NCBI GenBank assembly: GCA_963704905.1 | Contig: CAVPHZ010000001.1 | Span: 579,438-643,437, forward strand | Direction of reading: 5' to 3' | DNA: 64,000 nucleotides | Origin: Candidatus Chisholmbacteria bacterium | Lineage (GTDB): Bacteria > Patescibacteriota > Microgenomatia > UBA1400 > Chisholmbacteraceae | In this document: positions 1-64,000 of the stretch, one piece after another | Layout: every line of letters begins with the position of its first letter | Numbering within the stretch: position 1 is the first letter of the stretch | Translations under genes and position numbers: made by a program | The notes under the pieces: generated by a model | Database searches by the model: none | Told to the model about the DNA's origin: nothing | The model's input: the letters and a program-made list of their open reading frames with translations, nothing else

Positions 1-1
1 T

Positions 2-3000
2 CTCGATAGGGCATCGGCCGGGGTGTTGAATATCGCTGATGCGACTGCGACTTCGGTATCCATTGGTTCAGGTGGAATGGATTCAGTAACAATCACCACC
101 AATAGCACTGGCGATAGTGAAGTTGTACTTCCAAATGATTCTATTGGGACGAGTGAGATTCTTGATAATGCAGTTACCACTACTGATCTTGCGGCAACAT
201 TAACCTTTGCTGATGGGGATTTTGTAGACCTTGGCTCTATTACTAATAGTGCTGCGACCAATGAAGGACTTCGACTTCCTCAAGGGTCAGGGGCATTTGG
301 GAATCCCTCGAGCGGAGAAGGGTACCTTGCCTATCGGGCCGATTCCAATGCGCTTCAGTACTATGACGGTGCGGCTTGGGTATCGCTGGCTTCCGGAGAT
401 GCTTCGAGCAAGTGGACCGATACCGGGCAAATTACCTATCTAACCGAAGCGACAGATGACTTGGTTGTAGGAAGTGATGGAGGAGATTTAATTGCACCGT
501 TTTCGATTGATACATCCGCGAATACGGTTCGAATCGGTGATGGTGGTGGGACAACGGATGGGACGCTGAATATCTATGCTAATGATGGAGATCAGGGAAC
601 CCTCACGATGAACACCAGTGATCAGCTCAATCTCCAGGGAGCTGATTTAGTGGTTGATCAAGCACTCGATGTTGATGGTCAAGTGGATCTAGGAGATGGG
701 GGGGATGCTATCACTCTAAACGGTACAGCGCTAACGTTTACTGCTAATAGTGCTGGAAATGATATTGACTTCACGATTGTCGATAACAATACGAATTCGT
801 TTAACATTCAGCAGGGTGCTAATACATATTTCGACGTTAACACTACGGATGGCTTTGAGGAGATCACATTCGGAAATGGAACAACCAACCCTGACTTCAC
901 CTTTTCCGGGACCGGGATTCTCAATTGTACCGACTGTATAAATTTCGATGACATGGCAAACAACATGACTCTTGATGAATCTACAACGGTTAACTTGGAT
1001 GCGAATAACTACATCATCAACTTAAATGCGACGGGAGAATTTTTAGTTCAAGATGGGGGAAGTACGGTGTTTCAAATCGAAGATGCCGATGGAATCTCGA
1101 CGTTTAATGATGATCTTGATCTGAATTTGGCGTCAACCGAAAACTTAACGATTACTAATTCCTCGATGACTTCGGCTGATCTTGTTTCGATAGCGGCAAC
1201 GATCACCGATAACAACAACGCTGATGCAATGCAGATCACGATTACTGATAACACCTTCAGCTCTGGGACAGCGCGAGGGCTGGTGATTGAGACTGGGAAT
1301 GGGAGTGCGAGCATTGACTCAGCACTGGCGATCAACCACACCGATACCGGTCAGGCGATGACAGCTGGGATTGAGATTACTGGCGATGCTTCTACGGTGA
1401 TTACCACGGCACTTGATGTTGATGATCCTGAGATTGTTACTGCATTGAGTGCGGGTGCTAACGACTTGAGTGGCACGAATTGGAGCATTACCGGAGCAAG
1501 TGGGAATATGACCTTGGCTGGAACATTAGCAGTGAATGGAGACCAAATAACGGCTGATGGAGGGACGCTCACCATAAACGCAGGAGGAACGGTTGACATT
1601 CAAGATGCGGTGATTGCGGATAGTTTATCTACTGATACGGGTGGGGTAAGTATTGCGGCTGGGCAAAGCTACACAGGCGCTGGAGCGGTGACGCTGTCTT
1701 CCGGAGGTGCTGGAGGTCTATCGGTGAATTCAGCAAGTGGATTAGTTACCTTCTCAACGGATGATGATCTTATTCCAACCCTTGGGGCTGGCGATGCTGA
1801 TATCGGTGCATCTGGGACGCGTTGGGATAATATCTTTGCTACTGCAGGTGATTTTTCCGGAACAGTCACTGCAGTTGATTTTGCCTGTACTGACTGCTTG
1901 GATTTTGATGAGTTTGCCAACACCATGACGGTGGATGAAACTACTGAAATTTCATTGGGTGGAAATAACTTTACTTATAATCTCAATGGTCTTGGTGAGT
2001 TTGCCATCCAAGATGGTGGTTCGGATGTCTTCCGCATCGAAGATGTCAACGGCATTACTACGATTAGTGATGATGTTGATTTAACACTGTCTGGAACCGA
2101 GAACTTGGCAATTACCTCAAATTTGGGAGGGTCTGTCGATGTTGCCAGTCTGGTTCTTACCCCTTCGGCTTCACCTGGGACTACCAGGGGTATTTATATC
2201 CAGCAGGCAAACTCATCCAACACTAATGGATTGGATACTGCTTTTCTTATCGACAATGCTGATACCAATTTAGCAGTTGGGACTGCAATTCAAATATCTA
2301 ATACTGGAGGTGGAGGGTATACAACTATTTTGGATACTCCGGCGGTGGATATTAGCGGAAGTGGGGAAATCACCGTGCCCGCCGGGACAGGTCTGGATAC
2401 AAATGGGGCTGGAGGACTTGAGCTGGGGGTTACGAATGCGACAGCCATCACCATGGGATCTAGCGGAATGACCACAGCTGTTGACGGTGGAATGACTGTT
2501 GAGGAAACATTCACGGCAAATGGGCAGGCTGTTATTGGAGATGGTGGCGATTCGATTGTCCTTTCGGGTTCGACGATTACTCTAACTGCAAATGGGGCTG
2601 GGAATGATATCACGACTAATCTAGTTGATAACAATGCTGATGCGCTAGACATCCAACAAGGGACGAATAACTACCTCAATATAACTACTCAAGATACTAT
2701 TGAAGCGATCAATTTTGGTAATGCCTCAACAAACCCAGACTATAGTTTCTTAGGATCTGGCCAGACAACCTTTAACGGAAACGTTGATACTACCAGTGGT
2801 CTTGATGTCACGGGAGCGGATCTTACTGTTGGTGGAGCAAACTTCTCAGTCGCTCAGGCAAGCGGCAACATTACAACAGCAGGAACCTTAGCGGTGAATG
2901 GTGACCAGATCACGGCAGATGGGGCTACTTTGGTTATCAATGCGGCTGGAGCGGTTGATGTTCAAGACAACCTTACAGCGGATAGCATGACCACCGATAC

Positions 3001-6000
3001 AGGAGGAGTGACGATTGCGGCAGCGCAGAGCTACACTGGAGTCGGAGCGGTGACCTTGTCTTCAGGCGGGGCGGCAGGTTTGACACTGGATAGCGCGAGC
3101 GGCTCAGTTACTTTATCTACAGATGATGATCTTCTGCCAACGCTCGGAGCCGGAAATGCGGACATCGGATCTTCTGGAGCTCGATGGGATACAATCTATG
3201 GGACTGCTGGGGATTATTCTGGGACAGTGACAGCTAATGACTTTGCCTGCACAGACTGCTTAGACTTTACGGAATTTTCCAATACTTTGACGCTTGATGA
3301 AGCAACCACGCTTACGTTTGACACAAATAATTTCACATTCAACTTGAATTCGACCGGTGAGTTTGCCATCCAAGACGGCGGATCGGATGTGTTCCGAATT
3401 GAAGATGCGGATGGAATTTCTACGTTTTCCGATGATGTCGACTTCACACTGACCAATACTGAGAATGTGGCGATCTCTTCAACTCTCAACAGCGATGTGG
3501 GCGTTGTTCCACTACAAGTGACGTTAACTGACAATGCCAATACTTCCGGAGGTACACTCTATGCCATGCAAGTGACTAATGCGGATAACGGTGGTGGTTT
3601 GGGAGTTCCTGATGCTTTGGTCCGCTTCAACAATGCGAATGCCAATGAGACTGTACCAGATGGACTGATCATTGAGCAAAGTGCTGGTGGAACGATGACT
3701 AACGCGTTGCGGATTCTTGAATCGGCTGGAACGATCACGAATGGAATCGTATTAGGTTCAAGTTTTGCGGTAGGCATGGATGCAGGGGGTAATACTATCG
3801 AAAATATTGGTGACACCGGAACGGACTTTACCTCAGGAGGAGGATTAAATTTAGCTGGGACCTTTGATGCAAATGGACAGGTGGATCTAGGTGATGGGGG
3901 CGATGCGGTCACCGTCTCTGGAACAGTGCTGACCTTTTCAGCGAATGGTGTGAATAATGATGTTACTTTCAACATTGTTGACAATAACACCGACTCGTTT
4001 GACTTGCAGCAGGGAACTGATAATTACCTCAACATCAACACGACGAATGGATCTGAGCAGGTTACTCTTGGTAATTCACTTACCAATGCTTCGGTTAGGG
4101 TTGATATCGGCTCGAGTGGAAACTTGACTTTGCCAGATTTTACCACCTGTACAGCGCTTGAAACAGATGGGTCAGGGAATGTGGTGTGCGGAGCGGATGA
4201 CGGGGCGGTTGATCTGCAAGGAGCATATGATGGCGGAAATTCGATTGAGACGGCGGTTGCCACCCCAGTCATCATTACCGAAACAACGGCAGCTGCAAAT
4301 AGTCAAGATTTACTTCAACTAACCGTCAATCCAGCTACTACGGGAACATTTACCGGTGATGCGATGCAGATCACCATGGATGCGGCTGATGCTAATGCCA
4401 TGACAGGACATGGATTGCATGTGATCATCGATCAGTCTCAAGTGCTGAATGGTAATCCAATCTATGTTGAGAGCGATGCAGCTTCTGCCTTATTTACGGT
4501 TGATGAGAATGGCGCAGTAACCACCGCCGGTTATTTGGCGGTAAATGGTGATCAGATAACAGCCGATGGCGCAACACTGACCATCAATGCTGCCGGAGCG
4601 GTTGATATTCAAGACAATGTGACTGTTGATCAATTAACCACCGACACCGGAGGAGTATCGATTCCAGACGGGCAGGCGTATGCTGGAGCAGGTGCGATCA
4701 CCTTGTCCTCCGGTGGTGCAGGTGGAATTACTGTCAATTCTGCTGATGGGGCGGTAACTTTTGCTGCAGATGATGATTTGATTCCAACCCTGGGAGCTGG
4801 AGATGCTGATGTAGGAGCGAGCGGTACGCGATGGGATAACATATATGCGGTGGCCGGAAGTTATTCTGGGACTGTAACAGCCACTGATTTTGCTTGTACA
4901 GATTGTCTCAATTTCACGGAGTTTGCTGATAACATGACACTTGATAACGCGACGACGATTGCGCTTTCGAGCAATGATTTTGTGATCAACTTGGATTCGA
5001 CGGGAGAGTTTGCTATCCAGGATGGTGGGACGGATGTATTCAGAGTAGATGATGTTAATGGTGTCAGCACATTTTCCGATGACCTTGATGTCAGTTTGGC
5101 TGGAACTGAAAACCTAACAGTTAGCAATACTGCTATGACAACTGCTGACCTGCTTAGTGTCTCTGGTACTGTGAGTGATGCAAACAGCAGTGATATTGTA
5201 CAAATAACAATTACTGATAACACTTCCACCTCAGGCAATGCACGAGGATTAGTGGTTGAGACAGGGAATGGGGCAGCTAGTGTTGATGCGGCAATAGCAA
5301 TTAATCATACCGACACCGGGCAAGCGATGACTCGGGGATTGCAAATTACCGGTGACGCTTCTACAGCAATTACTACGGCGATCGATGTTTCTGATCCTGA
5401 AATTGTAACGGCATTGAGTGTTGGTGCTAACGACATAAACGGAAGCAACTGGTCTTTGACTGGGGCTGGAACTATGACACTTGAGGGAACGTTGGCAGTC
5501 AATGGAGATCTGATCAGTGCAGATGGAGCTACTTTGACAATTAACGCTGCTGGAACGGTGGATATTCAAGATGATCTAAACTCTGATTCCGTGACGACAG
5601 ATACTGGAGGAGTAACGATTGCAGCAGGTCAAAGTTACACTGGAGCTGGGGCGGTAACTCTGTCTTCTGGAGGGGCTGCTGGTTTGACGATTGATTCAGC
5701 TTCAGGGACGATTGCTCTAGCCAGCAATGATGACCTAACGGCTACTGGAGATGTGACATTGACTCAAGCAGATACGGAAAATCTGGATATTGTTTCAACA
5801 CTGGCTTCGGATGTTTCGGTGACACCGTTGGCCATATCACTTACTGATAATGCTTCCGCTTCGACAGGAGATGTGTATGGATTTTCGATTACCAATGCTG
5901 ATAACGGAGCGAATGTGGGAGTACCAGATGCATTTATCAGGCTCAATAATGCTAATGCCAATGAAACAGTTGCCGACGGCATTGTTATCGAGCAGTCAGG

Positions 6001-9000
6001 AGGTGGCACTCTAACCAATGCTTTGCGAATCTTTGAATCGGCTGGCACCATTACTAATGGAATAGTGCTCGGATCAACTTTCTCTACCGGTATTGATGCT
6101 GGGAACAACACGATTGAAAATATTGGGGTTGCTGGAACTGACTTTACCTCGTCTGGTGGGTTGAATTTAGCGGGTGCTTTGGACGCAAATGCGCAAGTAG
6201 ATCTGGGAGATGGTGGTGATTCAATTACCCTTTCCGGCACAACAGTGACAATGACTGCAAATGGGGCTGGGAATGATATCAGCCTCAATATGGTTGATAA
6301 CAACAGTGATGCGTTTGATCTTCAGCAAGGGACGAATAATTATTTGAATATCGATACCACTGATGGGGCTGAGACGGTCACGATTGGAAACAGCGGAGTA
6401 GTAAACCTCTCAGTGGTAATTGATGCTGGAGGCAGCGGCAATGTGAGAATTCCTGACTTCACTTCTTGTACTGCGATCGAAACAGATGGGTCTGGGAATT
6501 TGCTTTGCGGTACTGATCAGGGAGGAAGTCTGCAGGAAGCGTATAACGGAGGGAATTCGATTGAGACTGCTTTAGGTACTCCAGTACTCATTACTGAAAC
6601 CACAGCGGTAGTCAACACTCAAGATCTTTTGCAACTTACAGTTAACCCGGCGAGTGGAGGACAATTCCAGGGAGATGCGTTGCAGATTACCATGGATGCT
6701 GCCGATGGAAACGGGATGACAGGGGATGGGTTGAAGATCATTGTTGATGCGTCACAATCTACAGGTGATCCGATTGTGGTAGAAGATGATGGCTCCTCAC
6801 CGCTGTTTACGGTTGGCGAAACTGGAGCAGTGACCATGGCAGGAGCTTTGGCTGTCAACGGAGACTCGATTACTGCAGATGGAGCAACATTGACCATTAA
6901 TGCTGGAGGAGCTGTTGACGTGCAGGATAATTTGACTGCTGATTCCCTCATTACTGATACAGGTGGAGTGACGATTGCAGGTGGTCAAAGTTACACCGGT
7001 GCTGGTGCAGTAACTCTTTCATCTGGAGGTGGGGTTGGACTATTTATCGACTCTGCGAACGGAACCATCACTTTCGAAACAGACGATGATCTGATCCCTA
7101 CTTTGGGTGGTGGCACAGCTGATATCGGTTCGGGTGGTGCGCGGTGGGATAATCTCTACGTTTCAACCGGAGATTTCTCAGGTAATGTGACGGCAGCTGA
7201 TTTTATCTGCACCGATTGTTTGGACTTTACCGAGTTTTCTAATTCCATGAGTGTAGACGAGGCAACAACTATTGGACTGGGGAACTTTAACTTAACTTAC
7301 AACCTCGATGGTTCAGGAGAGTTCGCCATCCAGGATGGAGGAACAGATGTCTTCCGGATTGAAGATGCAAATGGTATCACCACTATCAGTGATGATGTTG
7401 ACTTGACTTTGGCTGGAAGTGAGAACTTAAACATTTCCAATATCACCATGACAACTGATGATTTGGTATCCGTTTCTGGAACTATCCAAGATACGAATAC
7501 GTCCGATGTCATGACTATTAATGTTACAGATAACACTTCGACCAGCGGTAGTGCAAGGGGATTGGTAATTGAAACTGGAAATGGTACAGCCAACCTTGAT
7601 TCAGCTTTGGCGATTGTTCATACCGATTCGGGTCAAGCCATGACTACGGGGATATCGATTTCAGGAAATCCTTCGACCGCGATTACCACAGCTATAGATG
7701 TATCAGACCCTGAGATTGTGACAGCGCTATCAGCGGGAGGGAATGATTTGTCTGGAACGAATTGGAGCATTACTGGAGTGAGCGGTGCCATGACGTTAGG
7801 TGGTACTCTGGCTGTAAACGGTGATGCGATTACTGCCGATGGTGCAACCTTGACCATCAATGCTGCTGGAGCGGTTGATATTCAAGATGCGGTTACCGTT
7901 GACTCGCTGACCGCTGACTCTGGTGGTGTAAGTATTGCAGCGGGTCAGAGCTACACTGGTAGCGGGGCAATCACTCTGTCATCTGCAGGAGCTGGAGATA
8001 TTACTATCAGTTCAGCTGGAGGTAATGTCACTTTTGGTACTGACAATGATCTTATTCCAACTCTGGGAGCAGCGAATGCTGATATCGGTTCGGTTGGGAG
8101 TCCTTGGGATAATTTGTACGTCGGAGCCGGTGTGTTTTCGGGAACTGTATCTGCAGGTGATTTTTCCTGTACCGACTGTTTAGACTTTACCGAGTTTTCT
8201 AACTCAATGAGTGTCGACGATCCAACCACGATCAGTTTAGGAAGCAATAACCTCACTTATAATTTGAATTCAACAGGAGAATTTGCCATTCAAGATGGTG
8301 GGCTGGATGTGCTGCGGATTGAGGATGCAAGTGGGATTACAACCATCAGCGATGATGTTGACCTAACCTTTGTCGACAGTGAGAATTTGGCTATTACCTC
8401 GGCGGTCTCGAGTGATGTAAGTACGTCGGTGATTGGCATTACGCTGACAGATAATGCGGCGGCTTCGACTGGCAGTTTATACGGAGTGTCGATTACCAAT
8501 GCAGACAACGGTGGGAATGTGGGTGTTCCGGATGCCCTGTTGCAGCTGGTCAACGCCAATGGCAATGAGACGGTTGCGGATGGAATTCTGATCCAACAGA
8601 CAGGGGGAGGAACGCTTACTAATGCACTACGGATAAGTGAAACTGCTGGGGCGATCACCAATGGAATTGTATTGGGCTCTGCGTTTTCTGTTGGTATTGA
8701 TGCGGGAAGCAATACGATTGAGAACATCGGGGATACCGGGACAGATTTCACTTCTTCCGGAGGTTTGACACTAGCCGGAACGCTGGACGCCAATGGTCAG
8801 GTTGATTTGGGAGATGGAGGAGATGCGATCACCATCTCCGGAACTGCAATCACCACTACGGCAAGTAGCGGGGATGTTATCTTCAATCTTGTCGATGCCA
8901 ACCCAGATGCCTTTGATGTGCAGCAGGGGACTGATAATTATTTCAACATTGATACGAGTAATAATAGTGAAGATATTACCATTGGTAATTCATTGGCGAA

Positions 9001-12000
9001 TCTGACGGTTACAGTTGATATAGGAGCGAGTGGGAATTTTATTCTCCCAGACTTTACCTCTTGTACGGCGATAGAAACTGACGGCTCCGGAAATTTGGTT
9101 TGCGGAACGGATGATGGAGCAACAAGTCTACAGACTGCATATAATGGAGGGAATTCGATCGAGACGGCAATTGGGTCTCCGGTTTTGATCACAGAAACAA
9201 CCTCGGCTGCAAATACTCAAGATCTTTTACAATTGACGGTTAACCCCGGCGCAGGCGGATCTTTCTCCGGTGATGGGCTGCAAATTACCATGGATGCAGC
9301 GGATGCCAGCGGGATGAGCGGTCACGGTTTGCACGTCATCGTCGATACCTCTCAATCTTCAGGATTTCCAATTTTGGTGGAAGACGATGGATCTGCTGAC
9401 CTACTCTCTCTAGATGAAAATGGAAATGCGATTCTTTCAGGAACGCTGGCAGTCAATGGGGATTCAATAACAGCTGATGGAGCAACACTGACAATCAACG
9501 CAGCAGGGGCGGTTGACATCCAAGATGATACGACCGTTGATTCGCTGACTGTTGATACCGGAGGCGTTTCGATTGCTGCCGGGCAGAGCTATACCGGTGC
9601 TGGGGCTGTTACTTTTTCATCAGGAGCTGGAACGGGGCTGACTGTCGATAGCGGAAATGGAGTGATTACCATTCAGACTGATGACGATATTCTGCCAACT
9701 CTTGGGGCAGGAGACGCGAATTTTGGTTCAGCAGGTGCCCGATGGGATAACATCTATGGCACGGTTGGAGACTTTGCCGGGGCAGTCACCGTGGCGGGGT
9801 CTTTGGCTGCGAATGGTGGGATTACTTTTAATCAGGCAACAGATACGGTTGGGGCACATACGGCGGCTGGAACCTACAACATGAACACCAACTTGATTGA
9901 GAACATTGGGGATACAGGTACTGACTTTGTTGCAGGCGGAGGATTGAATTTAGCTGGTGCTTTGGATGTTGATGGGGCAGCGACGATTGGAGACGGTGGA
10001 GATGCGATCACGCTTTCTGGAACTACGGTTACGCTAACTGCAAATGCAGCTGGCAATGATATTACTGCTAATTTGGTTGATAACAATACAGATGCGTTGG
10101 ATATCCAGCAAGGAACTAACAATTACCTGAATATTAACACGCAAGACAGCAGTGAGGCGATGAGTTTTGGCAATGCGAGTACTAATCCAGACTTTAGTTT
10201 TCTGGGGAGTGGAACGACGAACTTTGTGGGGAATGTTGATGCTCAGGCGGGTTTGGATGTTACGGGTGGTAATTTAACTGTCGGTGGTGGGAATTTCTCG
10301 GTGGCGGTTGGATCTGGGAGTATTACCACGGCTGGGACTTTGGCTGTCAATGGTGACTCAATCACTGCGGATGGGGCAACCTTGACGATTAATGCCGCAG
10401 GGGCGGTCGATATCCAAGACAATGTTACCGTTGATCAGCTGACCACCGATACCGGTGGAGTTTCGATTGCAGCAGGGCAAAGTTATACAGGGGCTGGGGC
10501 GGTGACGCTTTCATCTGGTGGTGCTACTACTTTGACTATAGACTCTGCTGATGGATCGGTTACCTTTGCAACCGATGATGATTTGATCCCAACACTGGGG
10601 GCTGGGAATGCTGACCTTGGTGCTAGCGGGACAAGATGGGACAACTTATATGTAGCGGCAGGTGACTTTTCCGGGACTGTGACGGCAGGTGACTTTTCCT
10701 GTACAGATTGTCTGGACTTTACAGAGTTTGCTGATGGTATGACGCTTGATAATACAACAAGCATAGCTTTGGGCGCCAATGACTTTACGATTAATGTGAA
10801 TTCTACCGGAGAGTTTGCCATTCAGGATGGGGGAGTAGATGTTTTCCGAGTTGAGGATGTAAATGGCATCTCGACGTTTTCAGATGATGTCGATTTTGCC
10901 ATGACAGATTCTGAAAATGTTTCAGTTGCATCAACACTAGCCAGTGATGTTTCGGTAACGGCTCTTGATGTGACAATAACAGACAATGCTGGAGCAAGCG
11001 GTGGATCGGTGTATGGTTTGCAGGTAACAAATGCGGATAATGCAGGAGCGGTGGGCGTTCCAGATGCGATTGTGCGTTTCAACAACGCCAATGCTGCAGA
11101 TACTATTACTGATGCTTTGGTGATTGAGCAATCCGGGGGCGGTACACTCACCAATGCTCTGCGGATTGTTGAATCGGCCGGAACCATTACGAATGGAATC
11201 GTTCTTTCCTCAGCTTTTGGAGTCGGTCTTGATGCAGGCAACAATACTATTGAAAACATCGGAGTGGCGGGTACTGATTTTACCTCTGGAGGTGGATTGA
11301 CGCTGGCCGGAACGCTGACTGCCAATTCAACGCTGGATGCCAACGGCCAGGTTGACTTGGGAGATGGAGGAGACTCAGTGAATATCAACGGAACGACGGT
11401 GGGCATTAATGCTACCGGGGCTGGGAATGATATTTCCATGGGATTGGTTGATAACAACACTGATGCGCTTGATATTCAACAAGGGACTGACAACTACATC
11501 AACCTGAATACTACTAATAATTCCGAGAACATCACTCTAGGCAACTCTACTCTGGCAAACATGAGTGTGACTATTGATATCGGTGCTTCTGGGACTGTTA
11601 CTCTGTCTGACTTTACCAGTTGTACGGCTTTGGAGACTAACGTGAGTGGGAACTTAGTTTGTGGAAGTGATGATGGAGGAAGTCTGCAAAGTGCGTATAA
11701 CGGCGGTAACTCGATTGAAACTGCGCTTGGATCTCAGGTGTTGATCACTGAAACGACCGCTGTCGGAAATACTCAAGATCTTCTGCAATTGACAGTAAAC
11801 CCAGCGACAACCGGAACGTTCTCTGGGGATGCTTTGCAAATCACCATGGATGCGGTTGATGCCAGTGCGATGACTGGACACGGAATCCATATGATTCTCG
11901 ATGTATCGCAATCAACTGGGGATATTATTTTAGCTGAGGAGGATGGTGGTCCAGATATTTTCCGCGTTCAGGAGGATGGTAGTATTACGACAACTGGAAC

Positions 12001-14050
12001 TCTGGCAGTCAATGGTGACCAGATTACGGCTGATGGGGCAACTTTGACTATTAATGCCGGAGGTGCGGTTGATATTCAAGATAGTTTGACTGCTGATGAT
12101 CTCACGCTTGATATTGGTGGAGTTTCGATTGCTGGAGGACAGAGTTACACTGGGGCTGGTGCGGTGACCTTGTCATCAGGCGGAGCGGGAGCGCTAAGCA
12201 TTGATTCTGCCAGCAACACTATTAATATAGGGGCTGACAATGATCTCATTCCTGGATCTGGGACAACTGATTTAGGATCGGCTGGATCACGCTGGGATAA
12301 CATTTATGGAGGAGCCGGGAATTTTTCCGGAACGGTGACTGCTAATGATTTCTCCTGTACGAACTGTTTAGACTTTACTGAGATTGCGGACGCCTTAACA
12401 CTTGATGGATCAACAACCGTAACCATGGGCGGTAACGGATTTACCTTTAATCTGAGTGGTACTGGGGAGTTTGCCATTCAAGACGAAGGCTCTGATATTT
12501 TCCGAATTGAAGATACCAATGGGATTACGACAATCGGTGATGATCTCAATCTTTCATTTGGTGAATCGGAGAATCTTGATGTCCAGTCAACAATTACCGG
12601 TGATATCTCAACGGTTCCAGTTTCCATTACACTTACTGATAATGCAGGTGGTTCATCTGGAACGCTGTACGCGCTTGAGGTGATCAATGCCGATAATGCA
12701 GCTAACATTGGCGTACCTGATGCATTGGTTCATCTTGATAATGCTAATGCTGCAGATACGGTAACCACAGGCTTGTCGATAGAGCAGTCAGGCACAGGGA
12801 CGATGACCAATGGTCTTCGAATTTTCGAGTCGGCTGGAACTATTACTAACGGAATTGTGTTGGGATCAGCATTTTCGGTGGGAATGAATGCTGGAAACAA
12901 TACCATAGAAAATATCGGAAATGCTGGCACTGATTTCACATCGACTGGAGGATTGAATTTGGCTGGTACTTTGGATGCAGATGGACAGATTCTGTTAGGG
13001 GATGGTGGAGACTCTGCTACGATCGATGCGACGACAATTACTTTAACTGCAAATGGAGCTGGGAATGATATTTCTTTGAATATGGTGGATGACAATGCCA
13101 GTGCTTTTGATCTTCAACAAGGGACAGATAACTATCTAAATATCAACACAACTAATAATACGGAACTGATGACGATTGGGAATTCGCTTTCAAACATGAG
13201 CATGACATTTGATATTGGTGGAAGTGGAAATATTACATTCTCTGATTTCACCACCTGTACTGCACTTGAGACAAATGGGTCCGGGCAGTTGGTCTGCGGA
13301 AGTGATGATGGGGGAAGTTTGCAGAGTGCTTATGATGGTGGGAATACGATTGAAACAGCAAGTGGAAATCCGGTGGTGATTACCGAAACCACAGCTGCGG
13401 CGAGTGCTAACAATCTTTTGGAACTTACAGTTAATCCAGCTACGACAGGTTCATTCTCAGGAGATGCGCTGCAAATCACTATGGACGGCGTAGACCTCAA
13501 CTCGATGAGCGGCAATGGGCTCAACATCGTGGTAGATAAATCACAAAGCACTGGGTATCCGATTTTAATTGAAGATGATCTCTCAGCAGCACAGTTTAGA
13601 GTGGATGAAGATGGGAACGTTTTAGCAGCAGGAACTTTGGCAGTCAATGGAGATACGATCACTTCGGATGGGGCGACACTAGCCATCAACGCAGCTGGAG
13701 CTGTAGATATCCAAGATAACGTGACGGTTGATTCGCTGACTGCAGATATAGGTGGTGTTTCGATCGCAGGTGGACAAAGTTATACTGGGGCTGGGGCAGT
13801 TACACTTTCGAGTGGAGGGGCTGGTACCTTGAGCCTTGATAGTGCGGATGGGGCAATTTCACTGGCCACTGATGATGATTTCTCAAGCACAGGTGATGTG
13901 ACTTTTACCATGGCAGGTACTGAGAACTTGGATGTGGGATCATCTTTGTCTAGTGATGTTACTGTTTCTGCTGTCAATATAACGCTTACTGATAACGCTG
14001 CAGCTTCAACTGGAACAGTTTATGGACTTGGAGATAACCAATGCGGATAA
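2..14050 (+). CDS. Giant repetitive cell-surface protein, segment 1 of 3. It is 5'-truncated by the window edge and the frame is open from position 2. It consists of Asn/Thr/Gly/Asp-rich beta-helix-like repeats with a recurring conserved block 'DFACTDCLDFTEF...GEFAIQDGGSDVFRIED'.
   Basis: The 4675-aa ORF has no stop back to the window start. The protein shows a ~400-600-aa super-repeat (LAVNGDQITADGATLTINAAGAVDIQD ... RWDNIY ... CTDC ...) recurring at least 9 times. Composition is typical of secreted fibrous/adhesin proteins. The ORF ends at 14050 only because of a +1 frameshift, since the homologous repeat text continues in the next ORF. Confidence 0.75.
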   Translation, partial: LDRASAGVLNIADATATSVSIGSGGMDSVTITTNSTGDSEVVLPNDSIGTSEILDNAVTTTDLAATLTFADGDFVDLGSITNSAATNEGLRLPQGSGAFGNPSSGEGYLAYRADSNALQYYDGAAWVSLASGDASSKWTDTGQITYLTEATDDLVVGSDGGDLIAPFSIDTSANTVRIGDGGGTTDGTLNIYANDGDQGTLTMNTSDQLNLQGADLVVDQALDVDGQVDLGDGGDAITLNGTALTFTANSAGNDIDFTIVDNNTNSFNIQQGANTYFDVNTTDGFEEITFGNGTTNPDFTFSGTGILNCTDCINFDDMANNMTLDESTTVNLDANNYIINLNATGEFLVQDGGSTVFQIEDADGISTFNDDLDLNLASTENLTITNSSMTSADLVSIAATITDNNNADAMQITITDNTFSSGTARGLVIETGNGSASIDSALAINHTDTGQAMTAGIEITGDASTVITTALDVDDPEIVTALSAGANDLSGTNWSITGASGNMTLAGTLAVNGDQITADGGTLTINAGGTVDIQDAVIADSLSTDTGGVSIAAGQSYTGAGAVTLSSGGAGGLSVNSASGLVTFSTDDDLIPTLGAGDADIGASGTRWDNIFATAGDFSGTVTAVDFACTDCLDFDEFANTMTVDETTEISLGGNNFTYNLNGLGEFAIQDGGSDVFRIEDVNGITTISDDVDLTLSGTENLAITSNLGGSVDVASLVLTPSASPGTTRGIYIQQANSSNTNGLDTAFLIDNADTNLAVGTAIQISNTGGGGYTTILDTPAVDISGSGEITVPAGTGLDTNGAGGLELGVTNATAITMGSSGMTTAVDGGMTVEETFTANGQAVIGDGGDSIVLSGSTITLTANGAGNDITTNLVDNNADALDIQQGTNNYLNITTQDTIEAINFGNASTNPDYSFLGSGQTTFNGNVDTTSGLDVTGADLTVGGANFSVAQASGNITTAGTLAVNGDQITADGATLVINAAGAVDVQDNLTADSMTTDTGGVTIAAAQSYTGVGAVTLSSGGAAGLTLDSASGSVTLSTDDDLLPTLGAGNADIGSSGARWDTIYGTAGDYSGTVTANDFACTDCLDFTEFSNTLTLDEATTLTFDTNNFTFNLNSTGEFAIQDGGSDVFRIEDADGISTFSDDVDFTLTNTENVAISSTLNSDVGVVPLQVTLTDNANTSGGTLYAMQVTNADNGGGLGVPDALVRFNNANANETVPDGLIIEQSAGGTMTNALRILESAGTITNGIVLGSSFAVGMDAGGNTIENIGDTGTDFTSGGGLNLAGTFDANGQVDLGDGGDAVTVSGTVLTFSANGVNNDVTFNIVDNNTDSFDLQQGTDNYLNINTTNGSEQVTLGNSLTNASVRVDIGSSGNLTLPDFTTCTALETDGSGNVVCGADDGAVDLQGAYDGGNSIETAVATPVIITETTAAANSQDLLQLTVNPATTGTFTGDAMQITMDAADANAMTGHGLHVIIDQSQVLNGNPIYVESDAASALFTVDENGAVTTAGYLAVNGDQITADGATLTINAAGAVDIQDNVTVDQLTTDTGGVSIPDGQAYAGAGAITLSSGGAGGITVNSADGAVTFAADDDLIPTLGAGDADVGASGTRWDNIYAVAGSYSGTVTATDFACTDCLNFTEFADNMTLDNATTIALSSNDFVINLDSTGEFAIQDGGTDVFRVDDVNGVSTFSDDLDVSLAGTENLTVSNTAMTTADLLSVSGTVSDANSSDIVQITITDNTSTSGNARGLVVETGNGAASVDAAIAINHTDTGQAMTRGLQITGDASTAITTAIDVSDPEIVTALSVGANDINGSNWSLTGAGTMTLEGTLAVNGDLISADGATLTINAAGTVDIQDDLNSDSVTTDTGGVTIAAGQSYTGAGAVTLSSGGAAGLTIDSASGTIALASNDDLTATGDVTLTQADTENLDIVSTLASDVSVTPLAISLTDNASASTGDVYGFSITNADNGANVGVPDAFIRLNNANANETVADGIVIEQSGGGTLTNALRIFESAGTITNGIVLGSTFSTGIDAGNNTIENIGVAGTDFTSSGGLNLAGALDANAQVDLGDGGDSITLSGTTVTMTANGAGNDISLNMVDNNSDAFDLQQGTNNYLNIDTTDGAETVTIGNSGVVNLSVVIDAGGSGNVRIPDFTSCTAIETDGSGNLLCGTDQGGSLQEAYNGGNSIETALGTPVLITETTAVVNTQDLLQLTVNPASGGQFQGDALQITMDAADGNGMTGDGLKIIVDASQSTGDPIVVEDDGSSPLFTVGETGAVTMAGALAVNGDSITADGATLTINAGGAVDVQDNLTADSLITDTGGVTIAGGQSYTGAGAVTLSSGGGVGLFIDSANGTITFETDDDLIPTLGGGTADIGSGGARWDNLYVSTGDFSGNVTAADFICTDCLDFTEFSNSMSVDEATTIGLGNFNLTYNLDGSGEFAIQDGGTDVFRIEDANGITTISDDVDLTLAGSENLNISNITMTTDDLVSVSGTIQDTNTSDVMTINVTDNTSTSGSARGLVIETGNGTANLDSALAIVHTDSGQAMTTGISISGNPSTAITTAIDVSDPEIVTALSAGGNDLSGTNWSITGVSGAMTLGGTLAVNGDAITADGATLTINAAGAVDIQDAVTVDSLTADSGGVSIAAGQSYTGSGAITLSSAGAGDITISSAGGNVTFGTDNDLIPTLGAANADIGSVGSPWDNLYVGAGVFSGTVSAGDFSCTDCLDFTEFSNSMSVDDPTTISLGSNNLTYNLNSTGEFAIQDGGLDVLRIEDASGITTISDDVDLTFVDSENLAITSAVSSDVSTSVIGITLTDNAAASTGSLYGVSITNADNGGNVGVPDALLQLVNANGNETVADGILIQQTGGGTLTNALRISETAGAITNGIVLGSAFSVGIDAGSNTIENIGDTGTDFTSSGGLTLAGTLDANGQVDLGDGGDAITISGTAITTTASSGDVIFNLVDANPDAFDVQQGTDNYFNIDTSNNSEDITIGNSLANLTVTVDIGASGNFILPDFTSCTAIETDGSGNLVCGTDDGATSLQTAYNGGNSIETAIGSPVLITETTSAANTQDLLQLTVNPGAGGSFSGDGLQITMDAADASGMSGHGLHVIVDTSQSSGFPILVEDDGSADLLSLDENGNAILSGTLAVNGDSITADGATLTINAAGAVDIQDDTTVDSLTVDTGGVSIAAGQSYTGAGAVTFSSGAGTGLTVDSGNGVITIQTDDDILPTLGAGDANFGSAGARWDNIYGTVGDFAGAVTVAGSLAANGGITFNQATDTVGAHTAAGTYNMNTNLIENIGDTGTDFVAGGGLNLAGALDVDGAATIGDGGDAITLSGTTVTLTANAAGNDITANLVDNNTDALDIQQGTNNYLNINTQDSSEAMSFGNASTNPDFSFLGSGTTNFVGNVDAQAGLDVTGGNLTVGGGNFSVAVGSGSITTAGTLAVNGDSITADGATLTINAAGAVDIQDNVTVDQLTTDTGGVSIAAGQSYTGAGAVTLSSGGATTLTIDSADGSVTFATDDDLIPTLGAGNADLGASGTRWDNLYVAAGDFSGTVTAGDFSCTDCLDFTEFADGMTLDNTTSIALGANDFTINVNSTGEFAIQDGGVDVFRVEDVNGISTFSDDVDFAMTDSENVSVASTLASDVSVTALDVTITDNAGASGGSVYGLQVTNADNAGAVGVPDAIVRFNNANAADTITDALVIEQSGGGTLTNALRIVESAGTITNGIVLSSAFGVGLDAGNNTIENIGVAGTDFTSGGGLTLAGTLTANSTLDANGQVDLGDGGDSVNINGTTVGINATGAGNDISMGLVDNNTDALDIQQGTDNYINLNTTNNSENITLGNSTLANMSVTIDIGASGTVTLSDFTSCTALETNVSGNLVCGSDDGGSLQSAYNGGNSIETALGSQVLITETTAVGNTQDLLQLTVNPATTGTFSGDALQITMDAVDASAMTGHGIHMILDVSQSTGDIILAEEDGGPDIFRVQEDGSITTTGTLAVNGDQITADGATLTINAGGAVDIQDSLTADDLTLDIGGVSIAGGQSYTGAGAVTLSSGGAGALSIDSASNTINIGADNDLIPGSGTTDLGSAGSRWDNIYGGAGNFSGTVTANDFSCTNCLDFTEIADALTLDGSTTVTMGGNGFTFNLSGTGEFAIQDEGSDIFRIEDTNGITTIGDDLNLSFGESENLDVQSTITGDISTVPVSITLTDNAGGSSGTLYALEVINADNAANIGVPDALVHLDNANAADTVTTGLSIEQSGTGTMTNGLRIFESAGTITNGIVLGSAFSVGMNAGNNTIENIGNAGTDFTSTGGLNLAGTLDADGQILLGDGGDSATIDATTITLTANGAGNDISLNMVDDNASAFDLQQGTDNYLNINTTNNTELMTIGNSLSNMSMTFDIGGSGNITFSDFTTCTALETNGSGQLVCGSDDGGSLQSAYDGGNTIETASGNPVVITETTAAASANNLLELTVNPATTGSFSGDALQITMDGVDLNSMSGNGLNIVVDKSQSTGYPILIEDDLSAAQFRVDEDGNVLAAGTLAVNGDTITSDGATLAINAAGAVDIQDNVTVDSLTADIGGVSIAGGQSYTGAGAVTLSSGGAGTLSLDSADGAISLATDDDFSSTGDVTFTMAGTENLDVGSSLSSDVTVSAVNITLTDNAAASTGTVYGLGDNQCG

Positions 14051-15986
14051 CGGCGCAAATGTCGGCGTACCTGATTCGCTCATCTATCTCGACAATGCTA
14101 ATGCAGCTGAGACGATGGCTGATGGAATGGTGATTGAACAATCTGGGGCTGGAACGATGACCAATGCTTTAAGAATCGTAGAGAGTGCAGGAACTATAGC
14201 AAACGGTATCGTACTATCAGGTACATATACAGTTGGAATGGATGCTGGAAACAATGTCATTACCAATATTGGGAATGCGAATACTGATTTTACGTCTGGA
14301 GGCGGTTTGAATTTGGCTGGGGCTTTGGATGTTGAAGGGCAAGTTGATCTGGGGGATGGAGGGGATTCGATAGTTCTTAATGGTACGACATTGACGATGA
14401 GTGCCACTGGGGCTGGGAATGATGTGACCATTAATTTAGTTGATAGCAACACTGATGCGTTTGATATTCAAGAAGGTACGAATAATTATTTGAATATTGA
14501 TACCACCAATGGTTCTGAGCGGGTTACGATTGGAAATTCAACGGTGGCTGCTTCTTCGATTACCTTGGATATTGGAGGATCTGGAAACTTTGTACTCTCT
14601 GATTTTACTTCCTGTACGGCACTGGAAACCAATGGTTCTGGAGTGTTGGTCTGCGGAGCTGATGATGGAGGAAGTTTGCAGAGTGCGTACGTAGGAGGGA
14701 ATACACTTGATATCACATCTGGGGAAGGGGCTTTAGACATTGATCTGCAGAGCGCGAATATGGATATCGAGGTTGGAGAAGGAACGGACACCGGGAATTT
14801 TAGGATCTGGGATGGGGCGAGTAATTGGCTATTTATTGATGAAGCGAGTGACACTATGGCGGTTGGGGGAGCAGCTGGAGGTGGGCTGACTTTGGATGCA
14901 GGGAATGGAAATATTAACTTGGGAACAAGTGCAAATCCTCGCACCATAAATATTGGAACTGGGACTGGAATCGATACCATTAATATGGGAACTGACGCAA
15001 CAGCAGCGGATATTATTTCGATTGGAAATACGAGTGCTGGAGCTGTAACCCTTTCGGGTGGAACCAACTCGCTGATCGATTTCCCCAACTTTGATGTGAG
15101 TACAGCGGGAACAGTTACCGTTGCTGCGGGACAAAGTTACACCGGATCCGGAGCTCTTACACTTTCTTCTGGAGCAGGAACAGGACTTACCATTAACTCT
15201 GGTACAACTGGAGCAATTGCTCTTGGGGATGATGCCAGCGCTGAGACGATCACTCTTGGAACGGGCGGTGCTGTTAAGACGGTAACGCTTGGTTCAACTA
15301 ACACCACTTCGGCAACGACGGTTCAATCTGGGACTGGAGATCTGACGTTCTCCTCAACCGATGAGATTATCTTCAACATGGTCGACAATAATCCCGATGC
15401 ACTTGATATCCAGCAAGGGACGGATAATTACATCAATATTGATACCACAAACAACTCGGAATCAATCACACTGGGAACATCTGTTGGAAATCTGGGAATA
15501 ACTCTTGATGTCAATGGAACCGGAGTCATCAATCTTCCTGACTATACAACCTGTACTGCACTCGAGACGGATGGATCCGGGAATTTGACTTGTGGTACTG
15601 ATGAAGGCGGGAGTTTACAGGGGGCATATGAGGGTGGAAATACCATAGACATTACGGCAGCCGAAGGAGCATTGGACTTTGATTTGCAGAGCGCTAATTT
15701 CGATATCGAAGTTGGGCAAGGAACGGATACAGGGAACTTCCGGATTTGGGATGGGGGAACAAACTGGTTCTACATCGATGAGGGGTCGGATACCATGGCG
15801 ATTGGGGCGGCAGCCGGTGGAGGGTTAACACTTGATACGGGTGGCGGTGGAATCGACATCGGAAGCAGTAACAACGTGCGGACGATCAACATCGGAACCG
15901 GAACAGCGGTTGACACTATCAATATCGGAACGGGAGCAACCGGAGCAGACATCATTAGGTTGGGAGTGCCAACGCAGGGGCGTTGA
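14022..15986 (+). CDS. Giant repetitive cell-surface protein, segment 2 of 3 (same gene as 2..14050, continued after a +1 frameshift).
   Basis: The translation 'LEITNADNGANVGVPDSLIYLDNANAAETMADG...' matches the internal repeats of segment 1 ('SITNADNGANVGVPDAFIRLNNANANETVADG'). The upstream frame reads '...STGTVYGLGDNQCG*' where paralogous repeats read 'STGDVYGFSITNADNG'. This implies a 1-nt insertion in the GG run near 14040. Confidence 0.7.
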   Translation: MDLEITNADNGANVGVPDSLIYLDNANAAETMADGMVIEQSGAGTMTNALRIVESAGTIANGIVLSGTYTVGMDAGNNVITNIGNANTDFTSGGGLNLAGALDVEGQVDLGDGGDSIVLNGTTLTMSATGAGNDVTINLVDSNTDAFDIQEGTNNYLNIDTTNGSERVTIGNSTVAASSITLDIGGSGNFVLSDFTSCTALETNGSGVLVCGADDGGSLQSAYVGGNTLDITSGEGALDIDLQSANMDIEVGEGTDTGNFRIWDGASNWLFIDEASDTMAVGGAAGGGLTLDAGNGNINLGTSANPRTINIGTGTGIDTINMGTDATAADIISIGNTSAGAVTLSGGTNSLIDFPNFDVSTAGTVTVAAGQSYTGSGALTLSSGAGTGLTINSGTTGAIALGDDASAETITLGTGGAVKTVTLGSTNTTSATTVQSGTGDLTFSSTDEIIFNMVDNNPDALDIQQGTDNYINIDTTNNSESITLGTSVGNLGITLDVNGTGVINLPDYTTCTALETDGSGNLTCGTDEGGSLQGAYEGGNTIDITAAEGALDFDLQSANFDIEVGQGTDTGNFRIWDGGTNWFYIDEGSDTMAIGAAAGGGLTLDTGGGGIDIGSSNNVRTINIGTGTAVDTINIGTGATGADIIRLGVPTQGR

Positions 15987-18900
15987 TCGATCATCGGTGG
16001 AGCGAATTCACTCATTAACTTCCCCAACTTTGACGTTTCAGCTGGGGGAGAAGTTACCGTTGCAGCTGGCGCTGGTATCGATACTAATGCCGCCGGCACT
16101 CTTGACTTGGGAGTGACAAATGCGAATGCGATTTCGGTCGGTCAAGCAGGTATGACAACAACGGTGAATGGGGCTTTGACGGTAGCGCAAACGTTAACTG
16201 GTCAGGGAACTTTAAGCCTAGGAGATGGCGGGGATGCGATTACTATGTCCGGTACGACGGTGGGAATTACCGCAAACGGGGCGGGCAACGACATCTCCCT
16301 TAACTTGGTTGATGATAATGTCGACGCGCTCGATATTCAGCAAGGAGCAATCAATTATCTTAACATCACTACCTCCAATGGCGCTGAAATGATGACGCTC
16401 GGAAATTCAGCGTTAGCTGCGGCTTCGATTACTTTTGATCGAGGGGCGACCGGGAATCTCATCTTTACTGATTACACCAGCTGTACGGCGCTTGAGACAA
16501 ATGGAACGGGCCAGCTGGTTTGTGGAACAGATGATGGTGGAAGTTTGCAAAGTGCCTATGTTGGGGGAAATACTCTTGATATTACCGCTGCCGAGGGCGC
16601 GCTTGATATTGACCTACAGAGCGCCAATATGGACATCGAGGTCGGTCAGGGGACGGATACCGGGAATTTTAGGATTTGGGATACGGCTGCTAATTGGCTT
16701 TACATCGATGAAGGCGCTGATACGATGGCGATTGGGGCGGCGGCCGGCGGAGGATTGACAATCGATACAGGCGGGGGAGGAATTGGTATTGGCACCAGCA
16801 ATAATGCCAGGGCGATCAATATTGGTACCGGCACTGCGGTGGATACAATCAATATCGGAACAGGAGGGACTGGGGCAGATGTAATCACGATTGGAAACGT
16901 TGACGCTGGAGCGTTAACTATTATTGGTGGGACAAATTCTCTTATTAACTTCCCGAATTTTGATGTTTCTACTGCTGGTGAAATTACTGTGGCTGCTGGT
17001 GCTGGTCTTGATACCAACGCAGCTGGCACTTTAGATCTAGGAGTGACAAATGCGAATGCGATCACCATTGGAGACACCGGAGTAACAACCACCAATGCAG
17101 GAGCACTTACCGTGACCGAAACTTTTACTGCAAACGGAACATTTGACGCAAATGGCCTGATTACTGCTGGAGATGGTGGGGATGCAATTACTCTGTCTGG
17201 AACAACTTTGACATTTACTGCCAATTCGGCTGGAAATGATATTACCTTTAACATGGTTGATAACAATCCTGATGCGTTTGATCTTCAACAAGGGACGGAT
17301 AGCTACATCAACATCAATACCTCGGATGGTGCTGAAGTAATGACTATTGGCAATTCGATTACCAACACTTCAATCGTGATTGACCGTGGTTCGAGCGGGA
17401 CGTTGACGCTTTCCGATTACACCGGCGGAGGTGCAGGGTGTACAGCGCTTGAGACCAATGGTTCAGGACAAGTGGTGTGTGGCACAGATGATGGTGGTGT
17501 GCCAAACTTTGACGAAGTTTATGCAGAGTCGATTACCGATGGAAATCTGACGATGGAAATTGATAATGCGACCGGTTTGACCTATGACTTGACGACAACC
17601 GGAGACTTCACGATTGCTGATAACGGTACGCCGTTTGTTACGTTTAATGATAATGGAACGGTGACGTTTGATGGCGTTTCCACATTTAACACAGATGTGA
17701 ACATGACGTTTGCGGATACCGAAAATCTGCTGATTGCTTCAACTATGAGCGATGATGTGGCTGCAATTCCTTTGAATATCACGCTTACCGATAATGCCGG
17801 AAGCTCAGGCTCAACTGCCTATGGTTTACAAGTCACAAATACCGACAACGGAGCGAATGTCGGAGTTCCAGATGCGCTTGCCCGTTTTGCCAATGCCAAT
17901 GCTGCGGAGACTATGGTAGACGGTTTGCTAATAGAGCAGAGCGCTGCCGGTACATTGACCAACGCGCTCAGAATTTTAGAGTCGGCGGGAGCTATCACCA
18001 ACGGGTTGGTATTATCTGGGACGTTTGGTGTAGGCATCGATGTAGGGAGCAATACTATCGAGAACATTGGCAATAGCGGGACTGACTTTACCAATACTGG
18101 AGGCTTGACTTTGGCCGGGACGTTGGATGCCAACGGTCAGGTCGATCTGGGAGATGGCGGGGATACCGTAACCATAAATGGAACAACTGTCAGCATCAGT
18201 CCTACCGGCGCAGGTAATGATTTAACGATGAATTTGGTTGACAACAACACAGATGCACTTCTGATTCAAGAAACTGCCGGCGGAGATGACTATTTGGTAA
18301 TCAATACGACAAATACCACCGAGTCGATTGTTTTTGGAAATACCGGTACAAATCCCGACTATTCATTTGTAGGTACTGGGCAGGTGACTTTTTCAGGTAA
18401 CGTGGATGCAACTAACGGTCTTGATGTGACAACAGCCAATTTGACCGTGGGAGGAAGCAATTTCTCCGTAGCACCAGGAACTGGGAATGTTGATACTCAA
18501 GGGACCATTCAAGCCGGTTCAAGTAACATCACCATTACCACTTCGGCAGGATACGTTGATGCTGACGCCATACAACTTATTACAGGTGATGGAACGGGTT
18601 CGACGAGTTCAGGTTCCGGACTTGAAACGGATACAGACCGCTTGGGATTGCTGCAAGGTTGTGATGATTTGGATGTATTGAAATGGGATAACACGGGAGC
18701 TGTGTGGGAGTGTGCGGACAGCGGTACGGATACGGTTACACCAAATGTATATACAGCCGGAGGTACTTGGAACGAGCCGTCCGGGATGCGCTATGCTCAA
18801 GTGATTGTTACGGCCGGCGGCGGCGGTGGCGGAGAGGCTGAGTGCGGAGATACTGGTTGTAGTGCAGCTGGAGGCGGAGGAGGAGGTGGAGGTACTTCTA

Positions 18901-19826
18901 TTGAGGTTTTGACAGTTGCTGAGACCGGTTCTTCAGAATCGGTGACGGTTGGGGCTGGCGGGGCTGGGGCAACCTCAAGTGATGATGGCAGTCCTCAAGA
19001 CGGCAGTGCCGGTAATTCGTCTGCATTTGGCAGTCATCTTTCGGCAACAGCTGGCGGTGGGGGAACTGGCGCTGCGACCAATGGAAATGAATCTGGAAAT
19101 GGAGGAGCTGGAGGACTGGGGGCTACGGGGGATGTGAATCTGTATGGTGGTGATGGAGCACCAGGATCAACCGGAGCCGAGGGACCGGTGGGAGGATTTG
19201 GTGGCGGTACATACTGGGGAGGTGGCGCTCCAGGACCAGATGTGAGCGGCTCCGGGTCTTCAGTTGGCTTTGATGCAAACAATTATGGAGGCGGAGGAAG
19301 CGGTGGTGTAGTTGAAGATGTTATCGCTAATCTGGATGGAGGTGACGGACAAGATGGCCTGGTGGTGGTTTTCTCCTACATTACTAGCGGTGGAGACGTA
19401 GCTGAGTGGTATGAAACTAAGGGGGATGTCAAACCCGGGGATGTAGTGGCAATTAGTTCTGACTTTATTGAATACGAGTCTCTAGCTGGCGGGCTTCAAA
19501 AAACCTCAATCTTAGAAAAAGCAAAGCCAGGAAGCAGTGTAGTGGGAGTTGTTTCATCGATGCCATTCTTAGTGGCCGGTGGAGATTTACTTGGAGCAAG
19601 CGCACAGGCAAAGCCAATTGCTTTGGCAGGTAGAGTTCCAGTGGTTGTGAGTATGGAGAATGGAGAAATTAAAGCGGGTGATCATTTGACGCTTTCTTCA
19701 ACTGCCGGGGTGGCGATGAGGCAAACCAAAGCTGGCGTTTCGGTGGGTAAGGCGCTTGAGGATAGTGAGTGCAAAGAAGGAGAAGAATGCCGAGTGTATG
19801 ATTTTGGTGAATACCTCTTATACTAA
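15987..19826 (+). CDS. Giant repetitive cell-surface protein, segment 3 of 3. It contains a C-terminal glycine-rich domain ('NVYTAGGTWNEPSGMRYAQVIVTAGGGGGG...') and a non-repetitive C-terminal domain.
   Basis: It is in the same frame as segment 2, separated only by an in-frame TGA at 15984-15986. The sequence 15987-16106 (SIIGGANSLINFPNFDVSAGGEVTVAAGAGIDTNAAGTLDLGVTNANAI) is homologous to later repeats (IIGGTNSLINFPNFDVSTAGEITVAAGAGLDTNAAGTLDLGVTNANAI). The ORF track starts at the TTG at 16107. Glycine-rich block is at ~18760-19330. Confidence 0.7.
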   Translation, partial: SIIGGANSLINFPNFDVSAGGEVTVAAGAGIDTNAAGTLDLGVTNANAISVGQAGMTTTVNGALTVAQTLTGQGTLSLGDGGDAITMSGTTVGITANGAGNDISLNLVDDNVDALDIQQGAINYLNITTSNGAEMMTLGNSALAAASITFDRGATGNLIFTDYTSCTALETNGTGQLVCGTDDGGSLQSAYVGGNTLDITAAEGALDIDLQSANMDIEVGQGTDTGNFRIWDTAANWLYIDEGADTMAIGAAAGGGLTIDTGGGGIGIGTSNNARAINIGTGTAVDTINIGTGGTGADVITIGNVDAGALTIIGGTNSLINFPNFDVSTAGEITVAAGAGLDTNAAGTLDLGVTNANAITIGDTGVTTTNAGALTVTETFTANGTFDANGLITAGDGGDAITLSGTTLTFTANSAGNDITFNMVDNNPDAFDLQQGTDSYININTSDGAEVMTIGNSITNTSIVIDRGSSGTLTLSDYTGGGAGCTALETNGSGQVVCGTDDGGVPNFDEVYAESITDGNLTMEIDNATGLTYDLTTTGDFTIADNGTPFVTFNDNGTVTFDGVSTFNTDVNMTFADTENLLIASTMSDDVAAIPLNITLTDNAGSSGSTAYGLQVTNTDNGANVGVPDALARFANANAAETMVDGLLIEQSAAGTLTNALRILESAGAITNGLVLSGTFGVGIDVGSNTIENIGNSGTDFTNTGGLTLAGTLDANGQVDLGDGGDTVTINGTTVSISPTGAGNDLTMNLVDNNTDALLIQETAGGDDYLVINTTNTTESIVFGNTGTNPDYSFVGTGQVTFSGNVDATNGLDVTTANLTVGGSNFSVAPGTGNVDTQGTIQAGSSNITITTSAGYVDADAIQLITGDGTGSTSSGSGLETDTDRLGLLQGCDDLDVLKWDNTGAVWECADSGTDTVTPNVYTAGGTWNEPSGMRYAQVIVTAGGGGGGEAECGDTGCSAAGGGGGGGGTSIEVLTVAETGSSESVTVGAGGAGATSSDDGSPQDGSAGNSSAFGSHLSATAGGGGTGAATNGNESGNGGAGGLGATGDVNLYGGDGAPGSTGAEGPVGGFGGGTYWGGGAPGPDVSGSGSSVGFDANNYGGGGSGGVVEDVIANLDGGDGQDGLVVVFSYITSGGDVAEWYETKGDVKPGDVVAISSDFIEYESLAGGLQKTSILEKAKPGSSVVGVVSSMPFLVAGGDLLGASAQAKPIALAGRVPVVVSMENGEIKAGDHLTLSSTAGVAMRQTKAGVSVGKALEDSECKEGEECRVYDFGEYLLY

Positions 19827-20217
19827 CGGCGTTTTGGTTCGTGAGACCATGAAGAGTGATGGACTCGAGCTTGATACTATCCCCGGAGATTTGGATTTTG
19901 GAAGGATGATACTTTCTCAGATGATTCGGGAGAAGCAGGATTTTGTTGCTGAATCAACGAATGTTTCTGAAATTTATACAGATAGGATTGGGGCTGGAAT
20001 TGAGATTATTACACCACGAGTGACGACGGAGAATTTGGCAGTTAACCATATAGAGTCTGCTAGCGGAGAAGGAATTGTTGTCAAACTTTCAGAGGGAGAA
20101 GCGCTGGCTGTCATGAACAGCGAAGAAGAAGAAGTGATGAGTTTTGACTCGCTCGGAAATGCGACGTTTGCTGGAACGGTTACTGCAGATAGATTTGAAG
20201 CTCCACGATACGACTGA
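19756..20217 (+). CDS. Hypothetical protein or frameshifted C-terminal extension of giant gene 1; contains 'SFDSLGNATFAGTVTADRFEA' motif.
   Basis: It overlaps the end of the 15987..19826 ORF by 70 nt in another frame. Its motif recurs in the following ORF (FDENGNAQFAGTVDADVIRA). A third overlapping frame (20144..20431) bridges the two, a pattern typical of frameshift lesions. Confidence 0.3.
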   Translation: MRIVSAKKEKNAECMILVNTSYTNGVLVRETMKSDGLELDTIPGDLDFGRMILSQMIREKQDFVAESTNVSEIYTDRIGAGIEIITPRVTTENLAVNHIESASGEGIVVKLSEGEALAVMNSEEEEVMSFDSLGNATFAGTVTADRFEAPRYD

Positions 20218-20394
20218 TATCCTTTCTACTCTGGATTTTGAGAGCACGCCGAGTGCCAGTTTAGCCTTACTTAACCACTTTGCCAGTTTGCAGGAGACGT
20301 TAACGGCGACTCAGGACTTAGCGAAATTTACACCGACCGGCTGGCGGCAGGGCTGGAAATCGTTTCTTATAAAGTCACAGCAGATACGCTTCAG

Positions 20395-21459
20395 GTGCGA
20401 AAGATTGAGAGTATACCCGGTGAAGATTTAGGAGTGAGTTTAGCAGATGGAGGACGGTTCGTGATCAGCAAGAATATGGACGGATTTGAGGACGAAGTGG
20501 TGGTGTTTGATGAAAACGGCAATGCACAATTTGCCGGAACTGTTGACGCGGATGTTATCAGAGCCAGGCGGATTGAATCGGAAGAGTTTGTGCAATTGGG
20601 ACAGCAAGTAAGTGATCTGTCATCGACGGTTGATGGACTGGTCAGCTCCGATTCTCCCGACCTTGACACCAATAGCGTCGATTCGATGCTGGCTCAAGGC
20701 GGATTGGTGGCAGGAAATACGGAGTTTGCCGGCGGGACGTCATTCTTAAGCAAAGCGAAGTTTGCCGCGCAGACGGTATTTGAAAAACTGGTCACCTTCA
20801 TTGGTGAGGTTGTATTCAAAGGCAATGTTCAGTTTATCGGCCGTCCGACGTTTAATAAAGATACGGCCGGATTTGCCAAGATTAAGCAAGGTGCGCGAAC
20901 GGTTCGGGTTGGATTTGATCAGGCGTATCTGCAAGTGCCAACCATCAATGTGACTGTGGCACTGGATGAGTTTGACAGCTTTGAAGCACAGGAAGCGGTA
21001 CGGGAAGCAGTGCTCTCCGGAGATTTGCGATACCTAGTGACCAAGCGATCGGCGAGCGGGTTTACCATTGAGTTAAATAAACCTGCGATTGAAGACATTA
21101 CCTTCTCATGGGTGGCGCTGGCAGTTGGCGATGCGAATGTGTTTGAGTCTGATGCGAGCTCAATAGATAATCAGGTTTTTGATACAGTATTTGGCCCTGA
21201 AAAACAACCTGATCCGGTGACTCCAACTCCGCATGAACCAACTAATGTTGAGAATTATGAATATGTTTCGCCGCCGGAGGAGTACCTAGATCAGTATCAA
21301 GTACCGGCAACTGAGATGGAAATGCCAACTCCACAACCAACGCAAGTGACAACGCCATCTTCTGAACCAACTGTCAGTCCAACTCCTACCGTTGTACCGA
21401 CAAGTACACCTACACCTACGACAACGACCGTACCTACACCAACTCAAACGCCAAGCTAA
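20395..21459 (+). CDS. Hypothetical secreted-type protein with a Pro/Thr-rich low-complexity C-terminus (TPTPHEPT...PTPTVVPTSTPTPTTTTVPTPTQTPS). It may be a further fragment of the giant gene 1 C-terminal region.
   Basis: 354-aa ORF with coding-like composition and a PT-rich linker-like tail. It shares a motif with 19756..20217. Confidence 0.4.
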   Translation: MRKIESIPGEDLGVSLADGGRFVISKNMDGFEDEVVVFDENGNAQFAGTVDADVIRARRIESEEFVQLGQQVSDLSSTVDGLVSSDSPDLDTNSVDSMLAQGGLVAGNTEFAGGTSFLSKAKFAAQTVFEKLVTFIGEVVFKGNVQFIGRPTFNKDTAGFAKIKQGARTVRVGFDQAYLQVPTINVTVALDEFDSFEAQEAVREAVLSGDLRYLVTKRSASGFTIELNKPAIEDITFSWVALAVGDANVFESDASSIDNQVFDTVFGPEKQPDPVTPTPHEPTNVENYEYVSPPEEYLDQYQVPATEMEMPTPQPTQVTTPSSEPTVSPTPTVVPTSTPTPTTTTVPTPTQTPS

Positions 21460-21609
21460 AGGTGCACGTTAGAAACTATTCGATGATGACAATAAGATCA
21501 CAGATTATAAATTATCAAGACTGAAGTATGATGCATAACCTGTCCATCGTGTTTTTAGTCTGTTGCGTGTCTTTTTGGCTCTCACTTGACTATTAACCGT
21601 AAAAATTTA

Positions 21610-21638
21610 TTGACAACATTATAAATTTACTATAGTAT
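21610..21638 (+). promoter_or_regulatory. Sigma70-like promoter: TTGACA (21610-21615), 17-nt spacer, TAGTAT (21633-21638). A GGAGGA Shine-Dalgarno (21641-21646) and the ATG at 21654 follow.
   Basis: Direct reading of 'ttgacaacattataaatttactatagtatgcggaggaaacgtgtatg'. It lies in an AT-rich intergenic region immediately upstream of the LytR_C-like gene. Confidence 0.5.
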
Positions 21639-21653
21639 GCGGAGGAAACGTGT

Positions 21654-22379
21654 ATGATTTCAAGAATTGTTGCTTTTTTCAGAGGATTTTTACTTCGGCC
21701 TGTGGTTCTGCTTGTTCTTTTTCTTGTCGCAGTTGGTGCGGCGGGATACTCCTATAATTTGTACCGAAATGCTCAAACCGAGTTACAGCGCTATCAAGAA
21801 GATCCACGTGCAGTTGCCGAGGAAGAAGTACAGCGAGTCGTAGGCGAAGTTGGTGAGCTCGTAGCGTTGCCTGAGGATGAAGATCCGACAGTGGCGACGG
21901 TTACGGATGCTGAGAATCTCAGACAGCAGCCGTTTTTTGAAAAAGCGGAAAATGGTGATAAAGTGTTGATCTACACCCAGGCTAAACGGGCAATCCTATA
22001 CCGACCAAGTACTAAAAAAGTCATCGAGGTTGCGCCGGTGAATATTGGAGCTGAGGGTAGTGTTCAAAGCATTGAGGGTGGAGAACAGCTGCCAAGAGTA
22101 CAAATTTCGTTTTTCAATGGGACTACGACCAGCGGTTTAACACGGGCGACGGAGGACACGCTTCGGAGTCAGCTTCCAGATCTGGAATTTGACGTTCCGA
22201 CACGGGAGAATGCGTCTTTTCAAGATTATTCCTCAACCATTATTGTTGACCTGTCTGGGAATAATGGATCCCTGGCTTCGCAAATTGCTTCAGCGCTCGG
22301 CGGAGAAGTCGGTTCACTTCCAGATGGAGAGACGGCTCCCAATGGAACTGATATCCTCGTGATTGTGGGTGGGGAGTAG
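21654..22379 (+). CDS. Membrane-anchored LytR_C-domain (LytR/CpsA/Psr C-terminal, cell-envelope-related) protein.
   Basis: Has an N-terminal TM helix (FLLRPVVLLVLFLVAVGAAGY). The C-terminal region, with 'QISFFNGTTTSGLTRATEDTLRSQLPDLEFDV...TIIVDLSGNNG...DILVIVG', resembles the LytR_C domain pattern (V.V.NG....GLA........L...G). Good SD and promoter upstream. Confidence 0.5.
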   Translation: MISRIVAFFRGFLLRPVVLLVLFLVAVGAAGYSYNLYRNAQTELQRYQEDPRAVAEEEVQRVVGEVGELVALPEDEDPTVATVTDAENLRQQPFFEKAENGDKVLIYTQAKRAILYRPSTKKVIEVAPVNIGAEGSVQSIEGGEQLPRVQISFFNGTTTSGLTRATEDTLRSQLPDLEFDVPTRENASFQDYSSTIIVDLSGNNGSLASQIASALGGEVGSLPDGETAPNGTDILVIVGGE

Positions 22380-22411
22380 ACATCTTTTTTTTCCTAAGGT
22401 AGAATTTTCTT

Positions 22412-22618
22412 ATGGAAAAAGATCCTGGTGATACAGGTAAACCTTCTGGTGAGAAATCATTTTTAGCAGACCTACTTGCGAAACAATCATATGTTAAAGG
22501 TGTTCCTGGGGATCACAGTGCGGCTGAGGCTGAGGTGCAGCGACAGATAGATCAAGCCACTCAAGGCGGCGATCCGATTACTGGTGAAGATGTCACCAAG
22601 TCTGGTGGAGATGATTGA
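22412..22618 (+). CDS. Small hydrophilic hypothetical protein (68 aa).
   Basis: Short ORF with coding-like GC content in an otherwise AT-rich region. There is no recognisable domain. Confidence 0.25.
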   Translation: MEKDPGDTGKPSGEKSFLADLLAKQSYVKGVPGDHSAAEAEVQRQIDQATQGGDPITGEDVTKSGGDD

Positions 22619-24497
22619 TTTGGAACTACCTCTGTTGTTTTTTTAGATATACTTCATTTCCATATTTCTACAAGCAGCGGTTATTTAATCTTTATGTGTA
22701 TTTTTAAACTACATGCAGAGTAATACATGATTGCAGTGGGTGAAACCGTGGTCTTTTATTAGAAATTGACAGTAGTTAATGATAATTGTGGTTACAAAAC
22801 ATCTACCATACTACTGATTGTGCTGATGTTGTCGTGTTTTGCAAGATTGACTTTCATCAGCAAACGCCTGGAGAGGATGCTGATCTGACTCGTTAAAGAG
22901 TTCATCGGGCCTGCTTTTATAATAACTTCATATAATTCTCCTCTTGACCGTTTATTTCGTTTTCTATGAGCTGTTGTTATCCTTTCCTATTTATCTTATA
23001 AGTGTGTATTCTGTATGAGTGTGGGTATTTTGACTAGTATGTGTTTATTTGGATTTAAGTATCATTGTTATATCAATGGTGAAAAGCATATTATGGGAAC
23101 TTTGCAGCATAATATGATATTCAATAATGTAGATTGTTTGTATCTCTTTATAACTTTTATATATAGTTTATACGCGTATCTATACCGAAGTTGCAAGAGC
23201 GATATTATGAGACAATCTCGTTAATAAGGGGCTTATAGCGCTGAAGTGCCAATTCGAATAAAATGGTTAAAATTTAATTGAAAATCATTATTAACCATAT
23301 ATTGCGTACTGAGCAACACTTTGTAAGAGTATTATTAGTACTCAGACCGCCTGGATGAGGATGCGTACGACCTGTAATAAATATTCAGAATAGATAAAAG
23401 GTTAAAGAATTGTTTCTCAATAAGACTGTTTTATAAGAGCCTCAAGAAGAATTACATAATTCGCAGTGACAAGCAGATTAACAGAATTCTCGGTATCTCT
23501 ATAAAAACTGCGTCTCTTCGAAAGTAGTCATGCGAGAAGATTCAAGGAGCTGGTAAGGGGAACTGCAATTTATTTGTATCAATACTAACTTGGCAAAATA
23601 ATCAGATAGTTTAATGCTGATGAGAATTAAAGCGGGATATACATATATGATAGAGACCAGGTAGAGTTTAATGAGAAGAAGTCGCATTTGGTTGACTTTC
23701 AGGGGTTCTTAATTCCTTCTAGAACGGCTTCTAACAGCTTACGTAGAGACTTATCTCGCAATCATCGAATATAAAATATTTCAAATGGATATATGGGCAG
23801 AGCTTAACCAGAATACGATCTTCTCAAGAGCAACATTGTTTACACTTCCGAATAAATTCCAATTATTACATTAGTTATATTGAGGTAGTTTGATGGCTAA
23901 GACTAATTGGTTGTTGGATATCAATGCTCTTTTTTTGGTTTATATTGCTATGGGTTTTAAGTTGTCATTGTGGATTTGTGGATAATTGATATATAGAAAC
24001 ATTTTCACGATGATATCTCTTAACTACTGATATATATAAGATCATAATAGTACTATCTATCATTGCAGGCTTCGGGATATATTATTTAATACTATTATCG
24101 GTTGATATTGAAATAATTATGTAACTCTCAATATATGTAGAACAGTGACAGACACGCTAATTGAGAATAATTGCTTTCATCATTAGCACTATTAGGGTAC
24201 ATATAGTATTCTTTAATACATCTGGAACTTATAATAAGAATTGATATATTAAGCCCTTAATATATTTAAGAATAAGATAAATTCCTCGAATATCGTTCCC
24301 CTGGAGTAACTCAAACATATTTAATTACCATTGTTAGAAGAACTAGTCACTATTATTAATACTACGGGTTTATTTAGAGATACATTTGCATCTCCCTCTA
24401 AGACAAATAAGCTTGATGTAGGGCTCTTAAATATCAATAACAGATTAGCAATATGTATAGATAAGACCGATAGTATACTAAATCACCTATCTGTATC

Positions 24498-24527
24498 TTG
24501 ACACTGTATCCACAACCTGTTTACATT
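24498..24527 (+). promoter_or_regulatory. Candidate promoter for giant gene 2: TTGACA (24498-24503), 18-nt spacer, TACATT (24522-24527).
   Basis: Read from 'cttgacactgtatccacaacctgtttacattgtac'. The -35 hexamer is perfect and the -10 is weak. It is followed by an SD-led mini-uORF at 24545-24565. Confidence 0.2.
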
Positions 24528-24585
24528 GTACTACCAGAGGAAAAATGGCTGAAAGGCCACATTAGAAATATAGCTTGCCTGCCCA

Positions 24586-27500
24586 ATGAAGTCGCAAAAA
24601 CGACGAGTAAAGCGTTTAAACAATGCTTTTTACTACTTCATACAGAGAATTGATGCTGTATCATTAAAGCGTCAATTAAAAAGTTTCAAACACATAAGAG
24701 ATAGGTTTAGAGATCGACCTAGTCCTTCGAATGATCGTGAAGTTCAGGTTGGAGACCATTCACAAACGCCACCAGATGTATTAGATCAATCTACTCGAGA
24801 AAAAGAGATTGTAAATATAGCGTGGCGTGACCCAGGCGTAAGCGTCGATGAATTAGCAGACAAAATACGCCTCCGCCAATGGGGTCATGACATTACAAAT
24901 GACCTGGTCTATCAGACCCTTCTTGCATACGGGATTGCTGAAAAAGAGCACCGTCTGCGTTGGGCCCAGGACCATCAATACGACTTCACTGAGGCATGGA
25001 ATGCCCTTATTCCTACTGCAAAGCGAAAAACTACCACTGGGAAGCTTTCAGCTCAAGAGCGATTAGCCATTATTCGCCGTGTAGAGCAGGGAGAACCCGT
25101 TGATCAAGTCTGTGCAAGTGTTGGAGTTTCTCGAACACTCTTTTATAAATGGAAGAAGCGGTATGACACGGTAAAGACTGAGGCATGGAAACGTACCTTT
25201 GGATTTACCCGTGGCACATTGGATGAGCGAGAGCTCTTAGCGGTTCTGGAATCCCAGCCAGCAAGCAAGCCGGTCGTCTATGGCGGGCAGGCAACAGCGG
25301 AGCAGGTACGTGCAGTTCTGGAAACGGTGGTGAAGAACCCTGACTGGGGTGTGGGAAAGATTTACAAGCATTTGCCAAAGGAAGATGGGAAACCCATCAT
25401 CGGACGTCATGGTGTACAGAAGATTTTGGAGCGGGAGAATCTTCGCAGCATAGAAGAGAGACGATATTGGGTGAGTACCCAACCAAAGAAAGGGTCGACC
25501 GAAGATACACAAATTATCAAGCTTGCATGGCAGGATCCGGGTCTTTCGGTTGAGGATTTGGTTGACAAAATACGCCTCCGCCAATGGGGTCATGACATTA
25601 CAAATGACCTGGTCTATCAGACCCTTCTTGCATACGGGATTGCTGAAAAAGAGCACCGTCTGCGTTGGGCCCAGGACCATCAATACGACTTCACTGAGGC
25701 ATGGAATGCCCTTATTCCTACTGCAAAGCGAAAAACTACCACTGGGAAGCTTTCAGCTCAAGAGCGATTAGCCATTATTCGCCGTGTAGAGCAGGGAGAA
25801 CCCGTTGATCAAGTCTGTGCAAGTGTTGGAGTTTCTCGAACACTCTTTTATAAATGGAAGAAGCGGTATGACACGGTAAAGACTGAGGCATGGAAACGTA
25901 CCTTTGGATTTACCCGTGGCACATTGGATGAGCGAGAGCTCTTAGCGGTTCTGGAATCCCAGCCAGCAAGCAAGCCGGTCGTCTATGGCGGGCAGGCAAC
26001 AGCGGAGCAGGTACGTGCAGTTCTGGAAACGGTGGTGAAGAACCCTGACTGGGGTGTGGGAAAGATTTACAAGCATTTGCCAAAGGAAGATGGGAAACCC
26101 ATCATCGGACGTCATGGTGTACAGAAGATTTTGGAGCGGGAGAACTTGAATACATTTACCAAACGACAGAGCTGGATATCTTCGCAGCCGGCATTTGCTC
26201 CAGAACCAACAGGCGTTCGACCAGAACTTTCTTGGCAAGACAGGATTAAACTTGCGACTGACGAGTTCATACCATCGCGGGCTCCGGCTCCTCCACCAGG
26301 CCAATCAGCACTCTTGTATTACTTCAGTTTTTACTCTCCCTATCTCTTCATTGCACTCTTTGTATTCACAGGACTTTTCGGATTCGGCTATCTCTTAGGC
26401 CACGCTCAGGACAGCAGCCAAGCAATTGGTTGGTTCTTTGCATCGGTTGCGCTTACCATGGGTGCGTTTTTCTTCCTCTACTCAATGAAGTACTACCTGA
26501 CGTTGGCCATCGTGCTCTCGTATACTCGTGAGGGGTCGGTTCCATTTGAATCCGAACGAGACACCGCGCGTGAAGGTACACTTATCGAACGGTTGTTCGG
26601 CTTATCTTTGCGAAAAGAATCAGGTGAAGAACATCTTGGTGAACTTCCTCGGAAGGCGGGAGGATTAGAACCTAATGTCGATGAAATTCATTTAGAACGG
26701 TATCCGTTTATTTCCGTACATTTACCAATGTACAACGAGAAGCATGTGGCGGAGAGACTTCTTCGGGCTGCTACGTCATTTGATTATCCTGCGTATGAAG
26801 TCATCGTTGCGGATGATAGTACCGATGAAACCAAAGACATTGTGATGCGGTTTGCCGATCATTGGAATAAAAACAAAAAGCCTGGACAGCCAGTGGTCAA
26901 AATATCACATCGAGAGACTCGAGCCGGATACAAGGGAGCAGCACTTCAACTTGCACTTCAACGGACTGATCAACGAGCAGAGTTTGTTACGATTTTTGAC
27001 GCGGACTTTGTTCCCTATCCTGACTCGTTGACATTGTTTGTGAAGTACTTTAAGCACTCGGCTGGGACGCTTGACTATCAAAGTGAGAAGTTCCAAGTCA
27101 GGCAGGCTCATAAGAGTGGTGCAAAATCTGAATGGAGCGTGGATGTCGATGAGAAGACGCGAGTGGCTGCTGTTCAAGGATATCAATGGCATGTACTTAA
27201 TAAGAGTGAGAACTGGGTTACTCGTGGTGTACGAACGGAGTATTCAGGCTCATATGTTATAGAGCGAAGTGGTGAGGAGTTGTATGGAGGGATGAAGCAG
27301 ATCTCCGGCTCGGTGTATATGATCCGACGAGATTTACTGGAGCGGTTTGGCTGGGGAACGTCGATCACTGAAGACTTTGAGATGACCTTGCGTCTCTATG
27401 AGGCTGGATACAGAGTTGTGTATACACCATACATCCAAGCACCGTCAGAGTGTGTGTCGACCTTGAAGCGATTATTTCGACAGCGTATGCGATGGGCTGA

Positions 27501-30500
27501 GGGCCATAGTTTTAATGTGAAGAAACGCTTCTGGCCGCTCATGACATCTGATAACTTGACAAAAAATGAGAAGTTCGAGTTTCTCTATCTCACTCCCTAC
27601 TATTTACAAGCTGCCTTTTTCCTGATTGGAACGATCAGTTGGCTTCTTTCTGAAACTCTATTTGCCGCTCGACTGCCATTTTGGACGACGGTGTGGGGCT
27701 GGTCACTGGTGTTCACCAACATGCTTTCTTTGCCGCTGATGAATGGCATTGGGCTATTTTTGGAAGAGGCCGAGGAACGTGACTTTTTAGGACTGTTTTC
27801 ATTTGTGCTGCTTTCCTACCTCTTGGTACCTTTTCAGGCCTACGCGTCGGTAAAGGGTTTTGTGCAAGATGAGGAGGGACCTTGGTTCCGGACACCAAAG
27901 AGCGGTAAGGTGACTGATATCCTGCGGCGGGGAAAATTTGCACGATTCTTACGCTACATTCTTCAACAGCAGTTTGCGTCTGCGAAGATGCAAGGGCGCT
28001 TGAGAGAAGGAGCGCTCGCTGCGTACCCTGTTCCAGCTTTTGCTATGGCACGGTCTTCAGCAAAACTGCCGATCGGAGGGTTTAGCATTAAACGAAGGCA
28101 GGCAAGATGGATAGGAAAACTGGTCATCAGTTTCATGCTGATTTTGACAACAACCCTGGTATCGTTTGCGCCTTATGTGCAGTCGCTTTCTAGTGTTGGG
28201 TTGCCGCCAACTGGATCAGGGGTGATTCTTAGTCCTGATATGTCATCTAAAGATAAACCTGTACCTACAAGTGAACGACGATCGAGTATTTCCCTTCCCA
28301 ATTTTGTGAATGAAGCGTTTGCTGCTGAAGAAGAGGGTGATGTTCTCGTGGTTGAGTATACGGGCGGTGTTCGAGTAACCAGTCCAAAGCATGACTTTAG
28401 CCGGGCAGAGACACCGCAGTTTGTGGTGGAAAGAAATGAGCCGTTCCTGCAGAACCTCTGGAAGGGTGTAAGACGCCTGTTTGGGAGAGCTGATGATACC
28501 GGAATGCAAATCAGACTTCGGGATAGTAAAGGTCAAGCTGTTGAAGATTTTGAAACCTCTGGGATGGGAGAGGATGTTTTTGATGTGAGATTGCCAACCG
28601 AGCTGCAGTATAAGCCTGGGAAATATCAGCTAGTGGTTGAGTATGACGGGAAAACCATAGAGCAGGACTTTACTTGGGGCGTGCTGGCGGTCAATACCAA
28701 TAAGTCGATTTATTTACCCGGTGATAGCGCTCAGTTGAGTATGGCAGTTTTGGATGATGAAGGGCGGATGGTCTGCAATGCGGACGTTACCCTGAAGGTT
28801 TCATTCCCATCCGGCGAGGTAGCGTATCGATCAACTGACGATGGGACGATTCAGGTGAACCGAGGTTGCTTGAAGCGGGAGATGATCTTGGAACCTGATT
28901 ATGAGACAGAGATAGAGGTAGGTGGAGTTGGTGTGTACCAGATGGAATTGACCGCAAAAACATTGGATGGTGAGCGTAAGGTTTATGATTCATTTGAAGT
29001 GAAAGAATCAGTCCTGTTTGATGTAGAACGAGATAGTGCGACTAGGATTTATCCTAAGGAAATTTATCCAGTAACTATAAACATTACTGCGAACCAAAAT
29101 TTTACTGGTCAGGTTATCGAGACAGTTCCAGAGGGATTTCGAATCGCAGAGAATGAAGAGTACAGATTACAACAACTTGAGAATGGAAGAACTGAGATCA
29201 TCTGGGATGTTGACTGGCGGACGGGTGATCAGGTGACGATTGCGTATCCTTATAACGCTCCTAATCGTAGTCCGGATTTTTATCTTGTAGGTCCACTACG
29301 AATTGAGAATAACGGTGAAGAAGTGTTTTCTGAAGCTCGTCGATGGCAGATTGCGGCTGACTGGACTACTGAGATTCCTCACACGAGCTTATTTACCGAA
29401 ACCGATGATACCGGAGCCAATACGACGGTCGATGTGTATGAGGACGTTGATAATACTACGATTTCGCATGCAACATTGAATGGTGACGGATTTGGTGATA
29501 CAGAACAAGTGTTACTGATTGCTAACGTCAACTTCGATGGGAACGATGCTAACGCGGTCTATGGATTTCGGATTGCCGATACGGCTGGGAATCCCGTTGC
29601 TAACACAACAGTTCGCAGGGAAGTGCGTACGGCTGACGACAGGCAAGAAATACAACGGATTATGACACGCACAAATAAGGTATCGGGTGAGGGATTTGTA
29701 CTGCAAAAAGCCTTCCATACAGCGGGACAAACGACACCGAACATTTTAAAAGCATCGATTGTCGTTTTGGGACTCGGGAATCTTACCGAAAATGTTGACT
29801 ATGTTTATGATGATGATACCTCTACGACAGCGCTTTCAACGACAGCGGCAACCTTTGCAACCATTACTACGCCAGCGAGTGATAACCGCTGGCAAGGGGA
29901 TGTCTTGGTGATGGACCATTGGAAGGCAGACGGGAATACAACCAGTCAGTCACTTCAGCACGGATTACGACGGGATACTGATTCATTGGTGAATATTACA
30001 AGACAAGAAGGCGAAGATTCGAACGATCTCTATGGAGGCGGTTCGATTTACGTGTACAACAACGCCGATACCAGCGCGCATACCTATGACGTGCGGATGT
30101 ACACCTCGGCTGGCACTAGTTTTTCCCATAACTACAGTTCGATTATCGCCTTCCGGGCGAGCTTGTTTGAGGATTTTGAGTGGAACAATACCGATACGGA
30201 AAGCATTCCTGGAGATACCAATTTCAATGAAATGGCAGGGATTACTCCATTCAGCCCGCAAAATAGCGGGGAATTTGTGGTGATGGGATTTGCGGTTGGG
30301 GAGAGCAACGCTGTTGCTAATAGCGATGATGTTCGAATTCGGCTACAGGTCGACGGGACGAATGTGCCTTCCGGATATGATGATAGCACGAATGGAACAA
30401 TGCTTGAGGACCCAGACGATCTGTATGGAATTAACTTGGCATCTTTGGAGACCTTCGATACATCATCGAAAGATATCGATATGGATGCTGCAACTGATGT

Positions 30501-33500
30501 GACGACGGTAGGATTTTCTTACCGTACATTAGTCGCATTCTCAATGGGGCTTGCGCCTACGATAAGTATCTCCGGTTCTTGTGACCAATATGACCGAAGT
30601 ACGGACTGTGTGGATGATGGAAGCAATGAAATACGGGTGGCAGTTGACGGTGTGCTACAGGGTCAGTCAGATACCGTAGTCGATGGTGCATGGAGTATTA
30701 CTGGTGTGCCAACGCCAGCTGGTGGTGCTGTAATTACGGTGTTTATTAATGGTGAAACGACTGCAAGTGAGCGAGCGACGACGGTTACAGAATACTCAGG
30801 TGTTGGAAATATAACAGCGGTTCCTCTTTATCAGCGGCACTTGGTCATTGGGAGCGATCAGGACCAGACAACAACCAATACCGACCTCCAACAATACGAC
30901 TACTCAGCCAGCGGCAATGATGTTGATGTTATCTATGACGTTAACAATGCTACCAATGATCTTACTGTTGATAACCTTGGAAGCTACAGCGATGAAACAC
31001 TCCTCATTCTTTCAGGAGATACCTACATACCTGACAGTGGTAGTAGTGGAAATGTAGCAACTCATGACTTTGAAACCAGCGGAACCGTGACTGCAGATGG
31101 GAATGCGTTTACCGTCAGTGGTTCATGGGATAACAACAGCGTGTTTACTGCCAATACTTCTACTGTCAGCATGACTGCAACCAGTGGAACAGAAACCATT
31201 GATTCGACAGGAGCAAGTACTGCAGCTTTCAACACCCTCAACCTGGGATCAGGATCAGGAACTGCAACCTGGAACATAGGCAGTGCTTTGGATGTGGATG
31301 GAGCGTTGACCATTGATTGGGGAACCTTGGATATGAATGGTGCCAATAACATCAACCTGGCAAATAACCTTACTATCAATGCCAATGGAAACTATACGAG
31401 CGGAACCGGAACCGTCACCTTTGATGGATCTGGAACCAACACCTGGACTGATAACCGAGCCACTAAAGCCAATATGGGAACGGTAAGCATCAATGGAACC
31501 AGCAAGACGATCAACTTTGGATCATCTGTGACTGCAGCCAGTGTGAATGTGGCTGGATCGCAAACACTGGGACTGGGCTCAAGCGGGTATACGCTTACGC
31601 TAACCGGCACGGGAACTCCATTTACCGTAACCGGAACCCTGGATGAAGGGACTGATTCGACTGTTGTATATACAGGGAATGGTGTGACGACCATAGTTGC
31701 CGAAACATATGACAATTTGTCAGTTCACCCTGGAGGAACGGTTACCCACACATTGGCTGCTGGTACTTTCAATATAAATGGAGACTTTTCGGTCGGGGAT
31801 GGGACGAATACTGGAACGATCCAAGCAAATACCAATGATCCGGCGATTACTATTTCTGGATCAATGACGATCAATGCGAATGCGACGTACGAGGCAGCGA
31901 GCCTTGTTGCGAATGACTTGACAATTGGAAATGACTTTACGAACAATGGAACCTTTACCCACAATAGCGGAAGTATTGTGTTCAATGATGCGAGCAATAC
32001 TTCGACCCTTCTTTACTCTGGAACAACCACCTTTGGAACGTTTGAGGTGACTACTGATTCGAAAGCCATTGAATTTGATAATGTCGATCAAACAACGATT
32101 GTTGATGCGTTTACCATCAATGGCCAAGCGTGTGGGACAAAGATCACCATCAACTCTGATACGGGTGCAGCGCAGTTTGAGATTCAGACGAGTGGGGCTA
32201 CAGTCAGTGTAACGTACGCTGACATTCAATACTCCAATGCGCTGACGGCGATGAGTGCAACGAACTCGGCGAATAGCGGAAATAACACAGGATGGACGAT
32301 CACGGAGGACACATGCGCATCGATGAGCTTGAGTGGTAATGTCTATAATTTTGGGACCTCAACTGCTCTAACAGAGTGTGATGCGAGCGGTGCGACATTT
32401 GAGCTACGACTTCGAATTCAAACCACCACATATTCAGCAAGCTGCAGCAATACTGATGGATCTTATACCTTTACCGGGATTTCTATTCCAACGGTTGGAG
32501 ATGGAATGGTACTTTGGATTGATGATGCAGAGGTACCAGAGACTGATGGGGCCTTAGTCGTTAGATTTGATGGGGTCCAACCTTCACCTAACAACACTTT
32601 CTATGACGATGCTGTTACTGTCACCAGTGATGACACCAATCCAGTGGATATCCTTCATATGAATGTGTATGACAATGGCCAAGATAGCGATATTCCCTAT
32701 ACCGCGACCGATGCTTCTCCTGATACTCTGGTGGTTAACAGCGGATATGAATTTTTAGTACAACTGAAGAGCGGAGTGGCTTCTGGCTCTACAGTCTTCC
32801 AACCCAATGGAACGGTGACTACCAATGCCACTGGAGGGGATTTCCACATTGATGACAATGCAACCGCTTTTCTTGATACCGATACCAATACCATTGGAAG
32901 AGACATTTTGATTGATGGAGGAGCACGGCTCAACATTGATGGCGACACTAATGTAAATGGCGGAGACATTACCATGAGTGGAACGAGTCCACGGATTGAT
33001 ACAACAGCAGGGACACCAACCGTGACGATGACTTCCACAGGATCGATTGGTGGAGGAACCACGCCTACAACAACGTTTCACAACTTGGCTACAACCGGAA
33101 CCGGAACCACCACTGTAACCAATTCCACTACCACCAATGGGGATGTGACCGTGGGAACGGGAACCACCTTTACTGTGAATGCAGACCTTACTGTCAATGG
33201 AGGGGACTTTACCAATACCACCACAGGAGTGATTAACACCACTTCAGGCACACCCACAGTCACGATGAGTGGAACAGGTAATCTAGGAGGAGGATCAGGA
33301 TCAGTTACCCTTTTTGATCTGACTACATCTGGAAGTGGAACCACCACCATTGCTTCTACTGTTACCACCAACAATGATGTCTCAGTAGGAGCTGGAACTA
33401 CACTTAGGATAAACAACAACTTGAACATTGATGGAGGAGACTTAACAACCACAAGCACTGGAATCATTGATTACACCAGTGGAATACCAACTGTTGATCT

Positions 33501-36500
33501 CGATGGTACTGGTACCTTGGGAGGAGGAAGTGGTTCCATTACTCTCTACACTCTTGATCTTGGAGATACCACTACTGACACCACCACGCTTTCTTCCACC
33601 ATTGCTGCTGATAATCAAATCATCATTAACACCAATCAGACATTCACGGTAGGGAGCAACAATGTGACGGTTGGATCATCAAGTGTGACTGACTCTGGAA
33701 ACATTTCAAACTCTGGAACTTACACCCAAACGGGAGGAACAACCACCATTCAATCATCTGATACCAGCACAGCACCAACAATTGGTGGAAGCGGGACGAG
33801 TACGTTTAACAACCTCGATATTGGTCCGACGACTGCTGACAATCTTACGTACACTTTTAATACAGCTGGCGATATTACTGTTTCAAATTTATTAACCATT
33901 CAAGATGCGGGTGGGGCTGACACGCACACATTGGATGGCCAGAATGACACCATATCTTTACCAGCAAGTGGAACGCCGTTTGTGGTTGATAGCAATGCGG
34001 TGTTCTCAGCAAATACATCAACAGTTTCTTACACTGGGACGAGTGCGACGAGCGTTGCAAGCACAACGTATTACACACTTAATATTGGAACGACTGCCAA
34101 CAGTAGCACTCTAACATATACACTGCTAGGAGATACGGGCGTAGATAATGTTTTAACTATTGGTGCGAGCTCCGGTACAGGGGTGCATACGCTTGATGCC
34201 TCCTCATTTAGTCTCACCATGGGTGGTGCAGGAACACCTCTGGTAATTAATAGTCAAGGACTCTTTGATGAGTCTACCTCTACAGTCAACTTTACCGGTG
34301 ATGGTGCAACGACGGTAAACGCACGGGCGTACTACAATTTGGAGATTGGTAATGACGGATCGCTGGGTGCTGGTCGGACGTATACTTCAGCGGCTGGCAC
34401 AATTACCATCGCTTCTAATCTGGCAGTTGGTGCACCAACAGGCTCGTTCACCCATATCTTTGACGTTAATACCAATGACACGACGATAACAGTCAGTGAT
34501 TCAGTCACCATAACTTCGTTAGGTAATTACTCGGCTTCTTCGAATGTTTCCAATCCCTTGACGATTGCAAATGACTTTACAAATAATGGGACGTTTACTC
34601 ATAACAGTGGATTGGTTGTGTTTGATACTGCTGCAAATATTTCAACACTAACATACAGCGGGAACACGACGTTTAACGATCTTTCTATGACAACTGTTGG
34701 TAAGCCGATGTCGTTTGATGCTGCACAGCAAACTATTATCGCTGGGACGTTCACGATTACAGGTGCAAGCTGCGGAAATTTGACGCCACTTTCCTCTGAG
34801 ACATCTGGAAATCAGTGGGACATTGATATTCAAGGGTCAGCTGCAGTGACTTTTGTATATATTACCGATTCAAACGCGATCACTTCTGCCAGCGCAAGCA
34901 ACTCAACCGATGGTGGAAACAACACTGGTTGGAATATTTCAAAAGGCAGTTGTGCCAGTAGCGTGACGGGAGAAGTTGCAATTTATCGTGAAGACACTGG
35001 GCTTGAAGATGTCTCTGATACCACTCAGTTCGATCATCAGTGGGATACCATTGTGACTGAAGGTGCAAGTTTTGATCTTAATGACACTGGGGGTAGTCCC
35101 GATTATGCTTCAGTAGATCTGGCGGATGCTGGGCACTACTTGGTGCTGTATAACGCTGGTTGGCAGAGAGTAGATACCACTGATACTCGTACAGAAACGC
35201 AAGCTTGGATAGATTTGGCTGGAACCGATATCCAATATGGTAGGAGTACTTGTTACATAAGGAGTAGTGGAAATGCGAATGAATGTTGGCAATCTGGAGC
35301 TGCCATAATCAATGCCACAGCAGGTCAAGACATAAAGATAGAAGGGCAACGAACGGATAGTAGTACATTTACTCAAGAGAGGACGGCTCAGGAGGCTGGA
35401 TTACAGCTTATCAAACTCGATGATACATGGGGATATGCACGTATTCATGAGAATACAGGCGGGCAAAGTTTCAATACTAACGGTGGATATGATGCTGTTA
35501 CTTGGGATGACAATACAGATGAACTTGATGCCGGATTTTTTGCTCATAGTTCGAGCACTAATTCAGAAGAAATCACACTGAAGCTCGATGGACACTATTT
35601 AGTATCTGCAAATGTCATGCTTCAGTCAGATAGCACCACATATCGGAGGAATCGTGATATGCGATTGACTCTTGGTGACGGAACTACTCAGACAGAGATA
35701 GAAGGTACAAGAGTTACTTCATACATGAGAGGAAGTAATGGTGCTCAGGATCATGTTGCAAGTTTTGTCGGAATCATCAATGCTAGTGCTGGTGATGTGC
35801 TTGAGTTAGAAATTGGTTGTATTCGCAATGAAGACACCACGAATTCATGTGCTGGAGTGACGAATATTGGTAATCAGTCTGGTATTACTATAGCAAAGCT
35901 TCCAGATAGTGCTGACTATGTGAGGATACACGATGACGCTGTTCAAGACATTGATGATGCGACTCCGGCTCCTATACTTTGGGAAGACTCTGGAGAAGAA
36001 GAAGAGGATGCTGGATCATTCTCCCACTCTGGTGGATCCTCTCAGGTCAATATTGATTACAGCTCCAGTGCTGATTATCTGTTCTTCAGTAATCAATATG
36101 CAGATCGGACCAGTGATACTAATGGTACTCGAGCTTATCCACATTGGAACTGGAGAACTAGTGGATCATCGACTCTGCAGTACGGTAGCTTTGGAAAATA
36201 TAATCGGGGCGATAATGGGAGTACGGGAACATGGACTTCAGGAAACTCAGGTGGAGCGATACTGCTTGGATTAACAAGTTCTGATTATGTTGAAACCCTC
36301 AATACGGAAGAAGCTAATGGTGCGACTGACACAGCTGGTGAGTTTCAGGTCAACCGTTCCGCGATCCAAGGTGTGAATCTTAATACTCTTCTCCAAGCAT
36401 TTATTGATATTACAGGAACTTGTGATCAATACGATCGTAGTACTGATTGTGTGGATGATGGGAGCAATGAGATACGCGTAGCGTTTGATGGGGTATTGCA

Positions 36501-39500
36501 AACATCTCTCGATTCAGCTGTGGATGGGGCCTGGCAAATAAGCGGTTTGACTGCGCCTTCAACTGGAGCGGTCATGACTGTGTTTATCAATGGCGAAACA
36601 ACGGCGAGTGAGCGGGCGACAGCTGTGACGACCTACTCTGGATCTGGATCTGTTGGAAGTGTGACACTCTATCAACGTCACCTGACAATAGGATCAGATC
36701 AAGATCAAGAGGTTACAAATACCAACCTCCAACAATACGACTACTCAGCCAGCGGTAACGATGTGGACGTGATCTATGACGTTGCTGATGCCACCAATGA
36801 CCTGACGGTTGATAATCTTGGAAATTATACGGATGAAGTTTTGTTGGTGTTGGCTGGAGACACCTACCGGCCTGATAGCGCCAGCAGTGGGAATGTAGCT
36901 ACACATGACCTTGAAACTTCTGGAACGGTTACAGCTGATGGAAATACGTTTACCGTGAGTGGTTCATGGGACAACAATGATGTCTTTACCGCAAATACTT
37001 CAACGGTAACGATGACAGCTACAAGTGGGACGGAGTCCATTGATTCCTCTGGAGCAAGTACTGCTACCTTCAATACTCTTAATCTAGGTTCTGGTTCAGG
37101 AACAGCTACTTGGAATATGGGGAGTGCATTGGATGTTGATGGAGCTCTGACCATTGATTGGGGAACCTTAGATATGAATGGTGCCAATAACATTACTTTG
37201 GCTAATAACCTGACTATCAATAGCAACGGTTCATATACAAAAGGTACAAGCACAATCACTTTTGATGGATCAGGGACGAATACATGGACTGACAATAATT
37301 CGACAAAAGTGGATATGGGAGCAGTGAGTATCAATGGTTCAAGTAAGATAATTAATTTAGGTTCATCGGTAAATGCGACAAGCGTGGATGTTGCCGCTTC
37401 ACAAACCCTCGGACTGGCATCGTCGGGATATTCGCTTACTTTACTAGGCTCTGGTACGGCTGGGTCGCGGCCGTTTATTGTGAGCGGTAATTTAGACGAG
37501 GGAACCAACTCCTTAGTAACATATGCTGGAACAGCGGCGACAGACATTCAAGCGGAGACGTATCATGACCTGACGCTTGCACCGAGTGCAGCTGGAGGAC
37601 CAAGCTTCCGACTTGGAACTGCTTCTAGTCAGACGATCGATGTCGATGGAGATTTGGTTGTGGGAGATGGGACCAATGCGGTTACTATTCTTGCAAATAC
37701 CTTTGATCCTACCATCAATTTGGCCGAAGATTTGACACTTAACGCCAACTCCACGTGGACGAAGTCGCCTACGGCAACGCTCACCTTTAACTCGACTACG
37801 ACACCGGTCACATGGACTGACAATAATAGTACTAAGCAAGACATTGGTATCGTTTCGATTGATGGACCAAAAGAGGTTGATCTGGGTACGTCAGTTACTG
37901 CAACTACTATCAATGTAACGGGTGGAGATACTTTAGATCTACAGTCTTTAGGATATGTTTTGCAAATTACCGGTTCGGGAACGGGTGGGTCACGGCCATT
38001 GATTGTCGCCGGAACACTGAGTGAAGGAATCGATTCATTGGTTGAATTTGTTGGTACTTCAGCTACTGATATTGAAGCTGAGATCTATCACGATCTGGAA
38101 GCTGATCAGTCAGGGACTACGTTTACTGCTTTTGGAAATATTGAAGCGAGTGGAGTTTTGACTATTCAGAATGGGACGTATGATGGCTCAAGCTTCACGA
38201 CGACACTGTCTGGTACCGGGACGCCGTTTGTCATCAATGATACTTTTACCCCATCAACATCAACTATTTCTTATACAGGTAATGGGGCAACGACAATCAC
38301 AAGTACCACCTATTACACACTTAGTGTCGGGACGAGCAATTCAGCAAATATTACTTACTCTGCAGGCGGAGCGTTGGTTGTGAATAATCAGTTAAACCTG
38401 CAGTCCGCAGCTGCGACGTTTAACAATACACTCAGTGTGGGAGCCAATGATTTGACCGTCGGGCTAAGCGGAGTGACGAATAGCGGAGGAATTAGTGTTC
38501 CTTTACGAAGTAGTTTGACACAGTCTGCATCAGCTACAACGTCTATCAGGTCTTCCTCTGGTGGATCGGCAAGCATAGGAGGAGATGGGAGCATACAGTT
38601 TTTCAACCTGACATTTGATCCTTCAGTTGCCAGCGCACCGACGTTTACTTTGGGAAATGGTGCAAGTCAGACGATAGATGTTGACAGGAATTTGACGGTA
38701 GGGAATGGGACAAATCCGGTAATTATCCAGTGGGAGACGAATGATCCAACGCTTACTGTGGGTGGAAATTTATTGCTTTCCAATAATTCCACATGGACAA
38801 AGTCTACGACTGCAACGTTAACCTTTGATGGTGCTACCACGCCAGTGACGTGGACAGACAACAATGGAACTAAACAGGACTTAGGTGATGTGTCGATTGA
38901 TGGACCAAAAGAAGTTGATATTGGAGGTTCAGTCACTGCAACAAGTGTTGATGTAACGGGTGGAGATACGCTTGATCTTCAATCTTTGGGATATACATTA
39001 TCACTTACTGGAACTGGAACTCCGTTTACCGTGGGAGGTACATTAAGCGAAGGTACTGACTCGACCGTTCGTTACATTGGTAATGGTTCGACTAATATAA
39101 CAGCTGAGACGTATGACAAGCTTTCGATTCATCCGGGCGGTACGGTCACTCATACAATTCAAACCGGTACGCTCACTGTGAATGGCGATCTTTCGATTGG
39201 AGACGGCAGTAATACCGGGACAATAGAGGCGAACACCAATGATCCGACTATAACGGTTGCCGGATCGATGACGATCAATGCCAATGGAATCTACCAGGCC
39301 TCAAGCAACACCCTCAATCCCCTCACTATTGGTGATGACTTCACCAACAATGGTACTTTCACCCACAACTCCGGACGGATTGTGTTTAATGACTCCGGAA
39401 ACACCTCAACCCTTCTATATGCCGGGAACACCACCTTTGGTGCCTTTGATGTCACCTCTGCCAGCAAGGCTATGGCATTTGACAGTGCTGATCAGACCAT

Positions 39501-42500
39501 CATTACTGGAGCCTTAACGATCAACGGTGCTGCCTGCGGTACTCCCATTACCCTTTCTTCTGCCACCGGCGGTAACCAATGGGATGTTGATGCTCAAGGA
39601 AGTGTGAGTGTTGATTATGTCACTCTTACTGACAGCAATGCGATTACTGCAGTGAGCGCTACCAACAGCACCAGCGGAGGCAACAACAGCAACTGGACCA
39701 TTGATGGAGGAACTTGTGCTGATAACTGGGAAGGGATTGCCTATACCAATGATGATGAAGCCACCCCACTCTCAGCTGTCTCTGTGTGCGCGGTGGTCAA
39801 TAGTGGAACACCGGTGTGTGAAACCACCAATGGGAGTGGCGTATTTACCATTGTTTCCCAAGATGCCAGTGCCACTGACCAACTCACCTTCTTTGTTGAC
39901 GGAGGAGTTGATGTGGGGAATACGGTCACCATTTCAGATGGAGGAGACATCACTACTGGAGATAATCTGCGTCTCTATGAAGATCATGTGACTCTCCGGC
40001 ATGAACAAGGAACCGATATCTCGATTGTTGACCTTGATGCCTATGACAATGATCAGAACAGCACCGACATGCTCTATGATGCTGAAGACCTGGCTACGGA
40101 CACCCTTGTCATAGAATCTGGCTATGAACTGTTTATCTACAACAGTTACACCTTTGACGCTGATGGAACGGTGACTACCCAAGGAGCTGGTGGGAACCTG
40201 CAAGTTGATAACAGTGCCACTGCCATTCTGGATACCACCTCCAATACCATTGCTAGTGACCTGATCATTGACTCGGGAGCCACCTGTACCATCAATGGAG
40301 ATACTTCCATTAATGGAGGAGATATCACTATGAGTGGAACCAGCCCAGTTCTCAATACTACTGCAGGAACACCAACCGTGACCATGAGTTCAACAGGCTC
40401 CATTGATGGAGGAACCACGCCAAGCATTACCTTCTATGACTTAGCAACAACAGGAACAGGAACTACCACCATTGCCAACGCAACAACGGTGAACAACGAT
40501 GTCTCTGTTGGAACAGGAACCACTCTAAGAGTGAATGCCAACCTGAACATTGATGGTGGAGATCTGACTACGACAACCACAGGAAGTATTGATTACACAT
40601 CAGGAACACCAACGGTTGATATTGATGGAACAGGAACTCTGGGAGGCGGGTCAGGATCCATCACTTTCTATACCCTCGACCTGGGAGATGGGACGACTGA
40701 TACTACGACGCTTTCATCTAATATATCTGTTGATAACAGTATTACTGTTAATGCTAGTCAGACTTTGAATATTTCTAGTAATGATGTGACTGTGGGATCT
40801 TCATCTGTTACTGATTCAGGTTCAATTAATGTGAGCGGGATTTATAGCCAGAGTGGGGGAACTACTACCGTTCAGTCTTCCGATACATCAACGGCTCCGG
40901 TGATTGGAGGGAGTGGGACTAGTACTTTTTACAATTTAGATATCGGACCAAGCACAGCCGACAATCTGACCTACACGTTTGATACGGCTTCGGATATCAA
41001 TGTTTCCAGTATTTTGACAATTCAAGATGCAGGTGGTGCTGACACTCATACACTTGATGTTCAGAATGATACGGTAACCTTGTTTGGTTCTGGTACACCC
41101 TTTGTAGTGGATAGCAATGCAATTTTCAACGAGAACACTTCGACTGTCAGTTATACAGGGGCGAGTGCTACAAATGTGACAGCGGAAACGTATTACAACC
41201 TTAATATTGGAACTACTGCAAATAGTAGTAATGTTACGTATACCTTGGCAGGGGATACCACGGTTAGCAATATTTTGACGATAGGAGCAAGCAGTGGAAC
41301 GGGTACGCATACGTTGGACGGTTCCAATAGAACAGTCATGCTTTCCGGCACAGGCACTCCGTTAGTGATCAACAGCCAGGGAGACTACGAAGAATCGACT
41401 TCAACCGTAAACTACACTGGGGATGGGGCGACGAACGTTACAGTAAATGGATACTACCATCTCGAAATAGGAAATAATGGATCACTGGGAGCTGATAGAA
41501 CGTATACATCTGCTGGCGGAACGGTCACCGTAGGAGGAAATCTGACTGTCGGAGCACCGAGCGGAGTCAGGACGCACACACTTGAAGTCAATACGAATGA
41601 CACTACAGTTGCGATAACCGGATCTTTAGCGATAACGACGCTGGGAATCTATTCGGCTTCCTCAAACACTGCCAATCCGCTAACAATCGGAAACGATTTT
41701 ACTAATAACGGTACCTTCACGCATAACAGTGGGAGAATTATCTTTAATGATGTGTCACAAACATCAACACTTCTTTATAGCGGGACGACAATATTTTCAA
41801 CCTTTGAAGTGACGACGGCTGGGAAGTTTATGGAGTTTGATAATGTTGATCAGACTACGATCACGGCAGCCGTCACAATAGATGGACAGGGTTGCGGGTC
41901 TCTGGTTGAGATTAATTCGGATACGGGTGCGGCGCAATTTGAGATTCAAACCAGCGGGGCGACGGTGAGCATTGATCGGGCACGGATCCAATGGTCCAAT
42001 GCTTTGACGGCGATGACGGCTAACGACTCTAAGGATGGAGGGAATAATACCGGGTGGACGATCAACGAAGGGGCGTGTGCTGACATGGAGGTCACAGGTT
42101 TTGTGTATGATTTCGGAACTTCGACGGCGCTCACTGAGTGCGACGGAAGCGGAGCGACGTTTGAACTGCGACTTCGGGTGTTGACCACAACTTATTCAGC
42201 CAGTTGCAGTGCTGCAGACGGATCGTATACGTTTTCTGGGGTGGTTATTCCCTCTACCGGTGATGGGTTGGTCGTCTGGATTGATGATGTGGAGGCACCG
42301 GAAACTGATGGAGCACTGGTCACCAGGTTTGATGGGACGAAGCCATCTAGCGATAACGTGTTTTATGACGATGCGGTAACGGTGACCAGCGATGATACGA
42401 ATCCTGCGGACATCATTGACATGGATGTGTATGACAACGGAGACGATTCGGATATACCCTATTCGGCAACCGACGCGGCGACCGACACCTTAGTTGTCAA

Positions 42501-45500
42501 CAGCGGATATGAGCTGTTGGTGCAACTGAAGAGCGGAGTAGCAAGCGGGTCTACGGTTTTTGACCCCAATGGAACGGTGACGACCAATGCAACGGGTGGA
42601 GATTTCCATATCGACGATAACGCAACGGCGTTTTTGGATACAGCCACGAATACGATTGGGAGGGATATCGAAATTGACGGGGGAGCCAGGCTTAATATAA
42701 ATGGTAGTACGGATGTGAATGGTGGAGACATCACGCTTTCCGGCTCGAGTCCGAGAGTCGACACAACTGCGGGGACACCAACGGTGACCATGAGCAGTAC
42801 CGGGACAATCGGAGGGGGAACGACGCCAACGATTGCGTTCTACAATTTGGCTACTTCCGGGAGTGGAACAACTACTATTAGTAATACGGCAACAGTGAAT
42901 AATGATGTCTCAGTTGGAGCAGGCACTACCTTGCGTGTGAATGCCAACTTGAATGTTGACGGTGGTGATCTAACTACGACAACCACCGGATCGATAGACC
43001 ATACATCAGGGACACCAACCATTGATATTGATGGCACGGGCATACTTGGCGGAGGAAGTGGATCGATTACGTTTTATAATCTTGATTTGGGAGATGGGAC
43101 AAGTGATACAACCACGCTGGCGAGCACCATAACAGTAGATAATCAAATTACTATTAACAGTGATCAGACATTCACGGTTGGGAGTAACTCTGTAAATGTT
43201 GGGAGCGGATCAGTAACAGACAGCGGGACAATCAGCGTTGCGTCAAGTGGAGTGTTTAACCAGAGTGGAGGGACGACGACAGTTACGAGCTCTGATGGTT
43301 CGACTGCTCCAACTTTAGGAGGAGCTGGAACGACAACATTTTATAACTTTACTCTGGGATCTACTTCTGATGCGCGAACTTACACATTTGACGCCACCGG
43401 AGATATTACAGTTTCAAATAACATAACACTTACAGATCCAGGGATTGGAGATAGTCACAATCTTGATGTACAAGGAAACGATGTTGATGTAGGGAGTGGA
43501 TCAGTTACTGATTCCGGATCGATTACTGTTCCCAGTCGATCTCGTTATATTCAAGGTACCTCAGGTACAACCACAATACATTCATCAGATAATTCAACGG
43601 CACCAATTCTCGGAGGTGCAGGTGATACTACTTTCTATAATTTAATAATAGGTAATACATCAGACGCGCTTACAATTACAGTTGATTTCTCAGGAAGTAT
43701 TGAAGTGCTAAACGGTTTAATTGTTACTGATCCCGGAGTTGGTGATATTCATACATTGGACGCCTTGGGAAATGATTTGACTGTGGGATCTAGTGGGGCG
43801 ACTGATTCTGGGGATATTATTGTCGCTTTGAATGCAGTATTCACTCAGAGTTCCAGTGGGACAACCACTGTTTCATCAAGTGATACTTCGACAGCACCTC
43901 TCTTGGGGGGAGGAGGGACGACAACGTTCTATACGTTAAATGTCGGTTCGACAACAGCTGACAATTTAACCTATACATTTTCCACAGCTGGAAATATTAC
44001 CGTTAGCAATGTACTGACCATCCAAGATGCTGGAGGAGCTGATACACATACATTGAGCGCCTCGGATGATACTGTCACTTTGACTGGAACAGGGACGCCG
44101 TTTGTGGTGGATAGCAATGCGAGTTTTACCGAGTCAACTTCGACAGTAAACTACATTGGGGATGGGTCAACGAATGTTGCAGCAGAGGGCTACTATAATC
44201 TGGAGATTGGGAATAGTGCTAGTCTTGGAACGGGGAGAACCTATACTTCGCAGACCGGAACTATCACTGCTAGTAATAATCTGCTAGTTGGAGCCCCTTC
44301 AGGAAGTTTCACCCATCTTTTTGAGGTAAATACCAACGATACTACGATTACTGTGAGCGCTGATGTTGAGATTACAGCACTCGGAAGTTTTTCCGCATCA
44401 AGTAACACTGCCAATCCTTTGACCATTGGCGATGACCTCACCAACAATGGTACTTTCACCCACAACTCCGGGCGGATTGTGTTTAATGACTCCGGGAACA
44501 CGTCTACTCTTCTGTATGCTGGCAACACCACCTTTGGTGCCTTTGATGTCACCTCTGCCAGTAAGGCTATGGCATTTGACAGTGCTGATCAGACCATCAT
44601 TACTGGGACACTGACTATCAATGGTACTGCCTGCGGTACTCCCATTACCCTTTCTTCTGCCACCGGCGGCAACCAATGGGATGTTGATGCTCAAGGAAGT
44701 GTGAGTGTTGATTATGTCACTCTTACTGACAGCAATGCGATCACAGCTGTCTCTGCTACCAACAGCACCAGCGGAGGCAACAACAGCAACTGGACGATTA
44801 GCGGAGGAACTTGTGCTGATAACTGGGAAGGGATTGCTTACACCAATGATGATGAAGCCACCCCACTCTCAGCTGTCTCTGTGTGCGCGGTGGTCAATAG
44901 TGGAACACCGGTGTGTGAGAACACCAATGGGAGTGGCGTGTTTACCATTGTTTCCCAGGATGCCAGTGCCACTGACCAACTCACCTTCTTTGTTGACGGT
45001 GGCGCGACCTTCGGAAACACCACCACCATCAGTGATGGTGGAGACATCACTACTGGTGATAACCTGCGCCTCTACGAAGATCATGTGACCCTGCGGCATG
45101 AACAAGGAACCGATATCTCGATTGTTGACCTTGATGCCTATGACAATGATCAGAACAGCACCGACATGCTCTATGATGCTGAAGACCTGGCTACGGACAC
45201 CCTTGTCATAGAATCTGGCTATGAACTGTTTATCTACAACAGTTACACCTTTGACGCTGATGGAACGGTGACTACCCAAGGAGCTGGTGGGAACCTGCAA
45301 GTTGATAACAGTGCCACTGCCATTCTGGATACCACCTCCAACACCATTGCTAGTGACCTGATCATTGACTCGGGAGCCACCTGTACTCTCAATGGAGATA
45401 CTTCCATTAATGGAGGAGATATCACTATGAGTGGAACCAGCCCAGTTCTCAATACTACTGCAGGAACACCAACCGTGACCATGAGTTCAACAGGCTCCAT

Positions 45501-48500
45501 TGATGGAGGAACCACGCCAAGCATTACCTTCTATGACTTAGCAACAACAGGAACAGGAACTACCACCATTGCCAACGCAACAACGGTGAACAACGATGTC
45601 TCTGTTGGAACAGGAACCACTCTAAGAGTGAATGCCAACCTGAACATTGATGGTGGAGATCTGACTACGACAACCACAGGAAGTATTGATTACACATCAG
45701 GAACACCAACGGTTGATATTGATGGAACAGGAACTCTGGGAGGCGGGTCAGGATCCATCACTTTCTATACCCTCGACCTGGGAGATGGGACGACTGATAC
45801 TACGACGCTTTCATCTGACATGGCAGCAGATAACCAGGTGACCGTGAACACTGGACAGACGTTCTCCAATGCCTCAAGCAACGTAACCGTGGGAAGCTCA
45901 AGTGTTACAGACTCAGGGAGTATCACTGTGAGTGGTGTGTATAGTCAAGCGGGGGGGATAACCCGAGTCCAATCCTCTGATACATCAACAGTGCCAGTGA
46001 TAGGAGGCTCAGGAACTACTACTTTCTATAACCTAGCGGTAGGAACTGCATCAGACGCTTTAACCTACACGTTTGATTTAGCTAGTGATATCACAGCGAC
46101 TAACGATGTACAAATCACAGATGGAGGGGTGAGTGATACTCATACGCTGGATACAACTGGGAGCAATTTTGATATTGATGTAGGAGGGGATTGGATCAAT
46201 GATGAGGGTACAAGCGGTTTTACCGCTAATGCTTCAACGGTAACATTTACTGGTGTTACTTCTACCCAGCAGGTGTCTGGAACCTCGAGTTTTTATAACT
46301 TCACGGCAACCTTCGGGTCGGGTGCTATAGAGTTTGAACAGAGTCAGACACAGACCATTCTTACCGGTGGAGTGTTCACTATCGCCGGAACAAGCTGTAT
46401 TGATTACATTGATCTCTGGTCACAGTCACCGAGCACGGCTTGGAATATCAATCTGGTTGGCGCTGCTACAGCAAGCGTAAGCTATGTTCGGGTTACTGAT
46501 TCAAATGCAAGTGGAAACCCAATGACTGCGAATAACTCTCATAATGGAGGCGGAAATACTAATTGGACGATTGTGGTTGGTGAGTGTACTGGAACGTCAT
46601 CGTCTCCAACCGCAACTGGATTTTCTTTCCAGAGGAAAACATTTTTTGACAATGTGAACGCGCGGTATTGGTTGTTCTCACATAATGGCAGTGAAATTGA
46701 TATTCGTTATTCAACTGATGATGGTGGAACATGGAATACGGTTGCCGCGCTCTCTTATGATACTAATGACTTTTCTGTGTGGTGGGATCAGATTGGATCA
46801 ACGGAATATGTTTGGCTGGCGGTAGCCAATAACAATGACATTGTCGTAAGACAAGGTTCGCTTGGTCTTTCATCAATAACATGGGATGTGGATGAGTCTG
46901 TTGCCCTTGATGGCACAGGGGCGAGTGATACTTACTCGTATGCTTACCTTAGTATGGATAGCGCTGATTATCTTTGGGTAGGAGCGCGGCATTATGACGG
47001 TACGAATTATCATTATCTCACTGCTGCCACTCATGAGGGAGGTGGTTCGCAGACTGCTGACAGCGATCCATCAACTTGGACTTGGACAGGGGTGCCGCAT
47101 CAACTCACCGATGATCAAGCCAACACTAATGTATATGGTAATGTCGTTGCTTTAAACAACCAAGACATGTATGCAACCTTTGTGACCAATACATCGCTTC
47201 AGGGATGCTGGTGGGATGATAGCGATGGGAAGTGGGAAGACAATAGTGGCAGTTTATGCTCAGTTGTTGGTGATCCTACTATTGAACAACAGATCAACAT
47301 TATTGATCAGGAATATTCGACGACAGGAACGGATCAGCCTGGCAATAATAGTTTGGGGTTGGTTGCTTTTGACTCAGCAGATTACACTGGTGATACGGTC
47401 TATTTTGAGGCGATTATCCGTTGTGATAGTTGCACTGGTGGAAATACTGAGGTTGACGTGGCGCTGGTTGATGATACCAGCACAACGACGGTGACGACTG
47501 TAAGTAGTACATCTTCAACATATACAAGAGTTCGGAGTGGTTCGATATCTCCTACGGCTGATGAATATACTGTCGAAGTCACTCGGGACGCAACAGCAGG
47601 AACTGCCTATGTAAAAGCAGCGAGATTGCTCATTGTGCAAACGAGTGCAACCGATATTGACGATACTGTCAGTATGGTGGAGCTTGGCAACAATGATGCG
47701 ATGTTTGGGGCGCGAGTTCAGAGAGGGGCAACTACGATTTCTGCTGGGAGCGCAAGTGCTAATGCTACGCTCGGGCAGAGTGTCGATATAAGCCGTTCAT
47801 TTGCGATCTGCAGTCCTGGAGAATCTGGTGATACGGCACCAAATTCAATTACGTTTAGCTGCACGCTTTCGAGCAGTCAGCTCACATTTACTCGATATGG
47901 AAGTACTGGGACAGCTGCTTTACTCATAGAGTGGCAGGTAGTTGAGTACGACAATATCAGTGTTCAGACTGGGACAGAGACGTTTAATACCGCCTCAACT
48001 CAGGAGAATTTTACGAGTGGAGAAGGGATGACGGCAGTCCGGCTTGATAAGACATTTGTTGTTCTGACTGCGAGAAGTGATGGGACAAGTTTGAATGATA
48101 ATAATGACCGTTATGTTTCGCCAAATCTTACATCGACTACTAATTTACAACTCTCAAGAAATGCAACTAGCACAAATGTAACAGTAGATTTTTTCATTGT
48201 TGAATTCTTGGATGATACCTACGTTGAGCAATGGTCAGGGTTGACGATTCCTGACGCTGGAAGCACTGATGACTCAGCTAATCTCAGTGGAAGATCTGGG
48301 TCAGGCGTCGACACATCAAGATCATTTGCATTAGGTTATCAACGAGGGAGTTCGACTGATGACCAGGGGATGGATGCGAATACCATGACGCTTGAACTGA
48401 TTGATGCTGATACTGTTCGAGCTACGAGAACTGGATCGACATCAGGGTATGGAAATATGGAGGTTGAAGGTTGGGTGGTCGAGCTTCCGCAAGAGGGAAG

Positions 48501-50064
48501 TGGAGATACAGGTTCGAATGTTGAGACGTTATCGACTGGGGACTGGACATCATGTGGTGTGGATTTAACCCTCACTGATCGAGTTGATGTCAACCGGTCG
48601 TTTGTGTGGGGAACGACTCGAGATTCTGGGGGTGGACAAGCGTATGATCGAGCCGAGGCTTCGTTCCAATTGACAAATGAAAACACAGCTAGGGTGGATT
48701 GTGTAGACCCAGCAAATACCGACGCCTTTACTGGATTTGCTGTGATGTTCCCGGATTGGCGAGATGTGAGTGATCAAAAGATCTATCAGTTTGAATCTAC
48801 TGACTTTACATCTGGTTCTCTGACTACCTATTTTGAAGCAACGCTGGCATCAAGTGAATCAACCGCCTCAGCTCAAGCTAGGCTCTACAACATCACAGAT
48901 AATGAAGCAGTATCAGGGAGTACAGTAACCGTTTCCGGAACTACATGGGATAGGCAGCGGAGCAGTGCATTGACGATTGGTGCGTCGGCTGGAAATTTGC
49001 AAAGTGGAGATGAGTACATCGTGCAGCTTTCTTACGAATCGGGAGTTGAAACACAGGCAGCAAACGCGAAGCTAGTTTTAGAGCAAGATGGTGGAGGATC
49101 TGGTTTAACAACAACAGAGATTATTCATCAGTACAACAACACTCTGGCTACAGACAATGACAGTACGTATACGGCACAGAACTTTGATAATGAGTTTAAT
49201 CTTCAAGATTTTGATGGGGGAGATTTCGCTGGCTATTTTGAAACGACGATACAGACGAATAACCCGAGCAATGCTTACTATGCTCGGCTTGATATACCTG
49301 CTGGTGAAAGGACAGCAAGTGATGTTGAGTACACAAGATCTCGAAGTGCTGATGTTTGGTCAAGCTTACCAGGCAGTGCAACTGATATTGATATTGAGCT
49401 GCGGAATGCATCAACCTCTACCACCTCATCTTCAAATTCCTGGATGGTGATTGAAGTTACGAATCTTGGAAATCTGAGTGGAGGAAACCAAGACGTTATC
49501 GATAGTGTTCCAACGGGTCTAGCTAATAATTTCTCAACTGTGGTTGATACAACCAATTACGATGTCCATCTTTTGTATGTTGATGATGAGGCAACTGACC
49601 AGGTTTCCTATCGGCGCTGGAATAATTCAGTTACCCCGAGTTGGGATGCATCTGCAGTTAATCTTGATGCTTCAAATGATGATGCGTACGTAACGCTCTC
49701 ATTGGATTATGATGCTGGAGACCTGTATGCAATATGGATAGATACTGCAACGGGTTATATTTACTATCGTCAATGTGACGTGCCAATTGGACCAGCGGAT
49801 TGTTCAGCTGCAGGGAATTGGCAGAGTGAGGTAGCTTGGCAAACTGATGGGACGAGTACAAATATTTCAAGTAATTATTCAGGAGGCACGCACATATTCG
49901 CAACTTGGACCCGAGGAGCTAGTGATCCCTACACAGTAATGTGGGATATTATCTTAATTCCTGAGCAACTGTGGTTGTTTATAGGAGTAGCACCAATACT
50001 ACCACTGTTACTTAAGCGTCTTAGGGAAAAGAAAGCATATGCAAAAGTTAGAAACCAGACATAA
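24586..50064 (+). CDS. Giant (8492 aa) multi-domain surface protein. Domain order: N-terminal duplicated transposase-like HTH module; TM helices; processive family-2 glycosyltransferase domain; TM helices; ~7000-aa repetitive extracellular region; C-terminal sorting-signal-like TM tail.
   Basis: A single uninterrupted ORF of 25.5 kb. The GT2 region has 'ISVHLPMYNEK' (the first Asp), 'FDADFV' (D-x-D), 'ITEDFEMTLRL' (ED) and 'QRMRWAEGHSF' (Q-x-x-R-W). Hydrophobic helices flank the GT2 domain. The downstream Thr/Gly/Asn/Ser-rich repeats are typical of beta-helical fibres. The ORF ends '...WDIILIPEQLWLFIGVAPILPLLLKRLREKKAYAKVRNQT*'. Confidence 0.8.
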   Translation: MKSQKRRVKRLNNAFYYFIQRIDAVSLKRQLKSFKHIRDRFRDRPSPSNDREVQVGDHSQTPPDVLDQSTREKEIVNIAWRDPGVSVDELADKIRLRQWGHDITNDLVYQTLLAYGIAEKEHRLRWAQDHQYDFTEAWNALIPTAKRKTTTGKLSAQERLAIIRRVEQGEPVDQVCASVGVSRTLFYKWKKRYDTVKTEAWKRTFGFTRGTLDERELLAVLESQPASKPVVYGGQATAEQVRAVLETVVKNPDWGVGKIYKHLPKEDGKPIIGRHGVQKILERENLRSIEERRYWVSTQPKKGSTEDTQIIKLAWQDPGLSVEDLVDKIRLRQWGHDITNDLVYQTLLAYGIAEKEHRLRWAQDHQYDFTEAWNALIPTAKRKTTTGKLSAQERLAIIRRVEQGEPVDQVCASVGVSRTLFYKWKKRYDTVKTEAWKRTFGFTRGTLDERELLAVLESQPASKPVVYGGQATAEQVRAVLETVVKNPDWGVGKIYKHLPKEDGKPIIGRHGVQKILERENLNTFTKRQSWISSQPAFAPEPTGVRPELSWQDRIKLATDEFIPSRAPAPPPGQSALLYYFSFYSPYLFIALFVFTGLFGFGYLLGHAQDSSQAIGWFFASVALTMGAFFFLYSMKYYLTLAIVLSYTREGSVPFESERDTAREGTLIERLFGLSLRKESGEEHLGELPRKAGGLEPNVDEIHLERYPFISVHLPMYNEKHVAERLLRAATSFDYPAYEVIVADDSTDETKDIVMRFADHWNKNKKPGQPVVKISHRETRAGYKGAALQLALQRTDQRAEFVTIFDADFVPYPDSLTLFVKYFKHSAGTLDYQSEKFQVRQAHKSGAKSEWSVDVDEKTRVAAVQGYQWHVLNKSENWVTRGVRTEYSGSYVIERSGEELYGGMKQISGSVYMIRRDLLERFGWGTSITEDFEMTLRLYEAGYRVVYTPYIQAPSECVSTLKRLFRQRMRWAEGHSFNVKKRFWPLMTSDNLTKNEKFEFLYLTPYYLQAAFFLIGTISWLLSETLFAARLPFWTTVWGWSLVFTNMLSLPLMNGIGLFLEEAEERDFLGLFSFVLLSYLLVPFQAYASVKGFVQDEEGPWFRTPKSGKVTDILRRGKFARFLRYILQQQFASAKMQGRLREGALAAYPVPAFAMARSSAKLPIGGFSIKRRQARWIGKLVISFMLILTTTLVSFAPYVQSLSSVGLPPTGSGVILSPDMSSKDKPVPTSERRSSISLPNFVNEAFAAEEEGDVLVVEYTGGVRVTSPKHDFSRAETPQFVVERNEPFLQNLWKGVRRLFGRADDTGMQIRLRDSKGQAVEDFETSGMGEDVFDVRLPTELQYKPGKYQLVVEYDGKTIEQDFTWGVLAVNTNKSIYLPGDSAQLSMAVLDDEGRMVCNADVTLKVSFPSGEVAYRSTDDGTIQVNRGCLKREMILEPDYETEIEVGGVGVYQMELTAKTLDGERKVYDSFEVKESVLFDVERDSATRIYPKEIYPVTINITANQNFTGQVIETVPEGFRIAENEEYRLQQLENGRTEIIWDVDWRTGDQVTIAYPYNAPNRSPDFYLVGPLRIENNGEEVFSEARRWQIAADWTTEIPHTSLFTETDDTGANTTVDVYEDVDNTTISHATLNGDGFGDTEQVLLIANVNFDGNDANAVYGFRIADTAGNPVANTTVRREVRTADDRQEIQRIMTRTNKVSGEGFVLQKAFHTAGQTTPNILKASIVVLGLGNLTENVDYVYDDDTSTTALSTTAATFATITTPASDNRWQGDVLVMDHWKADGNTTSQSLQHGLRRDTDSLVNITRQEGEDSNDLYGGGSIYVYNNADTSAHTYDVRMYTSAGTSFSHNYSSIIAFRASLFEDFEWNNTDTESIPGDTNFNEMAGITPFSPQNSGEFVVMGFAVGESNAVANSDDVRIRLQVDGTNVPSGYDDSTNGTMLEDPDDLYGINLASLETFDTSSKDIDMDAATDVTTVGFSYRTLVAFSMGLAPTISISGSCDQYDRSTDCVDDGSNEIRVAVDGVLQGQSDTVVDGAWSITGVPTPAGGAVITVFINGETTASERATTVTEYSGVGNITAVPLYQRHLVIGSDQDQTTTNTDLQQYDYSASGNDVDVIYDVNNATNDLTVDNLGSYSDETLLILSGDTYIPDSGSSGNVATHDFETSGTVTADGNAFTVSGSWDNNSVFTANTSTVSMTATSGTETIDSTGASTAAFNTLNLGSGSGTATWNIGSALDVDGALTIDWGTLDMNGANNINLANNLTINANGNYTSGTGTVTFDGSGTNTWTDNRATKANMGTVSINGTSKTINFGSSVTAASVNVAGSQTLGLGSSGYTLTLTGTGTPFTVTGTLDEGTDSTVVYTGNGVTTIVAETYDNLSVHPGGTVTHTLAAGTFNINGDFSVGDGTNTGTIQANTNDPAITISGSMTINANATYEAASLVANDLTIGNDFTNNGTFTHNSGSIVFNDASNTSTLLYSGTTTFGTFEVTTDSKAIEFDNVDQTTIVDAFTINGQACGTKITINSDTGAAQFEIQTSGATVSVTYADIQYSNALTAMSATNSANSGNNTGWTITEDTCASMSLSGNVYNFGTSTALTECDASGATFELRLRIQTTTYSASCSNTDGSYTFTGISIPTVGDGMVLWIDDAEVPETDGALVVRFDGVQPSPNNTFYDDAVTVTSDDTNPVDILHMNVYDNGQDSDIPYTATDASPDTLVVNSGYEFLVQLKSGVASGSTVFQPNGTVTTNATGGDFHIDDNATAFLDTDTNTIGRDILIDGGARLNIDGDTNVNGGDITMSGTSPRIDTTAGTPTVTMTSTGSIGGGTTPTTTFHNLATTGTGTTTVTNSTTTNGDVTVGTGTTFTVNADLTVNGGDFTNTTTGVINTTSGTPTVTMSGTGNLGGGSGSVTLFDLTTSGSGTTTIASTVTTNNDVSVGAGTTLRINNNLNIDGGDLTTTSTGIIDYTSGIPTVDLDGTGTLGGGSGSITLYTLDLGDTTTDTTTLSSTIAADNQIIINTNQTFTVGSNNVTVGSSSVTDSGNISNSGTYTQTGGTTTIQSSDTSTAPTIGGSGTSTFNNLDIGPTTADNLTYTFNTAGDITVSNLLTIQDAGGADTHTLDGQNDTISLPASGTPFVVDSNAVFSANTSTVSYTGTSATSVASTTYYTLNIGTTANSSTLTYTLLGDTGVDNVLTIGASSGTGVHTLDASSFSLTMGGAGTPLVINSQGLFDESTSTVNFTGDGATTVNARAYYNLEIGNDGSLGAGRTYTSAAGTITIASNLAVGAPTGSFTHIFDVNTNDTTITVSDSVTITSLGNYSASSNVSNPLTIANDFTNNGTFTHNSGLVVFDTAANISTLTYSGNTTFNDLSMTTVGKPMSFDAAQQTIIAGTFTITGASCGNLTPLSSETSGNQWDIDIQGSAAVTFVYITDSNAITSASASNSTDGGNNTGWNISKGSCASSVTGEVAIYREDTGLEDVSDTTQFDHQWDTIVTEGASFDLNDTGGSPDYASVDLADAGHYLVLYNAGWQRVDTTDTRTETQAWIDLAGTDIQYGRSTCYIRSSGNANECWQSGAAIINATAGQDIKIEGQRTDSSTFTQERTAQEAGLQLIKLDDTWGYARIHENTGGQSFNTNGGYDAVTWDDNTDELDAGFFAHSSSTNSEEITLKLDGHYLVSANVMLQSDSTTYRRNRDMRLTLGDGTTQTEIEGTRVTSYMRGSNGAQDHVASFVGIINASAGDVLELEIGCIRNEDTTNSCAGVTNIGNQSGITIAKLPDSADYVRIHDDAVQDIDDATPAPILWEDSGEEEEDAGSFSHSGGSSQVNIDYSSSADYLFFSNQYADRTSDTNGTRAYPHWNWRTSGSSTLQYGSFGKYNRGDNGSTGTWTSGNSGGAILLGLTSSDYVETLNTEEANGATDTAGEFQVNRSAIQGVNLNTLLQAFIDITGTCDQYDRSTDCVDDGSNEIRVAFDGVLQTSLDSAVDGAWQISGLTAPSTGAVMTVFINGETTASERATAVTTYSGSGSVGSVTLYQRHLTIGSDQDQEVTNTNLQQYDYSASGNDVDVIYDVADATNDLTVDNLGNYTDEVLLVLAGDTYRPDSASSGNVATHDLETSGTVTADGNTFTVSGSWDNNDVFTANTSTVTMTATSGTESIDSSGASTATFNTLNLGSGSGTATWNMGSALDVDGALTIDWGTLDMNGANNITLANNLTINSNGSYTKGTSTITFDGSGTNTWTDNNSTKVDMGAVSINGSSKIINLGSSVNATSVDVAASQTLGLASSGYSLTLLGSGTAGSRPFIVSGNLDEGTNSLVTYAGTAATDIQAETYHDLTLAPSAAGGPSFRLGTASSQTIDVDGDLVVGDGTNAVTILANTFDPTINLAEDLTLNANSTWTKSPTATLTFNSTTTPVTWTDNNSTKQDIGIVSIDGPKEVDLGTSVTATTINVTGGDTLDLQSLGYVLQITGSGTGGSRPLIVAGTLSEGIDSLVEFVGTSATDIEAEIYHDLEADQSGTTFTAFGNIEASGVLTIQNGTYDGSSFTTTLSGTGTPFVINDTFTPSTSTISYTGNGATTITSTTYYTLSVGTSNSANITYSAGGALVVNNQLNLQSAAATFNNTLSVGANDLTVGLSGVTNSGGISVPLRSSLTQSASATTSIRSSSGGSASIGGDGSIQFFNLTFDPSVASAPTFTLGNGASQTIDVDRNLTVGNGTNPVIIQWETNDPTLTVGGNLLLSNNSTWTKSTTATLTFDGATTPVTWTDNNGTKQDLGDVSIDGPKEVDIGGSVTATSVDVTGGDTLDLQSLGYTLSLTGTGTPFTVGGTLSEGTDSTVRYIGNGSTNITAETYDKLSIHPGGTVTHTIQTGTLTVNGDLSIGDGSNTGTIEANTNDPTITVAGSMTINANGIYQASSNTLNPLTIGDDFTNNGTFTHNSGRIVFNDSGNTSTLLYAGNTTFGAFDVTSASKAMAFDSADQTIITGALTINGAACGTPITLSSATGGNQWDVDAQGSVSVDYVTLTDSNAITAVSATNSTSGGNNSNWTIDGGTCADNWEGIAYTNDDEATPLSAVSVCAVVNSGTPVCETTNGSGVFTIVSQDASATDQLTFFVDGGVDVGNTVTISDGGDITTGDNLRLYEDHVTLRHEQGTDISIVDLDAYDNDQNSTDMLYDAEDLATDTLVIESGYELFIYNSYTFDADGTVTTQGAGGNLQVDNSATAILDTTSNTIASDLIIDSGATCTINGDTSINGGDITMSGTSPVLNTTAGTPTVTMSSTGSIDGGTTPSITFYDLATTGTGTTTIANATTVNNDVSVGTGTTLRVNANLNIDGGDLTTTTTGSIDYTSGTPTVDIDGTGTLGGGSGSITFYTLDLGDGTTDTTTLSSNISVDNSITVNASQTLNISSNDVTVGSSSVTDSGSINVSGIYSQSGGTTTVQSSDTSTAPVIGGSGTSTFYNLDIGPSTADNLTYTFDTASDINVSSILTIQDAGGADTHTLDVQNDTVTLFGSGTPFVVDSNAIFNENTSTVSYTGASATNVTAETYYNLNIGTTANSSNVTYTLAGDTTVSNILTIGASSGTGTHTLDGSNRTVMLSGTGTPLVINSQGDYEESTSTVNYTGDGATNVTVNGYYHLEIGNNGSLGADRTYTSAGGTVTVGGNLTVGAPSGVRTHTLEVNTNDTTVAITGSLAITTLGIYSASSNTANPLTIGNDFTNNGTFTHNSGRIIFNDVSQTSTLLYSGTTIFSTFEVTTAGKFMEFDNVDQTTITAAVTIDGQGCGSLVEINSDTGAAQFEIQTSGATVSIDRARIQWSNALTAMTANDSKDGGNNTGWTINEGACADMEVTGFVYDFGTSTALTECDGSGATFELRLRVLTTTYSASCSAADGSYTFSGVVIPSTGDGLVVWIDDVEAPETDGALVTRFDGTKPSSDNVFYDDAVTVTSDDTNPADIIDMDVYDNGDDSDIPYSATDAATDTLVVNSGYELLVQLKSGVASGSTVFDPNGTVTTNATGGDFHIDDNATAFLDTATNTIGRDIEIDGGARLNINGSTDVNGGDITLSGSSPRVDTTAGTPTVTMSSTGTIGGGTTPTIAFYNLATSGSGTTTISNTATVNNDVSVGAGTTLRVNANLNVDGGDLTTTTTGSIDHTSGTPTIDIDGTGILGGGSGSITFYNLDLGDGTSDTTTLASTITVDNQITINSDQTFTVGSNSVNVGSGSVTDSGTISVASSGVFNQSGGTTTVTSSDGSTAPTLGGAGTTTFYNFTLGSTSDARTYTFDATGDITVSNNITLTDPGIGDSHNLDVQGNDVDVGSGSVTDSGSITVPSRSRYIQGTSGTTTIHSSDNSTAPILGGAGDTTFYNLIIGNTSDALTITVDFSGSIEVLNGLIVTDPGVGDIHTLDALGNDLTVGSSGATDSGDIIVALNAVFTQSSSGTTTVSSSDTSTAPLLGGGGTTTFYTLNVGSTTADNLTYTFSTAGNITVSNVLTIQDAGGADTHTLSASDDTVTLTGTGTPFVVDSNASFTESTSTVNYIGDGSTNVAAEGYYNLEIGNSASLGTGRTYTSQTGTITASNNLLVGAPSGSFTHLFEVNTNDTTITVSADVEITALGSFSASSNTANPLTIGDDLTNNGTFTHNSGRIVFNDSGNTSTLLYAGNTTFGAFDVTSASKAMAFDSADQTIITGTLTINGTACGTPITLSSATGGNQWDVDAQGSVSVDYVTLTDSNAITAVSATNSTSGGNNSNWTISGGTCADNWEGIAYTNDDEATPLSAVSVCAVVNSGTPVCENTNGSGVFTIVSQDASATDQLTFFVDGGATFGNTTTISDGGDITTGDNLRLYEDHVTLRHEQGTDISIVDLDAYDNDQNSTDMLYDAEDLATDTLVIESGYELFIYNSYTFDADGTVTTQGAGGNLQVDNSATAILDTTSNTIASDLIIDSGATCTLNGDTSINGGDITMSGTSPVLNTTAGTPTVTMSSTGSIDGGTTPSITFYDLATTGTGTTTIANATTVNNDVSVGTGTTLRVNANLNIDGGDLTTTTTGSIDYTSGTPTVDIDGTGTLGGGSGSITFYTLDLGDGTTDTTTLSSDMAADNQVTVNTGQTFSNASSNVTVGSSSVTDSGSITVSGVYSQAGGITRVQSSDTSTVPVIGGSGTTTFYNLAVGTASDALTYTFDLASDITATNDVQITDGGVSDTHTLDTTGSNFDIDVGGDWINDEGTSGFTANASTVTFTGVTSTQQVSGTSSFYNFTATFGSGAIEFEQSQTQTILTGGVFTIAGTSCIDYIDLWSQSPSTAWNINLVGAATASVSYVRVTDSNASGNPMTANNSHNGGGNTNWTIVVGECTGTSSSPTATGFSFQRKTFFDNVNARYWLFSHNGSEIDIRYSTDDGGTWNTVAALSYDTNDFSVWWDQIGSTEYVWLAVANNNDIVVRQGSLGLSSITWDVDESVALDGTGASDTYSYAYLSMDSADYLWVGARHYDGTNYHYLTAATHEGGGSQTADSDPSTWTWTGVPHQLTDDQANTNVYGNVVALNNQDMYATFVTNTSLQGCWWDDSDGKWEDNSGSLCSVVGDPTIEQQINIIDQEYSTTGTDQPGNNSLGLVAFDSADYTGDTVYFEAIIRCDSCTGGNTEVDVALVDDTSTTTVTTVSSTSSTYTRVRSGSISPTADEYTVEVTRDATAGTAYVKAARLLIVQTSATDIDDTVSMVELGNNDAMFGARVQRGATTISAGSASANATLGQSVDISRSFAICSPGESGDTAPNSITFSCTLSSSQLTFTRYGSTGTAALLIEWQVVEYDNISVQTGTETFNTASTQENFTSGEGMTAVRLDKTFVVLTARSDGTSLNDNNDRYVSPNLTSTTNLQLSRNATSTNVTVDFFIVEFLDDTYVEQWSGLTIPDAGSTDDSANLSGRSGSGVDTSRSFALGYQRGSSTDDQGMDANTMTLELIDADTVRATRTGSTSGYGNMEVEGWVVELPQEGSGDTGSNVETLSTGDWTSCGVDLTLTDRVDVNRSFVWGTTRDSGGGQAYDRAEASFQLTNENTARVDCVDPANTDAFTGFAVMFPDWRDVSDQKIYQFESTDFTSGSLTTYFEATLASSESTASAQARLYNITDNEAVSGSTVTVSGTTWDRQRSSALTIGASAGNLQSGDEYIVQLSYESGVETQAANAKLVLEQDGGGSGLTTTEIIHQYNNTLATDNDSTYTAQNFDNEFNLQDFDGGDFAGYFETTIQTNNPSNAYYARLDIPAGERTASDVEYTRSRSADVWSSLPGSATDIDIELRNASTSTTSSSNSWMVIEVTNLGNLSGGNQDVIDSVPTGLANNFSTVVDTTNYDVHLLYVDDEATDQVSYRRWNNSVTPSWDASAVNLDASNDDAYVTLSLDYDAGDLYAIWIDTATGYIYYRQCDVPIGPADCSAAGNWQSEVAWQTDGTSTNISSNYSGGTHIFATWTRGASDPYTVMWDIILIPEQLWLFIGVAPILPLLLKRLREKKAYAKVRNQT
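24859..25439 (+). repeat. Copy A of a 581-bp 100 % identical core inside a 705-bp in-frame tandem duplication (the unit encodes 235 aa of an HTH-HTH DNA-binding module).
   Basis: Line-by-line comparison of 24859-25439 with 25564-26144 shows identity at every checked position. The offset of 705 equals 3 x 235. Antisense ORFs 25237..25683 and 25942..26304 share an identical 64-aa tail, confirming the identity. Confidence 0.85.
25564..26144 (+). repeat. Copy B of the 581-bp identical core of the 705-bp tandem duplication.
   Basis: See copy A. The flanks of the two units are diverged: WRDPGVSVDELADKIRL vs WQDPGLSVEDLVDKIRL at the 5' side, and ERENLRSIEERRYWVSTQ vs ERENLNTFTKRQSWISSQ at the 3' side. 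Confidence 0.85.
26683..27513 (+). other. Family-2 glycosyltransferase (GT2) catalytic domain of the giant protein, processive synthase type (cellulose/chitin/hyaluronan-synthase-like motif set).
   Basis: The motifs 'VHLPMYNEKHVAERLL...YEVIVADDSTDETKDIV', 'TIFDADFVPYPDS', 'GTSITEDFEMTLRLYEAGYRVVY' and 'QRMRWAEGHSF' are read directly from the translation. Confidence 0.7.
39290..40720 (+). repeat. Copy 1 of a ~1.43-kb near-identical intragenic direct repeat. Copy 2 lies 5097 bp downstream.
   Basis: The translations are nearly identical ('NPLTIGDDFTNNGTFTHNSGRIVFNDSGNTSTLLYAGNTTFGAFDVTSASKAMAFD ... TLDLGDGTTDTTTLSS'). Three pairs of antisense ORFs (39741..39953 / 44838..45050, 39934..40203 / 44869..45300, 40146..40427 / 45243..45524) are identical. 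The first ~700 bp show a few percent divergence and the last ~735 bp only 2-3 differences. Confidence 0.8.
44387..45817 (+). repeat. Copy 2 of the ~1.43-kb near-identical intragenic direct repeat.
   Basis: See copy 1. The offset of 5097 equals 3 x 1699, so the repeat is in frame. Confidence 0.8.
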
Positions 50065-50112
50065 TCAGTAAGAATGCATAGATTTATTGACCATATATAA
50101 AATGAGGAGATC

Positions 50113-50688
50113 ATGAGTCAGAAGACAGTTTTTAAACGAATTTTGGCAATTACTTCCATCGTACTCGCATTGCTGCCAATGCTTGTGACTTTTGCGTCTC
50201 TGTTGACGAACTTATTTGACAGAATGGGGTGGTATGTTTGGCTTCAGCAAGTCATTGTACCGTTTGAGTCGAGGCTTGTGGCAATTCTTGTAAGACTGGT
50301 TGGAATTTCCGGCATGGTAACTCCAAATACTGAGCATTTTTCTATGGTTCTGCAAAAACCTGATAATGTGTTGTTACCAGTTCAACTTTCGTGGAATTGT
50401 CTGGGTTGGCAGAGTTTGTTGTTACTCGGTCTAACGCTCGTTACAGGATTACAGGGACCATATTCACGGTTTTCTAAACTCCAAGTGATAGTATTTGGAG
50501 TGCTGGGAACATTTCTCAGTAACCTGGTTAGAATGGCGCTTATTACGTCGCTTGCGTACTATTGGAATACGTTTGCAGCAATGATTATTCATGATTATTT
50601 TGCGATGTTTGTTGCACTCGGGTGGATGATATTTTTCTGGTGGTTTTCGTATGCCTATGTGCTTGAAGATAGTCCCGTTGATCAGTAG
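50113..50688 (+). CDS. Small polytopic membrane protein resembling the exosortase/archaeosortase family (putative sorting transpeptidase).
   Basis: The 191-aa product has ~5-6 hydrophobic helices. A Cys sits in 'LSWNCLGWQSLLLL' (codon 50398-50400) and an Asn-x-x-Arg in 'LSNLVRMALI' (50521-50532), matching the recalled Cys / N-x-x-R active-site pattern of the exosortase family. A strong SD (GGAGAT) lies 4 nt before the ATG. The gene sits directly after a giant protein that ends in a tripartite sorting-signal-like tail. Confidence 0.45.
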   Translation: MSQKTVFKRILAITSIVLALLPMLVTFASLLTNLFDRMGWYVWLQQVIVPFESRLVAILVRLVGISGMVTPNTEHFSMVLQKPDNVLLPVQLSWNCLGWQSLLLLGLTLVTGLQGPYSRFSKLQVIVFGVLGTFLSNLVRMALITSLAYYWNTFAAMIIHDYFAMFVALGWMIFFWWFSYAYVLEDSPVDQ

Positions 50689-50873
50689 TCAATGAGGAGC
50701 TTTTCTCAAGCTCCGCTTGAGTTATCTGGTCACCGTAAGCTCAAGTTGTTATTGTTGTGTTGGGTCGTTTACGGGGTAAAGGTTTTCGTATGCTTTTGTA
50801 TTGGAGCAAAAAGTGTCAGTAGTTTAACTTATGAACTATTTATATTCCTACTTGACAGTCCTGTAGTTATTTT

Positions 50874-51236
50874 GTGTATACTTATATAACTATGAGAAGC
50901 CTGCCCAAGACCTTCTTTGTTTTTCTTGCTGTTATAAGTCTCTTATCTTTGTTGGCGTATTCACCTCAACACACTCTTGCTCAAGAGGAAGACTTCACTG
51001 AGGAGGAAGAGATTGTTGAGGAGGAGGAAGTGCTTGAGGAAGAAGAGGTAGTTGAGGAAGAAGTAGTTGAGGAAGTTGTTGAAGAAGAGAATACAGAAGG
51101 GGAAGTACTTGGAGGTGCAACGGAACTTGGGGATACTGGCGCAGAGGACTATATATACGTAGTGGCAGGTTTGGTCGGCGTTTTGGTTGTGGCTGCGGGT
51201 TTTAAAATTGCACGCAGTAATGTCGAAGAGTACTGA
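50874..51236 (+). CDS. Small secreted acidic protein. It has a signal peptide, a Glu/Val-rich (EEVVEEE) repeat region and a C-terminal hydrophobic anchor preceded by 'LGDTG'. It is a possible non-canonical sortase substrate.
   Basis: The N-terminus 'MRSLPKTFFVFLAVISLLSLLAYSPQHTLAQ' looks like a signal peptide. The C-terminus 'ELGDTGAEDYIYVVAGLVGVLVVAAGFKIARSNVEEY' has the motif / hydrophobic / charged-tail layout of a sorting signal. The gene overlaps the start of the sortase gene. Confidence 0.4.
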   Translation: MYTYITMRSLPKTFFVFLAVISLLSLLAYSPQHTLAQEEDFTEEEEIVEEEEVLEEEEVVEEEVVEEVVEEENTEGEVLGGATELGDTGAEDYIYVVAGLVGVLVVAAGFKIARSNVEEY

Positions 51237-51801
51237 ATTCATTCTCCAGTTAAGTTTCATTCTTTTTGTTGCGCTCATTCCGTCATTGGTTATCATCCGT
51301 GTCTTTGAACCTGCCAAAGCTTTGGCTGAAAATTTTAAAGAAAACGATCCGCAAGTGTTTTTGAATCCACTTGTAGCTTTTGTTAATGAGGGAGTTATTG
51401 AGAGAAAGCATGTGAAGGAATCCCCAGTGCTCTTATCAATTCCTGCACATGACTTACAATTGCCTGTTGCTGAAGGAAAGATTAGTGATAAGGTATGGGA
51501 GCTTTATGATGATAAAGTCGCTTGGCTTTCGACGAGTGATGAACCTGGAGAAGGGAATGTTATCCTTTATGCCCATAATCAGAAGCATTTATTTGCACCA
51601 CTTCATGATGTGGAGGTTGGTGAAGAGATTGTAGTTGAGCATGGAGGATGGGAATATCTTTACGAGATTGTTGAGAAGCGTAAGGTTGAACCTTCTGATG
51701 TAGATTCTGTCCTGACTGATCAAGAGCAACTCACTCTATACACTTGCGATGGAACATTTGATCAGCGGCGATTAGTTGTGATTGCACGACCCAAGGCATG
51801 A
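51220..51801 (+). CDS. Sortase-family transpeptidase.
   Basis: Has an N-terminal TM anchor (FILQLSFILFVALIPSLVIIRV). The catalytic His is in 'NVILYAHN' (~51574), the Cys in the TLxTC motif 'LTLYTCDG' (51745-51747) and the Arg in 'RRLVVIARP'. The ORF track allows an earlier start at 51187; 51220 (MSKSTEF) minimises overlap with the upstream gene. Confidence 0.7.
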   Translation: MSKSTEFILQLSFILFVALIPSLVIIRVFEPAKALAENFKENDPQVFLNPLVAFVNEGVIERKHVKESPVLLSIPAHDLQLPVAEGKISDKVWELYDDKVAWLSTSDEPGEGNVILYAHNQKHLFAPLHDVEVGEEIVVEHGGWEYLYEIVEKRKVEPSDVDSVLTDQEQLTLYTCDGTFDQRRLVVIARPKA

Positions 51802-51848
51802 GTTTTTACTTTAGGTGAATTCAAACCGAACTTCGATATAATGGCCTC

Positions 51849-53927
51849 GTGAAACACAGCAGACTTTTTCCTCTTTTTCTGTCAATCTTTTCTATTTGGC
51901 TATTATGGCCAGTAATTCATGCTCAAGGACCTGCGTGGATGGGGTCTGCTGATGGATTCATGCTTGCGAAAGCGAGATTTCTTCAAAACGGTTTTGGATT
52001 AGGAAGTTGGAATCGGTTTTGGTTTCTCGGAATTCCGGGACAGCATATTGGATCTCCATTGTTACCATACTTGCTGGCTATCGGTTTTCGTATCATTGTA
52101 AATCAGCCCATTCGCATGTTTCAGTTGTGGAGACTGATTGTTGTCGTAGGTGTTATTGGATCAGTGAGTGGTATTTATAAACTAACAAGAACGTTCGTTA
52201 GAGAGCCAATGAAGGCTAAAGGTATTGCACAAGCATTGTTTGTTTCGCTTCTTACACTCTCTTTACCTTCCAGCCTTCTTTTTTTTCCACAAGTATTTGG
52301 AATTACCCGTGAATTTGGTTTTGCGAGTTGGTCATTGTTCAGCCCTCTCTATTTGGGAGATGGTCATCGATCGGTCGGATTTGCTGTGATTCTCACTATT
52401 CTGTTTGTTGCAGCACAACTCCTTGAGCGTTGGAATTTACGGACTGCAGTACTTATGAGCGGATTGGTTGGACTTTTGTTACTGATTGATTCTTTAAGCC
52501 TATTGCCTCTTCTGTTGTGGCTGATTGTTGTAATGATGTTTGCCATTTTGCGACACCAGAGGGAAACGAGTGAAATTGCAGAGTATTGCATAAGATTTAT
52601 ATTTATAATCTTCTTCGGCTGTCTCCTGGTTTCATTCTGGTTTACTCCTGGTTATGTACTTAACTTGGTAGGATCACCGTCGTTAGGGGGAAAGTCTTTC
52701 TTATCTGTATCAATAGGTATTGTGCAGAGATACGTTGTCATTCTTCCTATTATTTTTGGCATTCTCATCGGTAAGAAGATGCTCAAGAAATTATCAAATC
52801 TAACACTTCTGGGCTTATTCGGATTCATTATATTTGGGGTAGTAACTCTTGTTTCATACTTTGCTGATCCGGATTTTTGGCAAGATTACACTCGGTTTGG
52901 CCGATCATTGGATTTGAGCATAGCCTTTCTAATAGGAGGCGTTGTTTTCCAGCAAAAAAATATTCGTCGATCGTTTCGACTACTATTCTACTGGCTTCTA
53001 TTGATTGTGCTTATTTATCAGACTATTTCTTTACGTGGGAGCGGGCTGATGAGTGAGGTAGGATCAATTTTTGAGAGTAGTGAGTATCAGGTGGGATCTG
53101 AACTGCAGCAGCTACTTTTGTCGGAATGCAAAACCAGTGAAACCTGTGAAGAGCGAGCATACCTCTCTGGCAGTTCGGCTTTTTGGTTTAATGCTTGGTT
53201 TCCATATGCACAAGTGCGTGGTGGGAGTGAAATGGGTTCATTGAATGATTGGTGGCCACATGGTTCATTTCAAATCCGTGAAGGTCGTACAAGCGACTTG
53301 ACGCGTTTATGGCTTGAGGCGATGGGGGTTGAATTCGTCGTTGTTCACGGTCAGGATTCAGATGAAATATATCATGATTTTCGCCATCCTTCGAAATTCG
53401 ATGAGATGGATGGTTGGGAGGCAACAAGTAAAGGTGAAGGAAATGTCATCTATCAGAATAATAATTCATCCTTTGCTCGAGTTGCTTCTCAGAATCTACT
53501 CTCGATTTCTTCTCCACAACAGGGTGATGATGTTGAGCAACTCCGTCAATATGTTGAGCAGCTTAATCGTCAAGCTAACTTTGAATGGATCACCCAGCGA
53601 GAGTTTGAGATTTTCGCGACGACAACTACAGGAGAAGGTATAAGTGTACCTGTATCCTATTCAGCTTTCTGGAGAATTATCGAAAGTACCGTTCCAGCGA
53701 AGTTAGTCCGAGATCCGTTGGGGTTGATGTTTATACAGCTCGACGGTTCTGGTCCAATTTCAGTTCGATTACGCTATTCACCATTTCCAGATATTTTAAG
53801 CGGTATGGCTTTTACCATTGTTGCTTTTTTCATTCTGCTTCGTAAGCCGAATTTCATTGAAGATACTGGAGACAAGTTCAGGAGCTTTGTAGGTACAGAT
53901 TCGGATATTGATCGCACTGCGCTATAA
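51849..53927 (+). CDS. Large polytopic membrane protein (692 aa) with ~12 TM helices followed by a C-terminal soluble domain. It is a putative GT-C-type glycosyltransferase or polysaccharide-handling protein, family unassigned.
   Basis: Hydropathy was read from the translation. The C-terminal 'VVVHGQDSDEIYHDF...GEGNVIYQNN' is shared with the 734-aa paralogue ('MANGQDSDISRYWL...NGDIIYRVP'). It uses a GTG start with no clear SD, so the start is uncertain. Confidence 0.45.
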   Translation: MKHSRLFPLFLSIFSIWLLWPVIHAQGPAWMGSADGFMLAKARFLQNGFGLGSWNRFWFLGIPGQHIGSPLLPYLLAIGFRIIVNQPIRMFQLWRLIVVVGVIGSVSGIYKLTRTFVREPMKAKGIAQALFVSLLTLSLPSSLLFFPQVFGITREFGFASWSLFSPLYLGDGHRSVGFAVILTILFVAAQLLERWNLRTAVLMSGLVGLLLLIDSLSLLPLLLWLIVVMMFAILRHQRETSEIAEYCIRFIFIIFFGCLLVSFWFTPGYVLNLVGSPSLGGKSFLSVSIGIVQRYVVILPIIFGILIGKKMLKKLSNLTLLGLFGFIIFGVVTLVSYFADPDFWQDYTRFGRSLDLSIAFLIGGVVFQQKNIRRSFRLLFYWLLLIVLIYQTISLRGSGLMSEVGSIFESSEYQVGSELQQLLLSECKTSETCEERAYLSGSSAFWFNAWFPYAQVRGGSEMGSLNDWWPHGSFQIREGRTSDLTRLWLEAMGVEFVVVHGQDSDEIYHDFRHPSKFDEMDGWEATSKGEGNVIYQNNNSSFARVASQNLLSISSPQQGDDVEQLRQYVEQLNRQANFEWITQREFEIFATTTTGEGISVPVSYSAFWRIIESTVPAKLVRDPLGLMFIQLDGSGPISVRLRYSPFPDILSGMAFTIVAFFILLRKPNFIEDTGDKFRSFVGTDSDIDRTAL

Positions 53928-54234
53928 GTAGATTGAAAATTTTGCTTAGAACGATAGTTGTTATTGATTACTATTATAGGTTTCTCTTCATTTTGCGGCT
54001 GTGCGACGATTATAGTTGTTGTAAATGTTATCACTCTTATTCTATTACTGCTATTCGAACGATTTGTGATTTATTGTTAGTGCATCGCTTATTCTGCCAC
54101 TAATTGTAAGTAATGGATGTCTTTGGAATGGCGGAGAAGCATTATTCGTCTAATATTCGGTATTTAGTCTGATTTTAATATGGGATATAGAAATAAACTT
54201 AACTAAGCGGTGATACTATGAAGATTAAGAGAGA

Positions 54235-54747
54235 TTAACTTAGACTACTCGAGGTGTGTGAAGTGATTTGTGATTGTGGTATTGGTGAGAGAGGCTGGCT
54301 TGGTAGATCTTTTGTTCTGGCTCTTTGAAGGAGGATAAAGCTAGCTATAAGAAGTATTGCTATGATTGCAGCCAGGCCTGCAGTGGCTATGTCGCTTTTA
54401 AAACGGCTTTTAGCTGGCTTAGTGGGAGTGATTGTCAAGGTCTGTTTCCTAATAGGTTGTGTTATATGAGATTGATAGATTGGCTTTGCGGTAGAAATAG
54501 TTTTTGGTTTTTGTTCTAACTTTGGTTTTGGTTCAAAAACTTGTGCCATTGGTTGTTTGAGTATATTTTCTAGCTGTTTTCGACCATATCTGCGGTGTCC
54601 ACCCACTGTTCTTCGAGCTGTTAGCTTTCCCCTTTTTTCCCATCGTCTAAGAGTGTCTTTTGAGACACCCAAATATTCTGCTGCTTCTGCGATTGAAAGC
54701 CACTGTCTGGTGCCAAAAGGGATTATTTTCACAGGTTGTTTCTTCAT
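54235..54747 (-). CDS. Membrane-tethered DNA-binding protein with an N-terminal excisionase/MerR-type helix-turn-helix, a low-complexity linker and a single C-terminal TM helix.
   Basis: 'WLSIAEAAEYLGVSKDTLRRWEKRGKL' is the classic excisionase-family HTH signature. The TM helix is 'IATAGLAAIIAILLIASFILL'. The linker is Pro/Lys/Thr-rich. Confidence 0.55.
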   Translation of the reverse strand: MKKQPVKIIPFGTRQWLSIAEAAEYLGVSKDTLRRWEKRGKLTARRTVGGHRRYGRKQLENILKQPMAQVFEPKPKLEQKPKTISTAKPIYQSHITQPIRKQTLTITPTKPAKSRFKSDIATAGLAAIIAILLIASFILLQRARTKDLPSQPLSPIPQSQITSHTSSSLS

Positions 54748-55648
54748 ACTATTGTAGACTTATGCATATCATTATATAAGTACGTTGTAGGTATCATACA
54801 AAGAAATTACATCACTGTCAATCATTTTTTCCAGGTGAGTATTTCATCCCATTGCAGGTATCACGTCTTCTTAGACAATACTTTTATTTTAGATAAATAT
54901 CTTTAGAATTGCTAGATTATCAGGTGAAATATAACTGAGACATTTTTCACAGAAGTGATGTATATCATCCACCTGAAAAGCTATCGTGAAATTAGCGACA
55001 ATATCTAAGAGTATGTTCGCTTGTGACGCTAACTACATCTGGTTCGCACTCTCTATAATTATCTGATTGAAGTTTGAACTTCATATATCGTCCCTATCCA
55101 TCAATTAAACTTGACTAGTTAATAGACAAGACAATATTACCTCTGGGATTGAAAATAATACAATGAAGATAATGTTGGAAATAGGAAAAAAAGGATAGCA
55201 ACATCGCTTACAGAAGTATTAGTGAAAATGCGGTCATTGTTTAATTTAAAATCGTGAGTCGGAATATATTTAGTTGGCTGTGATCATCATTTATTGACTC
55301 AGTCTTGACCTACAGATATCCTGACTAAAGGAAGTTTTATAATATATCAATATATAACATAAAGAATCAATTCACTTAACCGACTAATAATTTGGTTTTG
55401 TTGTGGCAAAAGTGATGTAAATTATGAATTACTCAAGTTGCATACTAATGCACAGGAATGAAGTAGATGTGACACATTGTTTGATTATTTTAGATGATCG
55501 TGAAAACCATCTAATACTAAGCAATATAACAAATAATACAGGTTCTATCTAATATTTACTTAAAGCAGGATTACATCATTAAAGCTAAAAATTTGATAGA
55601 TTTATACTAATGAAACGTACAATACAAAAAATTGAAAAATGAAACAAG

Positions 55649-56884
55649 ATGGTTTCTAAAGAAAATACTATACGATTGAAATTGAAAGAGAATCTATTTG
55701 TGGGATCTCTGGTTGCCATGAACGTGGTACTCGTATGGCAATATTTTAATCAACCGTTTCCGTACGTGTTTTCTGCGCCGCTCATTCCAGTATCCGTCGA
55801 TTTCGTGAGACGTTTTGGAGCTGATATAGATTCGGCTGCTCGGATGATGCTTTTTGGTTTTTATATCTTTGGTCCAACTACACTTTATTACCTTGTTCGA
55901 AATGTCACGGGTCGACGAATGAGTGCGGCGTTTGCAGCAGTCCTATACTCACTGCCAATTTTTCGCGCACGATTGGAAGCTATGACACTTCTTGGAGATG
56001 GAGCACATATTGCATCACTTACGGTTATTCCGCTTGCGGTAATGTGGTATTTAAAATATATACGGACGGGAAAATACATTGTTTCTATTATTGCTGGTGC
56101 TTTTCTTTTGCTGGTGTCGCTCATCAGTCCATTTGGATTTTTTGTACTTCTGGGGATACTTGCGGTAATTACATTCTCTGAAATGCTTCTCGGTTCAGGA
56201 AGAACCAAGGCGATACGACTTATATGGGTGATACTTGTTGCCTTGGGTTTTTCTGCCTTTTGGTATAACCCATCTTTTATTCAAGCTAATTTTACTTCTA
56301 CATCTGGAAGAGCGGTTGTTGCTGCGGTAAATAATCTTATTCCGATCTCATTTGTTGTGTTACCAGTCTTGGCTACGTTTGGATATCTGATTTTTGATAA
56401 GCGCGCACATCTTCAACCCCTATTTATTGCATTGGGAATGACAATCCTTTTTGGACTTATATCGTTTGCTGGGGGATTAGCGCCGTTTGCTGTATCTGCT
56501 CAACGCCGGTATCTATCTGAGCTCCTTCTTTCTCTGGCGTTTCTCTGGGGAGTTGTTGGTACATTTGTATATGACATGATTGGTGTTATTCCAGCTTCAG
56601 AGTATTTTCCAGTATCCATGGAGAAACGTAAGACGATTCAACGCTCTCTAGTTATTTTGATGATTGTTATTTCAATTGCTGTTATTTTACTTGTGCCGTT
56701 TGAGATCTCCTCGAGAAGGGGAGATGACTTTCTCGACGAGGGTGTGATTGAGGCATCAGTTTATGAGGTTGTGCGAGTGAGGTCTTCGTCTAGCACGTTT
56801 TCGACTGTTGTTGGATATGGTATTAGCGGATTAACAGTTCTTGGTTTGGTCGGTTTGTATCGGTGGGTGCTGAGGCGTTCTTGA
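55649..56884 (+). CDS. Polytopic membrane protein (411 aa, ~10 TM). It is paralogous to the N-terminal membrane domains of the neighbouring 692- and 734-aa proteins but lacks their C-terminal soluble domain.
   Basis: Hydrophobic helices run throughout. The arrangement resembles the N-terminal region of 56959..59163. Confidence 0.45.
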   Translation: MVSKENTIRLKLKENLFVGSLVAMNVVLVWQYFNQPFPYVFSAPLIPVSVDFVRRFGADIDSAARMMLFGFYIFGPTTLYYLVRNVTGRRMSAAFAAVLYSLPIFRARLEAMTLLGDGAHIASLTVIPLAVMWYLKYIRTGKYIVSIIAGAFLLLVSLISPFGFFVLLGILAVITFSEMLLGSGRTKAIRLIWVILVALGFSAFWYNPSFIQANFTSTSGRAVVAAVNNLIPISFVVLPVLATFGYLIFDKRAHLQPLFIALGMTILFGLISFAGGLAPFAVSAQRRYLSELLLSLAFLWGVVGTFVYDMIGVIPASEYFPVSMEKRKTIQRSLVILMIVISIAVILLVPFEISSRRGDDFLDEGVIEASVYEVVRVRSSSSTFSTVVGYGISGLTVLGLVGLYRWVLRRS

Positions 56885-56958
56885 TTGGAGAACGTGTATA
56901 CATAGGTTGAGTCTTACAGAGGATTGAGTCTCTCAAGTTTTGATGGTTCAATAGTCAC

Positions 56959-59163
56959 ATGCCTCGAAATTCATTATTGAGCAAACCCACTGTAAAGAGA
57001 TTTTCTGTGTTGTTCAATAGATTAGGTCGATTGCTCGTTGGGTTTATAGCAGCAGCTGTCATTGGCTATCTCAACTGGATGGTTATCCATGGCTGGTTTG
57101 GCGGTGAAGGTCCAGCAAATATTGGTTCGATTGAGGTGTCGTATGTTTCCATGGCGAGATTTTTGGTGGACTTTGGCTACAAAACATGGGCACCGTTCTG
57201 GTACTTTGGTTTTCCATTTCATCTTTTTTATACACCTTTGTTACCATTTCTTGAAGCAATACTTCACAACGCTCTTGGTTGGCATCTTTGGGAAGCGTAT
57301 CGGTTTATCACTGGATTTGCTTATATTTTGGCTCCGATTTCTGTGTTTATTTTAGGGTGGGTGCTCTCTGAAAGGTTTATTGGCGGCTTTGTCAGCGGAA
57401 TTCTATACTCAGTGGTCCCAACGCTTTATTACTTCATCTTGCCTGGAACGAGGGATTCTGTTTATGGAGAAGTAGCTGCAGATCGGTTTTCAGCTACATT
57501 TTGGGATCCACGCCGATTTACAATTTTGATCCGATGGGGTGAAGGTCCACACACATTATCTCTGGTGTTTTTACCTCTGGTGGGTGCTCTCTTCATGCTT
57601 TCTCTAAAGAGGCGGAAGTTTTGGTTACTTGTTCTGGCATCTCTGTTTTTTGTACTCACAGCTCTTTCCAATGCTTTAGGAATGCTGGGGGCAGTGATTT
57701 TGGCTTTATCAATAGCATTTGTCCATTTTGCTCGAGAGTCTAAAGATCACATTCGCACAGCTACTTGGACGGTTTTGCTGTTGGTGATGGGACTAGGCTT
57801 GGCATCATTTTGGTATAACTTGTCATTTATAATGAATTTCTTTGCTGAGGGAGGTGGAGCAGCCTCGATTTACCTATCTCTATTTCCTTGGGGTTGGTTG
57901 GCTTTTGCACTTGCAGTCGTGATTCTTTATTTTGTAACCGGTAAACTTCTCAAAGATTGGGGTTTTGCTTCATCTTTGATCTGGTTCTTAGCTCTCTTTT
58001 TTGTGGTTTATGTTTTCTATTCCTCTGCACCACCAGAGCTTTCGAATCAGCGGATTGAGCTACTTCCACAAGCCTTGCGTTATATCACTCAGGTTGATCT
58101 GGCTTTCTCAGTGCTGGTTGGAGTAACAATTGCATGGGCACTCAAGTTCATTGGTCGGCGGTTTTTACTTGTGGAACGTATTCTTTCTCTAATTCTTGCC
58201 GGAGTAAGTTTATATGCATTTATCTATATCCAACCGTTTCTTACCACATCGTACAATGTCTCAAATACTGTCGTTGACTTAAGTCAAACGAGAGAGGAAA
58301 CAATTGCTACTCTTCTTGAGAAGAACGTGGATCCAATCAAAGGTGAGCGAGTATTTCTGCCTGGAAATTATGGTTTTTACTTGAATTGGTTTACAAATGT
58401 CTGGCAACACAGAGGCGGTTTGTTTCAGGCTGCAACCCATCCTTGGCCAGACCATGTGCATTATCAGATGGCAAATGGGCAAGATAGTGACATTTCCAGA
58501 TATTGGCTCAAGGCAATTAATGCCAAATATATTGTCATTCCTACTCCGGAATCTCAAGAGCTTTATAAAGAGATAAAAAATCAAGAGCGGTTTGAGGATT
58601 TTGAAAAAGTCTATGAGAAGAATGGAGATATCATCTATCGAGTGCCGCTTCTGCGCCCATCCATTGCAAAACCGGTTGATGAGAATGCGATGATTTCTCT
58701 GGTAACACCAGAGAAAGGAGATGATGAGGAAGCGTTACAAGAATACGTTCGGTGGGTTGAGCGATCTTCAGAAACAGAGGCACGCTTTGAAATGGTTGAT
58801 CATGACCATTATGTTCTTTCAGGTTCGCTTGAGGAGGGGGAAGTATTACTGGTTCAAATGACAGCTGACTCAGGATGGAGTGCCATGCGTCGTAATGCTC
58901 CTCAGGGTACACGAGTTAAAGTGAAGACAGGGAAAGATCCTTTAGGATTTTTGGTTCTTTATCCTGATCCAGGGGATTTTGAGATTGAACTTACTCATTC
59001 TACAACTTGGCAACTCTGGCTTGGGTATCTTACAACCTTTATGACGATAGGATTCATCTTTTGGTACGGTTGGGCTTCTCGAAGATTTGCCAAAGGTGTT
59101 GAGAAACTAAAAGCTAGTAAAGCCAAGAGGGATGCAGACAAACGAGAAACAGGTAAAAAATGA
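56959..59163 (+). CDS. Large polytopic membrane protein (734 aa) with a C-terminal soluble domain. It is a putative GT-C-type glycosyltransferase-like protein and a paralogue of 51849..53927.
   Basis: Has ~12 predicted TM helices, then a soluble domain containing the 'GQDSD' block shared with the 692-aa protein. The C-terminus has an extra amphipathic/TM segment (LWLGYLTTFMTIGFIFWYGW) and a basic tail. Confidence 0.45.
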   Translation: MPRNSLLSKPTVKRFSVLFNRLGRLLVGFIAAAVIGYLNWMVIHGWFGGEGPANIGSIEVSYVSMARFLVDFGYKTWAPFWYFGFPFHLFYTPLLPFLEAILHNALGWHLWEAYRFITGFAYILAPISVFILGWVLSERFIGGFVSGILYSVVPTLYYFILPGTRDSVYGEVAADRFSATFWDPRRFTILIRWGEGPHTLSLVFLPLVGALFMLSLKRRKFWLLVLASLFFVLTALSNALGMLGAVILALSIAFVHFARESKDHIRTATWTVLLLVMGLGLASFWYNLSFIMNFFAEGGGAASIYLSLFPWGWLAFALAVVILYFVTGKLLKDWGFASSLIWFLALFFVVYVFYSSAPPELSNQRIELLPQALRYITQVDLAFSVLVGVTIAWALKFIGRRFLLVERILSLILAGVSLYAFIYIQPFLTTSYNVSNTVVDLSQTREETIATLLEKNVDPIKGERVFLPGNYGFYLNWFTNVWQHRGGLFQAATHPWPDHVHYQMANGQDSDISRYWLKAINAKYIVIPTPESQELYKEIKNQERFEDFEKVYEKNGDIIYRVPLLRPSIAKPVDENAMISLVTPEKGDDEEALQEYVRWVERSSETEARFEMVDHDHYVLSGSLEEGEVLLVQMTADSGWSAMRRNAPQGTRVKVKTGKDPLGFLVLYPDPGDFEIELTHSTTWQLWLGYLTTFMTIGFIFWYGWASRRFAKGVEKLKASKAKRDADKRETGKK

Positions 59164-60183
59164 ACCGCTCTTTACCTCAGGTATCTGCGATTATTGTCAC
59201 CTACAATAATAAGAGGTGGCTTATGAAATGTATTCCCTCTCTTCTTAAACAGACGTATGGAAATCTTGAGGTCATTGTTGTTGACAATGCTTCCGTTGAT
59301 GGTGCGAGTGCTTTGGTTAAAGAGCACTTTCCTGAGGTGAAAGTAGTCATTGTTGATGAGAATCGCGGTTTTGGTTCCGGTTGTAATGCAGGTGCTCAAG
59401 ATGCTCGAGGGAGGTATCTTCTCTTTTGTAATGAAGATATGGTTTTTGATAAGAACTACGTCAAGACTCTGGTAAGGGAGCTTGAGATTGATCCTCTCAT
59501 TGGAGTTGCGACAAGGAACAACGCATGCTTACACCGAATCCAAAACAGGGATAGAGAATCAGAGGACTATTCAGTCACGGGGACTACTGTTTAATTACAC
59601 AGGAGTTTTGGTTGGAAGTGGACAGAAAGTGGAAAATCAGGAAAATGATGGCGATATTTTTGCTGCAACTGTACCATTTATTATAAGAAAGATTACTTAT
59701 GATCGGGTTAAGGGATTTGATGAAGACTTCTTTCTATATTTTGAAGAAGTTGATCTTTGTTGGAGGGTTTGGTTAGCTGGAAAGCGTGTGACTTTTGTTC
59801 CCCAGGCAAAAGCTATGCATGTCGGTGGAGTATCTACCGGTAAGCTTTCTTCCTCGAGTGTAGTTGAATTTACACTGCGTAATAGACTTCAATCGTATCT
59901 TATTAATCTTGGAGCACTTCGTCTACCTATCGCTTTACTTATGCAACTGCTAATGGGAGCGCTGGCTGTGGTTATCCTTCTACTTCGAACTAAAATCACT
60001 CTTTCATTTGCAGTGGCGCGAGCGTTTGCATGGAACTTATGGCACTTACCTCGTAGTCTTAGCAAGCGAACTCAGGTACAAAAGAGCCGATTGGTTGAAG
60101 ACCGTGATTTTCTATTGCGAGTGACGGGTCCGATTCCGCTAAACAAGCTTCTTTTTCTTGTCGGGTTTCGTACGAGTCTGTGA
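59160..60183 (+). pseudogene. Family-2 glycosyltransferase (GT-A fold, rhamnosyltransferase-like) split into two overlapping ORFs (59160..59594 and 59482..60183) by a frameshift. It is either a pseudogene or a sequencing error.
   Basis: The N-terminal ORF has 'VSAIIVTYNNKRWLMKCIPSLLKQTY...EVIVVDNASVDGASALV...NRGFGSGCNAGAQDARGRYLLFCNEDMVF'. The C-terminal ORF continues with 'IQSRGLLFNYTG...GFDEDFFLYFEEVDLCWRVWLAGKRVTFVPQAKAMHVGG' in frame +1. The junction is between ~59505 and 59575. Its start overlaps the stop of the upstream gene (ATGA). Confidence 0.55.
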
Positions 60184-60266
60184 GTTTGGAGATAATTGGA
60201 AAATGTTTTTTGTTTCGTTTCCAGGCTAGGATGAGTATTAATGGACCGATATCAATCCCCAATGAT

Positions 60267-61196
60267 CTACTTTGATCTATTCATTTCTCTCTTGAGGAAA
60301 TATGTTAATCCTTGTTCAATGGTGACCCGCGAATTCCAATGAAGCATGGTTCTTGCTTTTAGAGTGTCAGCGGATTTGAAGCGTTCTTCCCATTGCGCGC
60401 GCGGATTGGGGATGACGTGTTTTGTTTTGCCGCCGATGATATCTGCAAGCTGATTGATGCTGGTTGGATGTCCACTGCCGATGTTGATGATTTCACCTTT
60501 GAAGTTTTTCTTCCTTTTTACCGCGAGTATTGAGGCTGTGATTACATCTGTAACGTGGGTAAAGTCGCGGGTTTGTTTTCCATCACCGTAGATGGTGAGC
60601 GGATGTCCTTGCTTTTTTTGTTCAAGAAAAATAGGAATGACGAGTTTATATGCTCCAGTAGTGGGCATCCTCGGTCCATAGACGTTAAAGTAACGGAGGA
60701 TGACTGTATCAATCAGATACATTTTCCCAAGTACTTGGACGTAGATCTCTGACATGCGCTTTTGTGCTGCATAGGGTGATTCTGGTTTGCACGGATGGCT
60801 TTCTTTAACAGGGAGATCTTGATTATTAATTTTTCCATACACTGAGGAGGAAGAACTGTATACAAATCTTTTTATCCCTGCATCTGACGTTGCTTTGAGG
60901 ACATTGACTGTTGCTGTCACGTTGGCGTCGTGAGTTTTCTTGGGATGATCGAAGGAGCGCTCGATTCTTGGTAATGCGGCCAGATGAAAGACGCTATCTG
61001 CTTTGGGAAACTTGACTGGGTCGATTAAATCAGTCTTGACGAATTTTGCCTTGGGATTTAGATTTTCTTTTTTTCCGGTGGAGAGATTGTCGTAAATAAT
61101 CACACTATGGCCGAGGTTGATTAGCGTATCAACTAGGTGACTGCCAATGAAGCCTGCACCTCCGGTAACGATGATTGTTTGCTTAGGTTTGCTCAT
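60267..61196 (-). CDS. NAD-dependent epimerase/dehydratase (extended SDR; UDP-sugar 4-epimerase / UDP-glucuronate decarboxylase-like).
   Basis: It has the N-terminal Rossmann motif 'TGGAGFIGSHLV', the catalytic 'YAAQK' (YxxxK) and the 'SSSSVYG' block. Confidence 0.75.
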   Translation of the reverse strand: MSKPKQTIIVTGGAGFIGSHLVDTLINLGHSVIIYDNLSTGKKENLNPKAKFVKTDLIDPVKFPKADSVFHLAALPRIERSFDHPKKTHDANVTATVNVLKATSDAGIKRFVYSSSSSVYGKINNQDLPVKESHPCKPESPYAAQKRMSEIYVQVLGKMYLIDTVILRYFNVYGPRMPTTGAYKLVIPIFLEQKKQGHPLTIYGDGKQTRDFTHVTDVITASILAVKRKKNFKGEIINIGSGHPTSINQLADIIGGKTKHVIPNPRAQWEERFKSADTLKARTMLHWNSRVTIEQGLTYFLKREMNRSK

Positions 61197-61632
61197 ATTT
61201 TATTTGTTCCTTCTTTGTTTAGGAAAACAAGGAACCAAGAAAGCCTAACCCAATGACCGGTCTTTCAAGAGAGCATTTCGCTCAAGTTATACGATCTAAT
61301 TCCTCGGTATAAACCCTCGTCGAACAGGCGATCGTTTCATATCGATTTCGTTACATGTTCTCTTTATTAGTTGCGGTCAGAGGGTGTAATTCAGTACTTA
61401 ATTTCAATAACCAATTCTGATTTTGAAGTATAGCTTATCAAGGGAGGAGAGGCAATTTTTTTGATTTTTTTTCTGCTTGGTTCTTGAATAGCTGTGCTGG
61501 AATATTTAAGTCTGCTTATTTGTCACAGACGTATTACTTGGTGTAGTTGGTGTGTTAATATGATGATCATGACTAGCACTTCAGGTGGGTATCTATGATT
61601 AATAGTCACGTTTTTATTGAGTACTAACTTTT

Positions 61633-62862
61633 ATGAATGGAACTGAGCATAAAACCCTCAGCGTAAGGGCAGGTAGTCGAAAAAAAGTAGGTATTGTGCG
61701 TGGTCCTGGGTTGTCGAAGTGGGAAATGCGGATTTATGAACCTTTGGAGGAGTGGTTTGATCTGACTGGGATAGGGAGTACGAGACCCGGGAATGATGTT
61801 TCTGGGATAACGTTTCCAGTGAAGAAGCTTATTTGTCCAGCTCAATATTTCTATTGGCTACCAAAACTGATTCCGATTCTGTACAGCACTGCTGGAGACA
61901 CGCAGTGGCTTCTCAATTTCTCTCAAGCAGTTCAGGGTATGAGACTTCTGCATGCTGTTGAATTACGAAATGGCTATAGCTTGCAAGCGGTGAGGGCGAA
62001 GCAGGCGGGACTCGTTGAGGCTGTAACGCTTACAGTGTATGAGAATATTCCTTTTACTGGGGATGGCTACCCACGGCGAAAACGAATCAAGGAAGAGGTT
62101 CTAGCAGGTGTTGATCACTTTCTAGCAGCCAATGAAATGGCTCGGCAGGCGTTGTTGTTAGAGGGAGCCTCTGATGAGCGAATCTCAGTTGTATCACAGA
62201 GTGTAGATACACATCGTTTTACTCCAATTCATACCTCAAAAACTCAACATCAGAAGTTTAGAAAACAATTGGGAATTGGAAATAATGATTATGTTGTACT
62301 TTCGATTGGGAGGATGGTTTGGGAGAAAGGGTGGGAGGATCTCCTGGCTGCTGCCAGGAGAATTTTCAATGTCCAAGGTTCAATGATCAAGAAGAGGAAT
62401 GTACGGTTTTTGTGTGTTGGGGAAGGTCCGACGCTTGGGAGGTACAGAGAATTGGTTGTGCAATTAGGTCTTGAAAAGTCGGTACTCTTTCCTGGTGGGA
62501 TTGCGTATCGTGATATGCCTGATATTTTTCGGTTGGCTGATGTGTTTGTCTATGCTAGCTTACCTACGTCAGTTTGGAATGCGCAATTTGGAGGTGTACT
62601 CATTGAGGCAATGGCGACTGGACTTCCGATTGTAGGTACTCTCTCTGGTGGAACACGGGATGATACGGTTGGTCGAGATGGAGGGATTTTTGTTCAACCG
62701 CAGCATTTTTCAAGACTGGCGGATGCGATTTTAAAGTTATACAGAGAACCGGGACTGGGAAAAAACATTGGGAGGAGAAATCGGTCTGTTGCCACTCGAC
62801 AATATGATACTCTAGTGGTGGCTGGGCAGATTAAACATATTTGGGAAAAAGTCATGAGTTAA
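61633..62862 (+). CDS. Family-4 glycosyltransferase (GT-B fold, Glycos_transf_1 type).
   Basis: The C-terminal domain has 'FLCVGEGP', 'ADVFVYASLPTSVWNAQFGGVLIEAMATGLPIV' (the E-x7-E region) and 'GGIFVQP'. Confidence 0.7.
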   Translation: MNGTEHKTLSVRAGSRKKVGIVRGPGLSKWEMRIYEPLEEWFDLTGIGSTRPGNDVSGITFPVKKLICPAQYFYWLPKLIPILYSTAGDTQWLLNFSQAVQGMRLLHAVELRNGYSLQAVRAKQAGLVEAVTLTVYENIPFTGDGYPRRKRIKEEVLAGVDHFLAANEMARQALLLEGASDERISVVSQSVDTHRFTPIHTSKTQHQKFRKQLGIGNNDYVVLSIGRMVWEKGWEDLLAAARRIFNVQGSMIKKRNVRFLCVGEGPTLGRYRELVVQLGLEKSVLFPGGIAYRDMPDIFRLADVFVYASLPTSVWNAQFGGVLIEAMATGLPIVGTLSGGTRDDTVGRDGGIFVQPQHFSRLADAILKLYREPGLGKNIGRRNRSVATRQYDTLVVAGQIKHIWEKVMS

Positions 62863-62870
62863 AAAATATT

Positions 62871-64000
62871 ATGGCAAATCATAATCTTAGAAGTACTAGC
62901 GTCTATCCGGTTATACCTCATGCTTTTGAAGTGCTTGTGAAGAAGCGAGCGGTTAGCGGAGTGTTTGTATTGGGTTTGAGGAGGATAGTCTTTCAGCTTA
63001 TTCTTACAGGGGGAAACATTGTTTTAGCGAGATTGTTTTTTCCTGAGATTATCGGACAGTTTACCATTATCAGTTTTATTGTGACTTTTTTTAGTGTCTC
63101 AACAGATTTGGGTTTGGGTCAGGCTTTAGTGCAAAAGTCGAGTAGACCAACGCTTACAGAGTTGCGGACAGTATTTACGGTTCATCTTTTATTAGGGATT
63201 TTTTCGTTTTCTGCTGCTTATCTTTCAGCTCCCTTCATTGCTGCTTTTTATCACGAACAACTGGGTGACCAGGGAGCTTTTCTTATCCGCTTCATGGCTG
63301 TGAGCTTGCTGTTTTATGGTTTACGGAGAGTGTCTTCGTTTATTCTTGAGAGAGAGTTGCGGTTTATGCGCTTCAGTATTGGAGAAATTCTTGAGATAGT
63401 AACTATTCAAGGAATGACAATTTTCTTTGCTCTCTCAGGTTATGGCTTAGAAAGTTTTGTTTTTGGGGCTGTTATTGGACGCATCGTTGGGTTTATTGCT
63501 TTTTTTCTTCTTTCTCCTTGGTCAATCGGATTTTCTTTTTCTGTGAAGCGATTACGAAGGTTGCTCGAGTTTGGTGTGCCAATGCAGATCAATATTCTGA
63601 TAGGTTTAGTTAATGGCGCATTAGCACCTCTGTTTATTGGAAAATTTCCTGGCCCAGGTGGATATTCTGGTACTGAAGCTGTTGGTTTGATTTCGTGGGC
63701 TGGTGGACTGGCTCTTGCAAGTCAAGCAGTTTCTGAATTAGTACAGCGGATTATTTTTCCTGCCGTATCGCGACTTCAGGAAGAGCCTCGTTTGCTCGCT
63801 CCGATCATCGAGCGCGGGTTGCTCCTGGCAAGCTTTCTTTCTTTTCCAATGATGGCCTTGATTGCAGGTTTGGCTAGACCGATCACTTATCTGATTTACT
63901 CAGATAAGTGGTTGCCGGGACTGCTTGTGTTGTATCTTCTTCTTGTTCATTCTGCGGTGATGGTTCTTTGGACTGTGCTTATGCCAGTGTTTTTAGGACT
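62871..64000 (+). CDS. Wzx-like polysaccharide/oligosaccharide flippase (MOP superfamily), 3'-truncated by the window edge.
   Basis: It translates from the ATG at 62871 (MANHNLRSTSVYP...) and stays open to the end of the window. It is multi-TM with charged residues in helices, and 'polysaccharide biosynthesis protein'-like blocks ('VPMQINILIGLVNGALAPLFIGKF', 'RLLAPIIERGLLLASFLSFPMMALIAGLARPI'). It is absent from the ORF track because no stop falls within the window. Confidence 0.6.
   Translation, partial: MANHNLRSTSVYPVIPHAFEVLVKKRAVSGVFVLGLRRIVFQLILTGGNIVLARLFFPEIIGQFTIISFIVTFFSVSTDLGLGQALVQKSSRPTLTELRTVFTVHLLLGIFSFSAAYLSAPFIAAFYHEQLGDQGAFLIRFMAVSLLFYGLRRVSSFILERELRFMRFSIGEILEIVTIQGMTIFFALSGYGLESFVFGAVIGRIVGFIAFFLLSPWSIGFSFSVKRLRRLLEFGVPMQINILIGLVNGALAPLFIGKFPGPGGYSGTEAVGLISWAGGLALASQAVSELVQRIIFPAVSRLQEEPRLLAPIIERGLLLASFLSFPMMALIAGLARPITYLIYSDKWLPGLLVLYLLLVHSAVMVLWTVLMPVFLG

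What the first reader, a model, noticed from the sequence alone, without database searches (positions are those of the whole stretch)
51849..64000. Surface-glycan cluster with three paralogous GT-C-like membrane proteins next to the fibre and sorting genes
- **Content.** Three related polytopic membrane proteins (692, 411 and 734 aa; the two large ones share a C-terminal soluble domain with a 'GQDSD' block) are followed by a GT2, an NAD-dependent epimerase/dehydratase, a GT4 and a Wzx-like flippase.
- **Classic glycan pathway.** This is the toolkit of a lipid-linked oligosaccharide pathway. Sugar is activated and modified (epimerase), assembled on a lipid carrier (GT2/GT4), flipped (Wzx), and transferred en bloc or polymerised outside by GT-C enzymes.
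- **Possible target.** Located beside the giant Thr/Ser/Asn-rich fibre, these GT-C proteins are candidates for glycosylating the fibre itself (S-layer-like O- or N-glycosylation) rather than making a free polysaccharide.
- **Why three paralogues.** Three paralogues may reflect different acceptor sites.
Basis: inference. Interest (0 to 1): 0.55.

Follow-up and report, generated by a model that had tools for sequence, protein, structure and literature searches.

The report
Unannotated GT-C glycosyltransferase trio, surface-glycan cluster
Three related, unannotated membrane proteins fold like lipid-linked-sugar (GT-C) glycosyltransferases and sit, in many Microgenomates bacteria, between a giant exosortase-sorted surface protein and a sugar-assembly/flippase gene set, so they most likely add glycans to that surface structure, although the acceptor is not shown.

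Summary
The genes are real and in the order described. There are four corrections:
- The GT2 is split by one frameshift.
- The epimerase is on the minus strand.
- A 1.7-kb AT-rich gap holding an HTH gene separates M1 from M2.
- The 'GQDSD' strings lie at non-homologous positions.

None of the three membrane proteins (M1 692 aa, M2 411 aa, M3 734 aa) matches Pfam, NCBIfam or any PDB sequence. High-confidence AlphaFold models of M3 and M2 nevertheless match GT-C enzymes first (STT3/AglB/PglB, DPY19, AftA/AftD, ArnT, Emb). Relatives of M2 reach Pfam PF10131, an uncharacterised family of the GT-C clan.

M1 and M3 keep a conserved acidic residue in the first outside loop, as GT-C enzymes do. M2 has lost that loop segment and the outside domain, so it is probably a non-catalytic partner.

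In 32 non-redundant Patescibacteria loci:
- the M2→M3 pair is present in 28;
- the giant HTH+GT2 protein or its Xrt-like sorting enzyme lies within 10 kb in 17;
- Wzx, GT2 or GT4 lies within 10 kb in 19.

The GT-C identity is well supported. The acceptor (fibre protein or a glycan) is still inferred. I read this as a new GT-C family variant of moderate interest.

The parts
51849..53927 (+). M1: full-length GT-C-like membrane protein (692 aa) with about 11 TM helices, an outside domain and a final TM helix.
   Evidence: It is 24% identical to M3 over the full length. Eleven homologues cover 81-100% of the 692-aa reading (ten of them 93-100%), so the GTG start at 51849 is preferred over the 662-aa database version. 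The acid in 'GS[AGV]DG' of the first outside loop is kept in the nine closest full-length orthologues and is Glu in P0182. M1-type copies lie upstream of M2-M3 in other loci.
54235..54747 (-). Interposed excisionase/MerR-type HTH protein with one TM helix, inside a 1.7-kb AT-rich gap. It may be a local regulator. Whether it belongs to the cluster is uncertain.
   Evidence: Pfam MerR 5e-14 and HTH_17 7e-13. TIGR01764 excisionase-family domain 2.8e-12. GC 0.35. Sequence read.
55649..56884 (+). M2: truncated GT-C-fold paralogue (411 aa) made of the membrane domain only. It lacks the acid-bearing part of loop 1 and the outside domain, and is probably a non-catalytic partner of M3.
   Evidence: AlphaFold2 pLDDT 87.2. 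Twenty-four of the top 27 Foldseek hits are GT-C enzymes: STT3, ArnT, AglB, AftA, Emb, PglB, DPY19. hhalign to the M3 family gives probability 99.9, with a gap opposite M3 residues about 50-85. No loop-1 column exceeds 33% Asp/Glu. Nineteen of 33 relatives hit PF10131.
56959..59163 (+). M3: full-length GT-C-fold protein (734 aa). Predicted topology is N-terminus inside, about 11 TM helices, a 250-aa outside alpha/beta plus beta-sandwich domain, and a final TM helix.
   Evidence: AlphaFold2 pLDDT 91.6, pTM 0.90. The top 21 Foldseek PDB hits are all GT-C enzymes, E 6e-8 to 1e-4. Conserved outside-facing residues are E59, D175, R186, E195, H198, W285, R374 and D380. E378, near-invariant in the family, is Gln here and in close relatives.
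59160..60183 (+). GT2 glycosyltransferase. Its start overlaps the M3 stop by 4 nt. It is split by one frameshift near 59,510-59,590, which is either a pseudogene or an assembly error.
   Evidence: Pfam Glycos_transf_2 2.7e-27 for the N-terminal part and Glyco_trans_2_3 for the C-terminal part. tblastn with the intact L011 orthologue switches frame once. The orthologue's best PDB relatives are ordinary nucleotide-sugar GT2s (chondroitin synthase, GalT1, PglI), not DPMS or ArnC.
60267..61196 (-). NAD-dependent sugar epimerase/dehydratase (SDR).
   Evidence: Pfam Epimerase 1.2e-63. Closest NCBIfam model is GalE at 175 bits, below its cut-off.
61633..62862 (+). GT4 glycosyltransferase.
   Evidence: Pfam Glycos_transf_1 5.3e-26. 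Best NCBIfam model is a PEP-CTERM/XrtA-system GT (TIGR03088) at 8.6e-27, far below its cut-off.
62871..64000 (+). MOP/Wzx-type flippase, cut off by the window end.
   Evidence: Pfam Polysacc_synt_3 2.5e-51. NCBIfam MOP flippase 1.3e-29. Start codon checked.
24586..50064 (+). Giant 8492-aa protein, the candidate acceptor or partner. It has 2x HTH, a membrane GT2 synthase domain (QRMRW), a Thr/Ser/Asn/Gly-rich repeat fibre, and a C-terminal 'PE' + TM + Lys/Arg sorting signal.
   Evidence: Pfam HTH_23 and Glyco_trans_2_3. NCBIfam PgaC/IcaA 5e-25, XrtP- and XrtG-associated GT2 models; PDB BcsA 6e-8. The C-terminal signal is shared by seven of the eight giant homologues inspected.
50113..50688 (+). 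Exosortase/archaeosortase-family protein (Xrt-like). It directly follows the giant gene.
   Evidence: TIGR04178 signature at 33.9 bits, above its cut-off of 23. It directly follows or abuts the giant gene in L018, L021, L027, L030, L033 and L035.
50874..51801 (+). Small acidic protein with an LGDTG + TM + basic tail (50874-51236) and a sortase (51187-51801).
   Evidence: Pfam Sortase 3.7e-21. Weak LPXTG-anchor models. The same pair follows M2-M3 in L026.

Best explanation
**What the proteins are**
- M1 and M3 are outward-facing glycosyltransferases of an undescribed family within the GT-C superfamily.
- M2 is a truncated paralogue that has lost the acid-bearing loop and the outside domain. It probably works as a non-catalytic membrane partner of M3.

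**Proposed pathway**
1. The cytoplasmic enzymes (SDR epimerase, GT2, GT4) make and assemble sugars on a polyprenyl-phosphate carrier.
2. The MOP/Wzx flippase moves the carrier-linked glycan to the outer face of the membrane.
3. M1 and M3 transfer the sugar or oligosaccharide to an acceptor outside the cell.
4. The most likely acceptor is the Thr/Ser/Asn-rich extracellular part of the neighbouring giant protein. That protein carries its own GT2 synthase domain and a PE+TM+basic C-terminal signal for the adjacent Xrt-like enzyme.

**Shown versus inferred**
- Shown: the GT-C fold, the conserved outside-facing acidic and basic residues, the loss of the loop in M2, and the conserved gene neighbourhood.
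- Inferred: the donor, the acceptor, the M2-M3 complex and the order of steps.
- I put the GT-C identity at about 0.9 and the whole chain, including the fibre as acceptor, at about 0.4.
For: **Fold**
- M3 model: pLDDT 91.6. All 21 PDB hits with E<=1e-4 are GT-C enzymes.
- M2 model: pLDDT 87.2. Its hits are led by STT3, ArnT, AglB, AftA, Emb, PglB and DPY19.
- PF10131 is hit by 19 of 33 M2-family members, two of them above the gathering score. PMC7801869 lists PF10131 in GT-C clan CL0111.

**Active-site logic**
- There is an Asp/Glu at M3 position 59, in 'GSI[ED]' just after TM1, in 28 of the 28 aligned Patescibacteria sequences and 47 of 51 other sequences. M1 has Asp there.
- D175, R186, E195, H198, R374 and D380 also map to predicted outside loops.

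**Context**
- M3 overlaps the GT2 start by 4 nt.
- In 32 non-redundant Patescibacteria loci, the M2->M3 pair is present in 28. Wzx, GT2 or GT4 lies within 10 kb in 19. The giant HTH-GT2 protein or the Xrt-like gene lies within 10 kb in 17.
- An M1 orthologue also lies beside such a giant.
- A 25%-identical non-Patescibacteria homologue sits back to back with Exosortase_EpsH and EpsI.
- PEP-CTERM proteins are reported to be enriched in residues associated with glycosylation, and exosortases are reported to lie in EPS loci (PMC12188702).
Against: - No curated GT-C family matches the window proteins, and no PDB sequence matches.
- Foldseek TM-scores are modest: 0.38-0.44 for M3.
- The OST signature WWDYG is absent.
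- No initiating phosphoglycosyltransferase was seen in the window ORFs scanned or in three annotated relatives.
- The GT2 is frameshifted in this assembly.
- E378, near-invariant in the family, is Gln in this M3.
- Bryobacterales homologues have no giant protein or exosortase within 10 kb. Together with L079 they sit beside DPMS-like GT2s and further GT-C genes, which suits stepwise glycan building.
- The beta-sandwich gives weak matches to an alpha-agarase chain, which would fit a glycan acceptor.
Confidence: 0.4

Rival explanations
1. The acceptor is a glycan rather than a protein. M1 and M3 would add sugars one at a time from polyprenyl-monophosphate-sugar donors, or ligate an oligosaccharide, onto a polysaccharide. 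That polysaccharide would be either the polymer extruded by the giant protein's own GT2 synthase domain or a wall-linked glycopolymer. The several paralogues would then catalyse different linkages, as the mycobacterial AftA-D/Emb enzymes do.
For: - AftD, AftA and EmbB are among the fold hits.
- The conserved C-terminal beta-sandwich gives partial matches to an alpha-agarase chain, probability 0.95-0.98 over 97 columns.
- Family members occur as tandem pairs, as fused double or triple copies, and next to bona fide PF10131 GT-C genes.
- In L063 and L079 the adjacent small GT2 is closest to dolichol-P-mannose synthase and ArnC, E 5.5e-10 and 6.6e-15.
- The giant's GT2 domain is PgaC/BcsA-like and carries QRMRW.
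Against: - No DPMS-type GT2 was found in the window. The cluster GT2 and its intact orthologue resemble ordinary nucleotide-sugar GT2s.
- The Wzx and GT4 context suggests a pre-assembled oligosaccharide.
- The top fold hits are protein glycosyltransferases.
- The alpha-agarase matches have weak E-values of about 0.5.
Confidence: 0.3
2. The GT-C proteins are general envelope glycosylation enzymes. Their acceptors (S-layer, pili, many surface proteins or lipids) would have nothing specific to do with the giant protein, and the neighbourhood would only reflect clustering of surface-biogenesis genes.
For: - Fifteen of 32 Patescibacteria loci show no giant or Xrt-like gene within the DNA available, for example the Daviesbacteria loci L003 and L007.
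- The family is widespread: 844 clusters at E<=1e-30, including Acidobacteriota, Chloroflexota and Bathyarchaeota.
Against: - Many of the loci without a giant or Xrt-like gene are short contigs or were sampled on one side only.
- The link to exosortase-family genes recurs in a lineage only 25% identical.
- The giant-Xrt-GT-C order recurs in several candidate Microgenomates phyla (Chisholmbacteria, Curtissbacteria, Gottesmanbacteria) and in several unclassified MAGs.
Confidence: 0.15
3. The proteins build or present an anchor. The M2/M3 pair would make or hold the lipid-linked glycan to which the Xrt-like transpeptidase attaches the cleaved C-terminus of the giant protein. This would be comparable to the GT-C-clan subunit PIG-U in the GPI transamidase, or to glycolipid attachment of type IX secretion cargo.
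For: - The GT-C family is linked to exosortase-family genes in two distant lineages.
- M2 looks non-catalytic yet is strictly conserved.
- PIG-U is listed in the GT-C clan (PMC7801869).
- Type IX cargo is attached to a glycolipid after removal of its C-terminal signal (PMC7468200 abstract).
Against: - M1 and M3 keep the acidic residue expected of active transferases.
- Bryobacterales homologues have no exosortase gene within 10 kb.
- There is no direct evidence of any kind.
Confidence: 0.1
4. The three proteins are transporters or structural membrane proteins with no glycosyltransferase role.
For: No curated family or PDB sequence match.
Against: - Transporter folds appear only at Foldseek E>0.1 with probability at or below about 0.2, below all the GT-C hits.
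- Relatives match PF10131 of the GT-C clan.
- Outside-facing acidic and basic residues are conserved.
- The neighbours are GT2, GT4 and Wzx genes.
Confidence: 0.03

Closest known systems
STT3/PglB/AglB oligosaccharyltransferases (GT-C, Pfam PF02516)
   Same: They are the best structural matches to both the M3 and M2 models. Both have a multi-pass membrane domain followed by an outside C-terminal domain, an acidic residue in the first outside loop, and a Wzx-type flippase with cytoplasmic GTs in the neighbourhood. In Haloferax a sorted surface glycoprotein, an archaeosortase and AglB coexist (from my own knowledge; the review PMC6098224 was listed but not read).
   Different: There is no sequence or profile match and no WWDYG motif. 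The outside domain is followed by an extra C-terminal TM helix. TM-scores are only about 0.4. These proteins come as a paralogue set that includes a truncated member.
Pfam PF10131 'PTPS_related' (uncharacterised membrane family of GT-C clan CL0111)
   Same: It is the only curated family reached by sequence. Nineteen of 33 M2-family members match at E<=1, and two score 30.5-31.5 bits against a cut-off of 26.4. Distant M3-family members match weakly. True PF10131 genes lie next to M3-like genes in L003 and L079.
   Different: The window's own M1, M2 and M3 do not match it at E<=0.1-1. No member of PF10131 has a described function in the papers searched.
Mycobacterial arabinosyltransferases AftA-D and EmbA/B/C
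   Same: They share the GT-C fold. Several paralogues act in one pathway. They carry C-terminal outside carbohydrate-binding domains, and AftD also has further C-terminal TM helices. Hetero-oligomers exist (the EmbA-EmbB entry 7bvc is among the hits). They are among the fold hits.
   Different: There is no sequence similarity apart from one relative with a GT-C_AftD hit at E 0.77. The envelope chemistry is entirely different, and no decaprenyl-phosphate-arabinose genes were seen.
Polyprenyl-phosphate-sugar three-component systems (DPMS+PMT, ArnC+ArnT, GtrB+GtrC, CsbB+YfhO)
   Same: In distant relatives (L063, L079) the M3-type genes lie beside a small GT2 whose closest solved relatives are DPMS and ArnC. 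This is the usual donor supply for a GT-C enzyme.
   Different: No such GT2 was found in this window or in its close relatives. The cluster GT2 is of the ordinary nucleotide-sugar type and the flippase is of the Wzx/MOP type. PMT_2 and YfhO profile matches are only sporadic and weak.
Exosortase systems with associated glycosyltransferases (PEP-CTERM/XrtA-EPS loci; the XrtG system of Firmicutes)
   Same: An Xrt-family protein lies next to its single substrate, which carries a PE+TM+basic C-terminal signal, and next to GT2 and GT4 genes. The GT2 domain matches the XrtP- and XrtG-associated GT2 models. The XrtG system is described as substrate + XrtG + two GTs in PMC12854382.
   Different: Here the GT2 synthase is fused to the sorted substrate itself, which is 8,492 aa long. 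A GT-C paralogue set belongs to the conserved module. GT-C members are not listed among the components of the XrtG system as described in PMC12854382.

Membership tests
GT-C glycosyltransferase superfamily (fold level) | Multi-pass membrane domain with the GT-C fold. | tested here: met
   M3 model (pLDDT 91.6): all 21 PDB hits with E<=1e-4 are GT-C enzymes. M2 model (pLDDT 87.2): 24 of the top 27 hits are GT-C enzymes, with a best TM-score of 0.53 normalised to the query. M1 is inferred from its 24% full-length identity to M3.
GT-C glycosyltransferase superfamily (fold level) | N-terminus inside, with a long first outside loop that carries a conserved Asp/Glu. | tested here: met
   Met for M3 (E59) and M1 (Asp in 'GSADG'). 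An acid is present in 75 of the 79 aligned family sequences at that column. NOT met for M2: the segment is deleted and no loop-1 column exceeds 33% acidic residues.
GT-C glycosyltransferase superfamily (fold level) | Uses a polyprenyl-phosphate-linked sugar donor. | not testable with these tools
   The support is indirect only: Wzx, GT2 and GT4 neighbours here, and DPMS/ArnC-like GT2 next to distant relatives.
Pfam PF10131 PTPS_related (GT-C clan CL0111) | Profile match at or above the gathering score of 26.4 bits. | tested here: inconclusive
   Window M1, M2 and M3 give no hit. M2-family relatives P0147 and P0150 score 31.5 and 30.5 bits. Nineteen of 33 relatives match at E<=1. M3-family relatives score 16-19 bits.
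STT3/PglB/AglB oligosaccharyltransferase (PF02516) | STT3 profile match and a WWD[YWN]G motif in the outside domain. | tested here: not met
   There is no PF02516 hit for any of the 34 + 33 family members at E<=1 and no WWDYG motif. M1 has 'WWPHG' and M3 has 'HPWPDH' at a comparable place, which is a resemblance only.
PMT / PMT_2 protein O-mannosyltransferases (PF02366, PF13231) | Profile match. | tested here: not met
   The window proteins give no hit. Two of 34 M3-family members match PMT_2 at E 0.0056, below threshold.
YfhO (PF09586) | Profile match. | tested here: not met
   The only match is a 57-residue C-terminal stretch in one distant relative, E 0.011.
Wzy polymerase / O-antigen ligase (Wzy_C) | Profile match. 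| tested here: not met
   No such Pfam hit at E<=0.1-1 for M1, M2, M3 or their relatives.
Exosortase/archaeosortase sorting system (context of the cluster) | An Xrt-family membrane protein, plus a cognate C-terminal signal (short motif, TM helix, basic cluster) on a neighbouring substrate. | tested here: met
   TIGR04178 scores 33.9 bits, above its cut-off of 23, for 50113-50688. '[VIL]PE'+TM+K/R tails are found on the giant protein and on seven of the eight homologues inspected. Cleavage itself is not testable here.

The most novel reading that the evidence does not exclude
The strictly paired M2/M3 GT-C proteins may be dedicated components of an exosortase-type sorting machine. They would make or hold the lipid-linked glycan onto which the Xrt-like enzyme transfers the giant protein after cutting its PE+TM+basic signal. 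That would be a bacterial counterpart of the GT-C-clan subunit PIG-U in the GPI transamidase. If true, it would identify the long-unknown acceptor of exosortase-family transpeptidation.
Probability: 0.1. Interest if true: 0.8.

Novelty: new variant of a known kind. Interest (0 to 1): 0.5.

Why it matters
**An undescribed family**
- GT-C enzymes build most extracytoplasmic glycans, including N- and O-glycoproteins, arabinan and lipid A modifications.
- This family has about 850-1,600 clusters at 50% identity in public data. It has no annotation, no curated model that matches the window proteins, and no characterised member.

**A rare genomic handle on CPR surfaces**
- In Microgenomates the family is tied to a giant GT2-fused surface protein and an exosortase-like enzyme.
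- This bears on how bacteria of the Candidate Phyla Radiation (CPR), which are thought to depend on contact with other cells, build their surfaces.

**A testable idea about exosortases**
- The data suggest that exosortase systems include a GT-C step.

**Experimental access**
- The relatives in Bryobacterales/Solibacteraceae (Acidobacteriota) may offer an experimental route if cultured members of those groups carry the genes.

Tried and rejected
- **Curated profile scans.** Pfam and NCBIfam scans of M1, M2 and M3 found nothing. A PDB sequence search with the M3-family profile gave only chance-level ribosomal hits.
- **Extending the window.** An exact look-up of the window's own M3, meant to extend the window downstream, failed. 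Genes beyond 64,000 are therefore unknown.
- **'GQDSD' as a shared motif.** Rejected, because the two strings are out of register.
- **Exosortase near the Bryobacterales copies.** jackhmmer and phmmer runs seeded with EpsH from L075 and with the window's Xrt-like protein found none within 10 kb. The EpsH seed did not retrieve the Patescibacteria Xrt-like genes either, so sensitivity was limited.
- **GT-C bound to the GT2 module rather than the fibre.** This idea came from an M1 orthologue lying beside a '726-aa HTH-GT2' gene. It was rejected because that gene is a frameshift-split giant that continues to the contig end.
- **The cluster GT2 as a DPMS/GtrB-type donor synthase.** Rejected on the basis of its intact orthologue. 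The 251-aa GT2 of L003 is GmaR/SunS-like, not DPMS-like.
- **RNA and signal scans of 50-64 kb.** Rfam and tRNA scans found nothing. Promoter and terminator scans did not exceed the shuffled controls.
- **Literature.** No paper describes PF10131 function or this family.

Full report
**1. What is in the sequence**

The region holds the following genes:
- M1 (51849-53927, 692 aa).
- A 1.7-kb AT-rich gap (GC about 0.35) with a minus-strand excisionase/MerR-type HTH gene that also has a TM helix (54235-54747).
- M2 (55649-56884, 411 aa).
- M3 (56959-59163, 734 aa).
- A GT2 whose start overlaps the M3 stop (59160-60183).
- A minus-strand SDR epimerase/dehydratase (60267-61196).
- A GT4 (61633-62862).
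- A MOP/Wzx flippase that runs off the window (62871 onwards).

The GT2 is read in two frames. An intact orthologue from a Chisholmbacteria genome aligns across both with a single frame switch near 59,510-59,590. The gene is therefore either a pseudogene or an assembly error.

The closest homologues of all three membrane proteins come from Candidatus Chisholm-, Davies-, Woese-, Levy- and Curtissbacteria. The source contig is 772,908 bp, which points to a Microgenomates (CPR) genome.

**2. Are the three proteins paralogues?**

- M1 and M3 align end to end at 24% identity, E 9e-35.
- M2 matches M3 by BLAST only in one block, E 2e-6.
- Profile against profile, the M2 family aligns with the whole membrane domain of the M3 family, probability 99.9, E 2.8e-35.
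- M2 has no equivalent of M3 residues about 50-85, and it stops before the 250-residue outside domain.
M3's aligns with M1 'GRTSD' and M1's aligns with M3 'TPESQ'. The shared domain is real, but that 'block' is a coincidence.
- Each type has its own orthologues. M1-type copies lie upstream of M2-M3 in L005, L012, L013, L034 and L035; L009 and L010 also carry an upstream M3-family ORF that was not typed. The triplet is therefore old, not a recent duplication.

**3. Are they GT-C proteins?**

- No curated model sees them. Pfam at E<=0.1 and NCBIfam at E<=1 give nothing. A family profile finds no PDB sequence.
- Structure prediction with family alignments gave confident models: M3 with pLDDT 91.6 and pTM 0.90, and M2 with pLDDT 87.2 and pTM 0.88.
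- Foldseek against the PDB returned, for M3, 21 hits with E<=1e-4. All are GT-C enzymes: STT3 of yeast and human OST, AglB, PglB, the C-mannosyltransferase DPY19, AftD and AftA. Pmt4 and EmbB follow.
- For M2 the list is led by STT3, ArnT, AglB, AftA, EmbA/B, PglB and DPY19, and 24 of the top 27 hits are GT-C enzymes.
- Transporter folds appear only at E>0.1 with low probability.
- By sequence, 19 of 33 M2-family members reach Pfam PF10131 'PTPS_related', and two of them score above its gathering threshold. PMC7801869 lists that family in GT-C clan CL0111.

**4. Catalytic features**

- Hydropathy, charge distribution and the model's helices give M3 an N-terminus inside, about 11 TM helices, an outside domain, and a last TM helix with a Lys/Arg-rich tail inside.
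- An 82-sequence family alignment drawn from Patescibacteria, Acidobacteriota, Chloroflexota and Bathyarchaeota was examined.
- The position after TM1 ('GSI[ED]', M3 E59) is acidic in 28 of the 28 aligned Patescibacteria sequences and 47 of 51 other sequences. M1 has Asp there.
- The conserved residues D175, R186, E195-G-P-H198, W285, R374 and D380 fall in predicted outside loops.
- An acid in the first outside loop is the hallmark of GT-C catalysis. This statement rests on established knowledge of PglB, ArnT and PMT; the 'DD motif in EL1' is mentioned in PMC7801869.
- M2 lacks that segment. Its loop 1 keeps only 'FS[AG]PxIP', and no column there exceeds 33% Asp/Glu. It does retain D117-G-A-H and FWYNP.
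- Caveat: E378, which is Glu in 79 of the 82 family sequences drawn from related loci, is Gln in this M3 and its Chisholmbacteria relatives.

**5. Gene neighbourhood**

I fetched 70 loci from species-representative genomes plus Pfam-annotated contigs. I then searched their ORFs with profiles and sequences from the window. Among 32 non-redundant Patescibacteria loci:
- M2 directly precedes M3 in 28. Most exceptions are contig ends or split ORFs.
- Wzx, GT2 or GT4 lies within 10 kb in 19.
- The giant HTH+GT2 protein or the Xrt-like gene lies within 10 kb in 17.
- Only four short contigs show neither.

An M1 orthologue on another contig also lies beside a giant HTH-GT2 protein. That protein is split there by a frameshift and cut by the contig end.

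A homologue only 25% identical, outside Patescibacteria, lies back to back with Exosortase_EpsH and EpsI.

In Bryobacterales the family occurs as tandem pairs without a detectable exosortase nearby. In L063 the order is methyltransferase - small GT2 - GT-C - GT-C, and that GT2's best solved relatives are dolichol-P-mannose synthase and ArnC.

L079 shows an M3-like gene followed by two true PF10131 genes and a DPMS-like GT2.

An exhaustive HMMER search found 844 clusters at E<=1e-30 and 1,636 at E<=1e-10. These include fused double and triple copies.

**6. The neighbouring sorting module**

- The 8,492-aa protein has two HTH repeats, a membrane GT2 domain with QRMRW, and a long Thr/Ser/Asn/Gly-rich repeat region. 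The GT2 domain's best matches are PgaC/IcaA, CelA, the XrtP- and XrtG-associated GT2 models, and BcsA in the PDB.
- Its C-terminus reads 'IPEQ' + hydrophobic helix + 'KRLREKK'.
- Seven of the eight giant homologues inspected end the same way, with '[VIL]PE', a helix containing 'P[FIL]LP', and a Lys/Arg cluster. Six of them are directly followed or abutted by the Xrt-like gene.
- The window's Xrt-like protein passes the exosortase/archaeosortase signature model.
- This layout matches the PEP-CTERM design described in PMC12188702 and resembles the one-substrate XrtG system described in PMC12854382.

**7. Most likely mechanism**

The GT2, GT4 and epimerase build a glycan on a polyprenyl-phosphate carrier, and the MOP flippase exports it. 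M1 and M3, with M2 as a probable partner of M3, then transfer it outside the cell. I commit to the giant Xrt-sorted protein as the acceptor.

My confidence is about 0.9 that these are GT-C transferases or derivatives of them, and about 0.4 for the full chain.

The main rival (0.3) is a glycan acceptor with stepwise additions from polyprenyl-P-sugars. It is favoured by three things: the multi-paralogue and DPMS-like contexts in distant relatives, the AftA/AftD hits, and weak alpha-agarase matches of the beta-sandwich. A general envelope-glycosylation role (0.15) and an anchor-building role for the Xrt-like enzyme (0.1) remain open.

**8. Comparison with known systems**

The proteins work like GT-C enzymes. 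They are not members of STT3, PMT, YfhO or Wzy_C: there are no profile matches and no WWDYG motif. The window proteins themselves do not reach PF10131.

I class this as a new variant of a known kind, for three reasons:
- It is an unannotated GT-C family.
- It has a conserved truncated paralogue that has lost the catalytic loop.
- It is embedded in an exosortase-type giant-protein module.

**9. Limits**

- There is no residue-level structural superposition, no multimer model, and no view of the genome beyond the window.
- Neighbourhood counts depend on contig lengths and on my phmmer/hmmsearch thresholds of 1e-5.

Noticed in passing
window 24586-50064 (+): The giant 8,492-aa protein fuses three things: two cytoplasmic transposase-type HTH repeats, a PgaC/BcsA-like membrane GT2 synthase domain (QRMRW), and a huge repeat fibre. 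A polysaccharide synthase fused to its own sorted surface fibre is an unusual architecture. It recurs in Chisholm- and Curtissbacteria and in several unclassified Patescibacteria MAGs.
   Followed up: partly
window 49960-50064 and 50113-50688; L001, L018, L021, L027, L030, L033, L035: The giant proteins end in '[VIL]PE' + a TM helix with 'P[FIL]LP' + a Lys/Arg cluster, and six of the seven homologues are directly followed or abutted by an exosortase/archaeosortase-family gene. This looks like a dedicated PEP-CTERM-like sorting signal in CPR bacteria. The Xrt-like protein contains Cys ('NCLGW'), Arg ('NLVRMA') and His ('IIHDYF'), which may correspond to the residues conserved in exosortases; this assignment is from my own knowledge and was not tested.
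   Followed up: partly
window 50874-51236 and 51187-51801; L026 5714-6605: A small, very acidic (Glu/Val-rich) protein ends in LGDTG + TM + a basic tail and is followed by an overlapping sortase gene. This is a second, sortase-type sorting pair beside the exosortase-type one. The same pair follows M2-M3 in L026.
   Followed up: partly
window 59510-59590: The GT2 downstream of M3 needs one frameshift to be read through, judged against the intact L011 orthologue. It is either a pseudogene or an assembly error.
   Followed up: yes
window 53928-55648: A 1.7-kb AT-rich stretch (GC about 0.35) interrupts the M1-M2-M3 series. It contains a minus-strand excisionase/MerR-type HTH protein with a TM helix and about 0.9 kb with no long ORF. 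An 11-of-12 promoter-like site precedes the HTH gene. It could be a regulator or the remnant of an insertion.
   Followed up: partly
window 51849-51938: The public database version of M1 is 30 residues shorter (662 aa, starting at Met31) and lacks TM1. Most homologues (ten of eleven at 93-100% coverage) support the longer reading from the GTG at 51849.
   Followed up: yes
L046 4147-7032; L003 12141-12755; L063 6432-7160; L075 12069-13427; L079 706-1404: SAM-dependent methyltransferases lie next to M3-family genes in several phyla, and in L046 one is fused to the cytoplasmic C-terminus of an M3-family protein. This suggests methylated sugars in the pathway. No methyltransferase was found among the ORFs scanned in 50-64 kb of the window.
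   Followed up: no
proteins P0184, P0185, P0188, P0190, P0193, P0209; L039-L074: M3-family proteins occur as fused double or triple copies (1,330-2,160 aa) and as tandem gene pairs in Bryobacterales. This hints that the family works as (pseudo)dimers.
   Followed up: no
window 23-22379: Upstream of the giant gene lie further very large ORFs: a 4,675-aa ORF at 23-14050 close to the window start, one of 654 aa, and one of 1,239 aa with a Gly_rich_2 domain. A LytR_C-domain protein is also there. None shows the PE+TM+basic tail at its C-terminus.
   Followed up: partly
M1 residues 468-472 (window about 53250-53264); M3 residues 494-499: At the start of the outside domain M1 has 'WWPHG' and M3 has 'HPWPDH', with the Trp and His nearly invariant in the family. 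This superficially recalls the WWDYG motif of STT3/PglB, which lies at a comparable place. No structural test was possible.
   Followed up: no
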